In this document: piece after piece, positions 1 to 64,000 of the stretch | Numbering within the stretch: the stretch's first letter is position 1 | Layout: each line of letters opens with the position of its first letter | NCBI GenBank assembly: GCA_001599295.1 | Contig: BCGN01000004.1 | Span: 1,427,676 to 1,491,675 of the forward strand | Origin: Sporopachydermia quercuum | Taxonomy: Eukaryota | Length of the DNA: 64,000 nt | Reading direction: 5' to 3' | Made by a program: the position numbers and the translations under genes | Notes under the pieces: generated by a model | What the model saw: the letters and a program-made list of their open reading frames with translations, nothing else | What the model was told of the DNA's origin: nothing | Databases searched by the model: none

Positions 1-1828
1 TGTATGCATTAATCAGTCGTTTGCACCTAAGAAGCAACAGTTACATGAAATGTGTGAAGACGGAACATTACAATTTCATTCTATAATACAATTGGATAAA
101 GCTTTTGATGTTTACCAAAGGATATATGGTTCTATGGATGTAATAAAGTACCATGTGTCATTTTTAACGAAATATCTATATGACCAATTGATACAATTGA
201 AATATCCTTCAACAGATGCACGTTTAGTTGAAATCTATACTAATGGTGACACTATTCATGACTCAACTATTCAAGGTCCTGTTTTATCATTTAATTTAAG
301 AGACATCGATGGAAACTATATTGGATATGCTAATTTTGAGGCTCTGGCTATTTTAAAAAAGATCAACATTCGTACAGGCACTTTATGCAATACGGGAGCT
401 TCTAGTAAATGGATTGGATATAATGATGACTTTATTATAGCTAATCATGGTAGAGGCCATGTGTGTGGTGATACAATGGACGTAATAAATGGTGTACCAA
501 CAGGAGCTATTCGGATTAGTATTGGTGCTTTCAACTGTACAGAGGATGTTGATGAGCTTATTTCTTTCATCAAAGAGTACTTTTTAGGTAGGGATTTTAA
601 CTTGGATCATAGACATGCTATGGCTAAAGGTAGCAAAGTGCACTATTCGGAAAAGGAGGAGAATATTGCTCATAATAAGAATAGGAACGAGGGTGATGAA
701 AGGGATCTCGCGATTCCCAATGGTACTACTCCTTTTACCAGTGAGGTCGTTTCAACGGAGATGCCCAATTCAATAGGTAACACATCTCAATCATTCTTAG
801 CAACACCAATCATTAAGTCTTTAGTTATTTATCCTATAAAATCCTGTTCACCAATTATATTAAGCCAAGGAAGATGGCCATTGGATCTCCAAAAGAATGG
901 TTGTCTGAAATACGATAGGGAGTTCTGTTTAATTAATCTATTAACTAAACGTATAATGACTCAAAAGCAGTACGGCCAAATGACAAGTATTTTTCCTTTT
1001 ATAAATAGTCAACAAACTATTATGAAGGTTTACCATAAGAGAAATGGAAATGATCATGATAGTACCGCTAGTAGAAGCAGCGACTTCATTAGTATTCAAT
1101 TACAACAAGAGACCAATTATAGCACAGAAATCATAGAATTAACATCAAATGCTTGTGAGAAAAGCAGCTTTATACAATTTTTCAAAGATGATGATATAAT
1201 CCATTTCTTCTCAAGTGCTATTGGTATCCCATGTACTTTAGCCAAATGCTTAGATGGAACAGCATCATCGAATCATGGAAATCAATCGTACATTAATCAC
1301 CCACCAAGCTCAAATCTATCGAGCAAATGTCCTTTTTTACTTATCTCAGAACCAAGTGTCGATCAGTTGAAACAGGACGTTGAAAACAATAATGGGGATT
1401 CTAGTAGTATTACTGCTCTCAATTTTAGAGGGAATATTATTATTGATAATGCTACCAATAATATGGCCAGTGGTAATGGTATTACCACTGCCACTAATAC
1501 TCCAAGTGATTATCTTACACCTTATATCGAAGATTCATGGGAAAGAGTCAAAATCGGTGATTATTCATTCCAATTGATTGCACCTTGTGAAAGATGTCAT
1601 ATGGTTAATATTAATGGCAATAATGGTAAATTACAACAGGAGCCTTATTTAACACTTTCAAAAAAGAGGAAATTTGGAAGAAAGATTCTGTTTGGTCAAT
1701 ACCTGAGATTTGCTCCAAGAGATTCTTTAATCCCAGGAGCTAATGGTAACCATAATGATAGTGACAACGACTATGCTGTTTGGCTGTCTGTTGGTGATAA
1801 GATCAGCGTTGAAAAGTATAAATGGTGA
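1..1828 (+). CDS. hxB: Molybdenum cofactor sulfurase (HxB/ABA3/MOCOS family), 5'-truncated by the window edge
   Basis: The frame is open from position 2 (VCINQSFAPKKQQLHEMCEDGTLQFHSII). It contains the NifS-like C-terminal motifs EDGTLxFHSI, IRTGTLCNTG, GHVCGDTMD and GAIRISIG. A MOSC_N domain (IYPIKSC, YDREFCL) and a MOSC domain (FRGNIII, PCERCHMVN, FGQYL) follow. Confidence 0.9.
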   Translation, partial: VCINQSFAPKKQQLHEMCEDGTLQFHSIIQLDKAFDVYQRIYGSMDVIKYHVSFLTKYLYDQLIQLKYPSTDARLVEIYTNGDTIHDSTIQGPVLSFNLRDIDGNYIGYANFEALAILKKINIRTGTLCNTGASSKWIGYNDDFIIANHGRGHVCGDTMDVINGVPTGAIRISIGAFNCTEDVDELISFIKEYFLGRDFNLDHRHAMAKGSKVHYSEKEENIAHNKNRNEGDERDLAIPNGTTPFTSEVVSTEMPNSIGNTSQSFLATPIIKSLVIYPIKSCSPIILSQGRWPLDLQKNGCLKYDREFCLINLLTKRIMTQKQYGQMTSIFPFINSQQTIMKVYHKRNGNDHDSTASRSSDFISIQLQQETNYSTEIIELTSNACEKSSFIQFFKDDDIIHFFSSAIGIPCTLAKCLDGTASSNHGNQSYINHPPSSNLSSKCPFLLISEPSVDQLKQDVENNNGDSSSITALNFRGNIIIDNATNNMASGNGITTATNTPSDYLTPYIEDSWERVKIGDYSFQLIAPCERCHMVNINGNNGKLQQEPYLTLSKKRKFGRKILFGQYLRFAPRDSLIPGANGNHNDSDNDYAVWLSVGDKISVEKYKW

Positions 1829-2810
1829 TAAGAAAGCTGTAGCCATGGTTAGATACGCGGATCAACGAATATGTAATAAGTGATCCGATGCAAATAAGGA
1901 AATATCAAACAAAAGGCAAGAATGCTATAATTAGCTTCCTGTCACTATTGTCATCGGGACAGTCGTTCAATAATAGTGGTATGTGGTATGTAGTATTAGT
2001 TGTAAATAATAATGAATTGATATAGCAATTTGCAATAAACTTAATGATAAGTGAATTATGAATAAAGATCCTAAAAGTAAAAAATAGGAGTAAAAAATTG
2101 ATAGTGTTCGTTAGCCTTTTGTTATGTTATGGGGATATAATGCTGTACTTGATAGTAATATTTGATAACATTAATGTATTGTAATAAGTAATTGCAGATT
2201 AATTGCATTTAATGTCAGTGTAGTGAAATAATTTTTGTTGCATTGCAATTATTGTCGACACAATTACAAATATAGTTACTGTTAGTTTTATTGCATTGAT
2301 TGCAATTAGCAACAATCCTATTTATGCCTATTGCGCGTTACAGCAAAAAGTAAATTTACTAATTGCAGAATAAGAAAAATGCAAAAACATAAATTGACCA
2401 AAACCATAAGAATTAACAAAAAGTCCATCTCCAAGGCAAACAATTTGAACATTTACTATTCTAACCGAAATACCTAATAAATGACAACATTATTCAAATA
2501 TCCTACTAACAAATACTATTCAATAAAAAATACTGAATAGAAATCATTATTTCAAATTTCCCTTATAATAATCTATACAATACACTATAAATTGTAATTG
2601 CATCTTAACGATTATGCCTTGACTATTAAATACTCAGTATTTAGACATTTAAACTATTGGCAATAGACATGCGCTGATTGACTAAGATATACTATAATAC
2701 AATGGCCCAAGAACAAAATCATCATACTACTAGCACTCTAAGTACTTCTTCTATGATTCAATTCAGTGAACTCTTTATACATAATCATTAACCTGTCCAT
2801 TAATCTATCC

Positions 2811-5800
2811 TTATTCTCTATAAAGTAACTTATCAAGTTCATTTTCATCTAATAACCTCGCATGTTCTCCAGCACCTAATGGTGCTTCCTTATGTAGCAA
2901 AACATCCAATTCTTTGATAACTTCCTTCTTTTCTTCTTCAGCATTCTTCTTAATAGATTCCTTCCGGCCACCAAACCTTCCAACTTGAATAATCAATTGC
3001 TCTAATTTCAACTTATTTCCTGCCCGATGTAACATAATCTGCTCAACAGTATTCGACATACAAAGCCTATAAACTTGAACTAATTTCTCTTGGCCTAATC
3101 GGTGTGCTCTGTCCATTGCTTGTAAATCCTGCTGAGGATTCCAATCCGAATCATAAATAATCACAGTATCTGCTGCAACCAAATTGATACCCAATCCTCC
3201 TGCTCTTGTTGAAATCAAGAATATATCATAACTAATTCTATTCTTATCATCACCATTCTCTTCATTATCGTCGTCTTCATCATTAATTGAGCTTCTCTTT
3301 CTCGAGAATTTATCAATTTGATCTTGCCGAGATTCCTGTGAAGTTGATCCATCAATCCTGCAAACATTATAGTTTCTATACAATGTTGCCCAATCTTCTA
3401 GCATATCAAGAGCCCTTGAGAATTGACTGAAGATCAATACCTTATGATTAGTTTTAATCAACATAGGAACAAACTGATCAACAAGTTTCATTTTACCACA
3501 TGAATTAACAATTCTATTATCGATTTTGACATATGAGAAAACATCTTCTACCTCATTTGGTTTGATTTGTTTTCCATGAGCATTCTTTGGCAAAATGTCT
3601 TGACATAGTTGCAAATCACCAAAATTGCCCCATGGGTCAAAGAATAAGTATGGCGAATTACAGACAAGTCTCATCTGCATAACCAGATTACCAAGTTTCT
3701 TCTCCCTTCCTTCTCTATCAGCGATGCTGAAAGCTTTCTTTATGGTGTTTAAATCGAAGGAGTATTTGTATCGTTTGGGCTTATGTCTCTTCAATGATTT
3801 AGAAGCTGAAGAATGTTTTGGTAATGGTTGCTCAGGAGTAGATTTAGTAGGATCAACAGTAAGAGAATCAGCATTAGTTTCAGCAGTAGCTTTAGTAGTG
3901 TTCTCAGCTGTATTTCCGGCAGCCTTTTCAGTAGTAGTTTCAGCAATTGCTCCATCTTTACTAGGATTACTATTAGTACTAATGCTAGCATTATTAGCAA
4001 CTGCATCATTCTCACTAGCTTTAGCACCAGAACTAGCAAGAGGAGTATTATCAACAGGTTTACCATCGTTAGCAGTATACTCATTAGCAATGTTCTCAGG
4101 AAGAGTATCAGCAGATTTGTCCCCCGCTTTATCAGTAACAACAACATCATCATTTTTGCTAATACCCTTACTATCACTATCAACTACCTCAATCGTATCT
4201 TTCTCTTTCTTTTTCTCTTGACCTTGAAATGATGATAAACTGTTATGATTGATACTACTAAACTGAATCTTAGGAATTGGTTTTTTTGAAACAGCTTCAA
4301 CTTCAGCTTCAACTTTGATTCCTGCACTATTAAAATTGATAGGACCTGAGTTATGGCTTGATTCATCATTCACTTGTTGATTGCCATTTTGCCGCTGTGG
4401 ATTTAATGAATTTGACGAATCGAATGTTTTTTCATTATTTTGAGCATCGCCATTATCAACAGTTGGAACAGTGGTAATAGCAGTGCTATCAGTATTATCA
4501 TTGGCAAGAGTAGCACCATTGCTACCATGAACAACTTCACTCTCTTTGTTTTTCTGTTTTGATTCTTCCTTTCTCTTTTCCTTTTCCCTTTCATAGCCAT
4601 CATCGTCAATAGTTAAATCAATTACTTCAGGAGTACTCTTCTTATTCCTCTTATACTCATCCTTGACAATTCCTTGACTATTCAACGTTGGTAACGAACT
4701 ATTATCAGATGGCATATAAATAGCATTTCTGATGCTACCAGGACTACGATAAACACTATTCTTTGCTCTTTGGAAAGCTGCATCAGTTAATCTTAATCCA
4801 TCTTTCATTGCATAGGCATGAGTTAATACTGGGAATCTGTCAGGTGGGAAAATTGAACTGCCGTTAGTGTATGGATTGTAGCCATCATGGGTGTCAACAC
4901 CATTCTTACTACCAATATTGTTCCTATAATCATTTGGTTCAATTGTAGGATCAGCAACTGGTAAAACACTCATTTTGCTTTCACCCGATGATGATCGTTT
5001 CGCCGTTTCTTCAAATTCGATATCTTTATCATCAGCATCATCAGCCATATCGGCTAGAACTCTTCTTCTATTACTTCTCTTCTTCTTAACCTTTGGCAAT
5101 GTTTTGAAGTATTGACTGTATAGTGTTTCACCCTCAGGTTCAGGCTCTGGTATAGCAATGGAAGCAGCTGTAACATTGATACTGGCCACAGGACTAGGAC
5201 TTACACTGTAACTATTATTTGAGCTAGGTATCGAACTAGTACTGTTACCATAATTACTGTAACTAATAGGATGTGAAATGACTGTTTTGATGATTCCTCC
5301 TGTATTGTTAGCTCTTTTCAAATAAGGAAGATCAATTGCAAAAGTTGGATTTTGAATAGTAGTAGCACTGGCATTTGTAGGGGTAGTACTTTTGCTGAAA
5401 TTACTCTCTTTGATAATGTCAACTACTGGAGTATTATTAACGATATATCTCTTAGGAAGCTGACCATTCTGTTTAATGACATTATTAGGATTGTTGGTAT
5501 AATTGGTACTATTATTGATAACGTTGCTGCTAATAGTACCACTGCTAGCACTACTGTTACTATTGCCTATAGTATGAACATTATTGTTGATGAAATTCGT
5601 ATTGATGATATTGCTACTACCATTGTTTTTGATGACACTACTATTAATGATATTTCTAGTAGCATTAGCGTTGTTGAAATTGTTAGTAGTGATAACATTA
5701 CTCTTCAAACTGTTATTGATATTATTACTATAGTTAATATTCACCTTATCGTTCTTGTTGTTCTTATTGCTCCTACTATTGTTATTCACCTTATTGATTT

Positions 5801-8288
5801 CAAATTGAATCTCCTTACCATACTGAGCTGTCTGAGGAACAGAAGCATGATGGAATGTTACTCGATTGACGTTCATTAGCTTTTGACCATTAGCACTGTA
5901 AACAGGCTGTTGTAGCGTGAAATTGGTACCACCATTAGCATTATTAACATTGATAACATTGCTGCCAACGGGATGGTTTGCGTTGATATTTATTGGAGTA
6001 TCTGATTGCATTGCATTTTGATACTCATTAGTTTTACCTAGCATTTCAGCCAAATATAATGATTGATTCGTTGCAGGACCCATTGGTTGAAAAGATTTTC
6101 TTTTCTTCTTCTGAGACTTATTCATATATTCATCATCTGAGTTCTGATCGGATTTGTTATCTTGATAATCTTCATCATTGCTACCAGCGGCTGACTCATC
6201 ATTTTCATTATCCGACCCTGAATCTTCAGGACAATCATTATTATCGTCATCTCCATCGTTAATTTCCGCCATTAGTTGCTTATTATACTTATCATAATTC
6301 TTCATTGAAAATATGACATCTTCTCTGTATTCCACCTGGGATTTCTTCTTCCTTCTTAATCTCCGCGTTCTACCAGTAATTCCATCATTGAATTGATCGT
6401 TTCCATTGTTATTACTATCAGAATCGACATCTCCATCATCGAAATCTTCGATACCATAATATTCTCTTCTGGCTAAATAAAGGTAATAAAAGCAGTCTCT
6501 TTCTAACAGCTTTTCTTTCTCCTTTAATTCTTCCAACGCCTTCTCAGACAATTCAACCTCAGCATTCGGTAGTCTTCCACAGTATCCTAGTGTTAATAAC
6601 TTTTCTTTCATACTCATACCAACAAGATAATCTAGAAGATTCAATGATGCCAATAATTTGAAATGAGAATTATTAACCTCATCAGGTGAAACATCATATC
6701 GTTGCCTATACATTGAAATATACTGATCTCTATCTCTAACAATATTAGCTTCAACAACTTTTGTATACAGCAGTTTTTGATATAAAGTCAACTGACCATA
6801 AATGATGAATTCTTTCTTTGGAGGAATAACGTTTTTCAGAACGTCACATTTTAATCTTCTTAGTAAGAAAGGCTTTAGGATTTGATGAAGACTAAGAATT
6901 AAATTCTGTTGTGCTTCTTTTGTCAATAATTCGTTACTCTCGGATGATGAACTACCGATCGATTCAACATCAAAATCAAACCATTGTAAGAACATATCCA
7001 AATCACCAAATACATCAGGCAGAATAAAATTAAGTAATGACCAAAGTTCATTAAGATTGTTCTGTAAAGGAGTACCAGTTAATAATAAACGGTTCGGAAT
7101 AAATCCGAAGTTTCTTTTCAAAACAGCCAATAGTTTACTATTAGTGTTTTTCAGTCTATGACCTTCATCAACGATTAGATATTTGAATGGGAATTTCTGT
7201 AGAGCCATTCTATCAGCCATTAACATTTCATATGAGCAAATGACAACCGCTCCGTTATATTTACTATACTTTTTGACAATAGCTTTCTCTCTTCTTGATA
7301 AATGTCGTTTCCTTCGAAACCGCAATAATTCAGTCTGTCTAATATGTTCCCGTTCCTTTGGCGATCCATAGTAAACAATAGCTTGAACAGTGGGAGCAAA
7401 TTTGTTGAATTCATTTTTCCAGTTCTGGACAGTTGATAAAGGGCAAGAAACAAAAAAAGGTCCCGGGTTGCCATTTTCAATCAAAAAGCATAAAAATGCA
7501 ATTGATTGGATGGTTTTACCTAAACCCATTTCATCAGCTAATATACCGTTCAAACCATTTTCATATAATGTGATTAACCATGATAGACCTTGCAATTGAT
7601 AATCTCTCATCGAACAGTTCTCCATTAATTCTGGTTGTCGAACTCTTATTCTTGATGAAGAAGTTGAAGATGAGGAAGATGATTGTTTTTTGATTTTTGA
7701 AGCTGATTTTCTCGCTGCTCTTCTTCTTTTTCGTCTTCTATTTCGTTGGACAATCCCTTCGTCATCATCTTCATTGCCATTGTTTTCCTCTGCATCTTCC
7801 TCGTTCTCTTCACTATTACTCTTTTGCTGATCATCATTTTCATCTTCTTTGTCATCAATGACCACGAGACACTTACTGAGAATATCAGAATATATTTTTG
7901 ATTTATCAATTAATAGTTTCAGTTTTTTCAGCTTTTTATCCGCTTTCAATTCAGCTATGGATTTAAGATTTTCAAGATGTGATTCACGATACTTTTCATT
8001 CTCATCAAGAATCGACTTATTCAGATCTTTATCTTCATCCTCTAACTGAGAGATTCCCTTCTTCTCAGCAATTGCTTTTTCATGTGCTTTTTCTTGATTA
8101 TTAATATTTGACAACAAATTTTGACGCGCTTCTTCTTTCTTTCTTTCGTTTTCGTCATTATCAACTGTTGTTAAGAACTCATCATCAGCGTCACGATTAG
8201 CACTTGTATCATACTCTTCAATGAAAACTGGTCCTAAGGGACCAAATTTACTATGGGGATCAGAAAAATCAAGTTTAACTGTTGACAT
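2811..8288 (-). CDS. IRC5: Snf2-family ATPase, Irc5/LSH(HELLS)/DDM1 subfamily, with a very large low-complexity insertion between the ATPase lobes
   Basis: Motifs LYENGLNGILADEMGLGKT, LIVDEGHRLKN, LLLTGTPLQNNL, KVLIFSQF, STRAGGLGINL and QAMDRAHRLGQ are present. The gene is divergent from RSC8, as IRC5/RSC8 are in S. cerevisiae. The first ATG is at 8288; the ORF track starts at a TTG. Confidence 0.88.
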   Translation of the reverse strand: MSTVKLDFSDPHSKFGPLGPVFIEEYDTSANRDADDEFLTTVDNDENERKKEEARQNLLSNINNQEKAHEKAIAEKKGISQLEDEDKDLNKSILDENEKYRESHLENLKSIAELKADKKLKKLKLLIDKSKIYSDILSKCLVVIDDKEDENDDQQKSNSEENEEDAEENNGNEDDDEGIVQRNRRRKRRRAARKSASKIKKQSSSSSSTSSSRIRVRQPELMENCSMRDYQLQGLSWLITLYENGLNGILADEMGLGKTIQSIAFLCFLIENGNPGPFFVSCPLSTVQNWKNEFNKFAPTVQAIVYYGSPKEREHIRQTELLRFRRKRHLSRREKAIVKKYSKYNGAVVICSYEMLMADRMALQKFPFKYLIVDEGHRLKNTNSKLLAVLKRNFGFIPNRLLLTGTPLQNNLNELWSLLNFILPDVFGDLDMFLQWFDFDVESIGSSSSESNELLTKEAQQNLILSLHQILKPFLLRRLKCDVLKNVIPPKKEFIIYGQLTLYQKLLYTKVVEANIVRDRDQYISMYRQRYDVSPDEVNNSHFKLLASLNLLDYLVGMSMKEKLLTLGYCGRLPNAEVELSEKALEELKEKEKLLERDCFYYLYLARREYYGIEDFDDGDVDSDSNNNGNDQFNDGITGRTRRLRRKKKSQVEYREDVIFSMKNYDKYNKQLMAEINDGDDDNNDCPEDSGSDNENDESAAGSNDEDYQDNKSDQNSDDEYMNKSQKKKRKSFQPMGPATNQSLYLAEMLGKTNEYQNAMQSDTPININANHPVGSNVINVNNANGGTNFTLQQPVYSANGQKLMNVNRVTFHHASVPQTAQYGKEIQFEINKVNNNSRSNKNNKNDKVNINYSNNINNSLKSNVITTNNFNNANATRNIINSSVIKNNGSSNIINTNFINNNVHTIGNSNSSASSGTISSNVINNSTNYTNNPNNVIKQNGQLPKRYIVNNTPVVDIIKESNFSKSTTPTNASATTIQNPTFAIDLPYLKRANNTGGIIKTVISHPISYSNYGNSTSSIPSSNNSYSVSPSPVASINVTAASIAIPEPEPEGETLYSQYFKTLPKVKKKRSNRRRVLADMADDADDKDIEFEETAKRSSSGESKMSVLPVADPTIEPNDYRNNIGSKNGVDTHDGYNPYTNGSSIFPPDRFPVLTHAYAMKDGLRLTDAAFQRAKNSVYRSPGSIRNAIYMPSDNSSLPTLNSQGIVKDEYKRNKKSTPEVIDLTIDDDGYEREKEKRKEESKQKNKESEVVHGSNGATLANDNTDSTAITTVPTVDNGDAQNNEKTFDSSNSLNPQRQNGNQQVNDESSHNSGPINFNSAGIKVEAEVEAVSKKPIPKIQFSSINHNSLSSFQGQEKKKEKDTIEVVDSDSKGISKNDDVVVTDKAGDKSADTLPENIANEYTANDGKPVDNTPLASSGAKASENDAVANNASISTNSNPSKDGAIAETTTEKAAGNTAENTTKATAETNADSLTVDPTKSTPEQPLPKHSSASKSLKRHKPKRYKYSFDLNTIKKAFSIADREGREKKLGNLVMQMRLVCNSPYLFFDPWGNFGDLQLCQDILPKNAHGKQIKPNEVEDVFSYVKIDNRIVNSCGKMKLVDQFVPMLIKTNHKVLIFSQFSRALDMLEDWATLYRNYNVCRIDGSTSQESRQDQIDKFSRKRSSINDEDDDNEENGDDKNRISYDIFLISTRAGGLGINLVAADTVIIYDSDWNPQQDLQAMDRAHRLGQEKLVQVYRLCMSNTVEQIMLHRAGNKLKLEQLIIQVGRFGGRKESIKKNAEEEKKEVIKELDVLLHKEAPLGAGEHARLLDENELDKLLYRE

Positions 8289-8397
8289 TTTCAATGTCGG
8301 TTATTCTTTGATGAGCAGCATTAATATAGTTGATTAATGTCGTTGGAACAGATTGTGCTTGTTTATTGGTATTTTCTTTGGTCCTGATATTGATGCG

Positions 8398-9238
8398 ACG
8401 CGTTTCTTTGAAAGTTGACGTTTATTTGCTTCGCGTTAAAGAAAATTTACTGTTTGACCGTGTTTAAGTAGCAAAATTGATCGTGTTGGTTACTTGAGTG
8501 NAGGGTACTGTAAGATGATGAGCTACAGAAGTTTCTTGCGATCTATAGGAAGGAAGAAGGAAGATTCGGAGCTGGAACTGGATATTGCCTTCCGTTGTTG
8601 GGACTTGAGTTAAGGTTCCGAAATCTTACCGGCGGAGGCTCAGCATTGCTAAATGAGCCTCCGAGCTTTACCAATCGAGTAAAGATGAACAAAATAGGTA
8701 ATTTTTAGTGATTACATGATCTAGAAACACGTTCTCAAGGTATTTATAGTTCACGTAATCATTAATTTTCAAACATTGCTTAGATATGAAAGGATTTAAA
8801 TAGAGCTTTTATTGTGGTAGTAAAGCGCTCTGGTAAAAGATAAATATTGCTCAAAGTCTCTTCTTTATTTAGTATTTATTGTCTCAACATCTTCCAGTAT
8901 TTCAATCCTTTTCAAACTTATTGCAGACCCTGAACAGACAAAATCACAAGCCAACAGACCCTCTTGCAAAGACCCCTTTACCACCTTACATCCCCACTAC
9001 CTTTCAAGCACAAACCTCCCATCAAAAAAACACAACCAAAGGTGGTGAGTGAAGAAAGACAAATTGTTAATCAAAGAATAAACGCGCGTCAATGTTCAGA
9101 TATTGTGTATACAAATTCAACGCGGTATTTTATCAGAAGATCTTCTACACACGATTTGATGCTTTTAACAATAGACAAAGGCTGTTTTTTTTATCAGGAG
9201 AACAAATACTCTTGTAGTATATAGTTTGAGCCTCGCGT
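8398..9238. promoter_or_regulatory. IRC5/RSC8 bidirectional promoter with MCB/CGCG elements
   Basis: ACGCGT at 8398-8403, TCGCGT at 8431-8436, ACGCGCGT at 9082-9089, and further ACGCG/TCGCGT near 9120 and 9233, all in an otherwise CpG-poor background. Confidence 0.5.
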
Positions 9239-9505
9239 TTGTTGTTGTTTGAAATTGTCAAGTGGTCGAAGTGTACAGAGCAAACTGTACTTTATCGCTT
9301 GGAGTAATTGTAATCAAACATTTAGAGGAAACAGTGGTGGAGAAGGCCTTACAATATTATCAATTGATACTCATTTTCGTAGCAAGCTTACTTTGAATTG
9401 AGAGAGTTCTTCAGATATCGAATCATAAGGTAGATAGGTCCTCCTTGCGAAGCATAGAATCTCGGTCAACTGAAATCTAATTATACTGCATAAGAGTATT
9501 GCAAA

Positions 9506-11605
9506 ATGAGCAATCCAGCTGAAAAAAAGGAACCAGAAGTTTCTGAACAGTCCAGGGATGCCACATCTGATGATGGAGCTGGCCAAACTGGTGAAACTGT
9601 TGAAGAAACACCAGAAACAGAGGAAAATGGAAATTCTAAAGAAAATTACACTGAGGATATGGATGTGGACCATCAGGCTGAACTTGAGGACGATAATGAG
9701 AAGAATGCCGATCAGGAATCTGAGGGAAATCAACAAGCCGAGGGTGGAGATAACGGTTCGATTAATGCCACACCGGAGAATCTTTTGAAAACTCAAGCAG
9801 ATGAAACATCAAATGAACAGAAGGCCGGTGAACTATCATCAAATGGTGTTCAAATCACAGGAAACAAGCCTGCTGTTGCACCCAATACAGAAACTGCTCA
9901 AGTAGAGCAATCAAAGGAAGCATTAGAGGAAAAAGCAAAGTTATTTTTGGCACGACAAGTGGAACCAGTAATAATACCATCATTTGCCAAATGGTTTGAT
10001 ATAACTACAATCCACGAAATTGAAAAACAAGCTTTACCAGAATTTTTCAACAAAGCCTCGCGCCATAAGACTCTCGATGTTTATAAACAATATCGTGATT
10101 TCATGATATACACTTATAGATTATCACCTACTGAATATCTAACTGTCACTGCTTCGAGAAGGAATCTAGCTGGTGATGTTGGAAGCATTATTCGAGTACA
10201 TGAGTTTTTAGAAACATGGGGTTTAATCAATTATCAAATAGATCCAAAGACAAGACCAAGCCTTATGGGTCCTGCCCATACAAATCATTTCCGCATTGTT
10301 TTAGACACACCAATGGGTCTCCAATCATATGTTCCTGAATTGAAACCCACACCAGTTGGTGGAGATGCCACTAGTAATGCAGACAATGAAGCATCACCAA
10401 GTGAAGAAGAATTAGGAAACATAAAAGAAGAAGCATCTAGTTCAAAACCACTGTTGAATTTGGAACTGAGGAAAAACGTGTATGATTCAGCAGGATCTGC
10501 ATTAATGTTACAAGATTCCACCCAAAATAGAATCAAATCTTTAAACACCAAATCATATACTTGTACTATATCAGGTCAAGATGTCACTGAAGTTCGATAT
10601 CACAATTTAAAAGACCGCAATCTTGTTTTGGATGAAAAAGCTTTTAAGAATGGCTTATTTCCTAATAATTTCCACAGCTCTGATTTCATAAAACTGGAGC
10701 ATATTCAAGAAGCTGGTGATAATGTGAGTTGGACAGAACAAGAACAAATCCTGTTACTAGAAGCTATCGAGATGTTTGATAGTAATTGGGATGCCATTGC
10801 GGCCCATGTTGGTAGCAGAACTAAAGAGCAATGTATCAAGAAGTATTTACAGCTCCCTATTGAAGACGCATATCTTGACTCTGTACGTCCATCCAAGAGA
10901 GTGAAACGTGAGAATAATGATTTTGAAACAGATATCGACAGTATTGAACAAAAGGATATTTTAAGAATAATGAAATATATACTAATAACGGTTGATGGAA
11001 ATACTGTTGAGGAAGCGGTGAGAGAGATTGACTCCAAAAGCGATGTTTCTTCCAATAATAAGATATCTGAAGATGCTCAAATTATCAAACAAACATCTTT
11101 GAAGGTCCTTGGTAGTTTGATAGGCAAAGCAAAATTTAATCAAGAAAAAGCTAAAGACTTAGAAGAGACAGAGCTATTTAATTTGCTGAGATGTCAAATT
11201 GATAAAATCAATGCTAAACTGGAAAATTTTCAAGCAGTAGAATCATTTTATCAACAGGAGCTTAAAAGTTTAGAGAGGGCAAAAGCTAGACTATATATGG
11301 ATCGATTAGCATTCAATAAGCATTCTGCTAGCGTGATTGGCAAGCTGAAGCAATCCGCCATAAAAATTAAAGCAGGTGAATTAGATGAAGGTGGTTCATT
11401 AGTCACTGAAGCTGAAAAACTATGTATGGAAGCACCAAAGGCAATTTTGGTCAACATTAAGAAAACTAAACAAGAACCACCAGTTTCTAGTATGGATATC
11501 ACAGATATTGCTAAGAATCAAGCTACAGATACTTCTGGCGAGAAACCAACACTTCTTCCTGTTAGTGTGGAAGGTCCTAAAACTTATAGTTATTGGAGTG
11601 GCTAG
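9506..11605 (+). CDS. RSC8: RSC/SWI-SNF core subunit Rsc8 (SWIRM, degenerate ZZ, SANT, leucine zipper)
   Basis: SWIRM (VIIPSFAKWF, IHEIEKQALPEFF, YRLSPTEYLTVTA, FLETWGLINYQIDP), SANT (WTEQEQILLLEAIEMF...VGSRTKEQCI..YLQLPIED) and the Rsc8-type C-terminus (P.SVEGPKTYSYWS). Adjacent to IRC5. Confidence 0.9.
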   Translation: MSNPAEKKEPEVSEQSRDATSDDGAGQTGETVEETPETEENGNSKENYTEDMDVDHQAELEDDNEKNADQESEGNQQAEGGDNGSINATPENLLKTQADETSNEQKAGELSSNGVQITGNKPAVAPNTETAQVEQSKEALEEKAKLFLARQVEPVIIPSFAKWFDITTIHEIEKQALPEFFNKASRHKTLDVYKQYRDFMIYTYRLSPTEYLTVTASRRNLAGDVGSIIRVHEFLETWGLINYQIDPKTRPSLMGPAHTNHFRIVLDTPMGLQSYVPELKPTPVGGDATSNADNEASPSEEELGNIKEEASSSKPLLNLELRKNVYDSAGSALMLQDSTQNRIKSLNTKSYTCTISGQDVTEVRYHNLKDRNLVLDEKAFKNGLFPNNFHSSDFIKLEHIQEAGDNVSWTEQEQILLLEAIEMFDSNWDAIAAHVGSRTKEQCIKKYLQLPIEDAYLDSVRPSKRVKRENNDFETDIDSIEQKDILRIMKYILITVDGNTVEEAVREIDSKSDVSSNNKISEDAQIIKQTSLKVLGSLIGKAKFNQEKAKDLEETELFNLLRCQIDKINAKLENFQAVESFYQQELKSLERAKARLYMDRLAFNKHSASVIGKLKQSAIKIKAGELDEGGSLVTEAEKLCMEAPKAILVNIKKTKQEPPVSSMDITDIAKNQATDTSGEKPTLLPVSVEGPKTYSYWSG

Positions 11606-12085
11606 TCTGGTATCCAGTAAAATGTGTTTACATTAAACCAAGACGCGTATTATAACGTCTTTATATAGAAAACACGTTTACACGTTATTTTGTATTTATA
11701 ATATATTTTTTGTTACCCAAGTTAAGACTAAGCATTTATACACGACATAGTCCTATCCCTGTAAAGATGTCCGGCATTTGATCACAATTTCCGATTTGAA
11801 TAGGGATAATTTCCGATCTGAGACTTCCAGAATCTATGAAGTATTTCGAAGACCAAACTTAATTATCTCCGCTTAAACCGCTATCAAAGCCATTATAGTC
11901 TCCGATATTTATCCCCTTTTTAATGCATATCCATCGATTCCCATAGTAAATAAATCCTTCAAAATATCTAAGTATTATAGTAATATGATAGCTTACAAAT
12001 GAGTGGTACTGCCTATATGGTCCATTCGAGCATTCGTTTTTGTAGATGGATCTCATTTAAATTTTTGTTTATACAACATTTCAGT

Positions 12086-13573
12086 ATGAAAATAGTTTCT
12101 GCTTTCAGTATATTAGCCATAGGAAGCCAATTGGCTTTCGCATCATCAAATAGTGATACAGAAGCATTAGCCACGAGAGATGCTGAACAGCGATTGAGTA
12201 CCCTATCAAGAAAAGTTTTTTATGCTGATGGAAAGTTCAATCTTGAACAGATGAATGAACAGTTCAAATCCTCGGATTTGGTGAAGGAATTGATCCATAT
12301 TCAGAATGAAAACACCCGTCTTATTACTCAAGAAAAAGAGAATAAGGAAGCGAACGCTGATGAGATCAACGAAAGCAAAAGCTGGTTTGACTATTCGATT
12401 GATGACTTGTTTTCATTGCTTTTTCCATTTGGAGCAGCGATAAATGCTATTTTAGCCACAACGTACATTTCAGGACCTCCCAATTTCATTCTAGCTTTAA
12501 TCCCTGCTTCAATTGACCCTGCTTCATTGGTCGTAATGGTGTCGTTTGCAGTTGGTGGATTACTAGGAGATGTTTTTTTTCATTTACTACCCCAGACATT
12601 TTTGGGTGAACATATTGGCGATGAAGATGGGCTTGCGGGCTCATTAATGGTTGTTGAAAATGATAGCAAACGGAACACTATTCTTGGTTTAGGCATATTT
12701 GTTGGATTTTTCGCTTTTGTATGTGTTGATAAGTCTTTGAGAATTCTTCAGTTTGGATCCGAAGAGGATAGCCATAGTCATAGTCATAGTCATAGTCATG
12801 GGCATAATCATAGTCATAAGAGCGATAATGCTTCTGAAGCAGTGAGTAGTGGTATTAAATCGGAGAAAGATATCAAAGGTTTAAAACACAGAAAAGAAGG
12901 GGAAACAAGAAAAGATATTAGTGATGACACCGGTAAGGCCACTAGCGATAGTACCAAAACTATTGAACCATCCTCATCTATTCAGTTATCTGCCTATTTG
13001 AACTTGATTGCTGACTTCACACATAATATTACTGATGGATTAGCAATTGCGGCTTCATTCTACATTTCTAGAAACGTTGGAGCCACAACATGTTTGGCTG
13101 TATTTTTCCACGAAATTCCTCACGAGATTGGTGATTTTGCTTTGCTTATCAAAGGCGGATTCTCCAAAGGTCGTGCTATGAGATCACAATTTGTTACTGC
13201 TATTGGTGCCTATCTTGGTACATTTATTGGTATTTTCTTGAGTGAATGGTCGCAGAAATATAGCGGCCCTACAGATTTGGATACCGTTGATGAAAATGGA
13301 TTTATCCTGGGGGGTTCGAACTTCAAGTATGATTATTCTCCGGAGCCCTCGGGAGGGTTATTTGGAACCAGTGTTACATTAGGTGAGATGATTCTTCCAT
13401 TTACTGCTGGTGGTTTCTTGTATATTGCTACCGTTGGAGCTGTTCCTGAAATTTTGGAGATGGGAGTCGGTGGAACATCAACAAGAATGGATGAATTAAG
13501 GAAAAGTATTAAACAGTTTATTGCTGTATGGTTGGGAATTGCAGTTATGTTTGTTATCTCTTGGTTAGAATAA
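12086..13573 (+). CDS. YKE4: ER ZIP-family zinc transporter (Yke4/ZIP7-like)
   Basis: Signal peptide from ATG 12086 (MKIVSAFSILAIG), FAVGGLLGDVFFHLLP, a His-Ser repeat loop, AYLNLIADFTHNITDG, FFHEIPHEIGDF and FTAGGFLYIA. Confidence 0.9.
   Translation: MKIVSAFSILAIGSQLAFASSNSDTEALATRDAEQRLSTLSRKVFYADGKFNLEQMNEQFKSSDLVKELIHIQNENTRLITQEKENKEANADEINESKSWFDYSIDDLFSLLFPFGAAINAILATTYISGPPNFILALIPASIDPASLVVMVSFAVGGLLGDVFFHLLPQTFLGEHIGDEDGLAGSLMVVENDSKRNTILGLGIFVGFFAFVCVDKSLRILQFGSEEDSHSHSHSHSHGHNHSHKSDNASEAVSSGIKSEKDIKGLKHRKEGETRKDISDDTGKATSDSTKTIEPSSSIQLSAYLNLIADFTHNITDGLAIAASFYISRNVGATTCLAVFFHEIPHEIGDFALLIKGGFSKGRAMRSQFVTAIGAYLGTFIGIFLSEWSQKYSGPTDLDTVDENGFILGGSNFKYDYSPEPSGGLFGTSVTLGEMILPFTAGGFLYIATVGAVPEILEMGVGGTSTRMDELRKSIKQFIAVWLGIAVMFVISWLE
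12773..12817 (+). repeat. CATAGT hexamer repeat encoding the His-rich (HS)n loop of the ZIP transporter
   Basis: catagtcatagtcatagtcatagtcatgggcataatcatagtcat read directly from the sequence. Confidence 0.9.
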
Positions 13574-15699
13574 GTTACGAGAAATAAGCGGAAAATGTGA
13601 TGGTATGAACACACGACACAGAGTTGTATCTGAACCTTGGATTCAGATTCACGGAAAAACAGAAAATATGTATTTATGGTAGATTTTGATGTGAATATTA
13701 CTTGAATCTTACATGTTATAAGGATCATTTGATTAGGTTTGTAGGACTCCTCAAAAGCTTAGAAACCAGGTGTTTCAAAGTTGTAGTAAACACAATAGCT
13801 ATACAGCTAATAGAATATTGCTTCAATTGACTGTCTATCGTAGTATTTGTTCAGTCAAGTTCAGAACAGATCAAAACGGTTTCAATCTCACATCATAGTT
13901 CCATGAGAAAATAGAGTTAGANCGATTCCCGAAGTAGTATGAATTTTATGCACCAACTGAAACCTAACCATTTCCGAGAAATGGAAATTGGTTGGGAATT
14001 TGCTTTCAGAAGTTATAGATTTCCACTAGACTGGTTTTTTTGGGAGTATAAATGGTTAGGAATTTATGTGAATTGAACCATTCTACTATGGAGTAAGATA
14101 AATTTAAGCTAATACTATATTTGTAGAAGCTGCAAGAAGGATGTCTTTTATGCAACAGTAAGAAGCAGTGCAGAAACTTTATTGAGTGAAATAGAAACAG
14201 TTGAAATTAATGTCAGTATGTAATCACAACAGCTTTGATCACTTTATTTTCCAACATTAAGCATGATATGATACAACATACAAGATGACTGAAAAGATAA
14301 CCAAGCATTTGAGAAAGAACTTTGTAACGCACAAATGTTTATTGCAATGGATCGCCGGCAATAATGAAAATGATTAGAGTTTCGTGCTATTACTGATTCG
14401 TTTGATTCGTGCATACTACAATTGGTTCATTCCAAAGATAATCTTATCAATGGCAATTGCTCGGAATTCTTTCAATTATCAAGTTATTCAAATCATTCAA
14501 ACTTCCAGAAAAGCTCAAATTCAAAAGAGTCAATAATAACTAATGTCCAGTTGAAGCTCTACTCAATACTGGTATTAGCTTTCTCATCGTTTCGCTATCC
14601 TATCGTGATTTTCCAATAACTTCTAACATCTATATTTCTAATCATATTACTTTATATACGCCTTCCTATGCGTTTTACCTATTCTGGTGCTATTCTGTTG
14701 ATATATTTGACTGCTTACTGGGCCCAAAAAGCATTTGGTTGTTAAATGTATGTGATAGATAATATATACTCTGTTGAAAATAGCAGAGTGATTTCAGTTT
14801 GAATCTCTAAAATCCTGTATCCACATGTATCCTTTCCATTATTTGGTCTTTTCGCTTAATAAGTTCAGCTCATTCCATTGTTCGAATAATATACGAATTA
14901 TCTCTCAAAGGGCAATCTAAAGTATACAGGAATATAATCTCACATCTCCTCCCAATTCAATGACCTTATTTTACAACTATCTAGCCATGAGTACTCTTCA
15001 ATTATAGGTAACATTCATTTTCTTAGATTCACATATATTTATCACTATACTTCTGCACATCTTCCAAAACACCATAAAATTCCAGCTTGAAACAATAAAA
15101 TACTCTGAAATGCTCAAATGATCAGCTCCATCTATAATCTATCGTCCCTCACTTCCTATCTTTCATCCACTCCCTACTCACTTCTTCTGTATCCCCCACC
15201 TCTTCCGTACACAATTTTTTTGAATTACCCCATTAGGCCAAATTTTTCATCCTGTCGAAGAATCACAAATTCGTTTGTGAGGTGTTCTTTTCTGACGATT
15301 GGGATGCTGGGTTGCTGTACTGTTGCTTGATTATTAGGAGGGTTTGTGAGTAAAAGATTCAAGGAATTAATTGAATTCCTATAAGTATTTGCCCGCAAAA
15401 TAGTCAGGTAAGGAGTACAGAAGTTGTTTCTACCTGTATACTGGATCTTTGAACAAGCATAGAGATAGAATCATTCGAAGCCATTGATTGATTGGTCATA
15501 TAGTGAAGTGGTAGGGTCATAAGCAACTGATTGCAATATTGTAACAGATACATCTCCTAAATTAGAATCTAAAAAAGCAATTTGGCAGAACAAAACAAAT
15601 AAAATCTGTGAATTGGAAAAAGAGTTCTTAAGCTAAGGTAAATAACAAAATAATTGATAATTGCAACAGAGTTAGAATCCAATCCAACAATACATCAAA

Positions 15700-18600
15700 A
15701 TGTCAGCAGCTGAAGCTTTATCATTAAAACATGCTCAAGAAGCATCAAAAGGTGGTGAGGGCAGCAATAGTGATGGAAATTCTGGGAAGAAGAAACCAAT
15801 TTTCACCGAGGAAGAATTTCCTTCCTTAGGTGGAAATGCACCTTCAGGAAGCAAAGTAGCAAAAGGTTGGAGCACAGCGAGTATTAGATCAGGTTCACCA
15901 GTCACATCAGGCCAGTTAGGTAACACTGGGGCAAGTGTTGCTAGATCAAATCATATCACAGATGCTTTTTCATTAAGCTCTGAAGTTCAAAGCAAGATCA
16001 GTAAAACCGAATTTGCCACTATTCTTGTGAGAATCAAGAAAGCTACGAATACATCAGTTGAATGTTCTACTAGCAAGCTGAACGGTGTCAAGAACTTTTT
16101 GGTCAAAGGCAAACCCAACGATGTTTATTTGGCTAGAAGAGAACTTATTAAAGCTTTATCAGTACCTGTGCATGTTTCTTTTGAAATTCCTGCTTCAACA
16201 AGATCATCAGTTATTGGACCTCAAGGTAAAAATCTGAAACCAATCATTGAGAAGAGCCAAGCTAAGATCAACATTGCAAAGAATTCACCAGGCAATAATG
16301 AGTCTCAAGATGATGAAATGATCATAGTTACAGTTGATGGTGATGCTGAAGGTGTTGCTATTGCCAAGCAAGAAATCCTGAATATCGTCGATGAAAAACT
16401 GAAATATATCACAACGAAGTTAACTGATATTGCAGCTAAATTCTACCCTTTCATCAATCAACAACTATATGGTTTGAAAGGCGATAAAGAAGTTGAAGTT
16501 TATCTCAACGAAGAAGCATTTTTATCTAACGAAAAACCAGGGCCAATTACAATTTCTGGTCTTCGATCAGATGCTTTGGAATTAAAGCAAGCAATTGTTG
16601 ATTTAGTTGCTACTTACCAATCAGCCCTCTCAACCAAGTCAGTTGAAATCCCTAAAAATCGTCATAAGTTATTACTCATCAACGAAAAGAACGAAGCCGA
16701 TCCTTTGTCTTTGAAGACTTTTTTCAACAAAAGTAACTGTGTTCTTACTATTCCCTCAGCTTCGGACCCTTCAACCAAGGTTGAACTATTCGGTCCTGGT
16801 AATAAGGTGGAAGCTGCTGCTGCTATGGTTATCGCCAAAGCCAAATCATTTGTTTTTGACTCTTTGGATATTAGCCAAGCTCACAATAAAAACTTGAGTC
16901 ATGCTCAAGCTTTAGCCCAATTTTTCGGCTCTTCTCATTGCTCATTGATCGATGATGCTAAAAGCAAGGAAAACGTCATTGTTAATGTCCCTGGTTTCAA
17001 ATCATTGTATGGAAGCGAATCCACAGGCGTTTTGATAGAAATGTATGGTCGTGATGAAACATCAGTGAAGACTGTAAGAAAATTAGTCATTGGTCTTGTA
17101 AACAGTTATCCTCCTTCCCATTTATTAAGAGTTACCGATATTGATCCATTCTTACAACACCAAATCAAATCATTAGTTGCTGATGCAGGCGTCACAGTTC
17201 TTTTACCTGAGGATTCCAGTATTAACTCCGATGTCATTTTCGTTTATGATAATGAAGATGACAATAATGATTTTGGACCTTCTGCCGAGGAAATCACCGA
17301 GAAGCTTGAAGCTACTAACAAGTTACTTGACAGTTTAAGAGATAGACAAAAGGACATTATCACTGAAACCCCTGAAATATCTGAAGCAGACTTCAAATAT
17401 ATTACAGGTCCTAACAATACTACTCTTAGATCTATTATAAGGTCTACTTGTGGTGATGTTGAGCATCCTTTAGTAACAATTATTATTGGTGATGGTAAAG
17501 TAGTTGTTAGAGGTCTCAGCAAACTTGTCCATTCTACTGTCAAGGAATTGTTCAGAGTTGTTGAAGAAGGAAAAGAATACGCTCAACAATCAAGCTATGT
17601 TGTCGAATTTGAATACCCTACTCAAGCTTTGAACAGGCTTATTGGTAGAAATGGTTCTAATTTGAAGACTCTTGAAGAAGAATTTGGTGTGGAAATCAAT
17701 GTTTCAGAAGAAGGAATTGTTTCAATCAAAGGTATTAAAAAGAACAGCGATGAGGCCAAAGCTCGCATTACCGCTCAAGGTAAGAAATGGGCTGACGAGC
17801 AAAATACTGTTGTTGAGGTTCCTCGTAAATATCATGCTTCCATCATTGGTACTCAAGGTAACTTGGTTAAACGTTTAGAAGAGAAGTATGATGTTTCTAT
17901 AAGATTTCCTAGGGATACTGATGATCTCTTAAATGAGGTTAGAATTAGAGGTCCTTCTAAAGGAGTAACTAAAGCTAAGGAAGAAATCACTGAGTTGATG
18001 AACTTTGAAATTGAACACGGTTTTGAAAAGACTATTTCAGTACCTAAATCTTTCATTGCTTTTATCATTGGTAAGAATGGTGAAAATATTAACAATATCA
18101 GAGATTCTACTCAAACCCATATTCAAATTATGGATGATTCTAACGATGGTGATGATATTGAAACTGCTTTCATTCAAATTAGAGGAAGTCGTTCGGGAGT
18201 TGCTAATGCTGAGAAGAGAGTTAATGAGGTCGTTGTTCAACAACAAAACTTGGTCACTAAGGAGATTGAAGTCAGTCCTAAATATCACGGTGCTCTTATT
18301 GGTAGAGATTTTACCCATTTATGGGAGTTAGTCAGTACAGCAGTTGGACCTGTTGATAAGAGAGATTTACGAGGACTTGTGCAAATTCCTGAACAGAATT
18401 CCGGTAGCTCAACTATTACTTTAGAAGGTGATAAAGAAAAAGTTGAAAAAATTGCTGCAGCTATTTTGAAATTTGCGGCTGATCGTGATGCTAGAATTAC
18501 CAGTAAGAAAGAAGTACCTAAGAACAAACATAAACTTTTGATTGGTGCAGGAGGATCTACTAAGTATGAATTACAGGATGAGTTTAATGTTAGAATTCAG

Positions 18601-19227
18601 ATACCATCTTCAGATGATTCATCAAAGGATATTGTTATTGTAGGGTTACCTGAAGATATTGAAAGGGTTACCGAGAGGATTAATGAACTTACCGCTAATT
18701 CATGGAAAGAATCTGTTGATGTTCCAGTGAGGTATTTTGGTGATTTGTACGACAAGGGAACCTTGATCCGTACTTTGAGAAATGAATTTAGGGTTAGAGT
18801 TGATAACGATAACAGAAGACCTAAGAACTATGGTAGATCTATTCCTAAGGAGGCTGTTGGTCAGGAAGAAGAAGGTACTAAATGGACTGTTGTCGAGGAT
18901 CAGGCAACTGAAGACGAAGATGATACTGCTGTTCCTTTCAGATTAAGCGGTGATGCTGATGAATGTGTAAAGGCTAAACAATTCATTGAAAAGCGTTTGG
19001 AAGAAGTTCAGAAGTATGATTCTACTGGATATTTCTGGTCAAATGATGCCAGTAAATACGGATCTGTTGTAGGACCCCAAGGTAAAAATATTAACAAGAT
19101 CAGATCTCAAAGTAGTTGCCATATTGATGTTCCTAAGGCAACTGATAGTAAGAATGTTATTGTTGTGCGTGGTAGTAAAGAGGGCATTGAGATTGCTCAT
19201 CAAGAAATTCTTAAAAGATTGAAGTGA
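15700..19227 (+). CDS. SCP160: Vigilin-like multi-KH-domain RNA-binding protein Scp160
   Basis: 1175 aa. N-terminal EEEFPSLG motif and many KH GxxG loops (IGPQG, IGRNG, IGTQG, IGKNG, IGAGG, VGPQG). Confidence 0.92.
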   Translation: MSAAEALSLKHAQEASKGGEGSNSDGNSGKKKPIFTEEEFPSLGGNAPSGSKVAKGWSTASIRSGSPVTSGQLGNTGASVARSNHITDAFSLSSEVQSKISKTEFATILVRIKKATNTSVECSTSKLNGVKNFLVKGKPNDVYLARRELIKALSVPVHVSFEIPASTRSSVIGPQGKNLKPIIEKSQAKINIAKNSPGNNESQDDEMIIVTVDGDAEGVAIAKQEILNIVDEKLKYITTKLTDIAAKFYPFINQQLYGLKGDKEVEVYLNEEAFLSNEKPGPITISGLRSDALELKQAIVDLVATYQSALSTKSVEIPKNRHKLLLINEKNEADPLSLKTFFNKSNCVLTIPSASDPSTKVELFGPGNKVEAAAAMVIAKAKSFVFDSLDISQAHNKNLSHAQALAQFFGSSHCSLIDDAKSKENVIVNVPGFKSLYGSESTGVLIEMYGRDETSVKTVRKLVIGLVNSYPPSHLLRVTDIDPFLQHQIKSLVADAGVTVLLPEDSSINSDVIFVYDNEDDNNDFGPSAEEITEKLEATNKLLDSLRDRQKDIITETPEISEADFKYITGPNNTTLRSIIRSTCGDVEHPLVTIIIGDGKVVVRGLSKLVHSTVKELFRVVEEGKEYAQQSSYVVEFEYPTQALNRLIGRNGSNLKTLEEEFGVEINVSEEGIVSIKGIKKNSDEAKARITAQGKKWADEQNTVVEVPRKYHASIIGTQGNLVKRLEEKYDVSIRFPRDTDDLLNEVRIRGPSKGVTKAKEEITELMNFEIEHGFEKTISVPKSFIAFIIGKNGENINNIRDSTQTHIQIMDDSNDGDDIETAFIQIRGSRSGVANAEKRVNEVVVQQQNLVTKEIEVSPKYHGALIGRDFTHLWELVSTAVGPVDKRDLRGLVQIPEQNSGSSTITLEGDKEKVEKIAAAILKFAADRDARITSKKEVPKNKHKLLIGAGGSTKYELQDEFNVRIQIPSSDDSSKDIVIVGLPEDIERVTERINELTANSWKESVDVPVRYFGDLYDKGTLIRTLRNEFRVRVDNDNRRPKNYGRSIPKEAVGQEEEGTKWTVVEDQATEDEDDTAVPFRLSGDADECVKAKQFIEKRLEEVQKYDSTGYFWSNDASKYGSVVGPQGKNINKIRSQSSCHIDVPKATDSKNVIVVRGSKEGIEIAHQEILKRLK

Positions 19228-19927
19228 GAATTGAAACCAAGAATTTAAATGACCAACATTAAAAAGTTTTGAGTTGNTTTAGAATTTTGATTCTAGTAAA
19301 TATTAATTTTATATATTTGTTAATTACTGATGCGTTACTGTAGAAATGATGGTTAGAATCTGTCAGTGGAATTTAATGTATTTCAAGAGTTATCGATTCC
19401 GATCCTCATTAAGGTTTGAACTTAGATCTCAAACAGGAAAGTAAAATTAACCAATTTATATCCAACTTAAACTCTACTTGATGTTTTGAAGTTGATGCAA
19501 TTTGCTCTTGGTTTAATAAGGACATCGCATGCGTCTACGAAGCATGAAGTGAAAGAAATTGAAAGTTTTATTCTCTCAAACTGTATACAAATAAAGTATC
19601 AACTAACATTGTAGGAGAGTACAAAGTATTGTTCTGCACAAGCATAGAAATATGTCTACCATATCACCCTTGAAATTTTGCGGTGAATATGGAAAGTTGA
19701 CCGGCCTCTCATGCGCAATTATATTAAGTCTTTGTTCTTAAAAAGATTGCGTATGAATTCCCTTGACATTCAATTTGGTTTATCTCCTTTTACTAATAAT
19801 TTCAAACCCTCTCTTCAGTGATTTCTAATAAGTTTCCTGAGGAGAATTGGAATTCTAATTAAAGTTGAAAAGAAATCCAGCACTTCAGATTCACCTTCTT
19901 AAATGAGATGNAGTTTTCCCAATCTTC

Positions 19928-20433
19928 TCATTGTTTCAAATCCCAAAAAGGCAATAATTATTTCCATAAAATAATCACCAAGAAGTTTCCAAGTCAATCC
20001 TGATACGAATAGTTCAATTAGTGTTAAAACTATTCGGTAGCTCATGAGCTGAATACATTCTTTCTATTGGATTTCCAAGGCGTATTTCTCTAAAGAGCAA
20101 TCAATTTGTTTTGAAGCATGCTGATTTGTTCATTGGAAGCTGTGAATGTATCATAATTTTCGAGATGCTTACGCAAGTTTTGTTCAAAACTCTGATTTGA
20201 GCTTTATTGCTCTGATTACTTGGATGTTTTGGTTATTGGGGATTAGTTTAATAAAAATAAAGAGCTGATAAATAGTAAAGGAAGATTGTTTCATCTTTGA
20301 TTTGGAAAAGTTATTTAAACAGCTCAGAATCCATTTCCTTATCAAGTTCTTGTTCAATTCACTTTCTTTGTTCTTATTCTGTATCAAACAACAAGAAACA
20401 ATCACAGCTAAGAAGGTTAAATAACTTATAAAA
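19928..20433 (+). promoter_or_regulatory. Alpha-factor gene promoter: candidate PRE (Ste12), Mcm1 and TATA elements
   Basis: TGTTTCA (reverse complement of the PRE TGAAACA) at 19932-19938 and 20287-20293; Mcm1-like CCCAAAAAGG at 19942-19951, preceded by TCATTGT; TATAAAA at 20427-20433. Confidence 0.5.
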
Positions 20434-20462
20434 ATATCATTACTAAAAATAACCATACTAAA

Positions 20463-21047
20463 ATGCAATTGAATGAGATCACACTTTTGGCACTTGTTTC
20501 TGTTCTTACTGCGGGTGCAGTTGCAGCTCCAGCTCCAGAAACTACTACTGTTGCTGAGAATTTAACTGAGACTGATTATAATCTACCTCCCGATGCAGTT
20601 TCCTATGTTATTCAATTTGAAGATGATGAAGTACCTTTCATTTACTTTGACGAAAAGGATGTTCCTTCACTTGTCATTGTCAACTCCACCGTTTTGNAAG
20701 GTTATGANCAAGCTGATGATGAAAGCTCTAAGTTGAAGAAGCGGGAAGCTGAAGCTGAACCATGGAGAGGTCAACACTACAGATGGGGACAACCTCTCTA
20801 TAAGAGAGAAGCGGATGCCGAAGCTGAACCATGGAGAGGTCAACANNNNNNNNNNNNNNNNNNNNNNNNNNNNNNNNNNNNNNNNNNNNNNNNNNNNNNN
20901 NNNNNNNNNNNNNNNNNNNNNNNNNNNNNNNNNNNNNNNNNNNNNCAACACTACAGATGGGGACAACCTCTCTATAAGAGAGAAGCGGATGCCGAAGCTG
21001 AACCATGGAGAGGTCAACACTACAGATGGGGACAACCTCTTTACTAA
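20463..21047 (+). CDS. MFalpha: Alpha-factor mating pheromone precursor (prepro-alpha-factor); contains an assembly gap
   Basis: Hydrophobic signal peptide and a pro-region with N-glycosylation sequons (NLT, NST). Repeats follow of a Kex2 site KR, Ste13 dipeptides (EA/DA/EP) and the 13-mer WRGQHYRWGQPLY, which ends in the GQP-x-Y typical of alpha-factors. Confidence 0.95.
   Translation: MQLNEITLLALVSVLTAGAVAAPAPETTTVAENLTETDYNLPPDAVSYVIQFEDDEVPFIYFDEKDVPSLVIVNSTVLXGYXQADDESSKLKKREAEAEPWRGQHYRWGQPLYKREADAEAEPWRGQXXXXXXXXXXXXXXXXXXXXXXXXXXXXXXXXXXQHYRWGQPLYKREADAEAEPWRGQHYRWGQPLY
20738..21044 (+). repeat. 69-bp tandem repeat encoding pheromone units, interrupted by a 100-N gap (20846-20945)
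   Basis: Near-identical units aagagagaagcggatgccgaagctgaaccatggagaggtcaacactacagatggggacaacctct... lie on both sides of the gap. Confidence 0.92.
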
Positions 21048-21962
21048 ACTACAAAAACATTTGGTCTTGCTAGAATTTTGCTTCTTCTCAGAACTCTGAT
21101 AGTATCATGAGTTTTTGTTTCTTACTATTAGTGTTCTTTATTTTATTTCACTGAGAATACATTCTGCGTTAGTCAACATCCAAGATATAAATAAATCAAT
21201 GTAGGCAGAAAAAGAATATTAGAAAGATTACCAGGCAGTATAATCTTTGACGCACATCTCCTTTTCATAATTTTGGTTGAAGATAAGTAATCAACGGAAA
21301 ATATATAAAAATATGCAGAGGGCCTGACTCTTTATCAAGCAAACCTTGTTTCAAATATTTTGCAATAATAATAATTTATCATACTGATTATATTTGTGTT
21401 ATATTGATTTGTCCCAACAGAATCCTTTAGTCTATGTTTCGAATTTGTGGAGATAAAACAAAACATTCACAGATGATAAAGATAGTTGACACAGACGTGA
21501 GATATCTGGTTAACCAGTTGCATAACCACTTAGAAAATCTGTACAGACCATTTGGAAATTCGTTAGTTTTCCATTCTAATAAATTGGTATTTAGAAGATT
21601 GAAGACGCTCATTTAGATAGCAGTATTCATCAGAACACCATTGTAGAAGTATCCTTAATCAGTATTTCCTACAGCAGTGACGACGTTTCCAATTCATAAT
21701 TTCAAAAATTAAGTACCTGTGACTACTATCAATTGTGTTCCTTACCACGCAAGAAATTATATGTATAGTGCTGTGCTGTTTTGTGTGTATTGTTCTATAT
21801 CACTCTATGTTAAGTATATGTAATTCTAATATGTAATATTTCTGTTAATGTATGAAGACGATTCATATTAATATTCTTTTCTTTTCTTTCGCTCCCATTC
21901 AATTTGTTTGAGAAGCAACTCTCTGCTGATATTTAACCTCACGGTTTGACCTAAAACTCCAC

Positions 21963-24900
21963 CTAAAATGTGAACACAGCTGTTCTCTTTTTACCAAGAG
22001 GGTAAACGACAATAGCAGCTGCAAATAAACCAACAGTGATACCAATGGAAACTTCGATCATGGTTAATCCAAAAGAGATCGTATGAGCAGAGGAGTCAGT
22101 TTGGGAACTGGATTCGTGATTCTTAGTAATATTGTCAGCAACACTGACACCACTTAATAAACTAGCTTGCGAAGCGATACCAGATGGTACTTGAACAAAT
22201 ATGGCTGGAAGCATTGCGCTCACAGCAAGCCCTCTTCCAACCCTTGAATAGAGATTTCCCAAAACACCAATAACAAATGCGCCTACAGCACTTGTTATCT
22301 CGGTAGCATTTGTAAAATGCTGACCGCTAAAATATGTCACAACATATCCTGCACTGGCAATAACTATCATTACTGGCAACTGTTTAACATGAGCTTGGTT
22401 TACAAGAGCAAGACCTGTTGCAAACATGGGAATAAACAGAAATCTATACCATGGTGATACTGGTGATGAACATGATGCTGTTGATACAGCATCATGATCA
22501 ATCCATCCGTACAGTGCTGCGCCCAACGTAATACCAAAACCCAAAAACAAGGAATAAATAATAGCATAAAACATGCGAACAGCTCCAGCTACAAGGTTTC
22601 GCGATTGCAACTCCAAGGAGCCAGTGAGAATGATATATCCGGGTAAAATTAGAGCAAGAGATCCTTGAGTTATAGCCCCAAAACAAAACGTAGTATGATC
22701 CCCGATCGAACCAATTGCTCGACCTACAAAACTCACAACAATAGAAGCTGTTACCTCAAATACATTACTGTACAGGTTAGATCTTGGAGCAACTTTCAAT
22801 TGGAGAAATCCCACGCAAGCCCCCAACCCAAAGCATATAGGCATATCAAACCAACCACCACTAAAAGCAAAAGGTGCAACCATTGAAGAAGCAAATCCAA
22901 ATATTAGCACACATGCCCACCAAGGATATAGATTACTCTTATTGATGAGCGCTTCTAGTTTATCACTTGCATCATCAACACCAAGTTCATCGTGCACAAC
23001 CTGTTTGTATATCGAATGAACTTCGTGCAACTTGCTCAAATGCAATCCTTGATCACATCTCACTAATTGGACCTCTGACGTCCTTGTTACGTGGTCACCA
23101 AAAGATACTATCATACAACCAGGTAAATAAAGAAACTGACTGTCAATTTCCAGCACTTTTGCTGTGGTACGCATATATTCCTCCAAACGATGGGTTGGTG
23201 CTCCATAAAGCATGAGAGCTTTACATAATCGAAGAATAAATCTTTGACGTTGGAGGACATCGGCAATATGAACGGTAATTCTGGCTTCGTTGGCATACTT
23301 CTTTCTAACNTTTTTCAACTTTTGAGNAGTAGAGTTACCGGTTGTTTTAGGCCTTTTAGACTGAAACTTTGGCAATTGGGACAATGAAGAATCTGTTGTA
23401 TTTGATTTCTTGAACTTTCCTCCAGCGAGAAGTGAAATAGCACTTTTAGAATTACCCTTTCGAGCGTCATGTAATTGTGTTAATGATGTGGTTGAAGATG
23501 AACGAGGGAAAGCCTGACTGAATTCAGAATTGGATACCTCAACAGCATCTGGCATAAGGTCTTGAATGTTATCGTATGACATAACACGTTTATGACCAGC
23601 CTTTTCTTTTGTTAAAAGCTTTTTCAACTTGCTGGGTTCAAAGGAGTCACGTTTTCCAAATAATGGTGTTGCAGAGCCACTACGATTTCCATCCTTCCCT
23701 AATAAAGTGTCACTGGAATGTGCCAATGTTGTGTCGGAAGATTTCGCATACACAGGGTTTTGGTATAATCGTAACAACGAGCTGAGAATACCCTGTTTCA
23801 CACATTGAGGCTGTCGCTCTATTTCATCATCGTCAGATGAAAACTCGCTATCATATTCATCATAAGCACCTAATGGTTGATCTTCAAATCCCATATCAAC
23901 ATCAGACCTCAGCAGATTACTGGCTGGAATAGTAAATGTATCTTTGCTATCACTAGCCCCAGTTCCTGACATTGAACCCAGATGCAACTTTACAATCTCT
24001 TGGGCCTCTTGAGTCAGCTCCTGCATTTCTTCACCGTCTTTACCTTTCAAAGCTTCAGCTAACGCAGGCACAGATGATGAATTGCTGCCGGTATTCAAGT
24101 CTTCTTGAATGGTAACTTTTTGCTTACTTTCCCGTTTGGATTTTGAGCTTCCATTGGATGCCAATTTTTCTAATTCTATTGAGTCTAAAGAGTCAGTGTT
24201 CGAACTGGACGATTCGTTGTTGTTGCCTTTAGAATTGCTCTTCTGGCGAGAAAATAATTTACCAAAGAAGCTTTTGTGAGTATTTGACCCTTTGGTTGAT
24301 GTTCTGTTTAGATCGTTTGTCTGAAATTGACGGTGCAAATCTTCGTCTTCTTGCCCAAAACCTTCTTCTATATCGTGCGGCCGTACTGGTTCATCTCTAG
24401 TGGCTCCCACAGCAAGACCACCAGCATTTGGTAAAGCAATCGATGCGTACAATGCATTTGAAGCAGGGTCATGGGTTAATTGAGCCCGCGCACGGGCTAT
24501 ATCATCGGCTGAATGACGATGTATATTTGGAGGTCTCTGTTGCCGTTGGGGAAGTCTCTTAGGACTATCCATGCCGCTTTTCCTTGGTCTACTTCCTGGT
24601 TCATAGCCAGGATGCAATTGACCAGAGTGGCTCCCCAAGTCTTCTACAGAGTCATTACCATCGTCATAAACAAAAAACTGAGCTCTTTTTGGAGAAGCAT
24701 GTTCGGGTGCTTTATTCGGTGTAGATTTTGACTGTTTCAAAGAGTTGACATTATCACTGGAGTTTCCTTCAAGTAGNTTGTTGCTACTGCTGCTGTCCCC
24801 CATTGGAGCCAACCTGTTCTTGAAAGAGTTATTTCCAAGACCTTCAGACATTTCATCATCACTATTTGAGTCTTGAATTCTAGCTTTGTGCCCGGGTCCA

Positions 24901-25448
24901 GCATTAGATCTTCCAATAATTCCCCCTGNGGCTGACTTAGGCGCGTCAGCAAGTGAAAGAAGAATTCGAGGTGTAGATTGCGAATGGTTTAAGGATGGAG
25001 NTGATTGAGGACCTCTTGGAGCATATACGCCACCGGCACGGATTGAAGTTGGAGAGCCTGTTTGCGAAGAACGTCTTGTTTCCAAAGGTTGATGTCCACC
25101 GCTATGCAAATCTGTCATTGAGCTGCTGTGGCTAAAGTTATGTACCCAGAAGGAGCTCTCATTATCAAAGTCGTTGTCATTATATTCATCACGAGATTGC
25201 CTCAACCTTCTATCAAGATATTCAAGATTATTCTCATCCATTGTGCTTCGTATACTTGGAGCGGTAGGAGAGAAAGTTGGAAGTTGAAAATTTCCTGATA
25301 ATGGCCTTGGATAGTGTCTTCGACTGGAGACAGATGCTGATCTTTCATCGTTTGTGAAATCTCGAGTTCTGCTTCTACTTCGAGAGGTCTCAGGTGTTCT
25401 GTTCGCTGATCGGCTGATCTGCTTGTCTGGTCTTCCTTGCCGAGACAT
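21963..25448 (-). CDS. PRM10: Pheromone-regulated membrane protein Prm10 (ThrE/DUF1212 family exporter-like)
   Basis: Long disordered N-terminus, then ARITVHIADVLQRQRFILRLCKALMLYGAPTHRLEEY and about 10 predicted TM segments (ALILPGYIIL, AMLPAIFVQVPSG). Confidence 0.9.
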   Translation of the reverse strand: MSRQGRPDKQISRSANRTPETSRSRSRTRDFTNDERSASVSSRRHYPRPLSGNFQLPTFSPTAPSIRSTMDENNLEYLDRRLRQSRDEYNDNDFDNESSFWVHNFSHSSSMTDLHSGGHQPLETRRSSQTGSPTSIRAGGVYAPRGPQSXPSLNHSQSTPRILLSLADAPKSAXGGIIGRSNAGPGHKARIQDSNSDDEMSEGLGNNSFKNRLAPMGDSSSSNXLLEGNSSDNVNSLKQSKSTPNKAPEHASPKRAQFFVYDDGNDSVEDLGSHSGQLHPGYEPGSRPRKSGMDSPKRLPQRQQRPPNIHRHSADDIARARAQLTHDPASNALYASIALPNAGGLAVGATRDEPVRPHDIEEGFGQEDEDLHRQFQTNDLNRTSTKGSNTHKSFFGKLFSRQKSNSKGNNNESSSSNTDSLDSIELEKLASNGSSKSKRESKQKVTIQEDLNTGSNSSSVPALAEALKGKDGEEMQELTQEAQEIVKLHLGSMSGTGASDSKDTFTIPASNLLRSDVDMGFEDQPLGAYDEYDSEFSSDDDEIERQPQCVKQGILSSLLRLYQNPVYAKSSDTTLAHSSDTLLGKDGNRSGSATPLFGKRDSFEPSKLKKLLTKEKAGHKRVMSYDNIQDLMPDAVEVSNSEFSQAFPRSSSTTSLTQLHDARKGNSKSAISLLAGGKFKKSNTTDSSLSQLPKFQSKRPKTTGNSTXQKLKXVRKKYANEARITVHIADVLQRQRFILRLCKALMLYGAPTHRLEEYMRTTAKVLEIDSQFLYLPGCMIVSFGDHVTRTSEVQLVRCDQGLHLSKLHEVHSIYKQVVHDELGVDDASDKLEALINKSNLYPWWACVLIFGFASSMVAPFAFSGGWFDMPICFGLGACVGFLQLKVAPRSNLYSNVFEVTASIVVSFVGRAIGSIGDHTTFCFGAITQGSLALILPGYIILTGSLELQSRNLVAGAVRMFYAIIYSLFLGFGITLGAALYGWIDHDAVSTASCSSPVSPWYRFLFIPMFATGLALVNQAHVKQLPVMIVIASAGYVVTYFSGQHFTNATEITSAVGAFVIGVLGNLYSRVGRGLAVSAMLPAIFVQVPSGIASQASLLSGVSVADNITKNHESSSQTDSSAHTISFGLTMIEVSIGITVGLFAAAIVVYPLGKKRTAVFTF

Positions 25449-27997
25449 TATGACTGTGGCTAGTTGGTAGTAGTTGTTTGAAGTAGGAAGGGAATTCCGG
25501 TGACAATTTAAATAGAAGTAGAACCTGCAGTATCAAGCATTTGGTTCAGAGAGCTTATAAGTTTTTTGTATTAAATAAGCTGAAAGTTGATTTGATCCTT
25601 ATCGTCTAGTTGATTATCAGTAAGAAAACGAATGATATAGCGAAACTAATAGATCACACGATTGATAAGGAAGTTCTTGTCTGCCAATCGTTAATACTGT
25701 TGTGACTTATTGCTGATGGTATAATCACTTTCTTATAGTTATACTTCCTACTGCCTTCATTCAATACCTATGCTAATGTGCACTATTCATGATTGATTTA
25801 AAAGGAATGCCACTGATAAATAAGTCAGATATATCTAGCTAGTCCTTTTTTTCCATTATGAGACCCAAAATAACAAGATTTAAGATATGACATAATAGGT
25901 GCAGAGTTTAAAACTTTAGACTTTGGGTTTGCATCAAGCTGAGACATACGTAAGAAATATTGAGACTAAGGCTAAATCAGGGAAAATTGACAGTTTCACG
26001 ATATATGCTACAGATAGATTGAAGTTCTAATCTTTGTTTAAGCAGGATGGGGGAGATATACGATAAAGATATAATTAAATGCAGAATCTTCAAAAATTTG
26101 GTTAAATCTTTTGATTGAAACCATTTCATTAGTTCCTCCAACAGTTCTATCCTACATTTTAAGTTGACTTACTACATGCAACTCTAAATTATAGTTACTT
26201 ACTATTACCACTTCAAATGCTGATAGAGTAAATTACCCGAAATAGTGAAATAGGGATAACGTGAAAGAAAAACATGAATGAAACAGACAGTTAGATTAGC
26301 TATTCTATGGTGAAGAAGAACGATGGAATTGATGCAGTTCGGAACAATCAAAATTGAGAGAGAATGATGGAAATTATTGATCAACCATACGCAGTTGTCC
26401 AAGGTTGAGATTGGGCTTATATCTGAGTTTACATACGCTTGTATGGAGTCAGTGAATCTACATGCTCGTTGATAGAACAGTCTTTCTTTTCTTTGATTAA
26501 TGTTCAAAATATCAAATAATCTCTGAATTGGGGACTTAATCCTAAATTTGGGACATTTTGATTGAGCCCAAGACATTCATTCCATTACAACTACATTTCA
26601 CCATAATGAACAGCATAGANCTCAACTTCGGTTTCTTTAGTAACCCGCGTTCTGTTTCCATTACGTCGGTTTCATCATACTATTATTGAGCGAATCATCT
26701 CAAGTAAATGCAATTAATAACAATTCGTTATGATAGAAATAAATCAGATGGTTGCTATAGTAGACCACTTGCTAGTTCAGCACTCTACTATAGCAACCAT
26801 CTGTTAAAGTATCACTACATGAAAAAACCTTCGTATACCGTTCTATTTGCCACTGTTGACATCTTTAGTATGATTAGGAGTAAATGTAAATCAAACTACA
26901 ATGGAATTTAAATCATAATGATATTTGAGTAAATCAATGAATAAGTCANAATGAATTATAATAAATCCTTAATTACTTTATTAATTATATTGAAAGCCTT
27001 TCCCTCTTCTGATTCCAGAGATACCAAAAATAGAACGATGGAGATTCCTTATTTGGTTAATTCAGGTACCATTTTTCAAGGCGCAGCACAGCCGTGAAAT
27101 GAAAAGAAAATCTATGTATTGAGATTTTATGTGAAGTAATCAACTGGCATATTGGAAGTTTGAGAGGATAATTCTCATGGTTCATTTTTCTGTATTTATG
27201 TTGGAGATAATTGTTCGTTCAGTTAGAAACAGCAGAACAGACCGCAGTGATCTTTATGACATATAACAGGTACTGTTTAAAGCCCCTGTTTAAAGCCCTT
27301 GGTGTTCTGCAATTAATGATTGATTGCCTATATCGGTAGTGCTCANAAAGTTGGGAGATTCTTTTTTTTCACTCCAAATGTGAGGTACTATTACTGCTAA
27401 CCTGCTACCAAATAAAAGCCAATTATACTCAATATACAAGAAGCTTTAGGATTCAATTGTTTCATAAGTTTTGTGGTATAGTTAAAGGAAGCATCATCAG
27501 GCTTGGCACAGTCATTGTGTATCAGGTTGTTATTCAATGATCATCAAACAATCGCGCTCGCTACGCATCAAACTTGATTCCAATTGAATGGCAACTTGCT
27601 ACGAATCAATTTTCCATATTGTTCTTTTTAGGCATCCTTGATTTTTCGCGNAACTATTCTCAAATCGTTCTTAAGAATTAACTAAACCTCCCGAAAGGAT
27701 CCAATTGAAAAAGCCCTATCTGTCTCCACCATACAATAAGAAGTTTTAGGTTTGAAAGAAGCTTTGAAAGAATATGCAGGTCGATGCCTACATGACATCA
27801 TAGGAGAGATATTAAATAAAGTGTAGTTTCGATTGTATAAGGTTTATATTCTGGGCTTTTTCAACCTTATTGTGTGGCACGTGATTTGGATACTACCCTA
27901 ACAGTTTACCGAGAGAAATTAGTAGGAAGCAGTATATAAATTGAGGTAATACACATTAAAATCGGTCTTTGATTCCAACTATAAATAAGTGTGTTGT

Positions 27998-28035
<38 letters not shown>

Positions 28036-28048
28036 TTACTATTACTAT
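27998..28048. repeat. (TAC)12 microsatellite with a degenerate tail, near the TRK 3' end
   Basis: Read directly: (TAC)12 at 27998-28033, followed by tattactattactat. Confidence 0.95.
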
Positions 28049-28158
28049 AAATACCTGTTTCTATTCTAGATCATAGTCCATGTGATCTCATGGTTATTGA
28101 ATCTACTTCTTTTTACTCTCCCCCACCAGTCAATCAATAAACTGATCTATCCCTAAAG

Positions 28159-31100
28159 CTAATATACACCAGTACTCCTTCTGCTTAATGTCCTTTGAAC
28201 TTGTAAAGGTATAGGTTTTCTCTTTGGGCCCATCTCCAAAATGTAGCTGCCACCTGTAGAAAGAGATCTCCACAGCTTTTGTAGCTGGGATCTATTATGA
28301 GGCTCTCTTTCTTCTGCCAGTTCTTGTTGCAGGCTTTCTAACGTCAAAACATGATGTAATGCTTGAACTTCATCTCGTTTATCAAGCTGTTCAGATGGTA
28401 ACATAATAGCTCTGTCCAAGTTATATGGTAATCCACGATGTCTTCCTCTGATCATCATGGCAATCATCACCAGCTTCCCTAAGGTACTATATTGACCTAC
28501 AAATGACGTGTTATAGTTGGGATATCCTAAGCTTAGTCCAACAGTTCCGTATGCTGAAACAACATCAAAAAACACTCTGAATATATCAAATTCAGGCTCT
28601 TCAGGATCTGACAGGCGGCCTCCTTCTATTAAACAAATAAGAAACAGTCCAAGGGCAATATACCATAAATCAAACGACAGTTGTCTTCTCAAATGATTCT
28701 GTATAAAAGACTTACCCCTTGCTGCTTCAGTATTAATTGTTTCGTGCTCATGAAATGCTCCAATACTCTGTTCTTCGTAAACATTAGTTGTACGAATAGA
28801 AATGGCCAGGGGAAGAACCGAGATATACATCATGATGAAATACGATACCTGCGTAGCAGGTGCCAATGACGCCAAATTAGTCATAGCGAATCCTGCTGTA
28901 CGTGTATTGAACGCTTGAAATAAACCATCAATCACTCTGAATCCCATTTTCACGCCTTGAACTTCAAATATCTTGTTTTTCAAATCAAGAATCAGAAATA
29001 AGATCCAATCCACACCATTGAGAACAACCAAGATGAAAAACAGCCACCAAGTAATGTTTGATTGAAACAACATAGTGAAACATCTTCTGGGATGATCTAG
29101 CAAGAATCCTGCGCTTTCTCGTAACTGACTGAGATCACGCGAACATTTGAACAATACCCATACAATTAGTCTTAAGGCACAGGGAAATCCTGTGTTGCCA
29201 AGAACGATTAAAAATGACATATAAATCAGTATAAATGGTGAACCGGCAAATGAGACCATTGAGTTGGGTGTCAAAGTGTACCCCAGATCGTTGAAACTTG
29301 ACTGAGCTGTGAAAAAGGCCCACCAAGCAGGAGATACACCAAAGCCTCTTACTATAGAACTATACCGTGGCATTCCTAGAATCCAACCAAGGAAAACAAA
29401 TGCTGACACTAAATGGATTCCTACATAATAAATAGCTAGTATTTTAGCCAATAGCTTAGTAGCTCTGTATTCAACACCTCCTAGTTCATCTTTCTGCTGT
29501 GGTGAGAGTCCTAAGAAAGTAGAATTACGGCCAATCGTGGGACTCCATGATAGATAATTACCAGACACTTTACTTTGTCTTCTGTTGAAAACCCTGTCGT
29601 CTTCTTCATCCGAATCGTTACGGGACCTCAAACTGAAAGTTGACATTCTTCTTGGAATGTATTGGCGAGGATGAGCATTAGCTAGCTTATTGGTAAGGTT
29701 CCGTTTCAATCTCTTGGGAAGATTTCTTTTAGTTTTACGAGAATTTCCTGAAGGAGAGTTTCCCATTGCTGTTCCTGTAGTTTTAGAGGCGCTAATTGCT
29801 GCCCCAGATGGTACATCAATAGTATTGCTTCGTTTGCCCAGTTTCTTGTGGGAACGATCAGCATTTGTTGATAGAGGACCAATATTTGATCGAGCCCTTT
29901 TCAAGTCAAATTTTTCGTAAGAATCATCGTCATCAATATTCTCGGCATTACTGTTGCTATCATATGTATCCTCTGACTCGAACCCTGTTGATGCATCATT
30001 AAAACTTGTGTCTGCTGAATGAGCAGTTGCTTTCAACCCAAACTTGCGGGATTTGAAAAATGAGGCCGCCCGTTGTCTCCGATTTGGCCAAACAGAAGCA
30101 GAATTGTCGTCGTGTTCTCTGTGATGAAAGTCTGAATGTCTTGTCTTTTGCTTGAACTCGTGATGTTCCCCCCTGTCTAGTTCTCTAGGTCCTTTTACTA
30201 CCAACGCAGGTCCTTCTCCAAGTTCGAATTCTGAAGGTCTACGGCTCTTTTGCAGCATAGAAATTGACCTCAGTACGTCAGAAGGTTCTATCTGGTCTGT
30301 TCGGTAGGGGTCTGACTCTTCATCTTCATCATTGTTATTGTTCATACTGTTATTACTACCGTCGTTATTACTATTCATACTCTCATTGCTATTCTTAGCT
30401 GTTGATCCTGGGTCGCTGTTATCACCAGCAAGCATTCTTCTCTTGTCTTCTTGCTCTTTCTCATGTTTTTGTTGTAGAAACTGAATAGATCTTAAAACTT
30501 GTGGAGGATCATTTCTATCATTGTTGAGACTATTGCTATTGTCATCTGAGCCTCGATGATTATCTGATAAAGTATCCAGTTCAAAACCGTTTTGATTCTG
30601 CATTTGGTCACTTTTCGGCCGAGGAAGGTGCGAGAACTTGATGTCCTTTTTCGCTAGAGCAGGGTTATTCAAATTGCTATCCTTGCTTTCNCCAGAATTC
30701 ATTTTCCCACTGAAATGCTCAATGTCGTTAGTAGATATACGTCCTCTTGATGCTAGTGTTGCTGTTCTTCTCATTTTATGCTGTAGTTTAGACCGTTCTC
30801 TGATGTTCTCAAATCTGGTTTCAAACCAGTAGAGCCTAATAAACACAATTGAAGAATGAATAAACACGGGAGTTGTCAAAAAACATATTATGTATAATAC
30901 CATTTGCTGCCAAAGGGTAATCTCGTTGACGTCTACCGTGTTTAAACCACCCTGAGTGGCAGAGCCACAACCAAAAAACAAAGCATCGATATATGCGATA
31001 TTGCCAACAGGATAAATCATTATAGACCCAGCAATGGCCCATGCGATAATATAGAAATAGTGAGCAAGCAAGAAGGACGGAATTGTGAATTTCCATCCTT

Positions 31101-31260
31101 TGGTGATAGCTCTTCTTAGAGGACCGGGGATAGATCGAAAGATAGCCTTAAACCCTTTCACTACTCTCCGTATGAAAGCATAACTGAAAAGAAATCTAAC
31201 GAACCGAGAAGCATTATCAAATTTTTCCTGTGTTCTAAACTCCCAATCTATTAGCGCCAT
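28159..31260 (-). CDS. TRK1: Trk-family high-affinity potassium transporter
   Basis: Four MPM selectivity motifs (ATQGGLN, FNDLGYT, TRTAGF, AYGTVGLS), LSWSPTIGRNS, ELGGVEYRA and RGRHRGLP. Adjacent to URA2, as in S. cerevisiae. Confidence 0.93.
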   Translation of the reverse strand: MALIDWEFRTQEKFDNASRFVRFLFSYAFIRRVVKGFKAIFRSIPGPLRRAITKGWKFTIPSFLLAHYFYIIAWAIAGSIMIYPVGNIAYIDALFFGCGSATQGGLNTVDVNEITLWQQMVLYIICFLTTPVFIHSSIVFIRLYWFETRFENIRERSKLQHKMRRTATLASRGRISTNDIEHFSGKMNSXESKDSNLNNPALAKKDIKFSHLPRPKSDQMQNQNGFELDTLSDNHRGSDDNSNSLNNDRNDPPQVLRSIQFLQQKHEKEQEDKRRMLAGDNSDPGSTAKNSNESMNSNNDGSNNSMNNNNDEDEESDPYRTDQIEPSDVLRSISMLQKSRRPSEFELGEGPALVVKGPRELDRGEHHEFKQKTRHSDFHHREHDDNSASVWPNRRQRAASFFKSRKFGLKATAHSADTSFNDASTGFESEDTYDSNSNAENIDDDDSYEKFDLKRARSNIGPLSTNADRSHKKLGKRSNTIDVPSGAAISASKTTGTAMGNSPSGNSRKTKRNLPKRLKRNLTNKLANAHPRQYIPRRMSTFSLRSRNDSDEEDDRVFNRRQSKVSGNYLSWSPTIGRNSTFLGLSPQQKDELGGVEYRATKLLAKILAIYYVGIHLVSAFVFLGWILGMPRYSSIVRGFGVSPAWWAFFTAQSSFNDLGYTLTPNSMVSFAGSPFILIYMSFLIVLGNTGFPCALRLIVWVLFKCSRDLSQLRESAGFLLDHPRRCFTMLFQSNITWWLFFILVVLNGVDWILFLILDLKNKIFEVQGVKMGFRVIDGLFQAFNTRTAGFAMTNLASLAPATQVSYFIMMYISVLPLAISIRTTNVYEEQSIGAFHEHETINTEAARGKSFIQNHLRRQLSFDLWYIALGLFLICLIEGGRLSDPEEPEFDIFRVFFDVVSAYGTVGLSLGYPNYNTSFVGQYSTLGKLVMIAMMIRGRHRGLPYNLDRAIMLPSEQLDKRDEVQALHHVLTLESLQQELAEEREPHNRSQLQKLWRSLSTGGSYILEMGPKRKPIPLQVQRTLSRRSTGVY

Positions 31261-32959
31261 TCCCTTAAATAAATGTTTAGAAATATATTTCTGCTGGCAG
31301 CAGATACCGAAATATATCGGTTTTGCTGTGTGGTTGAAGTGCTATGCTATATCGAACCTGCGATAAGAATGACGAAGCAGAGTCTGCAAAATAAGTTTGT
31401 TGAACAAGCAGTAAAAGTCATAAAAACTAAAAAGAAGCTTTCTTGATATAATCTCCGGATATATGTATGATGTAAAAGCTCAATATCAATCAATTGTATG
31501 AATTAATGAATAGAGAAGGCAGTTCTGTGTGAGTAATTGAACGAATAGATTAGTAACCCATTGACCAATCAAGTTTCCTGTGGCCATCAATGACTTTCAC
31601 ACAGTCCTAACACTTGAATCTTATTATTTTATCAAAGCAATAGTATTGAACAATAGGTTGATAGAAACTANCTCCCAACTATATGTTTATAAATTCTTTG
31701 AGCTGGCCGTCCTTCTATAGAGTGGTGAACTGTTTATAGGGCATCAAGCATTCTTTTGCTTGAGGCAAAATAAGGTTAGAACACATGCATAGCTTTGCAG
31801 TTTCATGCAGTCTCCACGTGATTTCAGATATACAGAACAAGAAAGGAAAGAGAAAGGGAGACCAGACAGCTCATGAATATGTTCGCTATAGGAATGGCTA
31901 ATAAATGTTTACTTAGTCTGCTTTATTAAACAAAATAATAAATTGTTTCACTAGGTGGAGAAGTAAATATTATATTTATATATAGACTGTATGATTTTAT
32001 GAAGAATATAATCAAATAGATTTTATGATTCCAATATATTAAATTTTCAAGGTTCTCAGCAGCATATACAAATGAAAATATTGAGATTTTTTGTGTTGAA
32101 TACAAATTAGGTGTCAGACCCTTTATTTCCTAACTTACAAGACTGCCATTCAGAATAAAATTGATTAAAATTGGAAGTGATTCTTGAAAATATGACATCT
32201 ATTATCTATTGAAATTGAGCGATACACAATTCCATCTCACGAGAGGGTCAAATACTATGTGTAATAGGATAAATTACTCATGGATAAAGTACTAAAGGAT
32301 CATGTCAAAAACGAGCAAGAGGATCTCGGTAAATGAACTCAAATGAATCAAAACCTTAAAAGTTTACTTACTGTAGTGAGTTTCAGGTAGGGCTTCCAAT
32401 CAACTAATAAGCTTTAATAATTCGAAAGCCGTGAAACTTTAAGTTTTTCACTCTCAGATATGCCAGTGAAGGGAACTGCTTCAAGATTAAAACCACCAAT
32501 ACCATCCATAATTGAANAAATCAAANTAGGCAATAATTATGAATTTCCGAACACTAGAAAACAAAACCAGGAAATTTGGATGTTTGTATTAGTTTACTCT
32601 AGGTCAATGTGTCCTTAAGTGGTATGATAACCAACTGATAGCTACTCCGAAAAGCCATTTTGTTCCATTCTAACACCGTCTCAAATCCTTTCAAAATATG
32701 CCCAAAATATTCCCATATTAATACGATTTCGAAATCGTCCCCCTGACAAAAATTTCGCTTACATCCAAACCAGCAGGATAGACATCTTCCAGATCTCCTA
32801 AGAAACTCGCTCATCGCTTTCTACTCCCAGACCCCATAAGTACTATCCAGGCCCTTTCTTAAGTCTATTCCATTGAAAATTTTCTCAAGTCTATTTCTTC
32901 GTTTACTACTGAATTCACACCAGAATGAAAAGATTTTAGAGAGCTACAACCATATTTAT

Positions 32960-33172
32960 TCTCATCTGTTTTCTCATTTTTTTTTGCTGCCCTGTTTCTT
33001 CCTACTCTTTAGTTTCTCTCCTTCTTTATTTCTCCTTCTCCTCTCTTTCTTTCCCTTTTCCCTCTTTCTCTCTTCTTCCCTCTTCTTTTTTTCCCTTCTT
33101 TTTCCTTTCCTTTCTCTTTTTATTCTCCTTCCCTCTTCCTCCTTCCTTCTTCCAGCCAATCTCCTTCTTTTC
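32960..33172 (+). repeat. About 200-nt polypyrimidine/polypurine tract
   Basis: 33029-33121 contains no purine on the + strand, and the flanks are nearly pure C/T. Confidence 0.95.
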
Positions 33173-33528
33173 TGGTGATATCAACTGACACCTTTACTTG
33201 CCAAACCTCGTGGAACTTACCTTCCACCTCCTATCGCGCGCATTACCCCCAAGGATTTTTCCAGTTTTCAAACCTTAAAATTTTTTTAATTTGTACCATC
33301 ACATCACGATAGTTGAAATAATAGTTCCGTGCAACTATTATTATTGCTAGTACAAACTATCATCACTGCTACTATCTGTTAGTTGTAGTTGTTGATAAGT
33401 ATAAGCATAAGTTGTGATTGCCAGGCAGAAGATTGTTGATTTGTTGTGAAAAACAAGATATCAACAAACTACTAAAAGTGTTTGTTTTGGTATAAAGTAC
33501 TAAGTGTTTGGTTTGGTGCGGGAAACAG

Positions 33529-34474
33529 GTAAGTGAAAGTGAAAATCTTGGGACGTCATAAAAGGTCGAATAGATGGTAAAAGAGATTGGGAGAACAACT
33601 TAGAAGAGGAATGAGTGAAAAGGAAAGAGAAAGATGGAGGGAGTATGATAGAAAGGAAGAAATTGGATTGGAATGAAGGTTAGGTTGGGTGATTTTAAAT
33701 TCGAGCAGAATTGTCGTAGAAATGATGTTCTTGTAGCGGGAGAGTCGTTCATACTGGTTGATGAAATAGCAAAGCATTGCCAGAAATGGTAGAAAGACAA
33801 TGAGGAATGAGCAATCAATGAAAAGCGTTTGACGAGTGTTTGATTGGTTGGTGATTGAATGCTCAATGCTCAATGAATGTAATTTACTGTAATCTGGTGA
33901 GAAAATAGACAATTGAGCGAGCTGTTTGATGGAAATTAGAGCTAAAATGTTTGTTGTTTGATCTGTTGAGTTTTGGATTGGGCTTCTCTAAGCATGAAAG
34001 AAAAAAAAAAAAATAGAATCTTGTCGAAAAAGAACAATTAATTGTTGCTAATGGTGAGAATTCATCGCCGGCACTTCACAATTCATAAACTCAATGAATC
34101 AATCAGACCAGCTTTTCTTTCGAAGTCTCATTTGACCAGCCGTCAGATTTCATAAATTACGCTCAGTCGACCTATATTGCATTTCTTTTGCTATTAATAT
34201 TGCTACCGCAAGAACAAAACTACTACAAGAACTCTTCTGCGTAACTACTTTCTGCTCCTTTTTATCTCAAATTCCTCAATCTAATCATTCTAATCCCATC
34301 CTTTTAATTCATGTTCCTTTTTCTGCTACTCTCTTGTATCTTACACTAGACTTTTCCATCTTGTTCTGTAGACTGAATAAAATAATCTCTTTTACTATCA
34401 GCACCTATCTACCTGTACCCTTTACTCCAATATTTGTATTCTACTCTTGTCTTCAATACTAACAAAACATCCAG
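33529..34474 (+). other. Predicted 946-nt spliceosomal intron in the URA2 5' UTR
   Basis: CAG|GTAAGT donor at 33529, perfect TACTAAC at 34457-34463, and first downstream CAG at 34472-34474. S. cerevisiae URA2 is known to have a 5'-UTR intron. Confidence 0.78.
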
Positions 34475-34670
34475 CATATATTTGCACTACTGCTTCTCCA
34501 AGCTTTAACTAGGAAAGAAAGAAATATCTAATNTTTTTGCCTTAAAACTATCGTCCCCCAGAGTTTTGCTGCAAGTTTATTGAATTTTCTCTTAATTATC
34601 TCTTACATCTTATTATTATTCTTTTTCTTAACAATTTATCTTTACTTTCATCTACAAAATCATATCAACA

Positions 34671-37600
34671 ATGTCCAACGTTTCACAACCAATTACCCCT
34701 CCTTTAAAGGGGGCTTCTCAAAAAATGGCCCTTGAACTCCAAGACGGTAAGATCGTCACTGGTTATTCTTTTGGCGCGCCAAGATCCATTGCGGGTGAAC
34801 TCGTTTTTCAGACTGGTATGGTAGGTTATGTTGAATCTATCACAGATCCTTCTTACCGTGGACAAATCTTGGTTGTGACTTTCCCTTTGGTCGGTAACTA
34901 TGGTGTTCCTGATCGCGAGGAAATTGATGCCGTTCTCAATTTGTCAAAATACATTGAATCATCCAAGATTCATATTGCTGGTTTGGTTGTCGCTCATTAC
35001 ACTGAAAAATTTTCTCACTATTTGGCCAAGTCCTCTTTAGGAGAGTGGCTTAAAGCTGAAAATATTCCTGCTATTTATGGCGTGGACACCAGAGAACTCA
35101 CCAAAACTATTCGAAACGAAGGTAGTATGCTTGGACGTTTATGCATTGAAAAGCTTGGTTCTGACGACTCTGTTACCAAATGGCAAGACCTTTACGANGT
35201 TCCTGACTGGGTGGACCCCAATATACTTAATTTAGTAGCTCAAGTGTCTACCGAGGTGCCTGCTCTTTACAAGCCAGACCCCTCTGTTGCTATTGAAGGT
35301 CCTGATGGTANAACTATTCGTATCTTGGCTATCGACGTTGGTATGAAATACAACCAAATTCGTTGTTTTGTTAAGCGTGGTGTTGAATTACTTGTTGTTC
35401 CTTGGGACTACGATTTCACCACTGAAAAATACGATGGTCTCTTTGTATCCAATGGACCTGGTGACCCTGCCACTCTTTCTTCTTTGTCAGCTAAACTCTC
35501 AGGCGTTGTCAAGGCTGCTGAGACACCAATTTTTGGTATTTGTCTTGGTCACCAATTGCTTGCCAGAGCTGCAGGTGCCACCACTTCGAAACTCAAGTTT
35601 GGTAACCGTGGACATAACATTCCCTGCACCAATTTAATCTCCGGACGATGCTACATTACCTCCCAGAACCACGGTTATGCTGTTGATGCTGATTCTCTCC
35701 CTGAAGGATACCAAGAACTTTTCATTAACGCCAATGACGGTTCTAACGAAGGTATTTTCAACACTGAGAAACCTATTTTCTCTGTTCAATTCCATCCCGA
35801 ATCTACACCAGGCCCTCGTGATACCGAATTTCTCTTTGACGTGTTTATCAAAGCTGTTGTAGACTTCAAGGCTGACATTAATACTGGTCCTGTTGCCTTC
35901 CCCGGTGGAATCAAAGCTGAGAGTGACGCAGCTCATCCTCGTGCCGAAGTCCAAAAAGTTCTGGTTCTTGGTTCAGGTGGCCTTTCTATTGGTCAAGCTG
36001 GTGAATTTGATTACTCTGGTTCTCAAGCTATCAAAGCTTTGAAAGAAGAAGGTATTTACACTGTTTTGATCAACCCAAATATTGCCACTATCCAAACCTC
36101 AAAGGGTCTTGCTGACAAGGTATATTTTTTACCTGTCAACGCAGATTTCGTCCGCAAGGTAATCAAGTTCGAACGTCCTGACGCTATCTATGTTACATTT
36201 GGCGGTCAAACTGCATTGAACGTTGGTATCAAACTCAAGGATGAATTCGCTGGCCTCGGTGTTAAAGTACTAGGTACACCTATCGAAACCGTTATTACTA
36301 CAGAAGACAGAGACTTATTTGCTCGTTCTATGGAAGAAATTGGTGAGAAATGTGCCAAATCCGCGGTTGCTGCTACCGTGAAAGAGGCTTTAGAAGTAGT
36401 TAAGGATATCCAATTCCCAGTTATTGTCAGAGCTGCTTATGCTCTCGGTGGTTTGGGATCAGGTTTTGCTGAAAACGAAACTGAATTAGTTGCTTTATGT
36501 GAAAAAGCTTTTGCAACTTCACCACAAGTCTTGATTGAAAAGTCCATGAAAGGTTGGAAGGAAATCGAATACGAAGTTGTTCGTGATGCCTTTGATAACT
36601 GTATCACTGTCTGTAACATGGAAAACTTTGATCCCTTAGGAATCCATACTGGTGACTCTATTGTCGTGGCTCCTTCTCAAACACTTTCTGATGAAGATTA
36701 TAATATGCTACGTACTACAGCCGTTAATGTCATTCGTCATTTAGGTGTTGTTGGTGAATGCAACATTCAATACGCCTTGAACCCCTTTTCCAAAGAATAC
36801 TGCATTATTGAAGTCAATGCTCGTTTATCCCGGTCTTCCGCTTTAGCTTCTAAGGCTACTGGGTATCCGTTAGCTTTCATTGCTGCCAAACTTGGTCTCA
36901 ATATTCGATTAGACCAAATCAAGAACTCAGTAACTAAAAGCACTTGTGCCTGCTTCGAACCTTCTCTTGATTATGTGGTTGTTAAAATCCCTCGTTGGGA
37001 TCTTAAGAAATTCACCAGAGTGTCAAAGGAGTTGTCCTCATCTATGAAGTCCGTTGGTGAAGTTATGTCTATCGGTAGAACATTTGAAGAAGCTATTCAG
37101 AAAGCTATCAGATCTACAGATTATCATAATCTTGGTTTCACACCTACAGAAGCTTTGATGTCCATTGATATCGATGCAGAACTTCAAACACCTTCAGATC
37201 AACGTTTGTTCGCCATTGCCAATGCTTTTGCTTCTGGCTATTCAGTGGATAAAGTGTGGAATCTTACCAAGATTGATAAGTGGTTCCTTAACAAGTTGGC
37301 ATATTTGATTCAATTTGCTGAGGGTTTAAACAAATTCACTTTGGGAAATGTCCCATTGGAATTAGTAAAGGAGGCCAAACAGCTTGGTTTTGATGATAGA
37401 CAGATTGCCAAGGCTGTTAGATCCACTGAACTAGCTGTTAGAAAAGTCAGATGTGAAGCTGGAATTACACCTTTTGTCAAACAAATCGATACTGTTGCAG
37501 CTGAATTCCCTGCTCATACCAACTATCTCTATATGACCTATAACGCGTCAGGTCATGATATCACTTTTGATGATCATGGTGTAATGGTCCTTTCTTCTGG

Positions 37601-40600
37601 TGTTTATCGTATCGGTTCCTCAGTTGAATTCGATTGGTGTGCTGTAAGAGCCATTAGAACCCTCCGTGAACATGGAACAAAAACCATTATGGTTAACTAC
37701 AACCCGGAAACCGTTTCTACAGATTATGATGAAGCTGATAGATTGTACTTTGAAGTTATCAATCTTGAACGTGTATTAGATATCTATGAGTTGGAAACAT
37801 CGTCAGGTGTGATTATTGCTATGGGTGGTCAAACATCCAACAATATTGCTTTACCATTGCATAGACAAAACGTTAANATCCTTGGTACTTCACCGGAAAT
37901 GATTGATTCAGCAGAAAACAGATACAAGTTCTCTCGAATGCTTGATCGTATTGGTGTTGATCAACCAGCCTGGAAAGAGTTGACTTCTATTGAGGAAGCT
38001 GAAGAATTCGCTGATAAAGTATCATATCCTGTACTTGTCAGACCTTCTTATGTTTTATCTGGTGCTGCTATGAACACTGTTTACTCTAGAGACGATTTGG
38101 CCAACTATTTGGCTCAAGCAGTAGAAGTCTCACAAGATTATCCCGTTGTTATCACCAAGTATATTGAACAGGCAAAGGAAATTGAAATGGACGCTGTTGC
38201 GCAAGATGGTAAATTAGTAATGCATGTTGTTTCAGAACACGTTGAAAATGCCGGTGTTCATTCTGGTGACGCAACGTTAGTTGTTCCTCCTCAAGATTTG
38301 GACCCTGAAACCGTGAGACGAATTGTTCAAGCCACAGCCAAGATTGGTGCCGCTTTGAACGTTACAGGTCCTTACAATATTCAATTTATTGCCAAGAACA
38401 ACGAAATTAAAGTCATCGAATGTAATGTCCGAGCTTCTCGTTCATTTCCATTTGTTTCAAAAGTCATTGGAACTGATCTCATTTCTATGGCTACAGAAGC
38501 TATAATGGGTTACCCATTCCAACCATATCCTTCCAGAGCTCCTGAGGATTACTGTGCTATCAAAGTACCTCAATTTTCATTCTCCAGACTTTCTGGTGCA
38601 GATCCTGTTTTAGGTGTCGAGATGGCTTCCACAGGTGAAGTTGCTACCTTTGGTAGAAACAAATATGAGGCTTATGTTAAGTCTCTCATTGCCACTGGTT
38701 TTGTGTTGCCCAAGAAGAACATTCTTTTGTCTATTGGTTCATTCAAAGAAAAGCAGGAGCTTTTGCCTTCTGTTAAAAAACTCCATGAACTTGGATTCAA
38801 ACTATTTGCCACTGCAGGTACCGCAGATTTCATTCAAGAACACGGTATTCCTGTGCAATACTTGGAAGTTCTCAATGAAGAAGACGAGCAAAAATCCGAG
38901 TATTCTTTGACACAACATTTGGCCAATAACCTGATTGATTTATACATCAATTTGCCATCTTCCAACCGATTCAGAAGACCTGCCAATTATATGAGTAAAG
39001 GTTATCAAACTAGACGTATGGCTGTTGATTATGCGGTACCATTGGTAACTAACGTTAAATGTGCTAAATTATTAATTGAAGCCATCGCCAGAGGTATCAC
39101 TTTAGACACCCTTAACGTTTCAGAATTGGATTCTCAAACTTCTCATCGTACTGTTGTTTTGCCAGGATTAGTGAACATCTCAGCTTTTGTTCCTACATTA
39201 ACTGAATCCAATTCCACTGATTTTGAACAAGTCACCAAAATATCCATACAGTCAGGCTTCACGATGACAAGAGTTCTTCCAATTTNTTTCAACGGGGCTG
39301 TCACCGATAATGAATCTTTATTTGCTGCCAGAAAGAATACCGGTAGGGCTGCCTGTGACTATAACTTGGCAATCTGCGCCACTGATTCTAACGCAGCATC
39401 TTTGGCTCAAGCTGTTTCTACTGTTGGATCATTGTTCATCCCTTTCAATCATTTCGGTAATAATATCAATAAGGTAGCAGCTTTAACAGCTCATTTCAAC
39501 ACCTGGCCAAGCAGCAAGCCTATTGTTTCAGACGCGAAGACCACCGACTTGGCATCTATCCTTTTACTGGCTTCCTTACATTCTAGACATATTCATATCA
39601 CCAATGTCACCAACAAGGATGATTTACACTTAATTGCTCTTGCCAAAGAGAAAAGACTTGGTGTTACTTGTGATGTTTCTGTTTACGCTTTATTCTTTGC
39701 CAGAGAAGACTTTCCTGGTGCAAAATCACTCCCTACTATGGAAGACCAGGCAGCCTTATGGGAACTGTTACCGATAATCGACTGTTTCTCTGTTGGAGTG
39801 TTACCATCTCAAATTGCCCAAGAATTGGGAGAGAAGGTTGAAGCCGGCTTGGGAATAGCAGAAACCTTACCATTGTTATTCCAAGCTGTATCTGAAGGAA
39901 AATTGGAAGTTTCAGATATCATTGCTAGATTACATACAAATCCTATTAAGATCTTTGATTTAGAATTACCTGAAGCTTCGGTTGAAATCGATTTAGATTG
40001 GAAAGCTGGATTCCTGGCTGACAGTTTGATTAGACGTTTAGTTGGTAAGGATTTACATGGATCTGTCCAAAGAGTGAACTTCCACGGCGAAACTGTGTGC
40101 TTAGAAGGAGAAATTGTTGCTTCCACTACTATTGGAAAGGACATCAACGTTGTTGGAACTCTTGCTAGATCAGCAAGCATTTCAGTTGGAACTGACGATT
40201 CATACGCATCCACAATTACACCAGTTACACCTATTCAAAGAGAAAGCAGAGTTTCGTTCTCTCTAGACCGTAGAAGCTCTATTGTTCAAGCATCACCTGT
40301 TATTGGAAAAGAATCAGCTGTATTTGAAGACGACGGAAGAGACGGATTCCGTACTAGAGATCCAAAGATTGATCGCGAGCTTTCACCACCTTCCTCGCTG
40401 GTACAATATATTCGCAAGAACAACACTTTCTTAAGAAAGCACGTTTTATCGGTAAAGGATATCTCAAGAAGAGATTTACATGTTCTTTTCTCCGTGGCAC
40501 AAGAAATGAGACTTTTGGTTGAACGACAAGGTGTTCTAGACCTCATGAAAGGGAGATTACTCACTACAATGTTTTTCGAACCATCTACTAGAACATCATC

Positions 40601-41351
40601 TTCATTTGATGCTGCCATGCAAAGATTAGGTGGTAGAGTTGTTGCTATTAATGCTCAAGCGTCCAGTGTCACCAAAGGTGAAACACTACAAGATACATTA
40701 AGAACGCTTTCAAGTTATGGTGATGCTATTGTTCTTCGTCATCCAGACGAGGAATCTGCTGATATTGCAGGTAAATACTCACCAGTTCCTGTTATTAATG
40801 GTGGTAATGGATCAAAGGAACATCCAACTCAAGCATTATTGGATTTATTCACCATCAGAGAAGAATTAGGCACTGTCAATGGCATCACTGTTACATTCAT
40901 GGGAGATTTGAAATACGGCAGACCAGTTCATTCATTATGCAAGCTATTACAGCATTATCAAGTTAAAATCCAACTTGTTTCCCCAGAACAATTGAGACTT
41001 CCTTCATACATCAGGGACGAACTCGTGGAAAAGGGTATGTTGATCTGCGAGTCACAAGAATTAACTAAGGATATCGTAGCAAGATCAGATGTTTTATATT
41101 GCACAAGAGTTCAAAAAGAGAGATTTGACGATCTACAAGAGTTCGAAAAACTCAAGGACACATATATTGTCGATTTATCTGTTATGAACCATGCTAAGCA
41201 ACATATGTGTGTTATGCATCCATTGCCTAGAAATAATGAAATCAGACCTGAGGTGGATTTCGACCAACGGGCAGCATATTTCAGACAGATGAGATATGGG
41301 TTATTTGTTCGTATGGCACTACTAGCATTGGTTATTGGTATTGACTTTTAA
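34671..41351 (+). CDS. URA2: Multifunctional CPSase/ATCase (GATase, CPSase, inactive DHOase-like domain, ATCase)
   Basis: GICLGHQ and QFHPE (GATase); [17 protein letters not shown] (CPSase); a DHOase-like segment lacking the HxH ligands ([10 protein letters not shown]); [12 protein letters not shown] and MHPLPR (ATCase). Confidence 0.98.
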
Positions 41352-42592
41352 AACCAATCCTATTATTTCTGATAATGTTTATGTTCAATATTTTTACTAC
41401 CTGAATGATCAACAATAAGGGACGATTGCTGAATTCATGAGGCATTAATACTGACTAAATCATTGAAAAATAGAAGAAGAAAGGAAGGAAGGCAAAGGAG
41501 AAAATTTCTCATTCTTGATGGTTCTGACTTACGGTGTAGCATTTTATTTATTAGCAAACATATATTGTTTANATGTTTTTAAAAGAAGAATTAGATGGTG
41601 TTAATTGAGTTCTTATTTTGCTTTATTTTGTTTTTTTACCATTTACTATTCTCTCTTTGCTGATTACGATCTTATTAATATCTTTTATTTTATATTATTC
41701 ATTATGTTTTGAAAATACTATAACATTCCTTTTTTATTACCTTTATTATCTTGAATACATAAATAATATCATAATGTTACATTGAATTAATCATTGGAAC
41801 GATTGCATTACATTAATAGATTAATATTAAAATACAAGTTTGTATAGTAGTTTATTTTGCAATAGATTATTCTATAGTATGTACTACTTATCAATGCCAA
41901 NTAGTTGAACTCATTGACTTAACACCTAATGACTACCTTCATATAGACAGATGGAATAGGAAAAAGAAAAAAGAAAAGGAGCAAAAAAAAGACTTGGTTT
42001 ACCTGCATTATAACTAAACCGGAACAAGATCCTGATGGATCTAATATGTATGACAAAAAAAGGTCCAGGTGTGTTAATGTGGTGTATCGATGCAGCAAAA
42101 AGTTATCAGCTGAATCGATGATATTACGTTATACTATGATTCTACCCATTTGATCATAATACAACCAATAAACAATTCATTAATCCTATTTATATTTGGA
42201 TTATAACTGTCATACTAGTATGGACATTTCAATTATGTAACATAACTTCAACACCAACCTAATCACAAGATAAACAATATCAGTATTATTTAACATAATT
42301 ATCTATAACATTTATACCCAGGTTATTATATTTTCTTGTTTCTACTCAATAAGCATAACACAACGAATAAGTATTACATAACATAACATAACATACATAC
42401 AGATAAGACCAATCTAAATAAACTGATCTACCTGTTATTCTCTTCGACATCTAACTATACAATTTTTCAATCTTCTCTTCTCTTCTGTTTCCTTTATCTT
42501 TTTAGTTCTTTAATCTTACAATCAAACCTTTACTACCATTCTTAATATCATCCAAACACATTTTATCCATTTTTCTATTTCTTCTCTTACTA

Positions 42593-44305
42593 CTAGCTAA
42601 ACATATGGTCATTCTCATTAGCTTGTATCAGAGCTCTTGCTATTTCAATCTCATCGTCACTAGCAACATCACGATCCATTTTCTCAGGAACTCCAACTTG
42701 CACACCAGAACCATCTACATCTAAATCTTTATCACGGTCCAAATGATCATCGAATCCTGCTACTTGAGGATCTACAGGTATTTCCGACTCTCTCTGGTCA
42801 TGATCAACATTATCATCTTTCTTTTTATCGTCATAATGATCATCAAATTCAAACTCCCTATGCATTTCCATTTGTTCATGAGTCCTTTGAGCAGCTTCTA
42901 CCGCTGCTAATAATGAATTCGGATCATCTGGATCAATACCACTTAGATCAAGATTATCTTGTAACTGCTGAGCAGCAGCAGCAGCAGCTACAGCAGCAGC
43001 AGTATCGTGGTCGTTATGTTGTACTTCATCATTATGATGCGTTGCATGCTCGCCAGATATTCCATGATGCTGATGCTGATGCTGATCATGATGTTGCTGA
43101 TGCTGATGTTGGTGTTGATGTCGATTCTCATGCTCATGTTCTGGTTGAAGTTGGTCATGATTATTATTGCTTTGACTATCAGCATGAACAATATGCGGCT
43201 CCACTAACTGTGTATCGTGTGTATGAGTAGATGAAAGTTGCTGATTCAAGTTATTAGAGCTCGGACTGGCTTGAATATGTACAGGTTGCGAAATAGACTT
43301 CAGTTGTTGGTGACTCTTATTAGGATCTCTGCATGTAGGGCAATTACGAATTGCAGCAGCAGCAGTGTCTTTAATTCTTGTCCAGTGATATCTTTCAGTA
43401 ATAGCCGATGTTGTTTTATTGATACCTCCATGAGATACCATATGCATCTCTGTAGCAATTTCTAACTGTCTTGCAGGATCAGAGATAACTTCTCTACCTT
43501 TCAAATACAATTTACCATTTTCCAACGTATAATGAGCAGCCGAGGATCTCAAACGAGATTTTTCTTGCCTATCAGACATTGGAGGATATCTCCCTGTTTC
43601 TAGGTAGAATTTAATTTTATCAAATCGAAATGAACCAACAGATGTGTCGACTGTTGGTACCAATTCACGACCATAAATAATAGCATCAACAGGTAGATCA
43701 TGACCTTTTAGAATACCTGCCGATTTAATTCTACCAACTCGCTTGAAACTCAAAGACTCCCAAATTCTTCTACTGGCAACATTAGTTTCAAACACAAGAT
43801 TGAACACTGAATACGTATAACCGAGTCTAGGAGCCCATTCCAAATAGCACTCAGCTAAAGTTCTGCCAATACCTTTACCTCTAATACCAGCATTAACAAG
43901 AAAGCCAGCATTACAAATATGAGAGCAACGACCTGGGTAGTTTGGTTTAACATAGAAACTTCCTAAACATTCTTTTTCCCATTGTCTACCTGGTTGAATA
44001 CTTGGATCGTCGCCTATTAACATAACAGCGGCAAACGCACCAAACCAATAGTTTTGGAAAGTATCAATATGTAAAGTATCGAAAAAAGGATAAGTGTCAC
44101 CGCGTTCAATTTCCATGTTGAATTCATCACACAAGAAAGCCAATAGACCTACTGGCAACTGTTCTGGTGATGAAATAGGATATATAGTAGCAGTAGTTTC
44201 ACCATCTTTCAACAAGACAGTGTATGGTTCTATCACTGCTACAGGATAATCTAATGGTGGCCTATAATGTGGAGGTTGCGTTGGATCATCAAAAGCAGAC
44301 GGCAT
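42593..44305 (-). CDS. SPT10: Histone-gene activator Spt10 (GNAT domain plus H2C2 zinc DNA-binding domain)
   Basis: FYVKPNYPGRCSHICNAGF, GIGRTL and FNLVFETN; H2C2 motif HMVSHGGINKTT...YHW...CPTC. Divergent from NIT2, as in S. cerevisiae. Confidence 0.92.
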   Translation of the reverse strand: MPSAFDDPTQPPHYRPPLDYPVAVIEPYTVLLKDGETTATIYPISSPEQLPVGLLAFLCDEFNMEIERGDTYPFFDTLHIDTFQNYWFGAFAAVMLIGDDPSIQPGRQWEKECLGSFYVKPNYPGRCSHICNAGFLVNAGIRGKGIGRTLAECYLEWAPRLGYTYSVFNLVFETNVASRRIWESLSFKRVGRIKSAGILKGHDLPVDAIIYGRELVPTVDTSVGSFRFDKIKFYLETGRYPPMSDRQEKSRLRSSAAHYTLENGKLYLKGREVISDPARQLEIATEMHMVSHGGINKTTSAITERYHWTRIKDTAAAAIRNCPTCRDPNKSHQQLKSISQPVHIQASPSSNNLNQQLSSTHTHDTQLVEPHIVHADSQSNNNHDQLQPEHEHENRHQHQHQHQQHHDQHQHQHHGISGEHATHHNDEVQHNDHDTAAAVAAAAAAQQLQDNLDLSGIDPDDPNSLLAAVEAAQRTHEQMEMHREFEFDDHYDDKKKDDNVDHDQRESEIPVDPQVAGFDDHLDRDKDLDVDGSGVQVGVPEKMDRDVASDDEIEIARALIQANENDHMFS

Positions 44306-45566
44306 CCTGATGAAATGTTGATAAAGCTGATCTTACCGAACCAATTCAAAAATTCGAAAAACTACTGTACAATTTATAAAACCCCAAATACTAATAATGT
44401 GCTGTTTACCTACCAATCCTTTGATTTCTATTCTAATTTTATCTTATCTGAACAATCTTCATCAAATTGATTCTTTTGATAACTTCTTATCGCGTTTTAA
44501 TTAATGTTTCACTTCCAATGGTAATTGATAAACAAATTCTCATATCTACACGAGAATATATCAGACCGGTTCCCATTGTTATGATTAATGGTGAGATGCC
44601 AAATGATAAGGAATTCCCTTAGAAAATCCTTTGTACGTTTTGTTTTTGAAGGCGCAAAATGGGAAAAAATTTGGTAGTAAGGAAAGACCGGGTAAACTTG
44701 AGGGTGGAAGGAGATGCAATGTTAAAATGGGGGAGGCAAGAAACATTTATTATGCATTATGGGGGAGGGCGAGAGATTGAAAGGTGGGACGATAAGAGTT
44801 AAGAAAAGGGATACAATAAAAAGAGGAGTTAAATAGTAGGTTGGGGAGTTGAAAGATATTATATGATTTGTAGTTGGAATGGATAGCAGGATTCAATGGA
44901 CTAGTTTTGGAGGGATAGAGGCGACAGGTCATTCTATATAGCTATGGTCTGGTGGCTCTCTGCTAGGGGCTGGCAGAGTAAATGATTCCATATGATCGAT
45001 CAAAATATGGAGAACAAACACGGGTTTGCTTCTATTCCATTAGATCTTTGATTGATTATTCAATGTTTGACAACTGATATAATGTCTATTTTAGTTGTCA
45101 GGCCAATTTGAAGGAACTACTGTTCTACTGAAAGTTCTAACTGCCACTCTATTAGCTTTCTCATCGTTTCCGAAATATTTTCTTATCTTGTCAATAGTGT
45201 GTGTCACTGGAAGATCAACTGAGCATTTCAACTACTATCAAAACATGTAACTATGTACATTTTATATTGAGAATCGTTTTTACAATTGAGACGACTCAAT
45301 AGATGAAAAACTGTCAAATCGAAAGCTATAAAAAGCGACGAATAAACGTAACATTGGCTTCACCACCCGGTCTACCACTGCAGCATACTACTATAGTTTC
45401 CGTAATTCGCAATTTTCCCGAATTATTAATCTGNTCAATTGCTATTTCAATCTTCATTCTAGGACCTAAAGTACCTCATCACTTATCTAGTATTTTATCC
45501 TGGACTTGAACTCAAGTACTTATTCATTATTCCGATCAGTTTTTCTTTCAATAAAATCCGTTAACA

Positions 45567-46409
45567 ATGACAAAAATAGCCCTAGCTCAGATCACTTCTA
45601 CAACCACTTTAGCGAGAAACCTGGCTAAAGTGAAAGAGTTTATTAGTAAAGCATCTGCTGAGAAAGCATCCGTGATATTTTTCCCTGAAGCCACAGATTA
45701 CATAGCACCAAACGCTAAAGAGTCTCTAACTCTAAGCAAGAATGTTCAAAAAGAGTTTTTATCCCCACTACTTGATTACATAAACACCATCAACAATATA
45801 GCTGTTGTGATTGGTATTCACTATCCTACGCCGGAGAGCAATAGAGTGTTCAATCGTTTATTATACATATCACCTAATGGACAGATAACCGATCAATATG
45901 ACAAAATTCATCTTTTTGATGTTGATATACCCTCTGGTCCTGTTTTGAAAGAAAGCAATAGCGTACAAGCCGGAAATGTTATCCCACGGCTAGTCAAAAC
46001 TCCCGCCGGTGCGTTAGGGCTTTCTACTTGTTATGATATACGATTTCCCGAGTTAGCGTTATCTTTAAGACATAAAGGTGCAGAACTATTAACGTTTCCT
46101 TCTGCATTTACAGTCAAAACAGGTAAAGCACATTGGGAACTATTGGGTAGGGCAAGAGCAATTGATACTCAGTCGTATGTCATTATGCCTGCCCAAACAG
46201 GCGTTAATGCTAGAGGCGAGGATGGATCAATAAAACGCGAAAGTTATGGTCATTCGATAGTTGTAGATCCTTGGGGAGGCGTTCTTCTTGATATGCAAAC
46301 AGAAGAAGGGGTAGATTTTGTTGATATAGATTTGAATCTTCTACAGAAAATCCGTCGGGATATGCCGTTGGAAAGTCATAGAAGGCGAGACATTACATAT
46401 GAGCTATGA
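45567..46409 (+). CDS. NIT2: Nitrilase-superfamily amidase (deaminated glutathione amidase type)
   Basis: Catalytic triad motifs FFPEA, YDKIHLFDVD and CYDIRFPE; also PSAFTVKTGKAHW, RARAIDTQ and SYGHS..VDPWG. Synteny with SPT10. Confidence 0.9.
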   Translation: MTKIALAQITSTTTLARNLAKVKEFISKASAEKASVIFFPEATDYIAPNAKESLTLSKNVQKEFLSPLLDYINTINNIAVVIGIHYPTPESNRVFNRLLYISPNGQITDQYDKIHLFDVDIPSGPVLKESNSVQAGNVIPRLVKTPAGALGLSTCYDIRFPELALSLRHKGAELLTFPSAFTVKTGKAHWELLGRARAIDTQSYVIMPAQTGVNARGEDGSIKRESYGHSIVVDPWGGVLLDMQTEEGVDFVDIDLNLLQKIRRDMPLESHRRRDITYEL

Positions 46410-47641
46410 TAAACTGTTTTATTATCAACAACTCTACATATACTGTTCAACTACATATAGAGAACCCTATAGAATAAAATATTCTCAAAGAAATTGAAAT
46501 TGAAAATCGAAGTATTCTTTCAACTCTTATCAACTATTTTTCTGACGCCTACTTCTTGTGAAGCAGTTTACTTCTTCCGTATCAAACAATCGTGAACTTA
46601 GAAAGAAACCAACAAGATGTCCGTCCTTACTCAATTGCAATAGATACATGAAATCTACTACTCAATATTTATGCTGTACGATTCTGTGTTCATCTATCAA
46701 CATAATATATTTGATCTTCACAACCTTGCTCATCAATAAATCATTCAACTGAACTAATTCTTTTACTACTCAGGACACTCACTGATACTAATCAGGCATC
46801 AACCCATTGTTCCATTTGACACTAGGACTCTCAATTTGGCCATCGGCTCATAGACAAAATAGGCATCACCCCAATTTGGCAAATCTCGGACAAAAGATTT
46901 GATTCTTTTGATTCAAAAAGAAGATAAAAACGAAAATGGGGGCGATCAAGTTGAATGTCCCTCATTTAGATAGGAACTTTTTTTATCAGTGTTTATTCTT
47001 CCGTTGAGGATGAAAGCACCAGGGGTAAATTACAAGAGTGACGGATTGATGAGTTTATAGGTACAATCTCATATGTTTGCTATTCAATTTATAAGCAGGA
47101 TGAATAGATAAATAAAATATATGAATATAAGTATAATCTCGAAAGAATGAATAGATGAGTAATAAAAAATTATTATGTATGAATTGAGTTATTAAGTTCT
47201 TCTAATCGTAGAATGTCATAATCACTAGTAAATAGTTCGCATTATTTACCCTTTTCATGAGTACCTTTATGAAATTTAATTTTCCTCCGTTCTATTTTTC
47301 TTTCTTTCTCTTTCTCTTTCCCTCTCTTTCCATTTTCACTTCTTTTTGATCTCACGAAAATGATGAGTTGATGAATAACTGAATCAGTTCTATTATTAGT
47401 AGTCCTCTTTACATGATCTGATAAATTTGTTCTTCAGTTTATATAATACTCTATCATCAAATATCAAATAAGAAGTTTTGGAGACTATACTAGTTACTGC
47501 GATTGTATGAAGAGATAGATACTAAGAGGGAATTCAATTGTTTACTCAAGTAATCGTTAAATCAGATCAATAGTCATAGTACAGTATTCAGATTGACTGC
47601 TATATTATTATTATTATTATTATTAATAAAGCTAAGGCAAG

Positions 47642-48132
47642 ATGATGTTAAAAACCGCACAATCAATTCCAGGGGTGATTTCTTTGTTGTAAGTGAAAAT
47701 GTGATTTAATAGTAGGGGGAAGGACTGGAAAATGGCGAAACAGGAGACTAGACGATAGAATATAAAGACTAACAATAACTGAATAGCCACTCAGCAAAAG
47801 TACCATTATCATCAAATCTATATCAAGCATTACGAACATCTTTCAAGAATGTCACAATAGCAAGTGATGACGACAAAGTAAACAAGTTCCAAGTCGATTT
47901 GCTAACATCAATGCCCACCTACGATCAATACAAAACTTTGGCAACTTTCAAGAACAACAACGGATTAGCTTCATCATTTCCATCAGTTACTGAGGGAGTT
48001 CTGAATCTTAGCAAAATTTCTTACGATAAGCTCCATGACTCACAATTCGTTAGACCTTTGGTCGTGGATTGGAACAATGGCAAACTTGCGTTCAATGAAG
48101 CACAATTGAAACAAATTTTGGAGGAATACTAA
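47642..48132 (+). CDS. FMP46: Fmp46/DUF1687-like thioredoxin-fold protein; exons 47642-47688 and 47787-48132
   Basis: Intron 47689-47786 (GTAAGT, GACTAAC at 47767, TAG) joins MMLKTAQSIPGVISLF in frame to HSAKVPLSS...PTYDQ...RPLVVDWNNG. ISLF, PTxDQ and VDW match recalled Fmp46 motifs. FMP46 neighbours TRK2 in S. cerevisiae. Confidence 0.78.
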
Positions 48133-48948
48133 ACAACGCTGTTTGTATTCANCTGAGGTAGTATTCTGTTAACAAGAAGGTGGGGCAGATATTATAAACT
48201 ATTTGAGATTCTAGACAAGCTGAAGCTTTGATGATTTGCAGAAAAAATCATGGGTTCAGTGTTGATTCCTGATCCAAGACAGATGATGCGTGCTATCTAC
48301 ACATGATGGAATATTTTCGTCTATAATATACATAGCTTTTTGTTTATATTTATAAAACAAAATAAAATAAGAAGTAGTGAGTGAATCATTCACCAATATC
48401 TTACCGTTCTTCTATCCGTATAGGTATTATTGAGATGAGAATAATTATTCACTTGTAAGAACATAATATGACCGTCGTTGGATAATTCCTTCACTCAGTT
48501 GATCATGATAATTAACTATCATAATAACTTCATTCCACTCTTCAGGTGACCTTTCAAAATAATATGATTACTATCTGTAACCAAAGCATCATCTCTTTGT
48601 GAGTGTTCGAATGTTCGGATTTAAGTGTTTCGCTTGTTGATATCAATTGCCTTTCGTATTCATAATCTTCTTCCACTTTAGATTACAGCATGTGATACTG
48701 CGTTAGTAAAGCTTAATTTTTTAAGTTTATCAATTGTTCCGAAATGGGTGTCCAGATATGATCGGAGATTATAGCAATATCGGAGATCTTATATTAACGG
48801 ACAGTCAGATGGGTAGGATGGTAGATAATTAGAACAGATGATAAGTAGAAAGTACATTGTGATTCGTACAACACGATGATGTAAAAAGAAACATCAAGTA
48901 ACAACTTCATTGAATAATATAACGTATACAAACACGACTTAACATGCA

Positions 48949-50277
48949 TCAGAATCCCATTCTTCTGAGGACGTAACTTTGGGCAACAACACCTATAGCT
49001 GAGCCAATACTGTCTTCAACCCAATCAGCAACCCATTTACCAGGATCAACTTCATATTCCTTATTTATAATTTGAAAATCCTTTGATTTTTGTCTTGCTT
49101 CTTCATCAAGCCAATTAGACCATTTCAGAGGGAATGCCTGCGTATGCGTAGTTATTGAAATACCGTGATCAGGGTCGCTCAACTGAACAATAAAGAAAAA
49201 CGTATCTTGTGCTTGAGACGTGATAATACGATTGTATTCTGCTGGGGTTTGTGTTCCAGAAGNAGGGGTACTTTCTGTCTGCTCTTGTTCTTCTTCAGTT
49301 ACAAGTGTTATAGGTTGTAAACTAATATAAACATCAGAGTACCTCGGTCCATTGGCATCAGGTTCAGTAGTAGATTCCTTTTCAGCAAGCCTCGACTTGA
49401 ATTGTCTGACTCCTTCCTCAATATTAGCCTTTGCAAGCTTTTCACCATTCTCAACTGAACCTCTGAATAATTGTAATACTCTCTTTGTTGGTTTGTCAGT
49501 GGTGAAATCACTAAGATTAAATGTATCAAACTGTCGCTCAACGCCTTCTTCTTCACTCGACTTTTTTGAAGTCACTAAAATCAGTTCTCCTCCCCCTTCA
49601 ACTTGTTGCATAACAGAAAAAAAGACATCATAAACCATGTCATCAATATTTTTGAATCCCATTGTGTCATAGAATACATGGATACGTAACTTTTCGCTAC
49701 TGCCAATTGGAGGAACAATATTTTCCACTAGATGACTCAAACTGTCCTTGAACAGTCCAATAGAATTCACAAGCTTTTCACGATTCTTCAAAGTGTCATC
49801 TAAAGGCTTCAAATTCTTTTCTTGAATCTCATGAAGTTTAGCTTCAGCGCTTTTCACGGCTGCGGAAGCTTGTCCCCATAGTCCATCCTTATTTTTATTC
49901 CACCATCCAGACAAACTAGAAATAGTGGCTCCTACATCAGGAATAGGAATGCTATCATTTTCCTTGAGTTGTTCCGATTTCTCATTCAATTCGATTTCTT
50001 CTTGAGCTTCTGGTTCTGCAGATGGTGAAGTGACCTTCTTGATGGGCTTTTCTGGAGCTGGAGTTCCAGATCTTGAGTTTAACTTTTGAACTGTAGGATC
50101 TGTTGCTAATGAATCAAGAAATCCTAAAATATCATCATCTTTCTTACCCTTTGGTTTCTCTTTAGATTTGTTCTTCTCATTCTTCGCACCAGCACCTTTG
50201 TTTACCTTTGTCTTAGTTTCTTCTGACTCCAGTTCGTCCAAGAACTGAAGTACGTCATCAGTTTCCTTTTTACTCAT
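48949..50277 (-). CDS. MTC1: Mtc1 (maintenance of telomere capping 1)-like protein
   Basis: DDVLQFLDEL and DILGFLDSL N-terminal motifs, SLSGWW, VMQQVEGG, TQAFPLKW, and C-terminal GVVAQSYVLRRMGF. ATG at 50277. Lies near NIT2/SPT10, as in S. cerevisiae. Confidence 0.85.
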   Translation of the reverse strand: MSKKETDDVLQFLDELESEETKTKVNKGAGAKNEKNKSKEKPKGKKDDDILGFLDSLATDPTVQKLNSRSGTPAPEKPIKKVTSPSAEPEAQEEIELNEKSEQLKENDSIPIPDVGATISSLSGWWNKNKDGLWGQASAAVKSAEAKLHEIQEKNLKPLDDTLKNREKLVNSIGLFKDSLSHLVENIVPPIGSSEKLRIHVFYDTMGFKNIDDMVYDVFFSVMQQVEGGGELILVTSKKSSEEEGVERQFDTFNLSDFTTDKPTKRVLQLFRGSVENGEKLAKANIEEGVRQFKSRLAEKESTTEPDANGPRYSDVYISLQPITLVTEEEQEQTESTPXSGTQTPAEYNRIITSQAQDTFFFIVQLSDPDHGISITTHTQAFPLKWSNWLDEEARQKSKDFQIINKEYEVDPGKWVADWVEDSIGSAIGVVAQSYVLRRMGF

Positions 50278-50473
50278 ATTTCTCGTATGTATAATTGTGA
50301 TAAGTAGTTGTTGTGATCTATTTACTAAATGCAAGTATTGTAAAACAGTAATCGTATTTTGGTGCAGTATGTAGAATTGATAAAAAGAATATGCGACCGT
50401 GTTGATTAAGTTCTATTTGATGATAATATGAAACCTCCATTTGGGGTTGGGAGTGAGGAGACCAGAGAAACAT

Positions 50474-50500
50474 ATCACGTGATTATTAATATCACGTGAC
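50474..50500. promoter_or_regulatory. Twin Cbf1-type E-boxes upstream of MTC1
   Basis: ATCACGTGAT at 50474-50483 and ATCACGTGAC at 50491-50500. Confidence 0.6.
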
Positions 50501-50746
50501 AATATATATATTTAAGTGTTCGGCTTAAGACTTGAGGCGTTAATAAACAACATAGAAGTACTACTAATTTGAACATAATAGGTATCTAGAATATAGTAAA
50601 ACTGACTCTAGTTACCTAGTGTAAGGTTGAAATAAAAACCTAACCTACGTGAATCAAGAAGCTGGTCATTTTCGACCTGCCAAAACAAACATAGAATTAC
50701 AGTTCAACATTTCATAATCATCTTCGGAATAGGCAGTAACGATTGC

Positions 50747-51833
50747 TCACCATTCGTTACACAGTTCACCGAAAGGTTTACTAGTCTCTAATTCTCTTAC
50801 TAGACCTTCAACTTTGCTTTTTAAGAATGGCCGTAGAAGGTCAGCCTTTTCCAAGGTAGTCTTTCGCTCCACCCCATCTGAAGCATGGAATCTAGATTTG
50901 CCTTTATTCTGCGTCTCTGATATTAGATAGAAAAACAGAAACTCCAGGATTCTGAGCTTGACATCCTTGGATGTTTCCCTTGATTTGAATAGATTGCACA
51001 TGACTTCTAAACCATTGAGTTGTTCAAATAATCTAATACTTTTAACATGGCGCACCATGAAACAGACCAAAGTCTGTATTGTCGTCTCTTTGATTAGGTC
51101 ATTAAATTGTTTACCGGAAAACAGATTGATCATCATCTGTTGATTGTAGGTTAGTTATTATTTCATCAGTAGGTAAGTGGTTTTTCTCGGTTTCCGTAAC
51201 CAAATCACTCAACTTACCTTGATATTTCTTCGATTGGAAAACGCACCACGGGAATGAGGATGTATCAGTAATATTCCCTGTAGAGCTTTCATCATTCTTA
51301 TTATATTATCACTGACAACTAAATGAAAGATGAAACATAATTCATTAGTATATGATTCAGTAAAATTTCACTCTAAAGTATACCATCAATCAGAACATCA
51401 CAAATTACGCACCTTGAAGTATCGGTATATCATTGTATAGTTCACATAACATATGACAATTCCAAATGGCATCTATAAATATCCAAGCTATATTCAATTC
51501 GCCATTATCTAGTAAAGTAACAAATTCCCCAAATATAGTATCATTTTCGGGAGGAACTTTCCACTTTTTTGGTATTTTCGTTTGACTCGCCTTTGATATG
51601 GTCTTCAAACTATCACTAGATCCAGTACTACCATTTTTGGCATGCATCTTAGCTTGTCTATAATTTGATGATTGTTGGCATAGATTTATAATCGTTTGAT
51701 AAACACTGTTAATCCCTCTTTGTTGAACATTTAGTCTATTAATTAGTTCATCATTATCAATTGATGATCCAAGCAAATCAACTTGGATATCATCTACTGC
51801 AGACATAAGTACTTTCTCTAATGACGACTCCAT
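50747..51833 (-). CDS. SIN-type Cdc14 (S. pombe Sid1 partner, not the phosphatase); exons 51833-51413, 51318-51218 and 51136-50747
   Basis: Intron 51412-51319 (GTGCGT, TACTAAT, TAG) and intron 51217-51137 (GTAAGT, AACTAAC, CAG) join the exons in frame. The product has ALQGILLIHPHSR..F, IQTLV, RLFEQLNGL, VKLRILEFLFFYLISE and a terminal PFG, which match recalled motifs of this family. Confidence 0.8.
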
Positions 51834-51950
51834 ATCCTCTTTTTACTTTTTATTTTTTATTTTCTACTCTCCTTTCTCTCTATCTGTTAATCAATTGTTA
51901 ATTAATATTCTCACTTCTTCTAAATCTTCCAGTACACTATTATCTATATG

Positions 51951-51959
51951 ATGAGTCAT
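51951..51959. promoter_or_regulatory. Gcn4-consensus site in the cdc14/PRS5 divergent promoter
   Basis: ATGAGTCAT, a perfect ATGASTCAT match. Confidence 0.45.
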
Positions 51960-52159
51960 GTTCATACAGCATCAGATTCTAAAGTCCCTTGAGACATGAT
52001 CAACACTGTAAACACTGTCTTGCATCTATCTCCCTTCAGAACACAGTAAACAAAGATTGATCTTATCTCATCATTGTCATCATTAAATAATAAGTTCCGT
52101 CTACCATTTCTGGAAACTATAATCCGCGGAATTCAAATATCAAATGGTTATGTCACAGT

Positions 52160-52183
52160 AATGTCATGCACGTGCATGACATT
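52160..52183. repeat. Perfect 24-bp palindrome centred on CACGTG
   Basis: AATGTCATGCAC|GTGCATGACATT. Confidence 0.95.
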
Positions 52184-52553
52184 TTCCTTTTAGATAATCA
52201 ATTATTTCCTGTCGTGGAGTTGCTCTGGGAGTTCGAGGAAAGGATCAAATTTTTTTTGTATCAGTGAACGAAGGCTCGGTGTATCAATTCTATCCACTAA
52301 TGTTCTTATTGAAAAACTGGCTGTTATCTGTGAGTGAGATTATAGAACTCTATGTATGTTTTAGTGGATAGTTTAATTTGCTGTTCCAAAGAACTGGAAA
52401 GCTATCTTGAATACTATTTTGAAGACAACGATTATTCTTCGACTAAGCAGATAACACTAAAAGTGTACTCAACGCCTAATAACAGAAACAATTAATTTTT
52501 TGCAGATTTTTGAGTTGANGAAACGAATAATTAGCGCTAACTACCTTTAAACA

Positions 52554-54035
52554 ATGAGAAACCTGGTTATTATGTCAGGGTCTTCGAACCCAACGTTAGC
52601 TGATCGGATATGCCGACATCTAACAGTTGAGCCTGCTGATGTTGCTCTTTCGAAGTTCAGTAATGGTGAAACTTCAGTTACCATGAAGGACTCAGTTCGG
52701 GAAAAAGATGTTTTTGTTATACAATCTGGATGTGGTCACGTTAATGATAATTTCATTGAAATGCTTATTATGCTTTCGGCTTGCAAAACTGCAAGCGCTC
52801 AACGTGTCACGGCCGTTCTCCCTTTATTTCCTTATTCCAGGCAACCAGATATTCCATATACCAAGAAAGGAGCACCATTAGTATCGAAACCGAAAGCTGA
52901 ATATACATTTGAGAGCGTTCCAGGATCACCAAGACCAACCTTTTCGGGAAGTAGCAGTAGTACTAGTAGTGAGAGAAACAAAGAAGCATTAGATACTGGA
53001 ATTCATAAAGCCATTCTATCTTTAAAAAATCTATCAAGTAAAGGTACTGCTGAATCATCATATCCGGCATCTAATGAATCTACCAATGGCTCATTAAACA
53101 CAAGTGAACAAAACATTCATGAGAGAAGGACACCACCACCAATACGTGTTCCAAATTCATTGAGCGTAGAAACCGCTAAAATACCAACAGAAATTCCGGA
53201 AGATGTTTTGGAACAATCTTTGCAAGATCCTACTTACGCCAACGATAGAGATGCCATTAAGTTTGGCTCTAATACAGGTTATCGTGAGTGGATTGCACAA
53301 GCTGGAACTTTAGTTGCCGATCTTTTGACATGTGCTGGAGCTGATCATATAATCACTATGGATTTACACGATCCTCAATTCCAGGGGTTCTTTGATATCC
53401 CGGTCGATAATTTATACGGCAAACCATTATTTCAAAAATACATCGTGACAACAGTTGAGAACTATCACGATGCAGTTATTGTTTCCCCAGATGCTGGTGG
53501 AGCGAAAAGAGCTACTGCTATTGCTGACGCATTAGGTATGGAATTTGCTCTTATTCATAAAGAAAGAAAAGTTAATAGGTTTAGACATTCGGATGCACCA
53601 ACCGTTACTTCAACAAGTTCTGTATCAAGCTTCAATCTAACACAACAACTATATAAACAAAGTAACAATAAAAAGATGTACACAGCTACAACAATGTTAG
53701 TTGGTGATGTTAAGGGTAAAGTGTGCTTGTTGATTGATGATTTAGTTGATACTTCATATACCATTACAAGAGCTGCCAAATTACTGAAAGATCAAGGAGC
53801 TACCAAGGTTTATGCCATAACTACACATGGCATCTTCTCTGGTGATGCTATAAGAAGAATCAAAGAAAGTTCTATTGATAAAATCATTACAACTAATTCC
53901 ACTCCTCAAGAAGAGCATCAGAGGCAGCTTGGTCCTAAACTAGAAGTTCTCGATGTGTCAAGTGTCTTTGCTGAGGCTATTAGAAGAATCCATAATGGCG
54001 AAAGTGTGAGCATGCTATTCGAGCATTTCATATGA
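52554..54035 (+). CDS. PRS5: Ribose-phosphate pyrophosphokinase, Prs5 type (two non-homologous insertions)
   Basis: FSNGET, LPLFPYSRQ, MDLHDPQFQGFF, VSPDAGG and LIDDLVDT. Two Ser/Thr-rich insertions lie at positions matching NHR5-1 and NHR5-2. 493 aa. Confidence 0.9.
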   Translation: MRNLVIMSGSSNPTLADRICRHLTVEPADVALSKFSNGETSVTMKDSVREKDVFVIQSGCGHVNDNFIEMLIMLSACKTASAQRVTAVLPLFPYSRQPDIPYTKKGAPLVSKPKAEYTFESVPGSPRPTFSGSSSSTSSERNKEALDTGIHKAILSLKNLSSKGTAESSYPASNESTNGSLNTSEQNIHERRTPPPIRVPNSLSVETAKIPTEIPEDVLEQSLQDPTYANDRDAIKFGSNTGYREWIAQAGTLVADLLTCAGADHIITMDLHDPQFQGFFDIPVDNLYGKPLFQKYIVTTVENYHDAVIVSPDAGGAKRATAIADALGMEFALIHKERKVNRFRHSDAPTVTSTSSVSSFNLTQQLYKQSNNKKMYTATTMLVGDVKGKVCLLIDDLVDTSYTITRAAKLLKDQGATKVYAITTHGIFSGDAIRRIKESSIDKIITTNSTPQEEHQRQLGPKLEVLDVSSVFAEAIRRIHNGESVSMLFEHFI

Positions 54036-54432
54036 AACTACCAACTATCTATGGCGTGGTTTATTTTTGTTTTTGTTCTTATGCTGACTTGTTACAGATT
54101 GGTATTAACCTTATGAACAGTTCTCTGTATCGTCTTCTCCAATACGTTGTCTAAAATCAGTATATGATAATATATGATAAATAGTGATAGACAATGAAAT
54201 TTATATAGAATGAATTTTTACATCTTCGTTTCGTGAATACATTGTATGTGAGTGATATATATATTAGTTAATTCTTTTTTTTTTTTGCCTGTTAATTCCT
54301 CTGCCATTGCTGTCTTCAAACATTCTTTATTAAAATCTTTTCGTCTTCTGTTCACATTATTCTTTGCTTCTTCTTTTCTCCATCATTCCGTAGTGAGGCC
54401 ACAATAACTTTTAATGTAGTTACATCAACTGA

Positions 54433-55095
54433 TTAACCAGTTCGCTCAATCAAGTGTAATCCACTTCCAGTCTCAACAACTCTACTAACTTCTCCAATCT
54501 TCAAGTTGAAGGCAGCATCTTCAAATTCCTTCTGCATAACCCCTTTACCAAACCAGCCTAGATCACCAGCTTTTCTAGCACTACTGCAATCACTTTCCGT
54601 CTTTGCCAACTCACCTAAACTAACTGCACCACTTCTAATTCGCGCCTCATGTCCCAAAATAATTGACAACGCTTCTTCTTTGGTTCTAGTGATATTTGAT
54701 TCTTTCCAACTTGAAGGACGACGAGAATCTTTATGTTTAACAAGTAAATGAGAAGCTCTAATTTCTCCATTATGTTCCGAATTGCTTCCAGCAGCTTTCA
54801 CTTGAAGCAGATTAGGATTATTCTTGATATATTCTTCTATTTTTTTATTGTCAGAACCGTGTGGAGGTTCCCATTCGGATTCGCCGGTTCCTGGATTATA
54901 AAAATAAGGAAGTGATTTTGATCTGGAGAATCGAATTTCCCAACCTGGAAGCAATCCGGTGACTGGGTCTGCAGAGGACTAATTAATGGATATTTGTTAG
55001 CAAAACGTATAATAAAGTAACCGGCCTGTAAGAAATGTCATATTTGATCAATTAAACGTTGATTCATTAACTATATCTTGAACAACACTTACCAT
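54433..55095 (-). CDS. ESS1: Parvulin peptidyl-prolyl isomerase Ess1/Pin1; exon 1 is the ATG only (55095-55093), exon 2 is 54978-54433
   Basis: WW domain (LPGW...YFYN....SEWEPP) and PPIase (HLLVKHKDSRRPSSW, SDCSS, GDLG, SGLHLI). Intron 55092-54979: ATG|GTAAGT, TGCTAAC, TAG. Confidence 0.93.
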
Positions 55096-55882
55096 GATGA
55101 GTATGTGTGATGTATGTGTGTGAGAACCAAGTGATGGGTAAAAATCAACTGTTTCGTTGCTATTCTTCTCTTGATTGGAAATCGGTTCAATAAAAAGTGG
55201 AGGGAACAAGTCTTAGATAGAATAGGAAATTAACCACAACTACTAGTACCTAAAAGCTATATTTAATTGCTCTCTTAGCACCATAAACAATGTGGCGCCT
55301 CAAGAACGAATGGATNAGATGTGCTTGATTGAGTTTCATTACAAGCTGAGATGTTGAAGGTCTGAAAGATAGAGACCAGGGGCAGTTCTGGAGATAAATG
55401 TAATTTGTCATGCGATGAGATATAATATTTGTCATGTAAGGACATTGTAGTATGAAATGGTTCTAGTGAAAAGTATACCAAGAGTATTCGAAATAAACCG
55501 CTTATAATCTAAGATACAATGGAAAGAGTATTAAGTTAAAAAAAAAAATAAAGCTGAGATGTCAAAAAAAGGTATAACACTTAATTTTGTCTTTTCTTGC
55601 TCTTGGTCAGTACCTTCAGTATCCCATCTCATGTTTTTGTCCTGACATTATATGATCTGTCATTAGTTAGGAAACATGTCATATATGCGGACATTCAATT
55701 TCGCGTCTATCACGTGACTAATATAAAATTCTCCAGCTTTTCAAGCTGCACACGTACTTTTATCATCTCATCTCTATTTAAGAATTAATCTAGCATTTTA
55801 TCACTACCAATATAGTTTATGAAAGATATAATCATTGAATTTCCCTCAAATCTCAAAATAATATAAAAAGAAAACCTGAAAT

Positions 55883-57136
55883 ATGCCATCGACTTTGATT
55901 CTACCCAATAAATCTTCAAAATGGCTAATATACCCATTACCTCATCCACGAGCAGGTAAGCCAATGCTGTTCGCTTTATCATTAACTGATATGAGCGTTT
56001 ATGAACTATTAGACATTTCTAGGTTCAATTCAGACGAAGCGTTCTACTTGAATTCAAAGAAATTAAGCGACAGACTTAATGGCGATAACTGCTTCATATT
56101 GTCCAGTACCAGGAAATCACTGGGTGTCCTAGAGCGCGACTCGAAACCTCTCAGGTCATTGATGTTCAATTTTGATCTAGAAGCTAAAGCACAACCGACA
56201 GATCCTGATGTTTCTATTGTCGAAGAAAACAAAGGCTTTATACAAGAAAGTCCATCCATTATTGTGGGAACAAAATTTAATATGGTTTATTTTTTGTTAG
56301 ATTTCTTTTTCTCTAAATTAAGACTGAAAGACGTAGACCTGAAGAAAATAGCTAAAGGCCAAGAAGACGAATCTAGGATGAACTCTTTCGAAGATTTATT
56401 TGACGAATTCGTAACATATACAAAGAGAAGGTTAGAGGAGCATAACACCATCTGGACGGACAATTTACTACCTGTGAATCATATTTTCTATGCATTATTC
56501 TCTCTCTGTGAGTTCACTGATATCACTGAACAGAGTAGTGGAATGACTCAAAAGGATTTTCTTGATACTATCCCCATATCAGATTATAGTAATTTTTACT
56601 TCAGATTTTCTTTGATGAAAACCTTGCAATTCATTAAGTCCAGAATAGAAAAACTCCAGAGTGTTCTGATCAATAAACAAGATAATTCAATTTCAAAACA
56701 CATTATACCGAATCTGTCAACAGTGACCTTATCAGAACCGATACCAGACGATGCTAAAACATTAGCGTTCAGAAAATCTGCTTTATTTTTACTTTGCAAT
56801 TATTTGAATGATAATGCCGTGTCATTTATTAGTCAGGTAATTGAATTCAGTTCTACAACGAATAATATTTCCAACATTCACGAGATATTTGAATTCTTCA
56901 ATTTTTCGTCTTTGAATGACTACATGCAAGAGCTAAACAAAGCCAAAAAGGCAGAAGCTATAGCCAGTGAAAATCTGAACGACGTGAATGGTATGAATAG
57001 CGTTAGAACTGGTGCAAAGCAGAACGGCAAAAACAAGAAACCAATTGCGGTTAAAAATGTGAATAATAAGCGTAAAGTAGAAATTGGAAAAGGAGCAATG
57101 GATAGATTCTTTAAGAAGATTGATACCGGAAAATAA
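55883..57136 (+). CDS. RNH202: Ribonuclease H2 subunit B (Rnh202/Ydr279 family)
   Basis: N-terminal LPHPR, RSLMF and TKFNMVYFLL; basic C-terminus with a PIP-box-like KGAMDRFF. RRP45 is nearby, and the two genes are adjacent in S. cerevisiae. Confidence 0.82.
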   Translation: MPSTLILPNKSSKWLIYPLPHPRAGKPMLFALSLTDMSVYELLDISRFNSDEAFYLNSKKLSDRLNGDNCFILSSTRKSLGVLERDSKPLRSLMFNFDLEAKAQPTDPDVSIVEENKGFIQESPSIIVGTKFNMVYFLLDFFFSKLRLKDVDLKKIAKGQEDESRMNSFEDLFDEFVTYTKRRLEEHNTIWTDNLLPVNHIFYALFSLCEFTDITEQSSGMTQKDFLDTIPISDYSNFYFRFSLMKTLQFIKSRIEKLQSVLINKQDNSISKHIIPNLSTVTLSEPIPDDAKTLAFRKSALFLLCNYLNDNAVSFISQVIEFSSTTNNISNIHEIFEFFNFSSLNDYMQELNKAKKAEAIASENLNDVNGMNSVRTGAKQNGKNKKPIAVKNVNNKRKVEIGKGAMDRFFKKIDTGK

Positions 57137-57498
57137 AATGCTTCTGGTATAGAAGATTTTCTTGGATGGTGAGGATTCATAGGACCATAATAGATTTTTC
57201 GTGTCTACTTTCATTAATACAGTACGTTTGTAAAAACGTGGTACCATTGGTTATGTACAAGTTGAGATATAATTTATCTTACCTGCTATCCATAAAGAAG
57301 TTNCCTATCTTTGTATGAAACTGCTGTTCGCACCATGTATATATCTAAGTACGATTCTCGTGATAACCCTATGTCAACAGCTATGAAATCAAACCCATTT
57401 GGATAGAAACATTTTAGTTATAGGCCATTTGTGGTCATATTCTAGTTCCACAATTATGATATAAAAGCAAGAAAAGTAAAAAAAACCCTATATCTTTA

Positions 57499-58393
57499 TT
57501 ATAAGCCTGACGCAAGAGCTGTTGTTGTCGATTCAACCCCTTGCATACCATTCCTTCTTTTTAGAGGACTTTTGTCAACAAAAGCTGTTTCTCTGTAATA
57601 CTTATATTGTTTGATAGTTTCAATAACATCATCAGCAGCACGGTGAGTTCTTTTTTTTATTGGTTGTCCTTTCTCAATATCTAATCCTAATCTTTTAACA
57701 ATAACCTCTAAAGAACTAACATCAATCATACGACTAGTCGTCAGAAGCTTCATGAAATTTGGTAACTGTCTTTCAGCGAATGCCCGATCAAACCAAATGT
57801 TATTTCCACCAATAATTCTTTCAGTAAAGGCTAAATGTTCAACAATATAAGTGACAAGCTGCCTATCAACATCTTCGATATTATATTTCGAATTGGCTAC
57901 TTTTTCAAGAAGTCCTGATGCTTGATGTTGGTTTCTTGGCCAATCCTCTAGTTTTTCTAGCTCTTTCTCTGTTCTTTTAACACACATGTGAAAAGGATTC
58001 TATAAACAAAGTAGGTAGAGTTAGTCTTTACTATAATATTGACATATTAATTGAAATATCTGGAAGAAAAACGAGGACAAATAATCAAACGAACCAGTAG
58101 TTTCCGACACTTACTTTTACTAAGATATTTCCTGCCCCATCAGTGATAATGGCACACACTTCTAGAATATCTCCATTTCGTGTATCTAGGCCTGTAGTTT
58201 CAAGGTCCAACCATATGATAGGATAACACTTCTTTGGTATTTTCTTTTCGGTTCTCATCACTTTTATTATTTCTTCTAATGACATAATGGAACGTTTCTG
58301 TTGTATTGGTCTACAAGAAGACAGCAGACGACTCAGTCCCCGCGAAGGGACCTGTCGCACTGTCTGACGTAGTTTCCTGGTAAAGGAAAACAT
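57499..58393 (-). CDS. Oligoribonuclease (Orn/Rex2-like DEDDh exonuclease), divergent; exons 58393-58115 and 57999-57499
   Basis: Intron 58114-58000 (GTAAGT, GACTAAC, TAG) joins the exons in frame. Motifs IIWLDLETTGL, ILEVCAIITD, W...H..SGL, GNNIWFDRAF, MIDVSS and HRAADDV. Arg/Ser-rich N-terminus. Confidence 0.85.
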
Positions 58394-59527
58394 GGATATT
58401 TTATGGTACAGATAATCAAGAGCTTTAAAACCAGTCTTCACTTAGAAATAAAACTAGCATTTACAAGGAAAACGTTGTAGGTACAGTCACTTATCTGATT
58501 GATTCTCCTGGGTTGACAAAATATTCACGATGTGAGTAAAGTATACACGATGCCTATTTCCTGTTGGTTGTGTTCTGGTCACTATACCATCTGAATCATC
58601 TAACAAAACTAAGTAATAATAGCCCTCTAATTAACAAAACTAACTCAATATTTATTTTTATTTTGTTGGAGATTTTAACCAGGTTTCCAGTCAATAGATG
58701 TTTGGTTCCTTAATGGTTTCTTCTCAGGCTTAATTGCTTCAACGGCCCCTAGATCTTCAGATGACCCCTCAACGAGTGAAAGTCTCTATAGATCATCAAA
58801 GACATTACTCGATATATAAATGATATAATCTACCAATCAATTCTCATTTGTTCTTGAGAAATACCCATTAGAGTGCCTGCCAAAGCCTCCAGCTATATAT
58901 ATCTCATAGGAACAAAGAAAACTAGGAAAAGTAAAGGATTGGTTAGATAGCGATCAGATCTGTGTCATATATACTCTGAAATCAAGCAAGTATTGTTCTG
59001 TTCCATTGTCCATTCAACAAAAATTACTACCAAAAAAAAATACCAAAAAAATAGGATTATATTCACTCATAATAATAATCTAAAGCTGTTGAATTATTAA
59101 TCTAGTACTTGATGCCAAAATCAACAAGATTGCTTCACAAGGAGAAAATAACAATTATATTTTCCCATACAAACTATCTTCTTTTGCTTCTTCGTTTTTT
59201 TAGTCTTTAGAACACCACACAAAGCTATAGAGATTTCAGATTTAGAACGGATATAGTAAGGAAAGAGGCATCTTGGGGGGAATACTGGCTACATCTTATA
59301 AAACGTATGTGATGAGATAAATAAAAGGATAATAATATTGACAAGAAAGTGTAGTAAAAACAACTACACGAATGAATAGGATAAAAAGCAATATAAATAT
59401 ATAACAACACTTGAGGTGAAGTTGAGAAAAAAATACAGCGGAAGGAAGTTGGCTCATAAGGAGTTGAAATGAGAGTCAGGGGGAATTTATGGATCATGGA
59501 AAAGAAGATGTGATGTTCTCCTCGTGT

Positions 59528-60665
59528 TCACTCTGCCTTCTTTGCTTCGGTTTCAATAACCTGTCCCCTTGAGGATGCCTCACTTTTGTTCACTTTGCCA
59601 TATATACTCATAGCACTGGCAATCCAACCACCCATATCACCTAAAGAGCTTGGGACAACAACAGTATTGCTTTCTTTGGCCAATTTACCAAATGCATCAA
59701 CATATTTTTCCGCAACTTGTAAACTGACAGCTTTGTCTCCGCCGGGAGTTTCCTGAATTGCTTTGGCAATCTCTCTAATGCCTCTTGCGGTGGCTTGAGC
59801 TTTCAATAAGATAGCTTCAGCTTCACCGGCTGCTAAATTAATATTCTGTTGCTTTATAGCTTCGGACTGAAGAACAGTACTCTTAGCATCACCTTCTGCT
59901 ATATTTATGGCAGATTGACGCTTACCTTCGGATTCCAGAATCTCTGCCCTCTTAGATCTTTCAGCACTAACTTGCCTATGCATAGCTTCTAATACATTAG
60001 CTGGAGGATGAATATCTCTGATTTCATAACGAAGACATTCAATACCCCATGCTTTGGCTGCATCATTGATGGCAGCAGTAATGTTATGATTAAGACTTTG
60101 ACGTTCTCTTAATACATGATCTAAAGTCAATTGACCAATTTCTGATCTCATAGTAGTCTGAGCAAGTTGCGAAACTGCATACTCAGCATCTTCNACTCCA
60201 TAAGAAGCTTTGTATGGATCAATAACACGAATATATAAAACACCATCCATTTCCAACGTCACATTGTCTGATGTGATCGCCGACTGTGATGGGATATCAA
60301 TTGCTGATTCCTTTAATGATTGCACATATTGAATTTTATCGAGAACTGGTATTAAAATAGCCAAACCTGGTTTCAAAATTCTGAGTTCCAAATGTGTTAG
60401 TAGTTATTATACTAATCCTTCTCCCTCTAGCAAATTCTATACAAATATCCACCAAAAGTACTTACCTATTGAATTTTCCCATTCGCTCGACAATCCATGC
60501 TGTTTGTTGAGGAACAAATCGAATGATAGTATTCACAGGCAATTGTTCCTTTTGGAAAAACGTCAAGTTTCGCCTGGATGACAAATATCTCACCGATGCT
60601 AATGGCAAGATATTTCTCATTGGTCCATTTAAGCCAGGCTTGATATCGTTGATTGCTCGAAGCAT
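59528..60665 (-). CDS. SLP2: Mitochondrial stomatin-like protein 2 (SPFH/Band-7); exons 60665-60466 and 60380-59528
   Basis: Intron 60465-60381 (GTAAGT, TACTAAC, CAG) gives FVPQQTAWIVERMGKFNRILKPGL. Also QLAQTTMRSEIG, CLRYEIRDI, QVSAERSKRA and AEKYVDAFGKLAK. Basic N-terminal presequence. Confidence 0.92.
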
Positions 60666-61300
60666 TGTTGGTCNATAAATATATCGTTGAATGACTATCA
60701 TCCACGCACTTCCCTATCCTAAAGAACAGTCCATATACTATATTCTAATATTTAAATCATCTACAGTATACAAACAAGAAGATTCAATAGAAGCAAAGCA
60801 ACTAAGCCTTTTTGTAGATACTAATAAGTGTATTACTTGCCCCTCAATTGCTCCTTTCATTCACTATTCTTTATTCCTCTCATTCCCTCTAATCTTTTTG
60901 TTATCCATCCATCACACAAAATATTAACGGCCAGTAATCGTTCTTCAGTGACGATGGCAAATAATTGGTCTCCCGACTGACCCCTTTCNGATTTATTTTA
61001 AGGTCAAATGAAAAATATCATGTCTCACTTCAATAGTAAAGCTTTTGGAGTGAGTAGTGAGATGATCTTAGACAAATTTTATTGAAGCATCAAATGTAGT
61101 CAGTTGTAGAAATTGTTTTCTGTTAGTTATGAAAGCTTGTAGGAATGAATTTTTGTTGTCCCGTGAACATGATATACTAGTAATGTTTCATTTTGTGGGA
61201 CATTTCTTTAATTGTTGATTGAAAAGTTTAAAAGGTTTGAAAAGTCTTGTTTAAAGAAAAGGGGACCTACTGGTAGTAAAGAAAAAAGAAATTCTGAGTA

Positions 61301-62233
61301 ATGTCAAAAGCCCTAATAGAACTGTCAAACAATGAGAAAAGCTTTCTGCTGAATTGTCTCCAGGATGGCATTCGTGAAGACGGTAGAAAATTGGATATTT
61401 ATAGGGATATTTCGATCAAATTCGGTAAAGAGGTGGGCACTGTGGAAGTGTCACTAGGTAAAACGACTGTAGTAGCAAGAATATCCGCTGAAATAATAAA
61501 GCCTTATGACGACAGGCCTTACGAAGGATTATTTCAGATTTCAAGTGAATTTACCCCTATGGCATCTCCTTATTTTGATGTTTCTAACTCAACAGCAAGA
61601 GACGACGAGATTTTGATCAACAGAAATATTGAAAAGTCCATTAGAAGAAGTGGGGCACTGGATTTGGAAAGTTTATGTATTATTGCTGGTGTGAAATGCT
61701 GGTTGATCAGAGCAAGCGTTCAATTCCTAGAGTATGATGGAAATCTTATTGATTGCTGTTGTATTGCTGTAATTACAGCAATGCTGCATTTCAGAAAACC
61801 AGACGTATCTATTGAAGGAGAAGAAATCGTTGTTCATTCTGTTGAAGAGAAATCACCTGTTTTGCTACCAATACTACATATCCCCATATGCATTTCATTT
61901 GCCATTTATAAAGCACCAAATGTTGAGTTTGAGTCAATTGTAAAAGGTCACAATGAAACAGATGAACTAATAATTCTAGATCCAACCGGAAAGGAAGAAA
62001 TTCTTCAAGATGGTTCCATGACCATCACTATCAACAAGAATCAAGAAATATGTCAAATTGCGAAGATTGGAGGTCTACCTGTTGATGGTATAAAGTTATT
62101 GGAGTGTTCCAAAATTGCATATGAACAATGTCTGAAAATCACAGATCTGATCATAAGTTCTGTTAAAGTCGATGAGGCAATTCGCTTGAAGGGAAATATC
62201 AAAGAAGAGCTCAATGCTAGTCATAGACGATGA
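61301..62233 (+). CDS. RRP45: RNA exosome core subunit Rrp45
   Basis: REDGR, LGKTTV, PYDDRPYEG, RRSGALDLESLCI, DGNLIDC, HFRKPD, HIPICISF and EICQIAKIGG. Confidence 0.95.
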   Translation: MSKALIELSNNEKSFLLNCLQDGIREDGRKLDIYRDISIKFGKEVGTVEVSLGKTTVVARISAEIIKPYDDRPYEGLFQISSEFTPMASPYFDVSNSTARDDEILINRNIEKSIRRSGALDLESLCIIAGVKCWLIRASVQFLEYDGNLIDCCCIAVITAMLHFRKPDVSIEGEEIVVHSVEEKSPVLLPILHIPICISFAIYKAPNVEFESIVKGHNETDELIILDPTGKEEILQDGSMTITINKNQEICQIAKIGGLPVDGIKLLECSKIAYEQCLKITDLIISSVKVDEAIRLKGNIKEELNASHRR

Positions 62234-62926
62234 TCTATAAGGATCAGCATAGATTTTCTACAGACACGGTGTATTATACATAATATAATTTTCATCCACC
62301 CATCTTTTTTTGCATTATTTTTTCTCCTAGAGATACCTGCTTCAATCGACATGAGCATTCTAAGCCTATGCGTGATACGGTTCCTTCCATCGGTCAAAAA
62401 CACTTTTTGTTCCCTTTCTTTGTATTGAACCCTCCAAACTATCGAATGTCTCATATACTGCAAACCAAGATGTAGAGTTAGATCATATTAATTATATGCC
62501 TTCTGTAAATTCTCCCAATGTTGTAAATCGATTTTGCAATACAATCGCTTCCCCAAGTTTCCACATAATATTCAGACCCTTTCTAATCAAAAAGTCACCC
62601 CGTTGTCCAATATCCCAGAGGGATCTAATTAAGTCAACCAAACCCTAACATCATTCATTACCTTTTTGTGGCATAAGTCTCTCCTCTAACAAAAGCTCAT
62701 CAGGGATAAAAGATCATTCGTTTCGCTATTCAATCACGCGATAAAACCGATTAAATGCTTTTAAATGATTGTTGATAATACAAATGGATGCAGCGGTTGG
62801 TTTAAAAGCTTGATTAAATGTCTGGCTATTAGTCCACGTTTTGATTCGTTGTCCTTGAATATGCTCAACTACTAGTTTTTTTGACTGCTGTTAGATGGAT
62901 AAATAACAATCGGAGTTACGCAATTT

Positions 62927-64000
62927 ATGCAATCACGAAAGATGACAGGTTCAATTCTCATTCAACAACTTTCAGCGAAGTTACAGCAATTCAAGTTGAT
63001 TGATAAATTCAGAATTTTTGATATTTCTCAGTATATTAATATAAGTACAGCATTTTATGTCTTACTACCTGCTTTACTAGCTCTCTACCTCTATATCCAT
63101 GTTTCAGATAAATGGACTGATGTTCATGAGTTAAGTTTAGCTGCACAGTCCTCTATATCAAACAGCAGACATAGAAATGAGACTGCAGTTTATAGAAATC
63201 ATGAAACAGGACATGGACTACCACTTTTATCTGGCTTGCAACTACCCTATGGTTATAGATTGAGAGATGGAAATGTCAAAGATTTCTGGAAGTTATGTCA
63301 AACGAAGAACACTACAGTTCAATTCGTGAAAGATGGATTTATCAGTTGCAAGATTGGCACTCGGCAGTTCTCGACATTACTGGAAGTTGTTAAAAAGAAG
63401 TCAAACCGTATTCGACAAGCAGTTGGCGCAGAAGAAGACATCAGAAACACAATTATTGCTATTTGGATTCATCCTTCGTCTTTTCTTCAAATTGAAGTGT
63501 TCTCTTTTGTTGTTGGATGTTTGATAACTGATATCACAGTTCGCTTCATAGATCCAAATATTGAGAAAGTACAGAACGGTTTGTTAAATGAAGTCGATGT
63601 ACTTATTATTGATAACACTATACATAAACTTGTAAAATCTCAACTGCCAGAGAAATTGGGTTTAGCAATCTTATACCCTGCAAATGAGAACAACAACGTC
63701 ATAGTAAATAATGGTAAGATAGCAAAAACAAAAGTGGGGACTGGTAGTAGAGATGAAGATGATCAGTTTGACACTGCTGATCCTGAAGAATTTTATGGAT
63801 TTGGTGAAGAAGATGTATTGCAAATCACCAATCTGATGGAATATGCATTTGGCCCTAGTTTTGATGATGATGCCGATAATAGCTCAGATTATGGATTTGT
63901 TATTGATGATCAATTGAGCGCGCTCCCTGAAACTATTTACGATTACGAGTACACTTCAGATGAATTCAGCACTCGTTTCGAAATCGTAGTAAATGGCTCG
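62927..64000 (+). CDS. 3'-truncated ORF; putative membrane-anchored, possibly degenerate AMP-binding/acyl-CoA-ligase-like fungal protein
   Basis: Manual translation is open from ATG 62927 (or 62942) to the window end with no stop, which is why the ORF track omits it. It has a TM segment (FYVLLPALLALYLYI), then DVH..L..QS...R.NETAVYR...HGLPLLSGL...RDGNVKDFW. The family call is from memory and tentative. Confidence 0.7.
   Translation, partial: MQSRKMTGSILIQQLSAKLQQFKLIDKFRIFDISQYINISTAFYVLLPALLALYLYIHVSDKWTDVHELSLAAQSSISNSRHRNETAVYRNHETGHGLPLLSGLQLPYGYRLRDGNVKDFWKLCQTKNTTVQFVKDGFISCKIGTRQFSTLLEVVKKKSNRIRQAVGAEEDIRNTIIAIWIHPSSFLQIEVFSFVVGCLITDITVRFIDPNIEKVQNGLLNEVDVLIIDNTIHKLVKSQLPEKLGLAILYPANENNNVIVNNGKIAKTKVGTGSRDEDDQFDTADPEEFYGFGEEDVLQITNLMEYAFGPSFDDDADNSSDYGFVIDDQLSALPETIYDYEYTSDEFSTRFEIVVNGS

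Follow-up and report, generated by a model that had tools for sequence, protein, structure and literature searches.

A predicted rod-like hairpin along the probable 5'-UTR intron of URA2 in Sporopachydermia quercuum

What is the 946-nt stretch upstream of URA2 in the yeast Sporopachydermia quercuum, and what, if anything, does the nested complementarity of its two halves do? The stretch (33529-34474, + strand) lies in a 64-kb window of contig BCGN01000004.1, which is the whole stretch of DNA that was analysed and to which all positions refer. A sequence-only reading had proposed a URA2 5'-UTR intron that folds into a long rod. We compared the locus with other URA2 loci and with shuffled sequences. 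Statements on published systems that carry an accession draw on the accessible portions of those papers.

A probable leader intron in URA2

The URA2 coding sequence (34671-41351, + strand) is an open reading frame of 2226 aa, and Pfam identified GATase, CPSase small and large chain, MGS and aspartate carbamoyltransferase domains in its product. Residues 1-400 are 66-71% identical to yeast Ura2 proteins, and the closest match in a protein search came from Trichomonascus (71% identity). The gene upstream is TRK1-like and divergent from URA2, with a 3.4-kb spacer between them. In S. cerevisiae, TRK1 presumably stands in tandem with URA2. Two antisense open reading frames in the spacer (33556-33912 and 32873-33178) gave no Pfam family and were taken for low-complexity artefacts.

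The segment 33529-34474 is very probably the 5'-UTR intron of URA2, judging from its splice signals, the distribution of ATG and its S. cerevisiae counterpart. It opens with the 5' splice site GTAAGT (33529-33534), carries the branch point box TACTAAC at 34457-34463 (branch A at 34462) and closes with the 3' splice site CAG (34472-34474), 12 nt past the branch A. TACTAAC occurs 8 times on both strands of the window, the box of this intron being one of them. GTAAGT also opens two other introns of the window, both on the - strand. One (60465-60381) splits a Band_7 domain and the other (55092-54979) directly follows the ATG of a WW plus rotamase gene. The distance from branch point to 3' splice site is 15 and 18 nt in these two introns.

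The distribution of ATG follows the proposed exon and intron borders. The putative exon 1 (33171-33528, + strand), the intron and the leader part of exon 2 (34475-34670, up to the URA2 start codon) contain 0, 22 and 0 ATGs, compared with 6.4, 19.2 and 1.9 expected from their own composition. In exon 1 the same three letters in other orders occur 5-11 times each. Exon 1 lies within the longest ATG-free gap on the + strand of the window (32925-33574), which ends 45 nt inside the intron. An exon 1 free of ATG makes sense only as part of a mature mRNA. Upstream ATGs are confined to the intron, whose removal would make the leader translatable. Contigs from three S. quercuum DNA runs matched the window except for one 1-nt deletion at 33548, seen in two of the three runs; the match in a fourth run was limited to a 35-nt A-rich piece.

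A 5'-UTR intron in S. cerevisiae URA2 was reportedly described by Juneau et al. in 2007. The accessible portion of PMC2525842 places this verified intron at -385 to -66. The two introns are alike in gene, in location within the leader and in having a consensus 5' splice site together with UACUAAC, and both genes have a TrkH-family (TRK1-like) upstream neighbour and a cluster of TCTT motifs upstream of the leader. They differ in length (about 320 nt there, 946 nt here), in the 5' splice site (GUAUGU there, GTAAGT here) and in the distance from 3' splice site to ATG (about 65 nt there, 196 nt here).

We also scanned metagenomes and obtained 80 URA2 loci, with 65-69% protein identity at best. Neither these loci nor the protein search yielded an intron that could be aligned with the one in S. 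quercuum. Signals were counted in the 14 yeast-like loci, where the evidence for an orthologous intron consists of sequence signals only, not transcripts. TACTAAC stands just upstream of the URA2 start codon in 7 of the 14. Within 400 nt upstream of URA2, sense TACTAAC occurs 7 times in 5,383 nt (1.30 per kb), compared with 5 times in 209,597 nt (0.024 per kb) elsewhere in the same loci. GTATGT or GTAAGT is found 137-623 nt further upstream in six of the seven; the locus L001 ends at a contig edge. Two near-identical loci, L004 and L015, show GTAAGT followed by GACTAAC. Leader intron signals were found in loci matching Candida parapsilosis, Sungouiella intermedia, and relatives of Scheffersomyces and Torulaspora. 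Together with the verified S. cerevisiae intron, these signals give the leader intron of URA2 the appearance of an old feature shared by many budding yeasts.

The segment might instead be untranscribed promoter or intergenic DNA, or lie upstream of the real start, with splice-like signals arising by chance. A TATAAAG at 33492, 37 nt upstream of the 5' splice site, might put the start of transcription inside the proposed intron, and the spacer to the TRK1-like gene has room for a promoter. We consider this very unlikely. The ATG-free leader upstream of 33529 fits only a mature mRNA, the consensus signals do not differ from those at the two domain-supported introns of the window, S. cerevisiae URA2 has a verified leader intron (PMC2525842, in part), and the signals recur in half of the yeast-like loci. 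The identification of the segment as a URA2 5'-UTR intron was borne out by its consensus signals, its ATG pattern, and the verified intron or intron signals at the corresponding position in other yeasts.

Predicted nested pairing along the intron

Seven helices had been proposed to join the two halves of the intron in nested order. All seven lie where they had been placed: 33573-33588 with 34384-34399, 33665-33676 with 34285-34296, 33680-33689 with 34275-34284, 33703-33710 with 34250-34257, 33727-33736 with 34223-34232, 33765-33773 with 34187-34195, and 33966-33973 with 34087-34094. Together they comprise 69 Watson-Crick and 4 G.U pairs and no other mismatch. The described contrast between a G/A-rich 5' half and a C/T-rich 3' half is also real. 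In 100-nt bins the share of purines declines from 0.76 in 33529-33628 to 0.27 in 34229-34328, and the GC skew along the intron goes from +0.77 to -0.56.

The predicted minimum free energy (MFE) of the intron is -245.6 kcal/mol, and its fold is a single interrupted rod. Shuffling each half separately, as the sequence-only reading had suggested, gave -205.4 +/- 8.2 kcal/mol (z -4.9), and none of 60 shuffles reached the native value; the finding thereby withstood the refutation which that reading had laid down. Shuffling within 100-nt bins gave -212.8 +/- 8.8 kcal/mol (z -3.7), again with 0 of 60 at the native MFE. A repeat of the stability test with 40 shuffles gave z -4.37. The native fold has 204 pairs that span at least 300 nt, compared with a mean of 124 (maximum 172) in half-wise shuffles and 146 (maximum 184) in 100-nt-bin shuffles.

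The excess lies in the order of the matches. Watson-Crick-only inverted matches of at least 8 bp number 12, which is at the level of chance (shuffle means 11.4 and 11.7; 12 or more in 233 and 263 of 500 shuffles). What stands out is their collinear nesting: the longest nested chain reaches 64 bp, compared with shuffle means of 32 and 35, and was equalled by 0 and 1 of 500 shuffles. A scan of the 64 kb in 631 overlapping windows of 946 nt (mean 26.4, sd 9.1) likewise gave its highest value here, the next separate region reaching 56.

The rod is built from two arms and an apical domain. The 5' arm (33538-33858, + strand) is purine-rich (purine fraction 0.76-0.65) and the 3' arm (34099-34426, + strand) is pyrimidine-rich (0.44-0.27), with 45% T in 34229-34328. 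Folded alone, the 5' arm has an energy of -49.2 kcal/mol compared with -67.1 +/- 7.6 for composition-matched draws, and the 3' arm has -30.7 compared with -77.0 +/- 7.1; none of 100 draws was as unstable in either case. Self-folding of each arm is poor since purine does not pair with purine, nor pyrimidine with pyrimidine. Together the two arms cofold at -194.8 kcal/mol.

At the base of the rod is a 17-bp outer stem, formed by 33573-33589 and 34383-34399 with a pair probability of 0.99 whether or not 50-nt exon flanks are included. Its 5' strand starts 38 nt past the 5' splice site hexamer, and its 3' strand ends 57 nt upstream of the branch point box. Pair probabilities for the helices joining 33573-33736 to 34223-34399 are 0.80-0.99, with the exception of one 4-bp helix at 0.32. 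The apical domain (33859-34098) consists of local hairpins, a run of 13 A (34000-34012) and the helices between 33965-33979 and 34080-34095. Of these, 33965-33973/34087-34095 and 33974-33979/34080-34085 have probabilities of 0.97-0.98. A snoRNA was looked for within the intron by eye only and set aside, as the single TGATGA at 33759 has no CTGA close by.

Splicing aid, regulator or relic

Long S. cerevisiae introns such as those of RPS17B, RPS6B, APE2 and RPL7A/B carry zipper stems (PMC2536676, PMC12350175 and PMC12311795, each in part). The outer stem of the rod, with 17 bp and a probability of 0.99, agrees with the stem length of the definition in the accessible portion of PMC12350175, and its linkers of 38 nt and 57 nt each agree with the limits for individual linkers. 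Their total of 95 nt falls outside the 42-85 nt window of the same definition. A 4-bp helix further out (33563-33566/34403-34406, p 0.76) would shorten the total linker to 78 nt. It falls outside the definition as well, since it has fewer than 6 bp and 9 bulge nucleotides lie between it and the main stem where 5 are allowed (PMC12350175, in part). The predicted rod therefore fits the looser zipper description of 2008 (PMC2536676, in part) rather than strict membership under PMC12350175, and it may work in a zipper-like way. Compared with the S. cerevisiae zipper stems, pairing here runs on past one stem, along some 320 nt of each arm, to give a nested rod; purines are gathered in one arm and pyrimidines in the other, and the rod is a predicted structure.

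The outer helix had been thought to bring the donor close to the branch point. Bridging of the splice sites is the function that fits the rod best. The graph distance from 5' splice site to branch point is 18 in the native MFE structure (ensemble median 13), and its medians are 11 in half-wise and 7 in whole-intron shuffles (35 of each). Since shuffled folds also bring the two signals close, proximity by itself is no evidence.

With 50-nt exon flanks, the model pairs 33527-33531 with 34410-34414 (p 0.82-0.91), leaving the 5' splice site with a mean unpaired probability of 0.24, and pairs the branch point box with 33487-33493 in exon 1 (p about 0.3-0.5). Such pairing of the 5' splice site would hinder U1 binding, not help it. 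Hairpins that sequester splice signals in yeast pre-mRNAs are known from the literature of the 1990s. The likeness here is that the first intron and last exon bases are predicted to pair at the foot of the rod; the difference is that this pairing is 5 bp long, predicted, and set within a structure that otherwise resembles a splicing enhancer.

These predicted pairings would suit a regulatory structure, in which the foot of the rod hides the 5' splice site, exon 1 engages the branch point box, and splicing thereby becomes adjustable, possibly through the speed of elongation across the U-rich 3' arm when UTP is low. S. cerevisiae URA2 is under the control of UTP level through leader and promoter events (PMC2525842, in part), and the T content of the 3' arm would fit such control. 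We regard this as quite unlikely. The pairings are thermodynamic predictions, and 5-bp helices should be weak rivals to U1 and the branch-point binding protein. In S. cerevisiae, UTP control acts at start-site choice and termination rather than at the intron, and deletion of the intron left reporter expression unchanged, with no detectable effect (PMC2525842, in part).

The other yeasts also argue against a conserved element. The candidate orthologous introns are 173-637 nt long, and only one of the seven is more stable than its shuffles. No whole-intron hairpin is described for the S. cerevisiae URA2 intron in the accessible portion of PMC2525842. A literature search, within the accessible portions of the papers found, gave no report of a URA2 intron that folds over its whole length into a hairpin; the supplementary tables of PMC12350175 may list structural features of the S. 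cerevisiae one. The rod is specific to the S. quercuum lineage, and a role as a conserved regulator of URA2 is not supported.

The deviations within the helices had been described as G-U compatible only on the + strand, which was taken as a sign of selection at the RNA level, as opposed to a DNA inverted repeat. The first statement holds for the seven chosen helices and becomes marginal across the whole rod; the second finds slight support, the strand asymmetry being about 2 sd. A DNA-level alignment of the arms contains 16 G.T/T.G and 8 A.C/C.A mismatches. Where the 5' arm has a purine, A.C mismatches number 3 and G.T mismatches 11. In tests with 40 shuffles, the stability z was -4.37 for the + strand, -2.33 for the - strand and -2.61 for the + strand without G-U pairs, so that the excess stability of the + strand is about twice that of the - strand. 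The energy difference between strands (-40.8, z -1.9) was also reached by the most extreme of the 40 shuffles (-41.0). A transcription-linked mutation bias could mimic this asymmetry.

A real intron may contain a rod that is a neutral relic of palindromic DNA, which entered a shorter ancestral intron as an inverted duplication or foldback insertion and is now decaying. We think this possible, if doubtful. Part of the complementarity is independent of the strand, as seen from the z of -2.33 on the - strand and of -2.61 with Watson-Crick pairs only, and the DNA-level alignment is identical in 278 of 352 columns (79%; z 6.2 against 200 shuffles). The rod is missing from six of the seven candidate orthologous introns, which points to a gain that is recent and confined to this lineage. 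An inserted segment of about 830 nt would take up most of the intron, and the closeness of the rod to the splice signals would then need no selection. The silent deletion of the S. cerevisiae intron (PMC2525842, in part) points the same way.

Other observations fit a relic less well. Blastn found no inverted self-match at E ≤ 1 except one 14-nt match in the apical domain (E 0.61), and no second copy of the intron in the window or in the 80 URA2 loci; the latter result also led us to reject the idea of a repeat family. The twofold excess of + strand stability and the rarity of A.C relative to G.T at purine positions of the 5' arm are further points against it. Both arms are strikingly free of self-structure, which is unexpected for a generic palindrome, although any palindrome skewed between purines and pyrimidines would show the same. 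An inverted repeat of the centromere type was set aside, the arms measuring only about 300 nt and being imperfect.

The least probable account is that the excised rod acts as an RNA itself, as a substrate of RNase III (Rnt1) or a budding-yeast Dicer or as a stable excised intron. The typical feature of an Rnt1 substrate is an AGNN tetraloop capping the stem, and AGNN is present in none of the nine hairpin loops of the MFE structure. Palindromic hairpin loci that feed budding-yeast RNAi form near-perfect long duplexes. The rod resembles such loci (bioRxiv 10.1101/2019.12.12.873604, in part) in being a long, presumably transcribed inverted repeat, and its roughly 200 long-range pairs would favour processing. 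It differs in that its longest perfect run is 12 bp (17 bp with G-U pairs), interrupted by bulges, which would make it a poor Dicer substrate. In S. cerevisiae, excised introns accumulated in saturated culture if, and only if, the branch point lay at most 25 nt from the 3' splice site (bioRxiv 10.1101/426049, in part). The 12 nt of the URA2 intron lie within this limit, as do the 15 and 18 nt of the other two introns, so the distance does not distinguish it. A search of 32000-35000 on both strands against Rfam 15 gave no match at E ≤ 1.

A zipper-like reading and its meaning

The reading we prefer, at about even odds (roughly 0.5), is a genuine spliceosomal URA2 5'-UTR intron that has become enlarged and carries a zipper-like hairpin, partitioned by composition, that aids splicing. 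An ancient leader intron, the counterpart of the S. cerevisiae one, would have grown to 946 nt in the S. quercuum lineage. Since either arm can hardly fold on itself, the purine-rich 5' arm would remain unpaired while transcription goes on, up to the emergence of the 3' arm. Both would then zip up in vivo into an interrupted rod with some 200 long-range base pairs. Zipped in this way, the rod would let the yeast spliceosome deal with a very long intron as though it were short, which is the role of zipper stems in long S. cerevisiae introns, and splicing would take place at the sites described above.

A stronger proposal is unlikely. It holds that the split between purine and pyrimidine arms is a selected design, in which the arms avoid local kinetic traps, zip once the second arm has been transcribed, and so allowed an ancient intron to triple in length in a little-sampled yeast lineage. 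In its boldest form, zipping would depend on the passage of RNA polymerase through the 3' arm, where U reaches 45%; the formation of the rod, and the hiding or exposure of the 5' splice site, would then report UTP supply for the enzyme that opens UTP synthesis.

Should the rod be no more than a palindrome in decay, the finding is an ordinary one. If it forms and aids splicing, it would be an extreme natural case of a zipper, with a whole 946-nt intron paired lengthwise instead of by one stem, and with arms built so that neither misfolds alone. It would then offer a clean test of the extent to which RNA structure can offset intron length in yeasts with compact spliceosomal requirements, and it would bear on the routes by which introns grow. 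The apparently wide retention of a URA2 leader intron, from S. cerevisiae to the deep-branching S. quercuum, raises the question of why it is kept.

The probable leader intron of URA2

The DNA of the window is that of a budding yeast. The URA2 ORF (34671-41351, + strand; 2226 aa) carries GATase, CPSase, MGS and aspartate carbamoyltransferase domains, the full Ura2 set. Residues 1-400 are 66-71% identical to Ura2 entries from many budding-yeast genera, and since the top identity is 70-71%, to Trichomonascus, the collections searched contain no close relative of this yeast. Upstream lies a TRK1-like gene for a TrkH-family cation transporter (28159-31260, - strand). The URA2 promoter region of S. 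cerevisiae is described as the TRK1-URA2 intergenic region (PMC2525842); a TRK1-like gene thus adjoins URA2 in both yeasts, and here the pair is divergent with a 3.4-kb spacer. A further ORF at 42593-44305 (- strand, 570 aa) has both a GNAT acetyltransferase domain and an integrase-type H2C2 zinc finger, an unusual combination that might be a domesticated retroelement piece.

The segment 33529-34474 (+ strand, 946 nt) begins with the 5' splice site GTAAGT at 33529, contains the branch point box TACTAAC at 34457-34463 and ends with CAG at 34472-34474. It is very probably this lineage's form of the known, ancient URA2 leader intron, with splicing predicted from sequence. We read it as an intron because four lines of evidence concur: its signals, the same signals in other introns of the window, the distribution of ATGs, and counterparts elsewhere.

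These signals bound two further introns of the window, both backed by protein domains. In a Band_7/SPFH (stomatin-like) gene (60665-59528, - strand), exon 1 (60665-60466) stops directly before the GTAAGT of an 85-nt intron (60465-60381) with TACTAAC and CAG. This intron interrupts the Band_7 domain, and the frame opening at 60379 picks up the Pfam profile at its position 20. In an Ess1/Pin1-type gene (WW and rotamase; 55095-54436, - strand), exon 1 is the ATG alone, and a 114-nt intron (55092-54979; GTAAGT, TGCTAAC, TTAG) is followed by exon 2 in frame.

The distribution of upstream ATGs matches the prediction for an intron. The putative exon 1 (33171-33528) has none where 6.4 are expected, the intron has 22 (expected 19.2), and the exon 2 part of the leader (34475-34670) has none (expected 1.9). 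Each of the other permutations of A, T and G is present 5-11 times in 33171-33528, and 32925-33574 is the longest ATG-free stretch of the + strand in the entire window. TATAAAG at 33492, 37 nt 5' of the 5' splice site, was counted against the intron reading.

In S. cerevisiae, URA2 has an untranslated intron, verified by experiment, that runs from -385 to -66 with GUAUGU, UACUAAC and UAG (PMC2525842, crediting Juneau et al. 2007). We scanned 32 of 80 metagenomic URA2 loci for such signals. A sense TACTAAC occurred within 400 nt 5' of the start codon in seven of the 32 (L001, L003, L005, L008, L009, L010 and L020). Across the 14 yeast-like loci among these, representing about 12 sequences because L004/L015 and L033/L034 are near-duplicates, TACTAAC was found 7 times in 5,383 nt upstream (1.30/kb) versus 5 times in 209,597 nt in the remainder of those loci (0.024/kb). 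GTATGT or GTAAGT lay 137-623 nt further 5' in six of the seven loci, L001 being interrupted by the contig end; L004/L015 have GTAAGT with GACTAAC in place of TACTAAC. Candidate 5'-UTR introns of 173-637 nt were thereby outlined in L003, L005, L008, L009, L010, L020 and L004/L015. By Ura2 protein identity, L008 matches a Candida parapsilosis entry (100%) and L003 a Sungouiella intermedia entry (99.5%), and the nearest entries are Torulaspora for L005 (88%) and Scheffersomyces for L010 and L004 (85-86%). Judged by signals rather than transcripts, the URA2 leader intron looks old and widely retained in budding yeasts.

A pyrimidine tract at 32997-33169 (+ strand), about 360-530 nt 5' of the 5' splice site, has 14 TCTT motifs in 200 nt, the highest density in the window. 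For S. cerevisiae URA2, five TCTT (Nab3) boxes directly 5' of the initiator are described as part of an attenuation system (PMC2525842). By analogy, the tract may permit attenuation-type control here.

Folding of the intron against shuffled controls

All seven helices named by the sequence-only reading were found at their coordinates; 69 of their pairs are Watson-Crick and 4 are G.U, and they contain no further mismatch. Going 5' to 3' through the segment, the share of purines drops from 0.76 to 0.27. RNAfold gave one interrupted rod of -245.6 kcal/mol, with pair probabilities of 0.80-0.99 for the helices between 33573-33736 and 34223-34399, except one 4-bp helix (0.32).

Because a purine-rich half pairs with a pyrimidine-rich half regardless of order, dinucleotides were shuffled within each half or within 100-nt bins. 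Half-wise shuffles, the comparison proposed by the sequence-only reading, averaged -205.4 ± 8.2 kcal/mol (z -4.9), and bin shuffles -212.8 ± 8.8 (z -3.7); 0 of 60 in either set reached the native energy. Repeated with 40 half-wise shuffles, the test returned z -4.37. The native fold contains 204 pairs that reach across 300 nt or more, versus means of 124 (half-wise) and 146 (bins) and maxima of 172 and 184. Since native energy and long-range pairing exceed these composition-keeping shuffles, composition by itself accounts for most of the rod, not all.

The matches had also been said to be strictly nested. Their nesting stood out: the 64-bp chain, against shuffle means of 32 and 35, was reached by 0/500 and 1/500 shuffles. 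Their number, however, was at chance, as the 12 inverted matches of 8 bp or longer, counting Watson-Crick pairs only, showed no excess (as many in 233/500 and 263/500 shuffles). Of 631 overlapping 946-nt intervals taken over all 64 kb, whose nested-chain scores average 26.4 (sd 9.1), this segment scored highest. The runner-up separate region, 7201-8300, scored 56 bp; it lies within an ORF (2811-8288, - strand), has a high TCTT density and is probably a low-complexity coding repeat. The helices and the predicted long nested hairpin are therefore borne out, with an energy better than half-wise shuffles.

Regarding other readings of the rod, no Rfam family matched, none of 9 hairpin loops was an AGNN tetraloop, and perfect pairing extends over 12 bp at most. 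Stable excised introns of S. cerevisiae are described by a short distance from branch point to 3' splice site (25 nt or less; 10.1101/426049). The 12 nt of the URA2 intron lie within this range, and so do the distances in the other two introns (15 and 18 nt).

Strand asymmetry, origin and conservation

G-U deviations compatible with the + strand only had been taken to indicate selection on RNA. The direction agreed, as the sense strand has a wobble bonus, but its size was about 2 sd. Folding z (n=40) was -4.37 for sense, -2.33 for antisense and -2.61 for sense without G-U. The sense minus antisense energy was -40.8; the 40 shuffles averaged -23.1 ± 9.3 (z -1.9), and one went as far as -41.0. 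At the DNA level, one arm aligned with the reverse complement of the other with 278/352 columns identical (z 6.2, 200 shuffles), and transition-type mismatches were 11 G.T and 5 T.G versus 3 A.C and 5 C.A. From these strand z scores and this alignment, the rod combines a real, strand-independent palindromic component with a modest wobble-pair bonus on the sense strand.

The main rival is a neutral decaying palindrome, and the same wobble bias could arise if C-to-T changes were in excess on the non-template strand. Blastn found no significant inverted self-match in the intron (a single 14-nt apical match, E 0.61) and, in the window and the URA2 loci retrieved, no second copy; if the rod started as a duplication, it is an old one fragmented into short helices. 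Sequence from three DNA runs of this yeast gave no polymorphism usable for a test. Across 33000-35150 it differed from the window at 33548 alone, where the contigs of two runs from one sample (X2 and X3) lack 1 nt; the fold predicted for this stretch leaves it unpaired.

From six loci we took seven candidate orthologous introns (173-637 nt) and folded each against 100 half-wise shuffles. Their z scores were -3.46 (L003), -1.62, -0.94, -0.72, -0.56, +0.29 and +0.63, and none of the 7 has the purine/pyrimidine split (purines 0.44-0.55 in 5' halves, 0.40-0.49 in 3' halves). The rod is therefore not conserved; rod and large size belong to this lineage, not to URA2 introns generally. In S. cerevisiae, deletion of the intron is reported to leave a URA2-lacZ reporter without detectable change (PMC2525842).

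A zipper-like stem and a possible folding route

The 17-bp stem 33573-33589/34383-34399 has a pair probability of 0.99, the same with exon flanks. It begins 38 nt past the 5' splice site hexamer and finishes 57 nt short of the branch point box, signals that are 923 nt apart in linear sequence. Zipper stems are described as bringing the two signals together in long S. cerevisiae introns (PMC2536676, PMC12350175), and the stem here would shorten their distance likewise. The 2025 definition asks for 6 bp or more, minimum distances of 10 nt and 20 nt from the two signals, and a total linker of 42-85 nt (PMC12350175). As the linker here is 10 nt beyond this range, we call the stem zipper-like in its predicted working, not a strict zipper stem.

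The outer helix had been proposed to bring donor and branch point close. It does so in the predicted fold (graph distance 18), but shuffles come at least as close (medians of 11 in 35 half-wise, 7 in 35 whole), so predicted closeness of this kind is a general property of long RNAs. In a model extended by 50-nt exon flanks, the exon 1/intron junction (33527-33531) pairs with 34410-34414 in the 3' arm (p 0.82-0.91). The 5' splice site then sits at the rod's foot, unpaired with a mean probability of 0.24. Such pairing could be a hindrance rather than a help. With the same flanks, 34457-34465 at the branch point box pairs with exon 1 at 33487-33493 (p ~0.3-0.5).

Each arm by itself is predicted to be unusually unstructured, which is a new element. 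The 5' arm (33538-33858) alone gave -49.2 versus -67.1 ± 7.6, and the 3' arm (34099-34426) -30.7 versus -77.0 ± 7.1, with 0/100 composition-matched draws as unstable in either case; cofolded, the arms gave -194.8 kcal/mol. The purine arm would not trap itself while waiting for its partner, and this openness suggests how a long-range rod might form co-transcriptionally. As predicted, the end-to-end, composition-partitioned hairpin is a variant, at the extreme, of the zipper structures known from introns.
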